A DNA stretch of 32,000 nt from Candidatus Heimdallarchaeota archaeon (GTDB lineage Archaea; Asgardarchaeota; Heimdallarchaeia; Heimdallarchaeales; Heimdallarchaeaceae). The notes under the pieces are model-generated. The model searched no databases and was not told where the DNA came from. It saw only the letters and a list, made by a program, of their open reading frames with translations. The translations under genes and the position numbers were made by a program. The stretch spans positions 40,934-72,933 of the forward strand of contig DAOVER010000013.1 of NCBI GenBank assembly GCA_030668875.1. The letters run 5' to 3'. This document shows, in pieces, positions 1-32,000 of the stretch (within the stretch, counting starts at the first letter, position 1; the number at the start of each line of letters is the position of its first letter).

Positions 1-1319
1 TTATGTTGAGGAATGAACATGCTGAAATTCCCTTTTTTGTTTTCATCAACCATGGAATACTCTGGTGAAATCGGTGTTTCTGTTATGTTATCTATTGATA
101 TAAAAGCATCAACTGTATAGTGATCAGACCCTATATCATCAAATTCTGTGTTACTTTTTATTGTAGAATTAATGAAAGCATTTGTAAAATATTGGTTGAC
201 AAAAATATAATCAATCCTAGTGGTGAGAGAAGGTATATGTAATGAGAATCCAGGATCTGCTGGATTTAAAGTTCTGAAAACATCGGTGAAATTGTGATAC
301 TCTGACGAATAATTACCATAAACTGGGTCATCAGGGTAAAGAAGCATAGATACTGGACCTGTACCAAATTCATCGTGTTTATCACCTTCAAGTGCACCAA
401 TATCATCCGGTGAATTACAATTTAAATCTCCGATATAGATTAAGGGAGCATCTCCAATGTTTTCATCCATATAATTAATGATTGCTTCTTGTTCACCATT
501 ACGTTTTTTTATTGCATCTGGGAATTGACCAGCTTTTAGGTGAATTGCAATAATGTGCACTTCATTACCTTCTATGTCAACAACAACATGGAGTAGGGCA
601 TGAGTTAAATCTACAACTGTATCATTGTCCGCATGGAGAATTTCAGCTTGATAAACATCCAAGATAGGATAGCGGCTTAGAATAGCCTCTCCTTGAGTAT
701 TCCATTTTATTCCTTGTGTAGTATATCCAACATATGGTGCTTCATCGTAGAAATAACCGTTGAATTCCTTTACATATTTGTTCAACTGAAAATTGTCACT
801 ATTATCCCAATCACCTGTTTCCACAAATACAGCGATATCTGGGTTCTCAGCTTTAACAACATCTTTCCATTCAGGATTTGCACCACTTTCAAAGACATTG
901 TAATTGAGTATTTTGAACATATCTGTTGGAGCTGAATCAAGAAAATTATCGACAGTAACTACAACAGAATCCTCTGCAATATTCCCTGCTCCATCTGTAA
1001 CTTTCACATATAATGTGTGATAACCATCATCATACTCTGTTGTATCCCAAGCATAGCTAACATCATTTGAAACAAGAGTATCATCCAAATACAGTTCAAT
1101 AGTTTTAATCTTAGCTGTATATCCTCCAGTATCTGCCATTAAATATTCAACATTGTGTGTTCCGGAAACAATATCTAGACTTAGAGGAGAGCTAAATTCA
1201 ACGGTTGGAGGTGTTTGATCAATTCCAAAATAAATTAATACTACTGTTGAGGAAATAAGAACTACTCCAATTATCCCGTAAAAAATTACTTTGTTTGCAG
1301 TTGTTTGTAGAAATTTCAT
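1..1319 (-). CDS. Membrane-anchored Ig-like (Big) domain + endonuclease/exonuclease/phosphatase (EEP) family protein; 3' end runs off the window
   Basis: Manual translation from ATG at 1319 is open to position 1, so it is missing from the ORF track. It reads MKFLQTTANKVIFYGIIGVVLISSTVVLIYFG (TM anchor), then an Ig-like segment (DQTPPTVEFSSP...AWDTTEYDDGYHTLYVKVTDGAGN...VTVDN), then EEP motifs ILNYNV, FVETG, ILSRYPI, IHLKAG, YIGDLN, RIDYIFV and GSDH (GSDH at 131..120). Confidence 0.9.
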   Translation of the reverse strand, partial: MKFLQTTANKVIFYGIIGVVLISSTVVLIYFGIDQTPPTVEFSSPLSLDIVSGTHNVEYLMADTGGYTAKIKTIELYLDDTLVSNDVSYAWDTTEYDDGYHTLYVKVTDGAGNIAEDSVVVTVDNFLDSAPTDMFKILNYNVFESGANPEWKDVVKAENPDIAVFVETGDWDNSDNFQLNKYVKEFNGYFYDEAPYVGYTTQGIKWNTQGEAILSRYPILDVYQAEILHADNDTVVDLTHALLHVVVDIEGNEVHIIAIHLKAGQFPDAIKKRNGEQEAIINYMDENIGDAPLIYIGDLNCNSPDDIGALEGDKHDEFGTGPVSMLLYPDDPVYGNYSSEYHNFTDVFRTLNPADPGFSLHIPSLTTRIDYIFVNQYFTNAFINSTIKSNTEFDDIGSDHYTVDAFISIDNITETPISPEYSMVDENKKGNFSMFIPQH

Positions 1320-1414
1320 TATTATAATATCTCACAATCACTTTTTAAGAACTAGTATAGATATATTTTATGTAATTATTTGAATGGGGTTATGACTTGA
1401 AATTTCATTGCTGA

Positions 1415-2851
1415 CTAATTTGCCACTTTTTGTTTTTCTATTTCCTTGGTATCTCCACCTAGCAAGAAGAAGTTTACCACAATCATAAATATAGCAACTA
1501 GAACAAATAAAATAGGTATGGAGTAATCAGAATCCAATCCAAATAACGGACCTGAAAAATCTGCAATAAATCCAAACAACGGAGCAAATATGAAAACTAA
1601 TATAGATTTAATCTGGGATTCTGCACTAAGAATAGTGGCTCTTTGCTCCTTCTTCATTATACCTGCAAGATAATCAACACAAAGCGGTCTTCTTATGTTT
1701 TGAAAAATGTATATGAAAAGATAAAGAAAAATAACAACAATGGGTAGCCGAACGGATATGAAAACTGCGTTCAGAATTAGAACTCCTGCAAATAAATAAA
1801 ATAATATGTCCATAGAATTTTTTGCGTTCTTTAACCAGTTTCTAACCAAGTAAGCATATCTTGAAGAAATGGAAGACAGTAGATAAAAAAGTGAATACAT
1901 ACACCCCAGAATAATTATGATTAGGTTATTTGATGTGAAAATGGATGAAGAAGACAGTAAAGTGAAATTCGCTATGATGATTGGAATGAGGTTATCTGGG
2001 GTGAAAATGGAAGAAGAAGATGCTAGGCCTATATTTGCTATGATGACTAGAATGTAGATCTTGATGATAGGTTGTATATAGTCTTTAAGACTTTTATATA
2101 TTGCATCATAGGTGGCTGATGAAAATGCACCCTTCCTTAATCTTATCTTTTTAAATGCAACAAATATGTCCCTAAACCCTTTACCCATTTCTTTCCAAAA
2201 TGATGTCTCTCTTGGTTGATGCTCATTCATATATTTAGGGTAGGTCGCAATTAGAATGAAATCACAAACATAAGGGATAATAGCAACTATAAACACCCAT
2301 TGTGCATTTGGGAGAAAAAGGACGAGAAAAATAGATGCTATTCCATTAACTGTCGATCCTATCAGTGACCATGACCGAGTTCTTCCATAAACATATGTTT
2401 TATGCTCATTGTAGTTGTTTTTGTCCACCCAAGTTAAGATCATAGCTTTATGGGTTCCTGAACGAAAAGATTCTCCTAAACCATAGAATGCAGCTGCAAT
2501 AAATAAAACAAAAAAGTAATCAAAAGATAGACTAAATCCAATGAAGTACAATATGAATGATGCAACGTAGAAAAGAAAACACAATAGCAGTTCATTCTTT
2601 CTTCCAAACTTATCTGCAAGAATTCCTGAAGGGATCTCAAAAAGATATGTAAATACCTCTTGGACAAGGAAAAGAGTTCCAATAGTAAGCAATGGAAAGT
2701 CAGAATCTCCTAGATATACAAGGAGCATGACAATAAGATAGGGTTCAAAGAATCTCAGATTTTTAAAGAAACCATAAAATCGAAACTTCCACATCAGTGG
2801 ATCAGCAAGTATTTTCTTCTGAATTTCTTTATTCTGAGATGGATCCGTCAT
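1415..2851 (-). CDS. MFS transporter
   Basis: About 12 hydrophobic segments, MFS motif A (GILADKFGRK) and N-terminal FYGFFKNLRFFEP. ATG at 2851 is preferred over the track's TTG at 2881. Confidence 0.88.
   Translation of the reverse strand: MTDPSQNKEIQKKILADPLMWKFRFYGFFKNLRFFEPYLIVMLLVYLGDSDFPLLTIGTLFLVQEVFTYLFEIPSGILADKFGRKNELLLCFLFYVASFILYFIGFSLSFDYFFVLFIAAAFYGLGESFRSGTHKAMILTWVDKNNYNEHKTYVYGRTRSWSLIGSTVNGIASIFLVLFLPNAQWVFIVAIIPYVCDFILIATYPKYMNEHQPRETSFWKEMGKGFRDIFVAFKKIRLRKGAFSSATYDAIYKSLKDYIQPIIKIYILVIIANIGLASSSSIFTPDNLIPIIIANFTLLSSSSIFTSNNLIIIILGCMYSLFYLLSSISSRYAYLVRNWLKNAKNSMDILFYLFAGVLILNAVFISVRLPIVVIFLYLFIYIFQNIRRPLCVDYLAGIMKKEQRATILSAESQIKSILVFIFAPLFGFIADFSGPLFGLDSDYSIPILFVLVAIFMIVVNFFLLGGDTKEIEKQKVAN
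1923..2046. repeat. Imperfect in-frame tandem duplication (period 66 nt / 22 aa) inside the MFS gene
   Basis: 1923-1980 aggttatttgatgtgaaaatggatgaagaagacagtaaagtgaaattcgctatgatga aligns with 1989-2046 aggttatctggggtgaaaatggaagaagaagatgctaggcctatatttgctatgatga. Protein copies are IIANIGLASSSSIFTPDNL and IIANFTLLSSSSIFTSNNL. Confidence 0.9.
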
Positions 2852-2894
2852 ATGAAAACTAATTCCATTTAATCTAACCAAATAAATATTTTAC

Positions 2895-3182
2895 TCATAA
2901 ATCTGAGTTATCGACAATTACATCTTTAGTGATGGGTTCAGTGACGTAAATATTCACTGCTTCAGAAAGAGTGTTCATCTCACCTTTATTGTATTTATCT
3001 ATTCTTAACTCTACACACTTGTTACATAAACCAGCGGGTATAATTATGTTTGAAACTAACTCTTTTTTCTCTCTACTTGAACATCTTCCACAAAGTGGCT
3101 GACCACAATTAGAACAACAATATTTAGCTCTAGATCCACATTTAGAGCACGTAGTTTCGAAAAGTAGAATTATCTTAACCAA
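2895..3182 (-). CDS. Small 8-9 Cys zinc-finger protein (FYVE/B-box-like spacing)
   Basis: CSKC-x6-CCSNC-GQPL-CGRC-S-x17-CNKC; TTG start with upstream GTGAT SD-like sequence; ends 13-43 nt before the MFS start. Confidence 0.75.
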   Translation of the reverse strand: MVKIILLFETTCSKCGSRAKYCCSNCGQPLCGRCSSREKKELVSNIIIPAGLCNKCVELRIDKYNKGEMNTLSEAVNIYVTEPITKDVIVDNSDL

Positions 3183-3257
3183 GAATTATCACTAATAATT
3201 TGTGAATCTTAAACTATTAAAACCACACAAAAATGTCAATTTTCTAATGGGTGTAGA

Positions 3258-3629
3258 TTATGTCAAACTTCTCTTTGTTGTAGAATCCAATAGCAAGTGA
3301 CTAAAATATCCCAAACAAAAGCCAAAAATGAGATAGACATAGAAAAGGTGGTCATAGAGCGGAATGATAACAAAAGCCATAACAAAAGATGCAATAAAAG
3401 TTATTGCAAAGATGAACCAGGAATGGAAGAACTTTCTATGATCTGGGTGGGTTGGTCGCTCAATAAGGTCAGGAAGAATTGATCCTATAAATATGCACAC
3501 AAGTGATGCTGCTAAAATCAGTGATAGTGTTAAATAATTTAGCTCTGACGAAAAGAAATAGTATGTTAAACCTACGAGAGGTAGTCCGATAATTTCACCA
3601 ACAGCTATGTGAGTTATTTTTCCCGACAA
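3258..3629 (-). CDS. Membrane-bound metal-dependent hydrolase (YdjM/DUF457-like)
   Basis: Motifs TH, GSILPDL, HRKFFHS and SHLLLD separated by TM helices; TTG start with AGGAG (3642-3638) 8 nt upstream. Confidence 0.85.
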   Translation of the reverse strand: MSGKITHIAVGEIIGLPLVGLTYYFFSSELNYLTLSLILAASLVCIFIGSILPDLIERPTHPDHRKFFHSWFIFAITFIASFVMAFVIIPLYDHLFYVYLIFGFCLGYFSHLLLDSTTKRSLT

Positions 3630-3661
3630 TAAGTTCGCTCCTACTAATATATGATAAGTTT

Positions 3662-3685
3662 TGTATTTAAACTAAAGTAAATACA
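3662..3685. promoter_or_regulatory. Inverted repeat overlapping the TATA box of the hydrolase gene (candidate operator)
   Basis: TGTATTTA-n8-TAAATACA with perfect 8-bp arms. The minus-strand TTTAAATA at 3671-3664 overlaps the left arm. Confidence 0.45.
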
Positions 3686-3733
3686 GCGTCTTACATTTAA
3701 CAAAAGAATAACAAGAAACTGAATATGCGCTTT

Positions 3734-3886
3734 CTAAGATTCACCATTCAGAGCACTTTCACTCATTTTAAAAATTCTTGGCGACATTCCAAGCACGAGC
3801 GTATAGAAAAGCAAATTACATACTTTACAGTATTGTTTATTTTCTCCTATTTTGACTAAAAATTTACCGCATCTTTGGCATTTCAT
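3734..3886 (-). CDS. 50-aa Zn-ribbon microprotein (below the ORF-track cutoff)
   Basis: Manual translation gives MKCQRCGKFLVKIGENKQYCKVCNLLFYTLVLGMSPRIFKMSESALNGES*, i.e. CxxC-x13-CxxC. AGGTG SD lies 5 nt before the ATG. Confidence 0.7.
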   Translation of the reverse strand: MKCQRCGKFLVKIGENKQYCKVCNLLFYTLVLGMSPRIFKMSESALNGES

Positions 3887-4058
3887 TTTAACACCTGGAG
3901 ATTGTATCTAAACAGTTTCAGTTGGTATGGTATTTTAGGGTGTAATAAGATTTGTTGTGAACTTCCAATTTGGCGTAAAATATTTTTTTGTTCAATTTTA
4001 ATTTCAGAGTTTTCAGTATTTAAATTATAAGGCATTCTTCTTTACAGTATTATTTTGG

Positions 4059-4066
4059 TTTTTATA
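4059..4066 (+). promoter_or_regulatory. Candidate TATA box of the AAA+/vWA operon (leaderless-type spacing)
   Basis: TTTTTATA ends 20 nt upstream of ATG 4086. Confidence 0.45.
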
Positions 4067-4085
4067 GGTTAATCTCAGTTGATTT

Positions 4086-5219
4086 ATGAGTCAGATGGCA
4101 AAGGAAAAAATCATACGTGAACCAACAGAAATTCGAAATAGAGATGAAATTGAAGCATTAAAGCAAAATGATACTTATGATAAGCCTGAAAATTGGTTTC
4201 TCAGCCCTAGAATGGTTGAAACCTTTATTTTGGGATCCGATGAAGTACTAGAATATGAAGTAAAAGATAAGAAAAAGAAAATAAAGATAACAAGAAAATT
4301 TTACGGAGATAACGTTCTAGTACAACGAAGTATTATTACACTAGCTTCAGACAGAGGTTTGCTACTAATTGGTGAGCCTGGAACAGCTAAGAGCTGGTTA
4401 TCTGAACATCTAGCTGCAGGAATTTCGCATACTTCATTAAATGGAATTCAAGGAACTGCTGGAGTAACTGAAGATCAGATAAAATACTCATGGAATTATG
4501 CTATGTTACTGGCAGAAGGACCTTCATTGAACGCTTTAGTACCTAGCCCTGTTTATGTAGGGATGAAGGATGGGTTAATAACTAGATTTGAAGAAGTAAC
4601 AAGATGTCCTAGAGAGATCCAAGATACTTTGATTAGCATTCTTTCAGATAAGGTTCTCATTGTTCCCGAATTAGGTGAAAAAGGTGTCTTATTAGCAAGA
4701 AAGGGATTCAACATTATAGGAACCGCTAACACGAGAGATAAGGGAGTAAATGAGATGAGTTCAGCTCTTAAAAGACGTTTTAATTTTGAAACTGTACACC
4801 CAATAAAGAGCGTGAAAGAAGAGATTGAAGTTGTTCAAAATCAAACCGAGGGTATGCTTGAAAGTGATAATGTGAAGGTTGAATTCAAACATGACATTTA
4901 CGAATTGCTAGTGAAAACTTTTCACGAGCTTAGAAAAGGAGAAACGACAGATGGAGTGAAGGTTAACATACCTTCAACAGTTATGTCTACAGCTGAAGCA
5001 GTCTCTGTTGCGTATAATTCTGGTCTTTATGCACGATATTATGATGATGGGATTGTTAAACCAAAGCATTTAGCTATCAACATCAAAGGGGCTGTAATCA
5101 AAGATAACAATGAAGATATCCAGAAGCTGAATCAATATTGGGATCTTATTGTAAAACGAAGAGGATCTAATAACAAAGATTGGTCCAGTTACTATGACTC
5201 AAAGAAATACCTCATGTGA
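4086..5219 (+). CDS. yehL: MoxR-type AAA+ ATPase, YehL subfamily
   Basis: Walker A GEPGTAKS (4371-4394), Walker B variant RFEEVTRC, sensor TANTRDKGVNEMSSALKRRFNF, and the YehL-type N-terminus EIEALKQND...KPENWFLSPRMVETFILGS. Confidence 0.92.
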   Translation: MSQMAKEKIIREPTEIRNRDEIEALKQNDTYDKPENWFLSPRMVETFILGSDEVLEYEVKDKKKKIKITRKFYGDNVLVQRSIITLASDRGLLLIGEPGTAKSWLSEHLAAGISHTSLNGIQGTAGVTEDQIKYSWNYAMLLAEGPSLNALVPSPVYVGMKDGLITRFEEVTRCPREIQDTLISILSDKVLIVPELGEKGVLLARKGFNIIGTANTRDKGVNEMSSALKRRFNFETVHPIKSVKEEIEVVQNQTEGMLESDNVKVEFKHDIYELLVKTFHELRKGETTDGVKVNIPSTVMSTAEAVSVAYNSGLYARYYDDGIVKPKHLAINIKGAVIKDNNEDIQKLNQYWDLIVKRRGSNNKDWSSYYDSKKYLM

Positions 5220-5223
5220 TAAT

Positions 5224-7620
5224 ATGAGTGACCTTGACTCAAAGGAAACAATGGAAGGTATACAAAAAAAGATCCGAAAAATCGAAGACCAAACCATTGT
5301 TTACTTCCCTATTAAACATCATTCAATTGCATGTTCTCATTATCTAGAAAAGGCTATAGATTTCTATAAACCTGAAAAAATATTGATAGAACTTCCATTT
5401 GGAGCTGAAGTAAATTTACCTATTCTACAATCAGATCTAACAATACCACCTATTGCTTTACATTCATTTTACGTGGATAACCTAAATATCTTCGAATTAA
5501 ATGGAAAACTATCTCCTGATGAGAGCATCCCAGTAAGATTTGAAGGATACCATCCTATTGTAGCTTATTCACCTGAGTATCATGCTATACAACTAGCTAA
5601 AGAAAAGGAAATTGAGGTGGAATTTATTGATCTGCCTTTGTATAATATTATTCCTTATAGATTTAAGCAATCCTCTATATCTTTGTTCTATCCCGATGAA
5701 AGATATTATGAATTTAATGCATATGGAGCTCTCTTAGCAAAGAAATTACGGTGTAGGAATTTCCATGAGGTTTGGGAAACAATGTTCGAAACAAACCTTG
5801 ATATGAACTTTCAAGAATTCATGAGGAAACTTTATATATTCAGCTTAGTTGCGAGAAGTTCCCTTTCAGAAGAATTTCTAGAACAGGAGGGAGCTAATAT
5901 TCGTGAAGAATTTATGAAGTACAGAATAAAGAAAAGTTACCAAGATATACAAGAAAAAGATCGCAAAGGTAGTTTGTTAGTTGTAACTGGTGCCTTTCAT
6001 TCTGTTGTTTTGCCCTTTCTAAAAGGAAAAACTCAGAAAATAAGAAAAAAAGAGAACGTAATAATAACCGTTCCATACACCTATAATCAATTAGCTCTTT
6101 CAAGTGGATATCAATCAGGAAATCCAGCACCCAGATATTATGATAAATTATGGTCCAATTTACGAAATCCAGACATCAAGGATATTAAAATTGCAACATT
6201 AAATTTAGCTCTTGAAGTGAAAAATCAATCAAGAGAATATGGATCATTTGTTAGTGTTGCTGATAGTGTTCATGTTTTTAGAATGGCTCAAAACCTAGGC
6301 AGTTTCAGAGGAAAAGAAACCACTGGTTACTATGACTTAGTGGATGCTGTTAAATCAGTTTTTATCAAAGGTGATGAGAAAATATACGGACCCTCGATAT
6401 ATCGTGCTCTGGATGAAATACTCATAGGAGATGAGTACGGGACAATAGATCCTAATTTATCAACTACGCCTCTACTAGCTGATTTCCAATACAGAGCAAA
6501 GAAATTACGAATTAAGTTAGCTGCTGCAACTAAGTTGATGAGATTGAATTTGTACCAAACAAGTACTGCAAAACTAAAGTCACAATTCCTTCATCAGACA
6601 GTTTTTCTAAATTTAGGCTTTGGAGAAATGATAAAGGGACCAAATTTGATAAAGAAAGAGAATTTACACCTACTTGCGGAACAGTGGAATATTGCTTATA
6701 ATCGTGGTGTTGAAATTAAATTAATCAGTTCGATAAGTTTAGGTAATACTGTTAGAAACGCTTGTTTAACACTCCTTAGAGAAAAATTTGCTTCTACTGG
6801 AGAATCTGGCGTGGCAAGTGAACTTTTGTTAGTAGCTGCACAAATGGGTTTAGTTGAAGTGCTTGATGATTTAGGGAAACAGCTGATTGATATTATAGAT
6901 AAAGATCGTGATTTCAAAAGTCTCGTTCAAGCTCTCTACCAATTAGTTGCACTTTACAATTATCAAGAATCCTTGTTAACTGAAGGATTTAAACCTCTCC
7001 TAAGACTAATAGAACAAGCATATATCCGAGCAACTTTTCTAGTACCTTCAATTCTTCTGATTCAGGAAGATGAAGAGGAAACTGTAATTGAAAAAATCAA
7101 AGCCTTAACAAACTTTATTCTATCTTTTGATGATATTGAAGTTGATAAGAATCTCTTCATAGGGCAGATTAAGACAACTCTTACAAACGGAAAAGGAAAC
7201 CATGCAGTGAAAGGTGCATTAACCGGTGTTTTATATTCCTTACACGAAAAGAAAGTTGATGAATTGACACGGGAAATCAATGGTTATTTCGTAGGTGGAG
7301 CTTCTCTAGATGGAGGTAGTTTTGTTTATGGGTTGTTTATGATTTGTAGAGAAATATTACTACTGAAAGAAGATTTCTTTGATCGAATAGATAATTTAGT
7401 ATGTCAATTTTCTAATGAAGATTTTCTAACAATTTTACCATTATTTAGACGATCATTTTCTCTTTTTACACCAAAGGAAATTGATATTATCGGTTCCAAT
7501 GTTGCGCAGAAAAGAGAAATAGAAAAAATGGAAAAGATAGAGATAAGTGGAAATCTAGCTGAACTTCTGCATTTTGCTGACCAGTTAGCAGGAAGTAAAT
7601 TCGAGGAGATGGGCTTATGA
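5224..7620 (+). CDS. DUF5682 family (YehM-like) protein; N-terminal TIKI/TraB-like motif set followed by a long helical region
   Basis: PIKHHS, KILIELP, AYSPEYHA, IREEFM, VVTGAFHS and PYTYNQL..SSGYQSGNPAP. It lies between the YehL ATPase and the vWA gene. ATG 5224 is preferred to 5194, which overlaps yehL by 26 nt. Confidence 0.88.
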   Translation: MSDLDSKETMEGIQKKIRKIEDQTIVYFPIKHHSIACSHYLEKAIDFYKPEKILIELPFGAEVNLPILQSDLTIPPIALHSFYVDNLNIFELNGKLSPDESIPVRFEGYHPIVAYSPEYHAIQLAKEKEIEVEFIDLPLYNIIPYRFKQSSISLFYPDERYYEFNAYGALLAKKLRCRNFHEVWETMFETNLDMNFQEFMRKLYIFSLVARSSLSEEFLEQEGANIREEFMKYRIKKSYQDIQEKDRKGSLLVVTGAFHSVVLPFLKGKTQKIRKKENVIITVPYTYNQLALSSGYQSGNPAPRYYDKLWSNLRNPDIKDIKIATLNLALEVKNQSREYGSFVSVADSVHVFRMAQNLGSFRGKETTGYYDLVDAVKSVFIKGDEKIYGPSIYRALDEILIGDEYGTIDPNLSTTPLLADFQYRAKKLRIKLAAATKLMRLNLYQTSTAKLKSQFLHQTVFLNLGFGEMIKGPNLIKKENLHLLAEQWNIAYNRGVEIKLISSISLGNTVRNACLTLLREKFASTGESGVASELLLVAAQMGLVEVLDDLGKQLIDIIDKDRDFKSLVQALYQLVALYNYQESLLTEGFKPLLRLIEQAYIRATFLVPSILLIQEDEEETVIEKIKALTNFILSFDDIEVDKNLFIGQIKTTLTNGKGNHAVKGALTGVLYSLHEKKVDELTREINGYFVGGASLDGGSFVYGLFMICREILLLKEDFFDRIDNLVCQFSNEDFLTILPLFRRSFSLFTPKEIDIIGSNVAQKREIEKMEKIEISGNLAELLHFADQLAGSKFEEMGL

Positions 7621-8990
7621 AGAAAAGTGATGAGATTTTAGAACTATTAAATGATGATGTTAACAGATGGAGACTAATTTTAGGTAAATATAGCTATAAA
7701 CAACTTGAATTTCAAGAAGATAGACAAGATCCACTTTTTGGAAAACCTGACTTATTAACAAATCAAAAACGACAACAACAAGCTCCTGGTCAAGGTGATG
7801 GTCAACGTAAACAACAAATGAAATCTGGATCAAGTCAAGCTCCTGGTCAAGGAACAAAATCTAAAATCCCCCAATCAAGGCAAAGGCAAAAAACTTCTGG
7901 AAGATCACAGAGAGGAGGAACTGGGGGACAAGGTATGCCAGGAATTAACTCCTTACAACAGATGGATGAAACGTTATCATTCTTGTATCAACGCGAATAT
8001 GAAATGAGAGACGAGCCAGACACAGGACCTAAATCAGCTGGAAAAAGCTCAGGAGGTATTTCTATACCTCGTTGGATAAACAATGTAAAGGAACTATTTC
8101 CAGATGACGCAGTCAAAATACTGCAAAATGATGCTTTACATCGGTATAAACTCTCCCAACTTGTGATTGATGGAGATATGATCGATGAAATAGAACATGA
8201 TTTTGACTTACTAAAAGCAATTTTAGAATTCAAGAATCTAATGAAACCAGATGTTCTGGAAAAAGCTAAAAAAATAATTCGTAAAATTGCCCAACAGCTA
8301 GCAGATAAAATATTTTTGGAAGTTCAACCTGCTCTACTTGGAAAAATTCACAAAAATGAACATTCTCCACACAAGAGATTTAATTCAACTGATTGGAAGA
8401 GAACAATCGAGCATAATCTCAAGAATTACGATAAAGACATGAAAAAGTTGATCGTTGAACGAATTTTCTTCTGGGAAAGAAGAAATAAGATGAGATATCA
8501 TATAGTTCTTGTAATTGATCAGTCAGGGAGTATGACAAGTTCGGTGATATATTCTGCAGTTATGGCTGGAATATTCAACTCTCTTCCAAATGTAGATGTG
8601 TCCCTTGTAGTGTTTGATACTCGTGTTGTGGATTTATCAAATCAAGTAGGAGACATTGTTGAATTATTGTTAAAAGTACAACTAGGTGGTGGTACAGATA
8701 TAGCTTCAGCTGTTGAGTTTTCAGCTAAAAAAGTTGAAACTCCAGAGAGAACTTTATTCATATTACTTACTGATTTTTATGAAGGTGGAAACCGCCACAA
8801 ATTGATTGCGACAATTAAAGAATTACAAGCTTCTGGAACAAAAATGATCGGTTTAGCAGCTTTAGATTATGATTATGCTGCAAATTATGATCATGAATTA
8901 GCACGCAGAGTGGAAGAAGCTGGAATGAAAGTAGCTGTTCTTTCTCCAAAGGATTTAGCAGAATGGGTAGCTGAAAATATGGGGTCGTGA
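7617..8990 (+). CDS. vWA domain protein (YehP/CoxE-like partner of the MoxR ATPase)
   Basis: N-terminal RWRLILG; MIDAS DQSGS at 8517-8531, GGGTD and LLTDFYEG; ATGA overlap with the upstream stop. Confidence 0.92.
   Translation: MKKSDEILELLNDDVNRWRLILGKYSYKQLEFQEDRQDPLFGKPDLLTNQKRQQQAPGQGDGQRKQQMKSGSSQAPGQGTKSKIPQSRQRQKTSGRSQRGGTGGQGMPGINSLQQMDETLSFLYQREYEMRDEPDTGPKSAGKSSGGISIPRWINNVKELFPDDAVKILQNDALHRYKLSQLVIDGDMIDEIEHDFDLLKAILEFKNLMKPDVLEKAKKIIRKIAQQLADKIFLEVQPALLGKIHKNEHSPHKRFNSTDWKRTIEHNLKNYDKDMKKLIVERIFFWERRNKMRYHIVLVIDQSGSMTSSVIYSAVMAGIFNSLPNVDVSLVVFDTRVVDLSNQVGDIVELLLKVQLGGGTDIASAVEFSAKKVETPERTLFILLTDFYEGGNRHKLIATIKELQASGTKMIGLAALDYDYAANYDHELARRVEEAGMKVAVLSPKDLAEWVAENMGS
7779..7852 (+). 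repeat. 17-nt direct repeat (QAPGQG x2) in the low-complexity insert of the vWA gene
   Basis: caagctcctggtcaagg at 7779-7795 and at 7836-7852. Confidence 0.85.
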
Positions 8991-10273
8991 AAATGAGTGA
9001 AAATGAAATGATAACTGAAAACATGCAAGAAAACCTTCCAGAATTAGATTTGAAACAACTTGACGAAAAAGAAGAAGAAGTAGTTCCTGAAAGAGTAGAG
9101 CTGCCTGAAAATATTGAACCAGCTCTTGATAAAATAAGAGATTGGTTTAACAAACTTTTTCTTTACGGTGTTCAGAGGATATCCAAGGATAACATCGAAG
9201 AGTTACAAGCTCTATCTATCACAGCACACACAATTAAAGTTGCTAGATTAGAAAGAGATATTCAGTCGATGAGTAAAATACTTGAATTATATTTGAAAAA
9301 AGATCCAACATTTAATTTTACACGATTAACATCAACTCTTTCAAGAATTTCATTAACAGCAAAAACAATTCATGATTATAAAGAAGGAAAAGAGCTACCG
9401 ATTCAGCTGATTAAACTACTTACTGGAGCAAAAGAAGAGAAACAAGAATTTGATCTCTTAATTGCCCAAACTTTAGGCCTAAGTGGCTGGATGACTGATT
9501 CAGGATACGTGGGTGTAACTGCCTATTTGTATGACTTGACAAATAAAAGAATCATAGCAGCTACAAATGCTCGACCTTTAACATCCTTGCAATATATGAA
9601 TAATCGCAGAGGTAGATATGGTGGATATAGAAGATCAAGAAGCTCAAGATCTAATCTCAATTCTGAACTAAAGAATATAATGCTGATAAATGAATTGGAT
9701 ACTAATTCTAATATCAAAATAAAGGATTTTTCAGCTTCTGCCTTTCAGATTAGAAATGGAAAAATATCAAACGATTATCCTGCAAAGCTATCTCTTGGTA
9801 AATATCTTCGAGTTCATAGATACAAAGCAATTCCTTGGACTTCTACAAGGTTTCAGAATATTCGTTTTGATGACTGGAATGAAGTTCACACTAAAATTCA
9901 GGAAGTTGAATCTGAAGGAAAAACACTCTTTCCTCAACTTTTTGGGCTGTTCAAGGTGAAGGCTTTTTCCCCGATGGAACACGATGAAGTTGAAAAAATA
10001 TACAAATTCAAAGCTTATGATAAAAACTATGACAGCATGAATATAGTGATTCCGGATAAAGGTAGAAATCAATATGCAATTGAATCATTCAAAGATTTAT
10101 TCCAGAATAAGACTTTTCCTTCGATTATCTTTGGCCAAGCTAGAATAGGTTCTGATGGTAATCTGTCCTTATGGCCCATCAGTGGCATATGGAGCAAAGG
10201 TATGATGCTTTCTAATTATAGTATTGTTAGAAGTTGTGATTTCACTCTAAATAAAATGAGGTTCAAAAGGTGA
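8987..10273 (+). CDS. YehQ-like protein lacking the SWIM zinc fingers
   Basis: GTGA overlap with the vWA stop (alternative ATG at 8993). The helical bundle LFLYGVQR...ARLERDI, the motif LGLSGWMTDSGYVGVTAYLYD...NARP and the C-terminal YAIESF...IIFGQARIGSDGNLSLWP resemble the non-SWIM part of YehQ-type proteins (recalled similarity). No CxC...CxH motif is present. Confidence 0.7.
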   Translation: MKMSENEMITENMQENLPELDLKQLDEKEEEVVPERVELPENIEPALDKIRDWFNKLFLYGVQRISKDNIEELQALSITAHTIKVARLERDIQSMSKILELYLKKDPTFNFTRLTSTLSRISLTAKTIHDYKEGKELPIQLIKLLTGAKEEKQEFDLLIAQTLGLSGWMTDSGYVGVTAYLYDLTNKRIIAATNARPLTSLQYMNNRRGRYGGYRRSRSSRSNLNSELKNIMLINELDTNSNIKIKDFSASAFQIRNGKISNDYPAKLSLGKYLRVHRYKAIPWTSTRFQNIRFDDWNEVHTKIQEVESEGKTLFPQLFGLFKVKAFSPMEHDEVEKIYKFKAYDKNYDSMNIVIPDKGRNQYAIESFKDLFQNKTFPSIIFGQARIGSDGNLSLWPISGIWSKGMMLSNYSIVRSCDFTLNKMRFKR

Positions 10274-10277
10274 GAAA

Positions 10278-12605
10278 ATGGGATTAGTAATAACTGAATC
10301 TGAGTCGCTATCAATTGATAGATTTCTTGCTCCTCTAGAAGATATAATAATCAAAATAATACTCATAGGAGCAGATAGTTTAGAAGATATAGACATTAAA
10401 AAACTAGAGGAATTTCAGAAAGAAATAAAATTAATGAATATGAAAAACCTTGGAAATAAAGTAGCTACTTTACTAAAACTTCTAAAGAAAAAGGATAAAG
10501 TCTGGAATAACGAGGAGAAAGAGGATCTTACAATATTAACAAGTGTACTTCATCAGAGTATCTATCAAATCAAATCAAAGTTTACAAAGAACAAGGATCT
10601 TTCTAAAGACGAGAAAAAGAGTATAATAAAACCCATATCACAAAAAACTGTAAAAGAGCTGGAATTGATTCCTTTTGAGATTGAAGCAATTGGTAAGTCT
10701 AGAAGTGGAAGTGGTCAATACTCTGGTCAATACTACAAGATTAAAGGAATTAATACAGAGACAAATGAATGGATAACTGTTATAGATCACTCACAGATTT
10801 ATGCTTCAAGTGTCAACTCAGCATGGCAAAGTAGTCTGATAAATGACAGGGTGTACTTGAATAAACTTCTAGGAAATAGACTGAAAATATACAATCTTGT
10901 CCTTGAAAAGAACCAACTTTACAGGAAATCCCTAGATTCAAGAAAACAAGGTGATTTTACAGATTTAACTCAAGAAGAAAGAAAAAAATTACTTCTTGAA
11001 TTTAACAAGAAACAAGATAAAACAATTTACAGTATCAAAACTATCTCGAAATTAGAATATTCTCCTAAATACTCAAGTCCTTTCAGAATGCAAATTAAAG
11101 ATGAAGGAGGAACTAAGAAAGAGCAAGTAACCTTCTCCAATGATATTTTCTATCATATGTTCTTCAATGAAATGAAAAACATACAATTCATAGAGAAGGG
11201 AAATTATCGTATACTTTTCCATGAAGGAGACGCATATTTAACTAGTATGAAACTATCATTACCGCAGACAATCTGGGATTGGAAAAGAATAATCAAGCTT
11301 TGGATTAAGCAAGAAAATGAAACTGCCTTCCTCTTAAATCTCCAGTCATCTGAACAATTGAAAGATGATTTAGTTAAGAAAATAAATGAAAAAGCATCTC
11401 AAACAAAAATTTCGAATAAAGATATAGAAGAAGATCCCCTTTCTTACTTCATTCAAGAAAAATTATCAGATTATGTAAACTATCCATGGATTTCAACATT
11501 AGACTGGAAAAAACTAGCTCAACCCTATAACAATCTAGAATATCTGAAAAAAATGATAAAAATAGATAATTTCCTCCCATCAATTATGATAGCTTTGTCG
11601 AAAAATAAAAAACTAAGCTATAAATGTAGAGATGAAAAAATCAATCTTTGGATTCATGAATATCTAGAAAATATAATAACTCGAAAGAATCTTCGTAACT
11701 TTTCGAGACTTGTTAGTCAGAGGATTAGAAGTATCTCACATCCTAAAGAAGTTGTTCTTCTACTAGCTTTGCATCTAGAAGTTTATGGTTGTCTTACAAA
11801 TGAAGTAGCAAATTCACTCAAATATTCACCATGCTTTAACAGGAGTAAAAATTTGCGTGATTACATGGAAGCTAATCCCAAAGATAGATTCTGGTTGAGT
11901 TGTATCAGATTATTCTCAGAAGTAGAGATAATTGCTAATTGGGAAAAAGCTGTTAAATCCTGGATGAAAAATAAAAAAGAACACTTATCTTTATACCTTT
12001 TAGCTCAATCTAGATTACTCTCTAAAGATATACGGAAAATCATTTCGTCAAAAATACAAAAAACTCAACTTGAGAGTTGTTTAGATAAAGAGGACAATGT
12101 TCAGAAATTTATCATTAAAAAGATGTCTAAAATAGGTATTAAGTTACCATGGAAAACTAGTGTTAACTTGAAGTCTGATATTCAATCTGTAAAGAATGTA
12201 GATAAAACAAATCCCTCAATAACGGACCACTACAGTGGCTTATTGATCTATCTCACAAAAGATAAAATAGTTCTAGAAAAATATGAGAAACAGAAGAAAT
12301 ATTGTTGGGGTTTTGCTCTGATAAAGGAATTAATGAATGAAGCGAATATGGATAGATTATGCCGAATTACTTCTCAACTAGTTTCAAGTTCTCCAAAATC
12401 TTCATCATATCTATGGGCTCTATTCAAAGAACACTATGAAGATATACCAAAACCATTACTGCAAAGGATAAAGAACTCAAGAGCAGTAACTGATTGTAAA
12501 CAATTAAATGCTTATATCGAATCAGGAATAGAAGAAAGATTCTACTATTCTTGTTTAGCTTTGATAAATGAAAAAGAACTTGAACCAACGTTAAATGTGC
12601 ACTAA
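10278..12605 (+). CDS. Large hypothetical protein (775 aa), last gene of the operon; N-terminus resembles the preceding gene, C-terminus is helical
   Basis: Long ORF starting 4 nt after the upstream stop, Lys/Leu-rich, with no TM segment or catalytic motif recognised. Confidence 0.8.
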   Translation: MGLVITESESLSIDRFLAPLEDIIIKIILIGADSLEDIDIKKLEEFQKEIKLMNMKNLGNKVATLLKLLKKKDKVWNNEEKEDLTILTSVLHQSIYQIKSKFTKNKDLSKDEKKSIIKPISQKTVKELELIPFEIEAIGKSRSGSGQYSGQYYKIKGINTETNEWITVIDHSQIYASSVNSAWQSSLINDRVYLNKLLGNRLKIYNLVLEKNQLYRKSLDSRKQGDFTDLTQEERKKLLLEFNKKQDKTIYSIKTISKLEYSPKYSSPFRMQIKDEGGTKKEQVTFSNDIFYHMFFNEMKNIQFIEKGNYRILFHEGDAYLTSMKLSLPQTIWDWKRIIKLWIKQENETAFLLNLQSSEQLKDDLVKKINEKASQTKISNKDIEEDPLSYFIQEKLSDYVNYPWISTLDWKKLAQPYNNLEYLKKMIKIDNFLPSIMIALSKNKKLSYKCRDEKINLWIHEYLENIITRKNLRNFSRLVSQRIRSISHPKEVVLLLALHLEVYGCLTNEVANSLKYSPCFNRSKNLRDYMEANPKDRFWLSCIRLFSEVEIIANWEKAVKSWMKNKKEHLSLYLLAQSRLLSKDIRKIISSKIQKTQLESCLDKEDNVQKFIIKKMSKIGIKLPWKTSVNLKSDIQSVKNVDKTNPSITDHYSGLLIYLTKDKIVLEKYEKQKKYCWGFALIKELMNEANMDRLCRITSQLVSSSPKSSSYLWALFKEHYEDIPKPLLQRIKNSRAVTDCKQLNAYIESGIEERFYYSCLALINEKELEPTLNVH

Positions 12606-12616
12606 TCTATAGATGG

Positions 12617-12642
12617 TTCTTTCTTTTTTTCTTTCTTTTTTC
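12617..12642 (+). terminator. Archaeal oligo-T terminator (two CTTTCTTTTTT copies)
   Basis: ttctttctttttttctttcttttttc begins 12 nt after the operon's last stop codon. Confidence 0.7.
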
Positions 12643-12670
12643 TAGTCTATTACTTGGAATTAAATGAGAT

Positions 12671-12699
12671 AAGGTTTATTAAAAACCTTGAAATTTCAA
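12671..12699. promoter_or_regulatory. Two adjacent palindromes around the TATA box of the DUF1295 gene
   Basis: AAGGTTT-attaa-AAACCTT (12671-12689) spans TTTATTAAAA; perfect TTGAAATTTCAA at 12688-12699; GGTGA SD at 12714-12718. Confidence 0.45.
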
Positions 12700-12725
12700 A
12701 GTCCTAAATAAATGGTGATTTTGCT

Positions 12726-13625
12726 TTGAGCAAAGATAAAACATACAAAGATAACAAGTTAATATCTCTGATATTATGTCTGATATCCTATACTTTAGCA
12801 ATTGGAGCTGCTATAGGTATTGGAATTGCATTACATCCTCTACTACATCCAATCTTGACTGCCTTTATTGTTGATGTAATAGCAACTGTGATAATATTTA
12901 GCATTAGTGTTTTCTTCAAGAATACTAGTCTTTATGATCCCTACTGGAGTTTTATTCCAATACCCATCATATTGTATTGGTTAATCACAGCTGATAATTA
13001 CCCAACAATAACAATAAGACAGATAGTAATAATAGCAATAGTAGCTATTTGGGGGATAAGGTTGACTTTTAACTGGATTAGGGGTTGGAAAGGCTTAAAT
13101 CATGAAGATTGGAGATATACGAAATTTAGAGAAGAGAAACCTAGTTTGTTCTGGTTCATAAATTTCACAGGATTACAAATGATGCCTACATTGATAGTAT
13201 TCTTAGGTTGTATTCCTATTTATTTCGGTATAATCTCAACAAGCTCAACATTTACAGTTTTTGATATAATTGGTATAATAATAGCTTTGGGAGCAACAAT
13301 TCTAGAAACAGTAGCAGACGAACAACTCAGAAACTTCGTCAAGAAAAAGCAAAAAAACGAATTTATGACAAAAGGAGTATGGTCAGTTACCAGACACCCC
13401 AACTACTTTGGAGAAGTTAGTTTCTGGTGGGGCATGTTTTTCTTTGCAATAGCAAATGGAGTATCTACTCTATGGGTGGTAGTAGGACCTATAAGTATGA
13501 CAATATTGTTCTTGATAGTAAGTATCCCCTTGATGGAGAATAGGTTAATGAAGAAATATCCTGGTTATACTGACTACAAATCCAGAGTATCTTCATTTAT
13601 CCCATGGTTTGAGAAGAGAAATTAA
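12726..13625 (+). CDS. DUF1295 / steroid 5-alpha-reductase-like membrane protein
   Basis: YDPYWS, WGIRLTFN..RGW....EDWRY, ADEQL and RHPNYFGEVSFWWG; multi-TM; TTG start with GGTGA SD. Confidence 0.9.
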   Translation: MSKDKTYKDNKLISLILCLISYTLAIGAAIGIGIALHPLLHPILTAFIVDVIATVIIFSISVFFKNTSLYDPYWSFIPIPIILYWLITADNYPTITIRQIVIIAIVAIWGIRLTFNWIRGWKGLNHEDWRYTKFREEKPSLFWFINFTGLQMMPTLIVFLGCIPIYFGIISTSSTFTVFDIIGIIIALGATILETVADEQLRNFVKKKQKNEFMTKGVWSVTRHPNYFGEVSFWWGMFFFAIANGVSTLWVVVGPISMTILFLIVSIPLMENRLMKKYPGYTDYKSRVSSFIPWFEKRN

Positions 13626-13704
13626 CACTCTTCCTCTAATACCAACAGCAACTTTTATTTCTAACCTATTTCTAGTTAAGCTAAAACCCAATGAAAGTGG
13701 TACC

Positions 13705-14709
13705 ATGATTGAAAGTAAAGCTAAACCGAAATTAAAAACAAAACATATAATTTATATCGTTTTTGGGGTAATCTTTCTTGCTCTATTAGTACTTTTCTTC
13801 TACAGCAGATTTGTTCCCGGTAACTTTATTGAAAACTACTACAACGATAATGCAGCGGAAGGAGCAGCTACATTCAATGAAATGATGAGTAATTTTGTAG
13901 ATTCATTTTTCATCTATACACTAATCGCAGTAGTGATTATTTGGCTTGTAGAAATATCTCTAAGGACTTTTAAACATAAGATAAGTGACGATATTGAAAA
14001 TACTATCCGAGTTCTGATAAGATTCATCGTGATAATTTTCTTTGTTGTAGCATATTTGAATAAACTTGAAAGCTTTCAAGGAGCAGTCATAGGTGTGATG
14101 GCAACAGTTGGTGCAGCTTTTGGTATTGCTGCTTCAAGATCCCTAAGTAATGTCTTTTCAGGTCTTCATCTTGTTTTGAGTAAGCATCATAACGTTGGTG
14201 ATTACTTGATTATTAATGATATGAATATTGAAGGAGTTGTAAAAGAAATTTCTACAAGTTTTGTTACCATCCTTCAACCTAATAAAACAACAGCTGTTAT
14301 ACCTACAGATAAACTACGTGAAGAGGAAGTTTTAAACATTAAAGTAGAGAGCATTGAAACTGAGAAAGACGGTATAACTCATTTATTTTTATATGGAAAA
14401 AGAGTCAAGGAAACTCATTATGTGTATCCTGTAAAATGGGCTACTCACTCAGATGATCGACACTCTCACGCTGTAAAAGCAATTATGGAAACTGGTGAAG
14501 ATTTCAAGGATTATATAGCTGATGAAGTAGATTGGATGATATATGAACGTGATAGACTTAATAGAAGATACTTGATAAGTTTAACAGTTCTCGACCCTAA
14601 GGTTTTACTCCACTTAGCTTCTGATTTCACTCGTATATTAGAAGCAAACTACGAAAAAATCAAGTATTCCAACAAAAAGAAATCTACAAGTAAGAAATCT
14701 GACGTATAA
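13705..14709 (+). CDS. mscS: Small-conductance mechanosensitive channel (MscS family)
   Basis: TM helices, then GAAFGIAASRSLSNVFSGLHLV...HNVGDYLII...IEGVVKEISTSFVTILQPNKTTAVIP. ATG 13705 is preferred because 13609 overlaps the upstream gene. Confidence 0.85.
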   Translation: MIESKAKPKLKTKHIIYIVFGVIFLALLVLFFYSRFVPGNFIENYYNDNAAEGAATFNEMMSNFVDSFFIYTLIAVVIIWLVEISLRTFKHKISDDIENTIRVLIRFIVIIFFVVAYLNKLESFQGAVIGVMATVGAAFGIAASRSLSNVFSGLHLVLSKHHNVGDYLIINDMNIEGVVKEISTSFVTILQPNKTTAVIPTDKLREEEVLNIKVESIETEKDGITHLFLYGKRVKETHYVYPVKWATHSDDRHSHAVKAIMETGEDFKDYIADEVDWMIYERDRLNRRYLISLTVLDPKVLLHLASDFTRILEANYEKIKYSNKKKSTSKKSDV

Positions 14710-14722
14710 ATCTTTAATCCTC

Positions 14723-14735
14723 TTCTTTCTTTTTT
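14723..14735 (+). terminator. Oligo-T terminator after mscS
   Basis: ttctttctttttt lies 13 nt after the stop, in a convergent intergenic gap. Confidence 0.55.
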
Positions 14736-14762
14736 GGATATTGAAACAAATCGAAATTTCTA

Positions 14763-15809
14763 TTATCTATCATTATTTTGCTTTAAACCTCTTAACCATA
14801 GGAACAAATCGATTTTGCAATTGGGACATTTACTATTCTGCTCTAACCATGTTATGAGGTGTTTTTTATGTGAATATGTCTCACAACATGGTGTTTTAAC
14901 AACTACATTCTTTTCAGAAGGTTTTAAGTCAAGCAAACAGACTTTGCATGTTGGTCTATGAGCACCACATTGATCACATGTCTCCTCATTTGCTTCAAAA
15001 ACATTACCACACTGATAACAAAGGATTTCCTCAACTTCTATGTCATCAAAATCCCTCTGTAGAAGATTTGTATATATCTTCTCAAGAAGCTCAAGATATG
15101 TTGATACTTTTTCACTATTATTAAAACGAGCATTTACAAATTTACGATTCATTGTAAATTGCTTCAAATCTTTTTTCAAATTAATTAGCATATTGTTAAT
15201 TTCTTCTTTTTCAAGTAGACTCTCATAGAACGAGTGATGATTTGAATGAAAAATGTAGAACTCACTGGAACTAGGTAAATCAACATCATTACCAGTATCA
15301 ATCTTCTTTCTAGTTTTCCGCTTTATACTGAAAGCTAATGGATAATCTGCTTTCATCATCGTATCTATAGCTATTTCATTTACTGAAAGAACTTTTATTG
15401 TTGTTCTATGAAAGAAATTGTATTTATGCTTCTCAGGGAAATAAAAAATAATTCTAGGAACTTGATCAAGCTGTTTTTCTATAATATCTCCACCAAGTTC
15501 TCTAATGTTAAATGCAATTTTAGTGAGTATCTTTTCTTTATCAGTAACCAGATCCTTAACATGGTCGATATAGACTTCTGTTAATTTGGAAGGCTTACGA
15601 GTTTCTCTCTTCAATTTAACATACCAATAAATACGCAAAAAAATGGGGATAATTATGATACATCCTACAACATAGAAAAGGAAATAATAGAACCTGAAGT
15701 TATTGCCAACTAAATCATATGAAATGAAAAATCCACCAGCGATGACAGCAATTATAAAAATTGCTGATAGAAGGCGTTTTAGATAATATTTATTCATCAT
15801 AGAACACAT
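14763..15809 (-). CDS. Membrane-anchored double-zinc-ribbon + RING-type protein (putative E3 ligase-like)
   Basis: Two N-terminal TM helices; C-terminal CYQC..CDQC zinc ribbon followed by CKVC-x15-PCC-x4-HKKH-x3-W-x6-CPNC (14817-15020). Confidence 0.85.
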   Translation of the reverse strand: MCSMMNKYYLKRLLSAIFIIAVIAGGFFISYDLVGNNFRFYYFLFYVVGCIIIIPIFLRIYWYVKLKRETRKPSKLTEVYIDHVKDLVTDKEKILTKIAFNIRELGGDIIEKQLDQVPRIIFYFPEKHKYNFFHRTTIKVLSVNEIAIDTMMKADYPLAFSIKRKTRKKIDTGNDVDLPSSSEFYIFHSNHHSFYESLLEKEEINNMLINLKKDLKQFTMNRKFVNARFNNSEKVSTYLELLEKIYTNLLQRDFDDIEVEEILCYQCGNVFEANEETCDQCGAHRPTCKVCLLDLKPSEKNVVVKTPCCETYSHKKHLITWLEQNSKCPNCKIDLFLWLRGLKQNNDR

Positions 15810-15889
15810 ATAATATTCTTAACAGATAATATATACATTTCCAATTAAATTTACAAAACCTTAAAAAATTCAAACAGCGTTTCAGTATC

Positions 15890-16528
15890 GTGAAACACAA
15901 AAATCCTTACGAAATTTGCATTTGGGAGAGTGAAGAAAATTGTACTGATTGTGGATTGAAAGGTAGATTACATTGTCATATAAATATTAAATACTCAATA
16001 ATTTTTGGAATACCTTTCTTTATTGCATTTATACCTGCATTTGTAGGTTTGATACTTTTAGGATTTCCGTTAAACCTAATATCTATACTATCTTGGATGG
16101 GATACATAGTGTTTTTCTTTCTAGTCTGGGAACCTCGAATACTCTGCTCTCATTGTCCTTATTATGCTGAAGGTAAGAGCAAAACTTTGCATTGCTCAAT
16201 CAATTATGGATTTTTAAAAACTTCTAAATTTAAACCAGGTCCAATGAGTATGTTTGAGAATGTGCAATTTCTTGTAGGTGCAAATATTATTTTCTTAATC
16301 CCAATAGTATTTTTGATTGTAGGGCAATTGTGGATCTATCTAGGCGTAACATCGTTCGGTATTGTGCTCTGGTATATCTTCGTTCAACTGTTTGTATGCA
16401 AAGATTGCGTGAACTTCTCCTGTATCTTGAATAGAGTACCTAAGAAAGAAAGAGATGCATTTCTAAAGAAAAATCCTGTAATGTACAAAGCTTGGAAGCA
16501 AAGTGGATATCAGTTTGATGATGCTTGA
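15890..16528 (+). CDS. Cys/His-rich 4-TM hypothetical membrane protein
   Basis: GTG start with a BRE/TATA-like CAAAACCTTAAAAA ending at 15867. Clusters CTDC..HCH, CSHCPYY..HC and CKDC.NFSC lie between TM pairs. Confidence 0.8.
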   Translation: MKHKNPYEICIWESEENCTDCGLKGRLHCHINIKYSIIFGIPFFIAFIPAFVGLILLGFPLNLISILSWMGYIVFFFLVWEPRILCSHCPYYAEGKSKTLHCSINYGFLKTSKFKPGPMSMFENVQFLVGANIIFLIPIVFLIVGQLWIYLGVTSFGIVLWYIFVQLFVCKDCVNFSCILNRVPKKERDAFLKKNPVMYKAWKQSGYQFDDA

Positions 16529-16607
16529 ATCTTCCGCCTTATTCTGCATTAACACGTAGGTTCAGAGAGAGTTTTTAGGTTTAAATAATGTAATAAGGAG
16601 GGTAGTA

Positions 16608-17816
16608 ATGATGCTCGTTAGACGGACTGAACGGATAAAAGTGAAACCTAGTTTCACGCTTATGCAGTTAGCAAGACAGAGCAAAAACGTGTATAATTAT
16701 GGAAATTATATCATCAAAAGACAACTGAAAAATAGTAAATATATGACCTCAGAGTATGAATTAGTAAGTATAATCCGTTATCATCCTTGCTATACGAAAT
16801 TTATCGCTCACTCAGCACAACAGACGATAAAATTTTTAGTAAAGAACTGGAAAGCGTATTTCAGAGCGATAAAAGAGTACAAGAAGCACCCGCAAAAATT
16901 CCTCTCTCCACCCCATGCGCCCAAATATAAGAAAAAACGAGGGTTCCACACCATCTACTTCACAGCTAACCAAGCAAAAGTGAAAGAAGAGGGGTGGTTG
17001 CATTTTCCCAAAAAAGTAGGGCTGAAAGTGAAAACAAGGCTGGAGAAAGGAAGGAAGATCAATCACGTCCGTTTACTCCCTAAAGGGACGTGTTTTATCT
17101 TAGAGATAATTTATGAGCGAGAAATAAAACAAGAGCCATCGAAACACTCCCTCCGAGCAAAGAATATCTTAGCCATAGATTTAGGGGTGAATAATCTCTT
17201 GACTTGTGTGAGTAACTGCGTTTCCCCTTTCCTCATCAATGGGAGGAAACTAAAAGCTAGCAACCAATGGTATAACAAAGAGTGTGCCCGTCTCCAATCT
17301 ATATACGATTTACAAAGATTAGAAAATTACGGGCAGGGGATGAAGAAGGTTATAGACAAACGCTATCAACGGGTGGAAGATTATCTTCATAAAGCTTCAA
17401 GGATCGTCATCGACCAATGTTTGCAACATCGCATAGGTACCATTGTTATTGGTTATAACAAGAAATGGAAACAGAAAAGTAAAATGGGGAAGAAAAGCAA
17501 TCAGATTTTCGTCTCTATTCCTTTCTTAAGCTTGGTACGCAAACTTCAATATAAAGCTGAAGAGGTAGGGATAAAAGTCATCTTGACGGAGGAAGATTTT
17601 ACATCCAAATGTTCATTTTTAGATAACGAGGTAATCAAAAAACATCCCAAGTATCTAGGAAGAAGGTTGAAAAGAGGTTTATTCAGAAGCAAAACCGGTA
17701 TCCTGCTTAACGCTGATTGCAACTCAGCTGGTAATATCGGTCGTAAAGTATTCCCGCTGGTCTTCACCTACGGGACAGTGGATGCCGTGAGTCATCCTCA
17801 CTGTTGGACTGTTTAG
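16608..17816 (+). CDS. tnpB: RNA-guided endonuclease TnpB
   Basis: RuvC-I AIDLGVNN, rearranged RuvC-II (IVIGYN..WKQ with the Glu in TEEDFTSK) and RuvC-III LNADCNSAGNI; N-terminal SKNVYNYGNYIIK; degenerate Zn finger (KCSFLD). Confidence 0.93.
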   Translation: MMLVRRTERIKVKPSFTLMQLARQSKNVYNYGNYIIKRQLKNSKYMTSEYELVSIIRYHPCYTKFIAHSAQQTIKFLVKNWKAYFRAIKEYKKHPQKFLSPPHAPKYKKKRGFHTIYFTANQAKVKEEGWLHFPKKVGLKVKTRLEKGRKINHVRLLPKGTCFILEIIYEREIKQEPSKHSLRAKNILAIDLGVNNLLTCVSNCVSPFLINGRKLKASNQWYNKECARLQSIYDLQRLENYGQGMKKVIDKRYQRVEDYLHKASRIVIDQCLQHRIGTIVIGYNKKWKQKSKMGKKSNQIFVSIPFLSLVRKLQYKAEEVGIKVILTEEDFTSKCSFLDNEVIKKHPKYLGRRLKRGLFRSKTGILLNADCNSAGNIGRKVFPLVFTYGTVDAVSHPHCWTV

Positions 17817-17892
17817 AGTAATCGATGCAGAGATGATAACAGTTAAAGACCTTAGATGTTTCGTCAACTAGCGGAAAGGTCACTCATATTCA
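17775..17892 (+). ncRNA. Putative TnpB omega-RNA scaffold / right-end structure
   Basis: Hairpin ACAGTG-GATG...CATC-CT-CACTGT (17775-17804) overlaps the tnpB 3' end. A second stem GACCTT (17848-17853)/AAGGTC (17876-17881) encloses further pairing. The position matches known TnpB omega-RNAs. Confidence 0.6.
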
Positions 17893-17941
17893 TTTTAAAA
17901 TACTTTTTTATAGCTTTAAATTTATCATCTCTTGATAATAT

Positions 17942-19798
17942 ATGGCTAAGTTAGAAGAGCTTATTGTAAATGAAGAAACTAGAGTTCTTTGTTTAGGTAA
18001 TGAAGCTATTGCAAGAGGTGCTATTGAGGCGGGAGTACAGGTTTTTGCTGCCTATCCTGGAACACCAAGTTCTGAGATAAGTATGGCAATGATTGCTATT
18101 GCTCCAAAACTAGGATTTTATGCTGAATGGAGCACTAATGAAAAAGTAGCAATGGAAACTGCTTTTGCGGCATCTATAAGTGGTATTAGAGCAATGACTG
18201 CTTGTAAGCATGTTGGCTTAAATGTAGCAGCTGATACTTTTTACTCGTTTATGTATATGGGATGTAAAGGTGGTTTTGTAACAGTTGTTGGAGATGACCC
18301 ACATTGTTTCTCTAGCCAAAACGAGCAGGATTCTAGGTGGCTCGGTGTATCCGCACAATTTCCTGTTATTGAACCATCTAGTCCTCAGGAAGCTAAAGAA
18401 TATGTAAAAAGAGCTTTTGATGTGAGTGAAAAATTCGAGATGCCTATGCTACTTCGTTCAACAACAAGAGTATCTCATGCAAGAGCTGATGTGCAATTCA
18501 ATAAATATGAATCAAATTTCAGAGAAGGAGTATATGAGAAAACAAACCGTTTTGCATGTCTCCCAGCTCTAGCAAGAGCAAATCATCCTAAGTTATTGGA
18601 AAGAATGGAAAAAATAAAGGAATGGTTACCAACAAGCGGATTCTCAACAATTGAGGGACCAGATAATCATAATGAATTTGGCATAATCACAAGTGGAATC
18701 AGCTATGTTTATGTTAAGGATGCTCTAAAGGCAATAAAGAAAGAACTTCCCATTCTAAAACTAGGTATGGTAGCTCCATTAGACGAGCAAACCATTCTAG
18801 AATTTGCAAAGAATAAGGAAAATATTATCTTCATTGAAGAAGTAGACCCTTATCTTGAAGATCGTATAAGTGCTCTTTTCATTCAAAATGGAGTTATACC
18901 AAAGATTCATGGGAAAAGTTCAGGAATCACTAATAAATATCATGAATTGAACGACAGATTGGTTGCTGAAGCTCTAATCAAAGTAGTTGGAGGAGCCATA
19001 GTTCCTGTAAACGAAATTGAGAAAGCTGTTGAAGAAACTAAGGAGTTTGTTCCTTTCAGACCCCCTCTGTTTTGTGCTGGATGTCAACATAGAGCAGCAT
19101 TTTGGGAATTATCCAAAGTTGTACGCAAAAAGGATGGTATTTTTGCTTCAGATATTGGTTGTTATTCATTAGATCCCTGGGTAACAGACACAATAATATG
19201 TATGGGTGGAGGGATAGGTATGGCTAATGGCTTTGCAAGGGTAATAAAAGATAAACCGATATTTGCTTATATTGGAGACAGTACATTTTTCCATACGGGT
19301 ATGCCTGCTTTGGCTAATGCTGTTTATAATAATGCAAATATTAACATTCTAGTTCTAGATAACAGAATGACAGCTATGACTGGTTTCCAACCTAATCCTA
19401 CTGAGAAAATAGATATTGTTGATGTAGCTAAATCATTAGGAGTAGAATATGTTGTTGAGTTTGATCCTTACGATTTCGAGAATGGAAAAAAGGTTTTTGA
19501 GGATGCATTGAAACATGAAGGACCAACTGTAATAATAATGAGAAAAATCTGTGCTAATGAAGATTGGAGAAGAAAGAGAAGAAAAGGAGAGAAAATAGAG
19601 GTTTTCCATATAGACCCAGAAGTATGTATTGCTTGTGGAACATGTATCGTGCAATATCAATGCCCAGCGATAAGATGGAGCTTAGATACAAACTCTAAAG
19701 GTAAAAAATATTCAGTCATAGATCCTGACATGTGCACAGGTTGTAGTGTTTGTTCTCAAATCTGTCCTGTGGGAGCAATTTCAAAGGTGGATGAATGA
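17942..19798 (+). CDS. iorA: Indolepyruvate:ferredoxin oxidoreductase alpha subunit
   Basis: LGNEAIARGA..AGV....AYPGTPSSEI, KHVGLNVAAD, RPPLFCAGCQHR, TPP motif GDSTFFHTG...N, and two C-terminal 4Fe-4S motifs (CIACGTC...CP, CTGCSVCSQICP). Confidence 0.96.
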   Translation: MAKLEELIVNEETRVLCLGNEAIARGAIEAGVQVFAAYPGTPSSEISMAMIAIAPKLGFYAEWSTNEKVAMETAFAASISGIRAMTACKHVGLNVAADTFYSFMYMGCKGGFVTVVGDDPHCFSSQNEQDSRWLGVSAQFPVIEPSSPQEAKEYVKRAFDVSEKFEMPMLLRSTTRVSHARADVQFNKYESNFREGVYEKTNRFACLPALARANHPKLLERMEKIKEWLPTSGFSTIEGPDNHNEFGIITSGISYVYVKDALKAIKKELPILKLGMVAPLDEQTILEFAKNKENIIFIEEVDPYLEDRISALFIQNGVIPKIHGKSSGITNKYHELNDRLVAEALIKVVGGAIVPVNEIEKAVEETKEFVPFRPPLFCAGCQHRAAFWELSKVVRKKDGIFASDIGCYSLDPWVTDTIICMGGGIGMANGFARVIKDKPIFAYIGDSTFFHTGMPALANAVYNNANINILVLDNRMTAMTGFQPNPTEKIDIVDVAKSLGVEYVVEFDPYDFENGKKVFEDALKHEGPTVIIMRKICANEDWRRKRRKGEKIEVFHIDPEVCIACGTCIVQYQCPAIRWSLDTNSKGKKYSVIDPDMCTGCSVCSQICPVGAISKVDE

Positions 19799-19799
19799 A

Positions 19800-20399
19800 A
19801 TGGTAGAAACATATCAAATGGTAATTTGTGGAGTTGGTGGGCAAGGAATTCTCACAATCTCGGATATTATAACAATCGCAGCACAGATGAAAGGGCTTAA
19901 CATTCTAGGTTCAGAAGTACATGGGATGGCTCAAAAAGGAGGATCTGTCATAACAAATCTCAAAATTGGTAAGAATTTGAATTCTCCTACTATTCCAATT
20001 GGGACAAGCAAAATGCTTGTCGGTTTAGAACAAAACGAAACTTTGAGATACCTAAAGTATCTGCAACCTGGTGGAACAGTCATTACATCGGACACTGTAC
20101 TTTTCCCAATTACTTGGAAGAAAGACAAGAAAGCTGCAGAGAAAGCTAGAGAGAATATTAAAGACAATCTAAGTAAATTCGATGCAGATGTTCATTTCAT
20201 TGATGCAGAGGGGTTAGCTAACAAAGCTGGTTTAGCTTTAGCACAGAATATTGTTCTACTTGGAGCTTTGTCTCAAGTTGAAGGTTTTCCTGTAACTGAT
20301 AATGACTTAAGAGAGGCTTTGAAAATTAGAGTCCCTCCAAAATATCTAGAAGTAAACCTAAAAGCATTTGATTTGGGAATTAGTGCTGTGAAAAAATAA
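19800..20399 (+). CDS. iorB: Indolepyruvate:ferredoxin oxidoreductase beta subunit
   Basis: CGVGGQGIL, SEVHGMAQKGGSV and NIVLLGAL; ATG 19800 has an AGGTGG SD and lies 1 nt after the iorA stop (alternative ATG at 19791). Confidence 0.95.
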   Translation: MVETYQMVICGVGGQGILTISDIITIAAQMKGLNILGSEVHGMAQKGGSVITNLKIGKNLNSPTIPIGTSKMLVGLEQNETLRYLKYLQPGGTVITSDTVLFPITWKKDKKAAEKARENIKDNLSKFDADVHFIDAEGLANKAGLALAQNIVLLGALSQVEGFPVTDNDLREALKIRVPPKYLEVNLKAFDLGISAVKK

Positions 20400-20446
20400 G
20401 ATTGATTAAATACTAGTACATATATCAATTGAACATAACTAGAAAA

Positions 20447-20767
20447 CTATGCTTTGAACGGCTCTTCATTTGGAATAGTTACGGTGTTTATGATTTTTTC
20501 ACCAGCAACTACTTCGTCTACTGAATGAACAGATGTTCCATAATCCCTTAGAACAATTTCAATGTCGTCAAAATTTAGATTTGGACCAACAATTGTTACT
20601 GTAATTCCTTCAGTACTAGAATCTGTTTCAGTTCTAACAATATTAACAGATTCAACATATTCCAATTCCCCAATAGCAGTTGCTAAAACATCAATTCGTG
20701 GTTGGTGGGGTTTTAAAACGTCTAATACAAGTCTTCTTATGCGGACACTCTTTGAAGGCTTTGCCAT
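20447..20767 (-). CDS. DUF211 family protein
   Basis: IRRLVLDVLKPHQP...SVHSVDEVVAG is the hallmark of archaeal DUF211. Confidence 0.92.
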   Translation of the reverse strand: MAKPSKSVRIRRLVLDVLKPHQPRIDVLATAIGELEYVESVNIVRTETDSSTEGITVTIVGPNLNFDDIEIVLRDYGTSVHSVDEVVAGEKIINTVTIPNEEPFKA

Positions 20768-20961
20768 CTTTTAATCCCATTATTATAGTAGTGTTAAGCA
20801 ACCATCTATTGAAAGATTATTAAACTTTATGATTCGATTTTGTCTTGTTATTTAGCAATGCACAAATCATCATAGTTTTATTACCAATAGAAAAAACAAT
20901 ATTAAAGCTATTATATATTAGGATATGAGAGCATAAGAATTCAGTACAAGTGTGAGAACAA

Positions 20962-23900
20962 ATGTCAAAAAACTTTCCTTTCGATTTATGGATTTCAACT
21001 GGAAGTGATTCCGGGATTAGTTTTGCAACAGTAGGTAGATTAGCTAGAGATTCAAGTATGATGCAAGGAATCTTACTTTCACTCCAATCATTAATGACTA
21101 CAGAAGTTGAGGTTTCAAATTCACAGTTTATGACAGGCGAGAATGAGTTTGTAAAATTTGGTACGTTTACAATAGCTGAAGAAGCTGACACCGTTGTTGT
21201 TCAATATGTTGTCAAATCAGATGAAGCGAACAAACTTTCAAAAGAAAATGAAATGTTAGTTCAGGGGCTAGCACTTTCATTCTGCAAATTCATCGTCCTA
21301 ACACCAAATTTTCATAGGAATCTAAATACAGGAAAAATGATATCTTTAGATTACGTATCGAAAGCATATCTCAAAGCTTGTACAATTGCTAAACAAAAAG
21401 TTGCAGTAAGTAAGAATAATGAAGCATTAATTGATTTGATAAATGAAAAACTCAAATTAATAGAAGACAAACCTGAGGATTTCCCCACTGTTTTACAGTT
21501 GAAAGACATTGAACAATGGATTGGAGAGGAAGAAACATCCTGGGATAAAGGGTCAATTTCTCCTTTTAAGAGACAATTATTAGTACAGATGGTAGCACAA
21601 GACATTCTTAATCAAATCATCTTAGAAGATCCGTTTGTCATATTAGAATATGAAACACCGAGATATACAATAGAAGAAATAAGGAATACTATTGAATTAT
21701 ATTTGCAGAAGAAACAATATAAACCAGAGGAATTAATAGATCTCTACTTAGCGAAGAACCTACAAGAAAAAGTTAATGTTAACTTAAAGAAACTGAATAT
21801 AAGTGAGATACATACTGCAAAGACCTTTATAGCGAATAACCTCGCAAAGGAGATTATTTACAATATAGCAAAAGAAAACCCATTATTAACTCTTACAGAT
21901 TTTCGTAATATTCCACTTTATACTGCAATACAAAATCAAATTACAACTTTAACAGATGTTCCAGATCCTGGAAGTATAATCTGTAATGGTCTTATGGAAG
22001 ATGTTACTCCCTTAGTTTTACAAGGAGCAAGACTGTTCTTTAAACAACTTATTATCCCCTTTGAGGGTAGAAAATTACCAACAAGTATATGGAATGTCAT
22101 AGTTGATTTCACTTTTTCAATATTAGATGAAAAAAGGCTTACTCAAAATTCGAAAACAAAGAAAATAGGTAAAACTGCTATAGATTTTAAACGTGGAATT
22201 ATTAAGGAAAGATTATCCAGGCTAACAAATGTCCATCCTGAATGGATAGAACAACTTATAGACAAATTTGATAATATGGGAGTTGGAAAACAGCTGCAAA
22301 TATCCAACATCGAGGAATCTGTTCTGTTTGCTAGTGCATTAGAAAAAGCAATTATCACCACATTAGAGAAAATGGTGAAAGATCAGCTGTTTAATTCCAA
22401 TCTTGGTGATATATTTACTTATATGATCAATGCATTCAGAGATATTGCACCAAAGACAGTTCTGGTCAACGTTCTATCAAAGGTTATAGTAGATGTCAAG
22501 TACAGAGGTTATGAAACAGCGAAACAAATGAGTTTAACTGCAAAAGATTTAATAGGTTCAGCAATTGATGAAGGAGAAATTAAAGCATATGTTAATTCAG
22601 TATCTGTACAAAACAAAAGGTCATTTTTCAAAGGGTCACATCTACGTTTTGATGGCAGAACAATCTCATCAAATGAGCTTCTTCAGAAACCAGGAGTGAC
22701 ACTGAGTTTAGGGAACAAGATATTCCCATTACGAGATGTTGAAAAAGATGCTGAGTTTCTCACTACTTGTTTCACTAATTCAAAAGTTCTTAAGAAGGCA
22801 TATGCTAAAGCAGTTCTACGAGGGATGGTCTCCTCTTATTTGCAAAAAATGTTCTCATTTGAAGGAGAAGTAATAAATCTAATAGATACTTTGATAACTG
22901 TTTTCAATAGAGAAATGGTGGGTAAACTAACTCCAGCTCATCGAATACCAGACATTCAAAATGGTTTTCCATCCTTCCCACAGATTCGAGACATACCTCA
23001 AAAGTTCGCAGGAAAACACTTCCATGAGAGATGTCAAGACAGTTGGAATGATTATGCTCCAAAAATCCAAAAAACTATTCAGGATCTTTTAGCAGGATTT
23101 TCTAACTTGAGAAAGAATGATTTGAGTTACAAGAAGAAAGCAATGCGTTTATACAATAGAGCAATCAAAGAGCTGAAGGGTATAAGAAAGAACCTACTCA
23201 AGAATTGGAACCCATTAAATGATCAAATGACAAAGGTTGTTGAGAAATGGTCCAAAGATGTTAGTATAGATCTTAGTGGTCATCTTAATGAAGTTAGTAA
23301 GAATGTTACCAATTGGACTGGTGATATATTCAAATTACAAAAATTAGATTACGGTAAATTCACGATATCACTCAAAAGAGCACAAAAAGAGATAATCAAC
23401 ACGATAAAAGACATTCATCCAAAGGAGTTTAGAGATTTACCCAAAAACTTCATGGAAATAGCATTGTCAATTTTATTGTACAGAAGAATACCTGATTATG
23501 TCATAGATGAGTCTTATAATCAAATGATTAGCGGTGAAAAGCGTGTAGCAGAAGCAGTACTTCGAGCATGGGGTAGAAGTAAATCCAGAAGTGAGTTCGA
23601 GAACAACCTTTATCTTAATATGCGAGCTCTAGGAAACACTTTCACGAAAATCATCAACACCTATGGAAGACTAACAAGCACGTTTTTCATTAAAAATGAT
23701 ATTGAGTTGTCAAGTGATAAGAAAGGCCACTTCATTACATTGGGATCAATACCTAAAGAAATCTACGAAACAAAAACCAAGGTATTATCAATGCTCCAAT
23801 TTCCCAATGTTGAAGCAGTAAGCAGTAGTAAAAACTGGGAAATAAGACTGTATCTAGAACCCGAATATAGAAGATCTATGGATGAGAATAGGGATCGGTT

Positions 23901-24111
23901 GATTGTAATGAGCGATATCATTAGATTTGTAGCACGAATGAAGTTTGAAGAAAATACTGGTCCTGTAATCGAAGGAATAAAAGCTGTAATTCCATATCTA
24001 ATAGAAGATGGAGACACCAATATTATAGAACTATCTGAAACGTTGAAGGAAGCGCTGTTCATGCTATCGGAATATCCAACACAAGTAATTGAAGAGAAAG
24101 TAAAGAAATAG
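20962..24111 (+). CDS. 1049-aa hypothetical protein: N-terminal longin-like domain + long alpha-helical region
   Basis: Intact long ORF. The first ~145 aa follow the bb-a-bbb-aa longin order with helix DSSMMQGILLSLQSLMTTEV. No TM segment or NTPase motif was seen. Confidence 0.8.
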   Translation: MSKNFPFDLWISTGSDSGISFATVGRLARDSSMMQGILLSLQSLMTTEVEVSNSQFMTGENEFVKFGTFTIAEEADTVVVQYVVKSDEANKLSKENEMLVQGLALSFCKFIVLTPNFHRNLNTGKMISLDYVSKAYLKACTIAKQKVAVSKNNEALIDLINEKLKLIEDKPEDFPTVLQLKDIEQWIGEEETSWDKGSISPFKRQLLVQMVAQDILNQIILEDPFVILEYETPRYTIEEIRNTIELYLQKKQYKPEELIDLYLAKNLQEKVNVNLKKLNISEIHTAKTFIANNLAKEIIYNIAKENPLLTLTDFRNIPLYTAIQNQITTLTDVPDPGSIICNGLMEDVTPLVLQGARLFFKQLIIPFEGRKLPTSIWNVIVDFTFSILDEKRLTQNSKTKKIGKTAIDFKRGIIKERLSRLTNVHPEWIEQLIDKFDNMGVGKQLQISNIEESVLFASALEKAIITTLEKMVKDQLFNSNLGDIFTYMINAFRDIAPKTVLVNVLSKVIVDVKYRGYETAKQMSLTAKDLIGSAIDEGEIKAYVNSVSVQNKRSFFKGSHLRFDGRTISSNELLQKPGVTLSLGNKIFPLRDVEKDAEFLTTCFTNSKVLKKAYAKAVLRGMVSSYLQKMFSFEGEVINLIDTLITVFNREMVGKLTPAHRIPDIQNGFPSFPQIRDIPQKFAGKHFHERCQDSWNDYAPKIQKTIQDLLAGFSNLRKNDLSYKKKAMRLYNRAIKELKGIRKNLLKNWNPLNDQMTKVVEKWSKDVSIDLSGHLNEVSKNVTNWTGDIFKLQKLDYGKFTISLKRAQKEIINTIKDIHPKEFRDLPKNFMEIALSILLYRRIPDYVIDESYNQMISGEKRVAEAVLRAWGRSKSRSEFENNLYLNMRALGNTFTKIINTYGRLTSTFFIKNDIELSSDKKGHFITLGSIPKEIYETKTKVLSMLQFPNVEAVSSSKNWEIRLYLEPEYRRSMDENRDRLIVMSDIIRFVARMKFEENTGPVIEGIKAVIPYLIEDGDTNIIELSETLKEALFMLSEYPTQVIEEKVKK

Positions 24112-24130
24112 AAAGGAGTAAATCTCCTTT
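24112..24130. terminator. Hairpin between convergent genes (candidate bidirectional terminator)
   Basis: AAAGGAG-taaat-CTCCTTT perfect 7-bp stem, followed by agttttt on the + strand and ctatttcttt on the - strand. Confidence 0.6.
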
Positions 24131-24135
24131 AGTTT

Positions 24136-25758
24136 TTAGGATAAGAAACTTCTTGATCTTGATAATAATGCATCTGAATTTTTCTTTGAATATTTCTTTC
24201 TTTGTTCTAATAGAACAAGTCCAGAATTTAAAGATGACAGATCTCCTGTCTGAATCATTTCATTATTCTCTGATTGGATTTCTGCTTGCAAGTTTTGTTT
24301 GCTTGCTAAAAGATTCTCAAGCGGATGTTTCAAGAAATCAAAGGATTCTCTAGCGATGCAATCAAAACCGATTAAACCATTCGTCCCATGTAGAGCAAGA
24401 GATCGTGGTTTTTTCATATTATTAGCTACTTCGAATGGAGGAATAACGTTGAAAATGAACCCACTTTTATCCTTATACTTACATATTGCAACTGGTACAT
24501 TGATAGTTACAAGTTGTTCATTATCTGAAATACCAAGCAAATCTGAGGATAAAGAATAGGCAGAAATCATCACATAATTGCTTTTAGCTCTTTTAATAAG
24601 ATTATTACGATTATTCTTGAATTTATCAAAGATGTTATTAGCTTTTTGAATTTCCTTTTCTTGTTCTTCAAGCTTTTTACGTTTTTCATCTTGAATATCA
24701 ACTATGTATAGGTTAAGATCTTCTTTGACTGTATTTAGTCTATCAGAAACATTTCTTTTGTCAACATCTTCTTGATGACCTATATCTTCATATTCAGTTT
24801 TTCTATATTCTATCTCAGAAACTGCACTATTGAGTCCAACACCAAAGGATTGAGTTTCATCTTGCACTTCTCTAATTCTGCTTATAACTGTGTCAAAATC
24901 GTTTTCTGAATTGACTTTATCTAGACTCGTCAACAATTGATTATAAGATTCTTGTAGGGAAGAAATATCTTTTTTCAACTGATTCCAACGTTTACTATCC
25001 TTAACAGAAACAATTTGTTCTCGCTTTTCTTTGTTCGATTCAGACACTATTGAATCATGTTGGCTTATTTCCTCTTCTTTGAATTGCTGAATTTTCTTAG
25101 CATTTTCTTGCTTCTGATTTTCTATTTGTTGATTGTATCTTTGCTCGATCTTATCCTTATCATGTTTTTTCTTTTCAACTACAGACTGTAGATGTTTTTC
25201 AACTTCATCTAGAAGAACATTAAGTTTAGTTTCTAATTCATGATCAGTAATTGCATATTTGCCAGCTGAAGCAATCTCTCTTTTTATGTCATCTCTGGAA
25301 ACCAAAGGAGATATTTTTTTGTAAGAATTGTTACGAGTTGAAACATGCTGAGAAACTAGTTTAGCAGTTCCCTCAATTCCTTTCTTAACTAAAACACCAC
25401 TAATTTCTAAATGAAAAATATTCATAGAAACTAGCGTTTCCTCTATGGCTCTATAGTGAGATTCTAAAGAGGGGTATTGCTCTTCTAGAACAGCCTTAAT
25501 CTCTGAAAGCTCTGGAATTTTACTGACAAGTAATTTGTTCTTTTCAAGTTGTAAGGTATTAATGACAATATAGTTACCGTCACTTATTCTTACAGCAAAG
25601 AATGGAACGTAACAAGTGTAAATTCCCTCTAAAATCTCTTTTTTCTTTATATTATCAAGTGCATACCCTACTAAAGAAGAATATTCAATTTGCTTAGCTT
25701 CATCTCCTGAGAATTCAGAAGTAATTAATTTAAGAAATATTTCGTTTGCCATTTTCAT
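24136..25758 (-). CDS. Hypothetical coiled-coil protein (540 aa) with globular N- and C-terminal halves
   Basis: Central E/K/Q-rich heptad region (~aa 170-390) flanked by CYVPFFAV and INVPVAI...IPPFEV; AGGAG SD; starts 5 nt after the ABC ATPase stop. Confidence 0.82.
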   Translation of the reverse strand: MKMANEIFLKLITSEFSGDEAKQIEYSSLVGYALDNIKKKEILEGIYTCYVPFFAVRISDGNYIVINTLQLEKNKLLVSKIPELSEIKAVLEEQYPSLESHYRAIEETLVSMNIFHLEISGVLVKKGIEGTAKLVSQHVSTRNNSYKKISPLVSRDDIKREIASAGKYAITDHELETKLNVLLDEVEKHLQSVVEKKKHDKDKIEQRYNQQIENQKQENAKKIQQFKEEEISQHDSIVSESNKEKREQIVSVKDSKRWNQLKKDISSLQESYNQLLTSLDKVNSENDFDTVISRIREVQDETQSFGVGLNSAVSEIEYRKTEYEDIGHQEDVDKRNVSDRLNTVKEDLNLYIVDIQDEKRKKLEEQEKEIQKANNIFDKFKNNRNNLIKRAKSNYVMISAYSLSSDLLGISDNEQLVTINVPVAICKYKDKSGFIFNVIPPFEVANNMKKPRSLALHGTNGLIGFDCIARESFDFLKHPLENLLASKQNLQAEIQSENNEMIQTGDLSSLNSGLVLLEQRKKYSKKNSDALLSRSRSFLS

Positions 25759-25763
25759 TTCTC

Positions 25764-26528
25764 CTAATAAGTAATCTGACCATCATGAATCTTAACCATT
25801 CTATCAGCAAATTTTCTCAGTTCTATGTTGTGGGTTGCTACTAGAACAGCAGCACCTTCACGAGACATAAGCTTCATTTGACGCATGATTTGATTTCCCG
25901 ATTCACTGTCAAGATTCCCTGTTGGTTCATCTGCAAAAACGATTCTTGGTTCTTTTATTAGAGCTCTGCATATAGCGACTCTTTGCTGCTCACCACCGCT
26001 CATCTGGTCAGGATAAGCGTATTCTTTATCAAGCAGCCCAACTTTTCGAATTAGCTTAATTGATTTTTCTCTTAATTCAAGAGAAGGGATATTCGAGGGA
26101 TAGAGACTTGATTCAACATTCTCAACAGCTTTTAGTGTTGGTATTAGCTCCCAAGCTTGGAACACAAAACCAATGTTATGACGACGATAATTTGTCAGTT
26201 GTTTCTCATCCCACTCTGTTATGTCAACAAGATGTTTGTCTTTCCCTTTTTTCTTTGCATCACTCTCATTCTTGTTGGTGTGTGTGAAACCCTCACCAGC
26301 TCTTGAAGTATTAAAAAAAATCTTTCCATTTGTAGGTTTATCTAAACCAGAAAGAACGTTGAGTAGAGTTGTTTTTCCGCTTCCTGAAGGGCCAATTACC
26401 ATTAGTATTTCTCCAGGATTAATTTCCAAACTAACCTTATCAAGTGCTCTTACAACTTCAGATCTACCTCGTCGATATATCTTAGTTACTTTATCCATTT
26501 TTAATATTACATCTGACATCATACTCAC
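25764..26528 (-). CDS. ABC transporter ATP-binding protein (LolD/MacB/FtsE-like)
   Basis: [40 protein letters not shown] and VATHN. Confidence 0.95.
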
Positions 26529-27721
26529 CTAGCCTTAAACAATATCACTGTAGATACTCTGACGAATGATAAACTTGATAATAACAGTCCAGGTATAGTT
26601 ACCACTACCACTATAACAAATGATATCAGTAATGTAACCCAAGTTAACAGATAATTACTGAATGCCATTTGTTGTATCCAGAAATAGATTACTATTGCAA
26701 GGATTCCAATAATATAACCTACGAAACTTATCGTAAGACTTTCACCCATTAGATTAATTCGAATTTCTTTTTTCTTGTAACCCATTGCTCTCAGTACAGC
26801 TACTTCTCTTCTTCTGAACCACACAATTATGAAGTTGTACAATATAGTGAGCAAAATACCACCTACTATACCAAAAATAAAAATAAGAAAGTCTGTTGCT
26901 CTCTGTTTCTTTACTGATTCTGCAACAGTATCAGGGGGTATCCAACTTCCATATGAACCACCGTTTACTAATGTGAACAGATCTTCTGAAGGTTCGTCAT
27001 AACGAATCATATTCTCAAAAATCTCATCGCTGAATGGATTATAAAGACTACCAACTACCAATACAGAAATACTCTCACAATAAACTGGAGTTGTATCCGC
27101 GAAATTATCATGAAGATAATCAAAATCATCATCCGAAATAAACATTCTTAGTTTATCTGGAGCATTAATTGTATCATTGATTTCACCAACGACATTCAAC
27201 TCAAAAGTTGTTTCCGCCGCATTAATAAAGTTAATTTGTTCACCAATATGTAGTGTAGCGCTAACATTACTAGAGAATGTACCTAAATCAGCTTTAATTG
27301 TTGACCCTGTTGATATTACCACGTCATTTAGCTTTGAGATATATCGCCCGTTTTGAATCAAAGAAGGTTTAGCAGCTTTGAACATCCAGCTACTCCCAGG
27401 ATCAACTCCAAAAACCCTAATATAATCACCAAGATCAAAGAAACGAAACATTGCAACTGATTCGATTCCCGCCATATCTTCAATTAGATTTTTTAGAGCT
27501 TCGGCTTGACTAGCATTGACCTTTACACTTTCAGTATTTTGTGCTTTTATGTAAAATCCTTTCTGTTCAAGCAAATCATCTGTTGCATATAGATTGAATG
27601 TACCTGCAAAGAAAGTGACGAAAGCGGAGAGAAATGCAAATATTACAACAAAAGTTATCCAACGCTTCTTAGCTCGAAAAGCAAAGCGTACCGAATTTTT
27701 TATTAATCGCCACATAGCCAT
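26525..27721 (-). CDS. ABC transporter permease, FtsX/MacB-like
   Basis: N-terminal TM, large extracytoplasmic domain, then FtsX-type RRREVAVLRAMGY....I...LMGES with 3 TMs. ATG 27721 has an AGGTG SD; 4-nt overlap with the ATPase gene. Confidence 0.9.
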   Translation of the reverse strand: MAMWRLIKNSVRFAFRAKKRWITFVVIFAFLSAFVTFFAGTFNLYATDDLLEQKGFYIKAQNTESVKVNASQAEALKNLIEDMAGIESVAMFRFFDLGDYIRVFGVDPGSSWMFKAAKPSLIQNGRYISKLNDVVISTGSTIKADLGTFSSNVSATLHIGEQINFINAAETTFELNVVGEINDTINAPDKLRMFISDDDFDYLHDNFADTTPVYCESISVLVVGSLYNPFSDEIFENMIRYDEPSEDLFTLVNGGSYGSWIPPDTVAESVKKQRATDFLIFIFGIVGGILLTILYNFIIVWFRRREVAVLRAMGYKKKEIRINLMGESLTISFVGYIIGILAIVIYFWIQQMAFSNYLLTWVTLLISFVIVVVVTIPGLLLSSLSFVRVSTVILFKAR

Positions 27722-27806
27722 AACTAACACCTTGTCTAGTATTTACATCTTTAACTAACAAGCACTCACTTTTAAACTCATCTAAATTGCTCAAAGCAAA
27801 AATTAT

Positions 27807-28529
27807 TTAGCTCATCCTCGGACCGAAAATAGCTGTTCCTACTCTTATCATTGTTGAACCTTCTTGAATAGCTATTTCGAAATCATTGGACATTCCCATT
27901 GAGAGTGAAGCGTTTATATCCGGTATTTTTGGCTTAATATTTTCTTGGAATATTTTGTGAGTTTTAGCAAAAAACTTGTGAAGACTAAACTCATCTTTCT
28001 CTAATTCTAAAGGAGCTATTGTCATTATACCTTTGACTTCAACATTAGTGAGTGAGTCACCAAGTTCTAGCATTTTCAGAGTCTCATCCAAATTCAAACC
28101 TTTTGGATACAAAGTATTGCTATAATCGACCTGTAAAAAGATTGGATAAATAGTGTTTTGTTTCTGTGCGAACTTATTTACTAACAAAAGTATTTTCTCT
28201 GATTGTATGCTCTGTATTAATTGACAATTTTCTACCGAGTATTTGACCTTATTTGATTGAAGGAGGCCAACTATTTGTATTTCAGTTGAAGGACTATATC
28301 TAAGAATATCTGGTAATTTTTTCTTTAATTCTGTGCCAGCTACTTCACCAATTATCTTGAGACCAGCATCGATAGCAGATTTAATCCTTGAAAACTCGAT
28401 ACGTTTAGAAACTCCCACTATAGTTATATCTGAAACATCTCTTGAAGAGAGTTTTGCACTATTCTCTACTCTTTGTAGAACAGTGTTGTAATTGGCTGCA
28501 ACATCAACTTCGAGAGAGTTATATGACAT
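27807..28529 (-). CDS. yggS: YggS/PLPBP family pyridoxal-phosphate homeostasis protein
   Basis: VGVSK (PLP Lys), GLLQSNKVK, GIMTIAP and LSMGMSNDFEIAIQEGSTMIRVGTAIFGPR. Confidence 0.93.
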   Translation of the reverse strand: MSYNSLEVDVAANYNTVLQRVENSAKLSSRDVSDITIVGVSKRIEFSRIKSAIDAGLKIIGEVAGTELKKKLPDILRYSPSTEIQIVGLLQSNKVKYSVENCQLIQSIQSEKILLLVNKFAQKQNTIYPIFLQVDYSNTLYPKGLNLDETLKMLELGDSLTNVEVKGIMTIAPLELEKDEFSLHKFFAKTHKIFQENIKPKIPDINASLSMGMSNDFEIAIQEGSTMIRVGTAIFGPRMS

Positions 28530-28579
28530 CTAATAAACAATCTCATACCTAAATTAAAGATATTGCTATCAACTTGAGT

Positions 28580-29416
28580 TCATTCTTCTCTTAGTTTCTT
28601 AAGGAAGTTGACCCTAATCTCATTCAGATCGAATAATCGTCTACCTTCCATACCTCCATCAACCATAAGTGTTTCACCGCTCATGTGTCCTGATGCTTTG
28701 TCTGAAAGCAGAAACAAAACGGATGAAGCAATATCTTCAACACTTGCAATTTTTCTAAGAGGGATAGTTTGAAGAATTTTTTTCACTTCTGTCTCATCCT
28801 TAAGAGATTCTTTTGCCATCTGTGTGTAAGTCCAACCTGGAGCTACTGTATTAACCCTACCTAGTGAAGCAAAATGAATTATTTCATTTTTCCATGTTTT
28901 TGTTAAACCATACATCAGTGCTGATTTTGTAGCTGAATAATCTGCATAACCAGCTTCACCAAAGCTTCCAGCAGTTGACCCAATAAGAACCGCAGAAGCT
29001 TGTTTCTCGGGGTATTTTTCTAAATTCTTGAAGAATTCCTTAACGCAAAGAAAAACGCCTGTTAGATTAACCTTAACAGTGTTATTCCACTGTTCTAAAC
29101 TAAGCTGTGAGGTAAGTTTAGGTTCAGAAGACCAGATTCCCGCATTAGCTACTAAACCATCGATTCTCCCAAACTTCTCATTTGCAGATCTAAACATATT
29201 GGAGACATCTTCTTCCTTTCTCAAATCAGCTTGAACGACTTGTAAACGTTCTTCACCACCTAATTTAAGCATTAGATCCTTTGCTATTTCGGTATTTTTA
29301 AACACATGTAGAGTAACCTTTGAATCTTCCTCATACAATGCTTCTACGATAGCTCTTCCAATACCTCCACTTGCTCCTGTAACTAATATATGCTTTCCCT
29401 TGAGCTGTAAATCCAT
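28580..29416 (-). CDS. Short-chain dehydrogenase/reductase (SDR)
   Basis: VTGASGGIG, VANAGI, catalytic S and YSATK, RVNTVAPGW, and VDGG. Confidence 0.95.
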   Translation of the reverse strand: MDLQLKGKHILVTGASGGIGRAIVEALYEEDSKVTLHVFKNTEIAKDLMLKLGGEERLQVVQADLRKEEDVSNMFRSANEKFGRIDGLVANAGIWSSEPKLTSQLSLEQWNNTVKVNLTGVFLCVKEFFKNLEKYPEKQASAVLIGSTAGSFGEAGYADYSATKSALMYGLTKTWKNEIIHFASLGRVNTVAPGWTYTQMAKESLKDETEVKKILQTIPLRKIASVEDIASSVLFLLSDKASGHMSGETLMVDGGMEGRRLFDLNEIRVNFLKKLREE

Positions 29417-29515
29417 GTTTTTAAATAATTCTTAGAGATTTTAAATGTAATCTTGAACATGAAAATATCATCGATTAGCTAACTTTATAAAAAAACAAAC
29501 TCTGATTTTCACATC

Positions 29516-30913
29516 ATGTCAGACAAAATTATCTCAGTAATGTTTGATTCTCTTGAAAAAGATAAGGTTGACTATGCTGATATACGGTTAGAAAACTCAC
29601 TTATGACTGTAATAAAAACCGTCAATGGTAAGGTAGAAGAAAGTACAACCGGTATTGAATCAGGTATAGGGTTGCGAATTTTAAAAGAAGGAGCATGGGG
29701 ATTTTCGTACGGACCTACAGAAAGTGGTTCAAACATAGTCAAGATGGCATTGCAAGCAAATAGATTAAATTTACGAAACAAGACGCAAGATGTTAAACTT
29801 GCAGAAGTAAAAACAATTCAAGATAAGTTTGAAGGAGAGCAAAAGAAGAAACTCCAAGATGTAGGCTTTGATAAAAAAATAGAATTGACAATGGAAACTG
29901 ATGAAGCGCAAAAAGATGAAAGAATTAAATCAAGAACTTCGTTTTATCGAGAAACTCTGCGCAGAATGGTTCTAGAAACTACTGAAGGCACACGTATTGA
30001 ATATAATGTTCCATATGTTATGATGTATGGTTTGTCAGTTGCAAGAGAGGAATCTGAAACAATAGAAGGGAGAAGCAGGATAGGACATTTAGGTGGTTTG
30101 GAGGTCTTTGATTTACGATCTCCAACAGAAATTGGAGAAAAAGCAAAAGAAAGAGCATTAGAAGGATTAAAAGCTCCAAAGGTTAAGAGTGGTAGATACC
30201 CAGTTGTCCTAGATGGTACAATAAACCATCTTTTTGCTCATGAAGCAGCTGGTCATAGTGCCGAAGGAGATTTTGTACAAACAGCAGGAGTATTGAAAGG
30301 GAAACTTGAGAAGAGAGTAGCTGCACCTATTGTGAACTTAATAGACGATGGATCGCTTCAAGAATCTAATGGAATCAAATCCTTTGGTTATTTGAGATAT
30401 GATGATGAAGGAGTGCCAGGTCAGAAAACATACATTATTAAAAATGGTAGTCTAGAGACATATCTAAATGATAGGTCAACTGCTGCTTATTTCGAATTGA
30501 AGCCTACAGGAAATTCTCGGGCTCAAGCTTATAATGTTCCTCAAATAGTTAGAATGACTAACACATACATTTCTCCTGCTTCTAATCCAATGAAAACAGA
30601 AGAATTGCTAGAACAAACAAAGAATGGATTTCTCCTTATGCAAGGAGGAGGAGGACAGGTAGATCCAATTAAAGGTACCTTTAATTTTGGAGTAGCCGAA
30701 CTCTATGAAATCAAAAACGGTGAAGTTGGAGAGAGATACAGACCAACAACATTAGCAGGTAACACTCTTGAAACTCTCAATAAAATCACAGGAATATCCC
30801 CTGAGATGGAGAATCCTTTAGACTCTATTGGTTTCTGTGGTAAGGAGGGCCAATCAGTTCCTGTAGGAGTTTCTGGTGGATGGTTAGCCGTGAAAAGCAT
30901 AGTTATAGGATGA
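29516..30913 (+). CDS. tldD: TldD family Zn metalloprotease
   Basis: GIGLRIL..GAWGFS, HEAAGH metal motif, YDDEGVPG, TGNSRAQ...VRMTNTY, and C-terminal CGKEGQSVPV. Confidence 0.95.
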   Translation: MSDKIISVMFDSLEKDKVDYADIRLENSLMTVIKTVNGKVEESTTGIESGIGLRILKEGAWGFSYGPTESGSNIVKMALQANRLNLRNKTQDVKLAEVKTIQDKFEGEQKKKLQDVGFDKKIELTMETDEAQKDERIKSRTSFYRETLRRMVLETTEGTRIEYNVPYVMMYGLSVAREESETIEGRSRIGHLGGLEVFDLRSPTEIGEKAKERALEGLKAPKVKSGRYPVVLDGTINHLFAHEAAGHSAEGDFVQTAGVLKGKLEKRVAAPIVNLIDDGSLQESNGIKSFGYLRYDDEGVPGQKTYIIKNGSLETYLNDRSTAAYFELKPTGNSRAQAYNVPQIVRMTNTYISPASNPMKTEELLEQTKNGFLLMQGGGGQVDPIKGTFNFGVAELYEIKNGEVGERYRPTTLAGNTLETLNKITGISPEMENPLDSIGFCGKEGQSVPVGVSGGWLAVKSIVIG

Positions 30914-30921
30914 TGTGAAAA

Positions 30922-32000
30922 ATGACTGAAAACGATTTAAACTTAAAGATAAAAAAAGCAATAGATATAGGGTTGAAACATGCAAAAAAAGAAGGTGCAT
31001 CTCATTGTGAAGGTTACGGAGTAAACCTAAAAGCTTACAGCCTAGAATTAGAGAAGAACAAACCTAAACACAACATTGGGATACAGCATGGTCTCTCTTT
31101 TCGTGTTATAGCACAACAAGCCAAAGGTTTTGCCTATACATCATCATTCGGTGAAGAAGACATCAAACACACTGTGAACTTAGCTATGCAAAATGCAAAA
31201 ACAAAAAAACCAGATCCCGATTTAGTGGATTTTCCTGATCCAAAAGAAGCAAAACAAAAACTAAGTGTTGATAAGAAACTGCTTAATATCGAAGCAGACG
31301 GTGCAGCTGATTTATTTGAAGAAATACATGTCAAGGAACTACCTTCAGACATATTCTTTCTACAATCATTAGGTTTCTTCGGAATGGGAGATACTTTCCT
31401 AAAGAATTCTCAAGGTATTGATATGCAGGATCAAGAAGCTGGTTATGGTTTGGGTCTAGCATACCTATCTACTCATGGTTTCCCAAGTTATGATTTCCAT
31501 GTTGAAGGAGCACGAAAGCTTGGATCTATTAAAACAAAAGAACTTGGTCGTATAGCCATAGATAAAGTCCTTGATATAGCAAAACCAAGAACTCTTTCAA
31601 TTTCAGGTGAATATCCAATCATAATATCTCCTGATGGTTCTTATGGTATCATGGGGGGACTATTTACTGTGCTAAACAATCTATTACAAGGAGATAAAGC
31701 ATCACGTGGAGAGACAGTTTTTGCAGATAAAATTGGTGATACGATAGCTAACGAGAATTTTACTATGATAGACGATCCCCTTGATCCCAACTTAATAAGC
31801 TCTGCTAGTTACGATGGAGAGGGTACTCCAACAGAACAGACAAAACTAATTGAGAATGGAGTTCTCCAGACTTATTACCTTGATACTTATTATGGTAATA
31901 AACTAAATATGAAAAGTAATGGTAAAGCTACTAGAGGAGGTCTATTAAGTGGAAATCCAGTAAAATCTCCACCAAGTATTGGTTCTTTTGCAACAAAAAT
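30922..32000 (+). CDS. pmbA: TldE/PmbA family protein (partial, runs off the window; not in the ORF track)
   Basis: Manual translation from ATG 30922 gives MTENDLNLKIKKAIDIGLKHAKKEGASHCEGY...GLSFRVIA...GFAYTSS...IANENFTMIDDP...YDGEGTPT....IENGVLQTYYLD; no HExxH seen; directly follows tldD. Confidence 0.92.
   Translation, partial: MTENDLNLKIKKAIDIGLKHAKKEGASHCEGYGVNLKAYSLELEKNKPKHNIGIQHGLSFRVIAQQAKGFAYTSSFGEEDIKHTVNLAMQNAKTKKPDPDLVDFPDPKEAKQKLSVDKKLLNIEADGAADLFEEIHVKELPSDIFFLQSLGFFGMGDTFLKNSQGIDMQDQEAGYGLGLAYLSTHGFPSYDFHVEGARKLGSIKTKELGRIAIDKVLDIAKPRTLSISGEYPIIISPDGSYGIMGGLFTVLNNLLQGDKASRGETVFADKIGDTIANENFTMIDDPLDPNLISSASYDGEGTPTEQTKLIENGVLQTYYLDTYYGNKLNMKSNGKATRGGLLSGNPVKSPPSIGSFATK

Follow-up and report, generated by a model that had tools for sequence, protein, structure and literature searches.

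A diverged YehL-type MoxR AAA+/VWA operon without SWIM finger or DUF4132 protein in a Heimdall-group Asgard archaeon

Five genes at positions 4086-12605 of the window (the whole stretch of 32,000 nucleotides that was analyzed, from an Asgard archaeon of the Heimdall group) most probably form a diverged but complete MoxR AAA+/VWA machine operon of the YehL type (yehL-yehM-yehP-yehQ type), in which an ATPase would activate or remodel a scaffold of partner proteins as detailed below. This Heimdall operon is a diverged variant of a widespread system, since the products of its fourth and fifth genes are recognizable relatives of the standard partners. The variant is free of both the SWIM zinc finger and DUF4132, and its fifth protein carries a small helical domain (hereafter H domain) fused to a body of ~670 residues without detectable relatives outside Heimdallarchaeaceae. 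The YehL-type system, to which four y-genes of E. coli K-12 belong, is among the most widespread conserved multi-gene machines without known function. Indeed, and as the first-pass annotation of this DNA had stated for the yehL-M-P-Q module, our literature search found no functional description: DUF5682 gave no matching paper, YehL appeared as a subfamily name only, yehM, yehP and yehQ led only to a genome announcement, and the PafBC/SWIM and DUF4132/SWIM/vWA searches returned nothing relevant.

All five genes are encoded on the + strand and their junctions are either 4-nt gaps or 4-nt overlaps, 4 nt being the longest spacer within the operon. Between genes 1 and 2, the TGA stop codon is followed by TAAT and by the ATG at 5224 (a 4-nt gap); the open reading frame of gene 2, which ends at 7620, could start at 5194 or 5224, and ATG 5224 matches the N-termini of its homologues. 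Genes 2 and 3 overlap by ATGA at 7617, and genes 3 and 4 by GTGA at 8987, with an alternative ATG at 8993 that corresponds to the start used by several relatives. Finally, a 4-nt gap separates gene 4 from the ATG of gene 5 at 10278, with GGTGA immediately 5' of it. The upstream spacer, a candidate promoter region of 456 nt (3630-4085, + strand), harbors four TTTAWA hexamers, at 3666, 3767, 4019 and 4061, against four in the entire 8.5-kb operon. On the other side, a T-rich tract (12617-12643, + strand) is a probable archaeal oligo-T terminator, with T7 at 12624 and T6 at 12636 both falling at most 40 nt 3' of the gene 5 stop codon; runs of six T or more were not found on the coding strand inside the 8.5-kb operon. 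Together, spacing and flanking signals predict that the locus is a single operon. ORF calls and directly read junctions agree on the co-oriented five-gene unit proposed in the first-pass annotation, and the doubled oligo-T terminator that it described does lie directly after the last stop. Its single TATA box fared less well: TATA-like hexamers are present upstream, but none of the four candidates can be picked out because the DNA has a GC content of 33%. The five-gene block is flanked by genes for transporters, a channel and a membrane enzyme. Of the sequencing datasets listed as containing this sequence, none is an RNA dataset and those of DNA are marine-sediment metagenomes.

The first three genes provide the core of a YehL-type system. 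Gene 1 (4086-5219, + strand) encodes a YehL-subfamily MoxR AAA+ ATPase of 377 residues (Pfam AAA_5 at residues 91-232, 7.7e-33) that is 46% identical to E. coli YehL and 59-61% identical to the ATPases of two bacterial operons, L040 and L122. A 96%-identical ATPase is also present on a 'Candidatus Heimdallarchaeota' contig; together with homologues named Heimdallarchaeaceae, this confirms the Asgard origin that the first-pass annotation had called probable. Walker A (GEPGTAKS), Walker B (RFEE), the sensor N215 and RR230-231 all occupy columns that are invariant with E. coli YehL. Walker B reads RFEE instead of hhhhDE, and RFEE is family-invariant in the YehL subfamily. MoxR ATPases are encoded with a MIDAS-bearing VWA adaptor, as in the RavA-ViaA, CbbQ-CbbO and NorQ-NorD pairs. 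Here, gene 3 (7617-8990, + strand) codes for a YehP-type VWA protein of 457 residues, ~40% identical to YehP, with a low-complexity, Q/G/S/K-rich N-terminal stretch and a VWA_CoxE domain (Pfam 1e-43) at residues 236-451 (nt 8322-8969), where we read the MIDAS D-Q-S-G-S together with GGGTD and LLTDF.

Gene 2 (5224-7620, + strand), the sole DUF5682 copy in the genome, encodes a YehM homologue of 798 residues that is 24% identical to E. coli YehM and covers positions 2-695 of the 727 of the Pfam DUF5682 profile (8.5e-86). Pfam assigned the N-terminal domain of DUF5682 to this family only, with no TraB match. In profile-profile comparison, this domain matched Asgard TraB proteins over 196 columns (hhalign 96.9%, E 1.9e-10). 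In addition, H32, S34, E56, E118, D136 and H259 are invariant across 12 diverse DUF5682 proteins, and residues of the GxxH...E...E...GxxH type that marks the TraB/TIKI superfamily are kept in the domain. Judged by sequence, the first ~260 residues of gene 2 (residues 23-264, nt 5290-6015, + strand) are thus a putative metallohydrolase domain resembling TraB/PrgY/GumN proteins (TIKI superfamily), with a His/Glu/Asp set. These catalytic-type residues are retained across bacteria and archaea. Searches of the PDB by sequence and by profile, with gene 2 and with the alignments A2, A5 and A7 (the deep gene 4 alignment), gave nothing below E 0.02. Taken together, AAA_5, DUF5682 and VWA_CoxE follow one another with intact motifs, in line with the YehL-type MoxR AAA+/VWA system initially annotated. 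The ATPase is intact as judged by its sequence, with all family-invariant nucleotide-binding residues kept; the MIDAS of the VWA protein is intact as claimed; and the putative metallohydrolase proposed for DUF5682 is supported by the TraB/TIKI-like domain and its conserved residues.

Gene 4 (8987-10273, + strand; 428 residues) is a YehQ-core homologue. In BLASTP it aligned over the full length with the fourth protein of the bacterial operons (1e-28 for L040 and 1e-32 for L122), and it also matched the SWIM-bearing protein L070 (6e-21), which itself matches YehQ. An exhaustive profile search with gene 4 yielded 253 matches, and hhalign aligned it with the 380-residue YehQ core of the Asgard f14 operons (94.5%, E 8e-8). 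Its H domain spans residues 41-116 (nt 9107-9334; hhalign 95.8%, E 8e-9). For the SWIM finger, PF04434 gave no match to gene 4 or gene 5 even at E 10 and hhalign of both against SWIM N-termini was empty; gene 4 contains one Cys. Two small SWIM ORFs are found on other contigs of the genome, unlinked to the operon. Neither gene 4 nor gene 5 had a Pfam, NCBIfam or PADLOC match, and hhalign detected no similarity of either protein to E. coli YehQ or YehI, each taken as one sequence, or to a YehI-family alignment. AF2 models built from shallow alignments (pLDDT of 41.7 for gene 4 and 48.5 for gene 5) were too poor for fold comparison. The ESM Atlas placed the two proteins closest to one shared set of bacterial hypothetical clusters, of which some carry SWIM; scores were 0.93 and 0.88 but recognition was low, and we consider this as a lead only. 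Through the SWIM-bearing intermediates that match YehQ, gene 4 can be assigned, at the level of sequence, as a YehQ core minus its SWIM zinc finger.

Gene 5 (10278-12605, + strand; 775 residues) combines an N-terminal H domain (residues 10-102, nt 10305-10583) with a remainder of ~670 residues. Residues 1-125 matched the small-subunit family (hhalign 87.9%, E 3.2e-6), with a score of 37.1 compared to a maximum of 15.2 among 60 column shuffles, none of which gave an E below 0.05. The small helical subunit of the family (~100 residues) is therefore incorporated here into gene 5, whose N-terminal domain it forms, and gene 4 likewise has it near its beginning. Past the H domain, a low-confidence model predicts a beta-rich middle (~125-330) and a helical C-terminal region (~335-775). 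Gene 5 is 40-91% identical within Heimdallarchaeaceae, and relatives of residues 105-775 were detected only within this family; the ESM Atlas gave no usable match for residues 335-775. DUF4132 matched neither gene 4 nor gene 5, nor anything else in the 92%-complete genome. When gene 5 was directly compared with the bacterial gene 5 family, the profiles were co-linear but not significantly similar (E 0.04-0.4), so that any orthology beyond the H domain would be one of position and length. We also discarded a match between residues 1-345 of gene 5 and the deep profile built on gene 4 (E 4e-4, probability 34%) as mostly due to the shared H domain, since the middle of gene 5 alone gives E 0.07.

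In bacteria, the H domain is encoded either by a free-standing gene of ~100 codons beside yehQ-like genes or fused to their C-terminus, and its profile matches YehQ-like proteins of 720-770 residues twice (at ~210-300 and ~610-695). The H domain is fused to YehQ-like proteins at four loci (L062, L073, L074 and L106), a Rosetta-stone argument for joint action of H domain and YehQ core. YehQ is modular, being composed of a SWIM finger, an H domain, a core and a second H domain, which can stand alone or be attached either to YehQ or to a fifth protein. We also predicted a complex between gene 4 (residues 40-428) and gene 5 (residues 1-125), which scored 0.46 compared to 0.15 for the best control. 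The mark applied to such predictions lets 58 of 80 solved complexes pass, along with 2 of 110 mismatched pairs; among the passers, scores up to 0.60 were obtained for only 7 of the 80 solved complexes and yet for both mismatches. With at least 83% contact agreement between runs and a partner pLDDT of at least 72 (custom alignments), the model lends weak support to a contact between gene 4 and the H domain of gene 5.

The five genes were found in identical order in a sister Heimdall genome, G133 (85, 67, 72, 62 and 40% identity for genes 1 to 5, respectively). In G133 the adjoining DUF1295-MscS pair is on the opposite side of the block, which indicates that the block travels as a whole. Homologues of genes 4 and 5 (P0008 and P0016) likewise sit next to each other on one 14,030-bp contig, with the adjacent tags ACTSQF_05330 and ACTSQF_05335. 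Hence ORFs 4-5, whose synteny with the first three genes had been proposed as a check, are syntenic in G133 and on that contig. More widely, DUF5682 is patchily distributed, being present in 21 of 300 Asgard genomes in three different architectures. In the concatenated tree the Heimdall copy is sister to the L040, L121 and L122 bacterial copies (SH-aLRT 87 within a 99* clade), and horizontal transfer is suggested by this clustering. These data suggest that the whole cassette was exchanged between bacteria and Asgard archaea, in one direction or the other; the AU test did not reject Asgard monophyly against the Heimdall-plus-bacteria grouping (p = 0.31).

Could genes 4 and 5 instead be lineage-specific additions, taking the place of the ancestral downstream module as clients or effectors in an undescribed archaeal configuration? 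The absence of database matches for both proteins and of hhalign matches to E. coli YehQ or YehI would fit, as would word-based homologue searches that returned Heimdallarchaeaceae proteins only and the isolated residues 105-775 of gene 5. We nevertheless find it unlikely, given that gene 5 starts with the small helical subunit of the family, that the gene order is common to bacteria and that gene 4 aligns end to end with bacterial gene 4 and SWIM-bearing YehQ-like proteins, with 253 relatives; for gene 4, these homologues refute a lineage-specific origin. The remodelled module with lineage-specific partners announced in the first-pass annotation is therefore reduced to the ~670-residue remainder of gene 5, as gene 4 is a YehQ core and gene 5 begins with an H domain. 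Its five-gene configuration is not archaeal-specific either, because bacterial operons share the order AAA-DUF5682-VWA-gene 4-gene 5.

A role in defense against viruses or in another conflict, in which an NTPase-driven sensor/effector would use the TraB-like hydrolase as effector, is also improbable. Such a role has been proposed for MoxR-VWA ternary systems, and the patchy occurrence of DUF5682 in three architectures, together with the clustering of the Heimdall copy with bacterial ones, would fit it. However, none of the five proteins matched a defense family in PADLOC-DB v2, the bpMoxR profile (PF20030) scored 17.8 bits, below its cut-off of 27, and no propeller gene is present in the operon. 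Moreover, the neighboring genes listed above include no defense or mobile genes, and no toxin-like domain was recognized. The earlier ideas of a 'conflict machine' and of clients encoded in the operon thus find no direct support. A machine acting on damaged DNA or chromatin seems to us quite improbable. Its appeal comes from the bacterial relatives, whose YehQ proteins bear SWIM fingers and whose partners (DUF4132, WGR, MolR) are DNA-damage induced: in Deinococcus radiodurans, depletion of DdrO strongly induces DRA0166 (DUF4132) and DR2173 (WGR), and MolR of E. coli has been reported to belong to the LexA regulon (bioRxiv 10.1101/2021.07.07.451423). But precisely these nucleic-acid-linking parts are absent here, with no SWIM in genes 4 or 5, no DUF4132 found in the 92%-complete genome and no repair genes nearby.

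We therefore favor a YehL-type machine, whose mechanism we infer from its analogues RavA-ViaA, CbbQ-CbbO and NorQ-NorD. In this model, the ATPase would form a hexamer, while DUF5682, the YehQ core and gene 5 would build a scaffold to which the VWA protein would couple the hexamer through its MIDAS; the two H domains of genes 4 and 5 would act as docking modules. ATP hydrolysis would then drive the remodelling or activation of one component, the best candidates being the TraB-like hydrolase of DUF5682 and a client held by DUF5682. Since this variant does without SWIM and without DUF4132/WGR (YehI/MolR-type) modules, the conserved engine would comprise the ATPase, DUF5682, the VWA protein, the YehQ core and the H domain; the Asgard copy thereby helps to dissect the system, by indicating that the SWIM finger and DUF4132 are dispensable. 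SWIM and DUF4132/WGR would be lineage-specific input or targeting modules, for which the ~670 residues of gene 5 may substitute here. More tentatively, and with some doubt on our side, gene 5 might represent a new type of fifth subunit, in which an H docking domain and a body of beta and helical-repeat parts (~670 residues) replace the SWIM and DUF4132/WGR modules. If so, the Heimdall operon would be a SWIM-free, DUF4132-free YehL machine that follows another logic of targeting, and its comparison with bacterial forms would define a minimal engine composed of ATPase, TraB-like DUF5682, VWA, YehQ core and H domain. In any case, this modular dissection narrows the targets for reconstitution or genetic study.

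Compared to the characterized pairs of a MoxR AAA+ ATPase and a MIDAS-bearing VWA protein, RavA-ViaA, CbbQ-CbbO and NorQ-NorD (PMC3893208), the Heimdall ATPase belongs to a different MoxR subfamily, is accompanied by three additional dedicated subunits and has no known client. In E. coli K-12, yehL-yehM-yehP-yehQ (with yehI and yehK), which is the type locus of this subfamily, shares the first three genes and their order, and Heimdall gene 4, homologous to the core of the YehQ-like family, occupies the position of yehQ. In contrast to the E. coli locus, Heimdall gene 4 has no SWIM zinc finger, both locus and genome are devoid of a DUF4132 (YehI) protein, gene 5 (H domain plus 670 residues) has no E. 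coli counterpart, and the host is archaeal, with a TATA/oligo-T transcription unit.

The operons of the Asgard family f14 (L028-L031) fall in the same clade as the Heimdall operon in the ATPase and concatenated trees. They encode a 164-residue SWIM-like protein, a 113-residue H protein, a 380-residue YehQ core, the AAA ATPase, DUF5682 and the VWA protein, so that the H domain is present and the YehQ core is a protein of its own without SWIM, as in the Heimdall operon. However, the parts of YehQ are distributed over three genes that lie upstream of the ATPase, one of them for the SWIM-like CxH protein (no homologue of which was found in the present genome), and there is no equivalent of gene 5. 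The myxobacteria-like bacterial operons L040, L121 and L122 (AAA_5-DUF5682-VWA_CoxE-410 aa-676 aa-370 aa; one relative of their gene 5 is named Polyangiaceae) differ by a sixth gene of 351-370 codons that is absent from the Heimdall operon, and by gene 5 bodies that have, beyond the H domain, no detectable similarity to Heimdall gene 5. Nevertheless, they share the five-gene order, their gene 4 is likewise SWIM-less, their ATPases have the highest identity to gene 1 (59-61%), and their gene 5, of similar length, also begins with an H domain (E 1e-5).

The region at 4086-12605 is filled, by ORF calling, with five co-oriented ORFs on the + strand, and lies on contig 13 of a 3.2-Mb genome that is 92% complete (G000). 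Homologues of the window proteins bear the name Heimdallarchaeaceae, and an ATPase gene 96% identical to that of the window was found on a 'Candidatus Heimdallarchaeota' contig. As the first-pass annotation had described, the genes are tightly packed, with gaps of 4 nt or overlaps at all four junctions: a 4-nt gap before ATG 5224 of gene 2, an ATGA overlap at 7617 (gene 3), a GTGA overlap at 8987 or alternatively ATG 8993 (gene 4), and GGTGA followed by a 4-nt gap and ATG 10278 (gene 5), all on the + strand. On the coding strand the 8.5-kb block contains no stretch of at least six T, and the doubled oligo-T proposed behind it is present as T7 and T6 within 40 nt of the last stop. The upstream spacer of 456 nt has four TTTAWA, as many as the entire operon. 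This pattern is what would be expected for a single archaeal transcription unit; a look through sequencing runs found no RNA run containing the sequence.

Genes 1, 2 and 3 share their Pfam families with E. coli YehL, YehM and YehP, respectively: AAA_5 (7.7e-33), DUF5682 (8.5e-86, over nearly its full length) and VWA_CoxE (1e-43). Both the ATPase and the MIDAS proved to be intact, as claimed earlier: gene 1 shares every family-invariant column (GEPGTAKS, RFEE, N215, R230/R231) with YehL and five other relatives, and the VWA domain of gene 3 has the complete DQSGS, GGGTD and LLTDF set. Ahead of that domain, residues ~45-110 of gene 3 (7617-8990) form a low-complexity stretch rich in Q, G, S, K and R (…QQQAPGQGDGQRKQQ…GGTGGQGMPG…); with 378 aa, E. 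coli YehP falls short of gene 3 by roughly the length of this stretch. For gene 2, a TraB-like domain is not reported by Pfam alone. By hhalign against TraB/PrgY/GumN proteins from other Asgard genomes, the first ~260 residues of DUF5682 align at 96.9% (E 1.9e-10, 196 columns), and aligned positions H32, S34, E56, E118, D136 and H259 are invariant in 12 of 12 DUF5682 proteins from archaea and bacteria. Because of this match and these residues, "putative metallohydrolase" seems a reasonable reading of DUF5682.

Gene 4 has no match in Pfam, NCBIfam or PADLOC, and a word-based homologue search returned five clusters, all from Heimdallarchaeaceae. Its profile nevertheless aligns with the 380-aa gene preceding the ATPase in f14, another Asgard family with a YehL-type operon (hhalign 94.5%, E 8e-8, 327 columns), and an exhaustive search with the joint profile of both groups recovered 253 proteins, many of them 500-600 aa long with the matched region beginning at residue 150-250. 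Across 80 bacterial loci retrieved with the gene 1 ATPase as query, plain BLASTP with gene 4 matched 50 ORFs; nearly all directly follow the VWA gene or an intervening yehI-like gene, most match E. coli YehQ as well, and the two examined with Pfam have a SWIM finger. The top matches (1e-28 and 1e-32, end to end) are SWIM-less proteins of 410-417 aa in myxobacteria-like operons. Gene 4 itself has a single cysteine and no SWIM signal by Pfam or hhalign, and opens (aa 41-116; 95.8%, E 8e-9) with the H domain, a small helical domain encoded in bacteria by a separate ~100-aa gene beside the yehQ-like gene. Together, the f14 match, the 253 relatives and the BLASTP matches to YehQ-like genes identify gene 4 as a YehQ core without zinc finger. 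Its end-to-end bacterial relatives and profile matches contradict the view that it is a lineage-specific partner.

Conservation at 40-91% identity within Heimdallarchaeaceae shows gene 5 to be a real gene. In the local ORF set its profile found nothing but weak matches, yet these were far from random: about 20 of the 35 best are either an ORF of ~90-130 aa directly 3' of a bacterial yehQ-like gene or the 113-aa ORF of f14, and all of these align at gene 5 residues ~10-75, with a few reaching ~105. Residues 10-102 aligned to these small proteins with a score of 37.1 (87.9%, E 3.2e-6), compared to at most 15.2 in 60 column shuffles, 14.6 for the reversed alignment and 11.3 for six further helical stretches of the protein. 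Bacterial operons have the H domain at the start of their 676-aa gene 5 as well (82%, E 1e-5), and in several Lachnospiraceae it is fused onto the C-terminus of YehQ-like proteins. Beyond the H domain of the Heimdall gene 5, a low-confidence structure model predicts a beta-rich region (~125-330) and a helical one (~335-775), for which no match was found in YehI/DUF4132, the bacterial gene 5 body, the PDB or the Atlas. The idea of gene 5 as a lineage-specific partner fails for its N-terminal H domain and could apply at most to the ~670-aa remainder. A complex predicted from custom-built alignments between gene 4 (aa 40-428) and gene 5 (aa 1-125) scored 0.46 versus 0.15 for the best control, with contacts agreeing at least 83% between runs and partner pLDDT of at least 72. 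The mark that it passes was reached by 58 out of 80 solved complexes and by 2 out of 110 mismatched pairs, but at scores up to 0.60 by just 7 of the 80 and by both mismatches. The prediction gives weak support, adding a little to the argument from the H-domain fusion.

In the sister Heimdall genome G133, the five genes keep their order, with 85, 67, 72, 62 and 40% identity. Homologues of genes 4 and 5 (P0008 and P0016) also sit on one 14,030-bp contig under adjacent tags (ACTSQF_05330 and ACTSQF_05335). A DUF1295-MscS pair (52% and 47% identical between the two genomes) lies 3' of the operon in the window (12726-14709, +) and upstream of it in G133 (locus L027, 15603-17551, -), so the five genes behave as one block around which a local rearrangement took place. 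The other neighbours are an MFS transporter, YdjM and zinc-finger proteins, with no defence or repair genes among them. A small B-box zinc-finger protein (2895-3182, -; 2e-4) and a small RING-finger protein (14763-15809, -; 9e-6), both slightly under the Pfam cut-off, flank the operon region. About 4 kb downstream, a 402-aa ORF (16608-17816, +; OrfB_IS605 1e-21, Cas12f1-like TNB domain 2.5e-8) is a TnpB/IS605-family transposon-associated nuclease gene. Further on, ORFs of 1049 aa (20962-24111, +) and 540 aa (24136-25758, -), without Pfam family at E 1e-4, are bordered by a pyruvate:ferredoxin oxidoreductase pair on one side and by an ABC/FtsX transporter pair on the other.

DUF5682 is matched in 21 of 300 Asgard genomes, and gene 4 is present in just two, G000 and G133. 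Three Asgard YehL-type architectures were found. That of the window and G133 runs ATPase, DUF5682, VWA, YehQ core, gene 5. In f14, genes for a SWIM-like protein, a 113-aa H-domain protein and a 380-aa core lie, in that order, upstream of the ATPase; the SWIM-like protein (164-172 aa; L028 9763-10257, -; L030 11933-12427, -; L031 3276-3794, +) has C-x7-C-x7-C-x-H (…PCGGLRGKICKHII…). Since hhalign matches this protein to the SWIM motif that YehQ-like proteins have in bacteria (E 7e-5, probability 62%), YehQ appears to be split into three genes in f14. The third combines ATPase, a DUF5682-like protein of ~1000 aa, an unassigned 450-600-aa part (one ORF, or two of ~150 and ~450 aa) and VWA (L033 4131-11558, L034 5550-13063, L036 4148-11571, L035 10626-17769); it occurs also in the window's own genus but is more divergent, its ATPase being just 42-43% identical to gene 1. 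Bacterial contigs carry AAA_5-DUF5682-VWA_CoxE-410 aa-676 aa-370 aa, the sixth gene (351-370 aa, without Pfam match; L121 6987-8042, L122 12041-13153) lying directly 3' of gene 5, a position with no counterpart in the window. A concatenated tree of ATPase, DUF5682 and VWA (1527 columns) unites f14 with the Heimdall and myxobacteria-like pairs in a single clade (SH-aLRT 99), and there the myxobacteria-like bacteria are the sister group of the Heimdall pair (support 87); Asgard monophyly was not rejected (AU p = 0.31). Inter-domain transfer of the cassette, in either direction, is likely.

Our literature search found no paper on "DUF5682", and YehL merely as the name of a MoxR subfamily. In D. 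radiodurans, depletion of DdrO induces DUF4132 and WGR proteins, and the LexA regulon of E. coli is reported to include MolR (bioRxiv 10.1101/2021.07.07.451423); these functional hints all concern partners absent from the Heimdall operon. By analogy with characterised MoxR-VWA pairs, the best-supported mechanism is one in which the ATPase would act as a hexamer that the MIDAS adaptor couples to a dedicated scaffold built from DUF5682, the YehQ core and H-domain proteins, with ATP possibly spent on remodelling or activating either the TraB-like hydrolase or a client of this hydrolase. The sequence comparisons establish which domains are present and how they are conserved; the assembly and activity of the machine we infer.

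A bpMoxR ternary system was ruled out, being below the model cut-off, as was a catalogued defence system, without PADLOC match. Of the tested defining features of a YehL-type system, the operon lacks two, a SWIM finger and a DUF4132 partner, and has all the others. What is new here is the SWIM-free, DUF4132-free architecture of an otherwise known YehL-type system, together with a protein in which the H domain is fused to a 670-aa body without relatives outside Heimdallarchaeaceae.

Follow-up and report, generated by a model that had tools for sequence, protein, structure and literature searches.

A large longin-headed protein family of Heimdallarchaeia and other Asgard archaea and its possible role as a scaffold

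A gene in a 32,000-nucleotide stretch of a Candidatus Heimdallarchaeota contig (hereafter the window) encodes a protein of 1049 amino acids, which a preliminary description had taken for a longin-like head on a long helical body and for a candidate eukaryotic-signature regulator of trafficking or of GTPases. The locus raises the question of what this protein is and how far its head and body point to such a role.

The reading frame (P0001; window positions 20962–24111, + strand) starts with ATG, is free of stops over its 1049 aa and contains the N-terminal motifs quoted in the preliminary description, while the strand opposite is closed to reading. Full-length homologues (n = 24) are 47–91% identical, and those named come from Heimdallarchaeaceae or Heimdallarchaeota. 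In two unsaturated pairs dN/dS is 0.063 and 0.089, with lowest or near-lowest values in the longin head, which also has the lowest pN of the protein. On the strength of these homologues and ratios the ORF is a real gene, beyond chance. It is single-copy in its own genome; an apparent paralogue at C91:75107 was rejected as a chaperonin, and matches to C99 and to many 'phylum' genomes at profile positions 600–790 were rejected as coiled-coil noise. The gene stands alone between opposite-strand neighbours, with a DUF211 gene upstream and genes for a 540-aa coiled protein and an ABC transporter downstream. A hairpin located between the converging stop codons (24112–24130) is a consensus match only, with a terminator-like score on both strands. 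Because of the opposite-strand neighbours and this hairpin, the gene is probably transcribed alone. A sigma-70 promoter scan remained at chance level.

Several other features of the window were recorded. An operon at 4086–12605 (+) comprises MoxR AAA+, DUF5682 and VWA-CoxE genes followed by two ORFs with no Pfam match. A 348-aa protein encoded at 14763–15809 (−), with two TM-like segments at its N-terminus and a RING finger at its C-terminus (zf-RING_2, E 9e-6), is a candidate membrane E3 ligase. A solo TnpB/Cas12f-like gene lies at 16608–17816 (+), and the region 24136–27730 (−) holds an FtsX-type permease, an ABC ATPase and a 540-aa coiled-coil protein without a family match.

Sequence searches of Pfam and PDB with the whole protein and with family profiles returned nothing specific. 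An AlphaFold2 model was obtained from a 59-sequence alignment (mean pLDDT 85.3, pTM 0.69). DSSP analysis of this model places strands at residues 7–15, 20–25, 57–60, 64–73 and 76–86 and helices at 31–48, 94–112, 117–123 and 129–146, and the beta-beta-alpha-beta-beta-beta-alpha-alpha order described earlier for the N-terminal region is thus borne out for aa 7–146 (20980–21399, +). The order of the elements, the five-stranded antiparallel sheet and a C-terminal helix replacing the N-terminal helix of roadblock domains are, in the model, those of a longin. The best match of the head in the structural search is synbindin/TRAPPC4 (Z 10.3, 121 aligned residues, rmsd 2.9), followed by Sec22b (9.6), AP-3 sigma (8.8), VAMP7 (8.7), Trs23 and Ykt6 (both 8.5), sedlin (8.4) and Tca17 (7.3). 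Roadblock chains cover the head only up to aa ~120, at Z ~7.4, whereas longins cover the whole domain including its C-terminal helix; sensor domains are also present among the fold matches. Foldseek retrieved mostly longin and roadblock chains at high probability, none of them at E<=0.001. Identity to known longins is only 7–10% (4–10% for the TRAPP longin subunits), and longin Pfam models matched none of 79 heads at E<=0.1. In the Atlas, the head resembles a small Asgard longin cluster (TM 0.69 over 127 residues), and a cluster with 34% Fuz_longin_1, reached at a feature score of 0.87, serves as no more than a lead. It is the agreement of many independent longins, and not any one Z, on which we assign aa 7–146, as modelled, to the longin fold; the structural scores single out no particular longin subfamily. 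The longin-like head proposed earlier is therefore upheld by the fold model and by structural matches at Z 8.4–10.3, and neither Pfam nor PDB gave a match to a known non-trafficking family.

The best-conserved block of the protein comprises aa 1–50. Conservation within the head gathers on beta2-alpha1, where G25 and E48 are invariant in all 79 aligned heads and D30 is found in 65. We take this face to be one that participates in dimer and GTPase contacts in TRAPP and Mon1-Ccz1; conservation of G25 and D30 could equally well be explained as structural. A homodimer of the longin head, co-folded from two copies, reached a median of 0.30 against a mark of 0.42, and we count this neither for nor against pairing of the head with itself.

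Following the head, the model is mostly helical, as described before for some 800 residues, with the exception of an insert of five strands. A helical repeat, with a conserved proline ahead of a short hydrophobic helix, spans aa 201–269 (21562–21768, +), and comparison with this copy reveals a second one at aa 283–349 (21808–22008, +; hhalign prob 94.8, E 4.9e-8). At the cut-off used, most members have two copies of this repeat of ~80 aa; the second paralogue of the genus f5 and the Atabeyarchaeia row have one. A further helical region of the model (aa 350–536; 22009–22569, +) leads to the beta-rich insert (aa 541–594; 22582–22743, +), whose five predicted strands lie at aa 541–589 and which is present in the protein's own order (f1–f4) and shortened or absent elsewhere. 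Next comes a Lys-rich, four-helix up-down bundle (aa ~620–770; 22819–23271, +), which is net basic in 88% of members and matches generic bundles only (Z up to 10.8, which for bundles still lies within noise). Apolipoprotein matches at aa ~610–760 look like amphipathic-helix composition and were rejected.

The solenoid suggested earlier is not supported by the model, which contains only the two repeat copies and no regular solenoid. The likeness to tethers, coats and DENN proteins is likewise not supported, as the chain has one longin and no cDENN alpha/beta core, long solenoid or beta-propeller. Large subunits of CATCHR, HOPS or TRAPP complexes do not appear among the top structural matches listed, in searches that did not take aa 150–536 separately. 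The protein lacks a TM segment (max KD19 1.39), a P-loop and CxxC, and it has no SNARE Pfam match. Some polar residues of the body are conserved (H284, E452 and E880); no residue is invariant over the full family and no catalytic or metal motif was found. In total, 85% of the protein gives no hint of function.

The C-terminal module (aa ~800–1032; 23359–24057, +) consists of helices, two beta-hairpins around a short helix, and closing helices. The model, with strands at 917–931 and 950–964 and helices at 938–944 and 967–1032, agrees with the small alpha/beta C-terminal domain described previously. Folded alone, the C-terminal 241 residues reached pLDDT 89.1 and were compared with 48,161 chains, which gave a best Z of 5.2 and no Foldseek match (E>=0.18). 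We considered this module as a Bet3/V4R-like or adaptin platform and rejected the idea, as no such row is present in this search. The result for the modelled module is compatible both with a new fold and with a distant known fold. The module is the cleanest marker of the family and, like the helical repeat, lacks a solved relative.

The gene is present in 28 of the 29 other genomes of its own taxonomic family, intact in nearly all, and iterated profiles recover it in 78 of the 82 genomes of its class. The first profile, searched against 1.84 billion representatives, gave 46 matches, and all named ones are Asgard MAGs. Distant members were first picked up by profiles built without them. Profile comparison connects the Atabeyarchaeia members over aa 263–1034 (prob 97.5) and those of family f7 (prob 94.5); the Freyarchaeia/Jordarchaeia members are weak by hhalign alone (E 7e-4) and have collinear head, repeat and C-terminal matches. 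The C-terminal profile detects the family in 88 of 399 Asgard genomes, namely 75/82 of the own class, 3/3 Atabeyarchaeia, 4/5 f7 and 6/6 Freyarchaeia/Jordarchaeia. In the other 303, many of them incomplete and with few candidates scored per genome, it was not detected, which is how absence is to be read here since the later profiles included distant members; judging from group sizes, the two largest groups without matches are probably Loki- and Thorarchaeia. The pattern from the repeat profile differs only slightly: f13 and f6 drop out and a single marginal match is gained. In a quick tree the f1–f4 members form one supported clade, as vertical descent would give, and deeper joins lie on long branches. 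NCBI labels of 'Thorarchaeota', 'Promethearchaeota' and 'Odinarchaeota' on some homologues were left out as evidence of range, because the single genus f5 carries several of them and the labelled homologues group with f5. A 951-aa neighbour of P0055 was rejected as a relative, being unrelated. The distribution thus covers the class Heimdallarchaeia together with Atabeyarchaeia, f7 and Jordarchaeia/Freyarchaeia.

The family behaves as modular. In all six genomes of the Freyarchaeia-type group f14 the gene is divided into two overlapping ORFs (~620 and 491 aa), the split falling near the site of the beta insert of the own order, and Freyarchaeum has an additional fused copy of ~1110–1130 aa. The second f5 paralogue is either fused (~850 aa) or split (254+597 aa), and f7 carries two diverged paralogues in tandem, a few kb apart. 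In P0027 (L100:6001-11427), a protein of 1808 aa, the body (profile 254–1000) is tandemly duplicated and the longin head is single.

Ras-family matches number 38 in the own genome. Neither near the own locus nor in the f1–f3 neighbourhoods was a GTPase, roadblock or V4R gene seen. All seven f5 loci examined have a small GTPase two genes upstream, with an opposite-strand gene in between, and genes for a thioredoxin-2xV4R protein lie one or two genes from the f13 copies and from the second f5 copies. The GTPase and V4R links are leads only, as each is found in one or two lineages and is non-operonic, and GTPase genes make up ~1% of the genome. In the Asgard archaeon MK-D1, part of the report by Tran et al. 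(PMC10933270) describes GTPase genes as rarely sharing operons with their regulators.

Other genes were observed around these loci. The thioredoxin + 2xV4R protein is common to Jordarchaeia and Heimdallarchaeia (L071:10550-11995, L086:3284-4876 and, in the own genome, C91:77064-78626). A 344-aa gene between the f7 paralogues (L079:8724-9755 and six other f7 loci) has no Pfam match, a weakly V4R-like C-terminal Cys motif (prob 8.6%) and a homologue in the own genome (C15:11179-12372). Across f2–f4, a gene of ~200 aa without Pfam match lies near the family gene (L031:11491-12129, with relatives in L034, L035, L038, L040, L041, L044 and L045), and in Atabeyarchaeia a dTDP-glucose dehydratase-like gene (L066:3300-5432) appears by eye to hold an intein-like insertion.

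Which role would fit such a protein? Our leading reading, held tentatively, is a soluble, non-catalytic scaffold that docks by its longin head, probably in small-GTPase signalling. We favour a non-catalytic scaffold because longin and roadblock domains are described, in part of PMC10933270, as dimeric platforms that often bind small GTPases, and because conservation gathers on beta2-alpha1. The head would be the docking site, pairing with another longin or roadblock domain (that of a second copy of the protein, of a paralogue or of some small partner), and/or might contact a small GTPase as the longin platforms of TRAPP, Mon1-Ccz1 and the SRP receptor do. The helical repeats, basic four-helix bundle and C-terminal module might then serve as an arm by which this platform is brought to a second partner or surface. 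The scaffold reading is supported by the full-domain longin fold, the strong constraint on the head, the lack of TM segment, P-loop and CxxC, the number of Ras-family matches and the modular forms and, weakly, by the small GTPase upstream in f5 and the thioredoxin-2xV4R genes beside the f13 and second f5 copies. It is weakened by the neighbourhoods of the own locus and f1–f3, by the restriction of these neighbour links to one or two lineages each, by the low identity to longins with no Foldseek match at E 0.001, by the large share of the protein that carries no functional hint, and by the occurrence of longins in non-GTPase roles, such as SNAREs, adaptins and Asgard fusions to two-component domains (as covered in part of 10.1101/2020.10.19.343400). 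The partner, the GTPase link and a membrane role are each something that we only infer, and the trafficking role suggested earlier is unproven.

In the reading that we rank second, as possible rather than likely, the longin is an interaction or sensing module independent of GTPases (PAS/GAF-like, or autoinhibitory as in longin SNAREs) and would control a body with some other function, for example as a structural, nucleic-acid-associated or division-related scaffold. The sensor domains among the fold matches and an own locus without context link are in line with it, as are a body that P0027 retains in duplicate without the head and that has an ORF of its own in the split forms, and a basic bundle for which nucleic acid is a possible ligand alongside lipid. 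However, the top-scoring matches, which also cover the head most completely, are longins of trafficking complexes; conservation peaks in the head, and the protein has no HTH, kinase or output domain. A large subunit of a TRAPP- or tether-like complex with V4R/Bet3-like proteins, acting as Rab GEF or tether with its basic bundle on the membrane, is unlikely. TRAPP longins are indeed the nearest folds, the bundle is net basic, and both the thioredoxin-2xV4R genes beside the f13 and second f5 copies and the 344-aa f7 gene would suit such a complex. But of the 10 genomes checked only 3 show V4R linkage (in the other seven, the own genome included, the V4R genes are not linked), the V4R likeness of the f7 gene is weak, no TRAPP, tether or coat subunit is among the listed structural matches of the body, and a TM or lipid-anchor motif is absent.

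Much less probable is an enzyme of unrecognised fold concealed in the body, for which the large size, single copy, unmatched C-terminal module and the conserved H284, E452 and E880 might speak, but which finds no family-wide invariant residue or catalytic or metal motif. Ranked last, and already largely refuted, is a longin GAP of FLCN/NPRL2/SMCR8 type or a DENN-type GEF. FLCN-like proteins do exist in Heimdallarchaeia, and GATOR1 and FLCN chains occur among the weak Foldseek rows. GAP longins, however, carry a conserved arginine finger in the beta4-beta5 turn, and here no arginine is present at aa 70–80, with only 18 of 79 heads having any there. The GP motif before beta2, a mark of the GAP longins FLCN, NPRL2, SMCR8 and C9orf72 (PMC12290439), is found in none of the 79 heads, the 1049-aa protein having G18-I19. 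The alpha/beta DENN core is also absent after the longin, since aa 153–536 is helical in the confident model, and there is no DENN Pfam match.

An extension of the scaffold reading, which we consider improbable, is an ancient Asgard scaffold of Heimdallarchaeia, Jordarchaeia/Freyarchaeia and Atabeyarchaeia whose head would regulate a small GTPase and whose basic bundle and new-fold C-terminal module would anchor it to a membrane or to V4R/Bet3-like partners, as a forerunner or analogue of the large eukaryotic longin GEF/tether complexes. Should the protein act on a GTPase at a membrane as its regulator, it would inform the origin of eukaryotic trafficking regulators; otherwise it adds another case to the domain-shuffled longin fusions of Asgard archaea. 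As a eukaryotic-signature protein it qualifies by its longin head, but not by the remainder. Asgard longins described so far are mostly small, patchy in distribution and confined to single lineages, whereas this protein is large, usually single-copy and vertically inherited within its own order. It is so widely kept in a class often placed nearest to eukaryotes, yet is invisible to Pfam, and it offers a concrete candidate for learning what Asgard longins bind.

The expansion of longins in Asgard archaea and their lineage-specific fusions are already known, as part of 10.1101/2020.10.19.343400 describes. With the longins and roadblocks of that expansion (Liu et al.; Tran et al.; the Loki roadblock-longin 8yqg) the head shares the domain class and the small-residue pattern of helix 1. 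The fusions reported in the portions covered of 10.1101/2020.10.19.343400 and PMC10933270 are to GTPase, DENN, NPRL2-C, TRAPPC3 or two-component domains, and the ~1000-aa architecture is not among them. The earlier designation as an undescribed large longin fusion holds within the Pfam, PDB and literature searched, a scope outside which lie supplements such as the structure-inferred ESP list of PMC12962969. Among eukaryotic systems, the TRAPP longin subunits (TRAPPC4/synbindin/Trs23, TRAPPC2/sedlin and Tca17) share the fold over aa 7–146, but are stand-alone proteins of ~140–220 aa, while here the longin heads a 900-aa body and no Bet3/V4R gene is linked in the own genome. Longin R-SNAREs (Sec22b, VAMP7, Ykt6) and the AP sigma/mu longins (Z 8.5–9.6) likewise place an N-terminal longin before other modules; here, however, the body is unrelated, with no SNARE coil with TM or lipid anchor and no mu-homology domain. 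FLCN-FNIP, GATOR1 NPRL2/3, SMCR8-C9orf72, Mon1-Ccz1, Fuzzy-Inturned and DENN proteins also have an N-terminal longin on a large protein, but GP motif, arginine finger and DENN core are missing here, and the tri-longin GEFs (Mon1-Ccz1, HPS1-4, Fuz-Intu) have three longins per chain against one in our model. The paralogue pairs found in one lineage are reminiscent of the heterodimers that these GAP and GEF complexes form.
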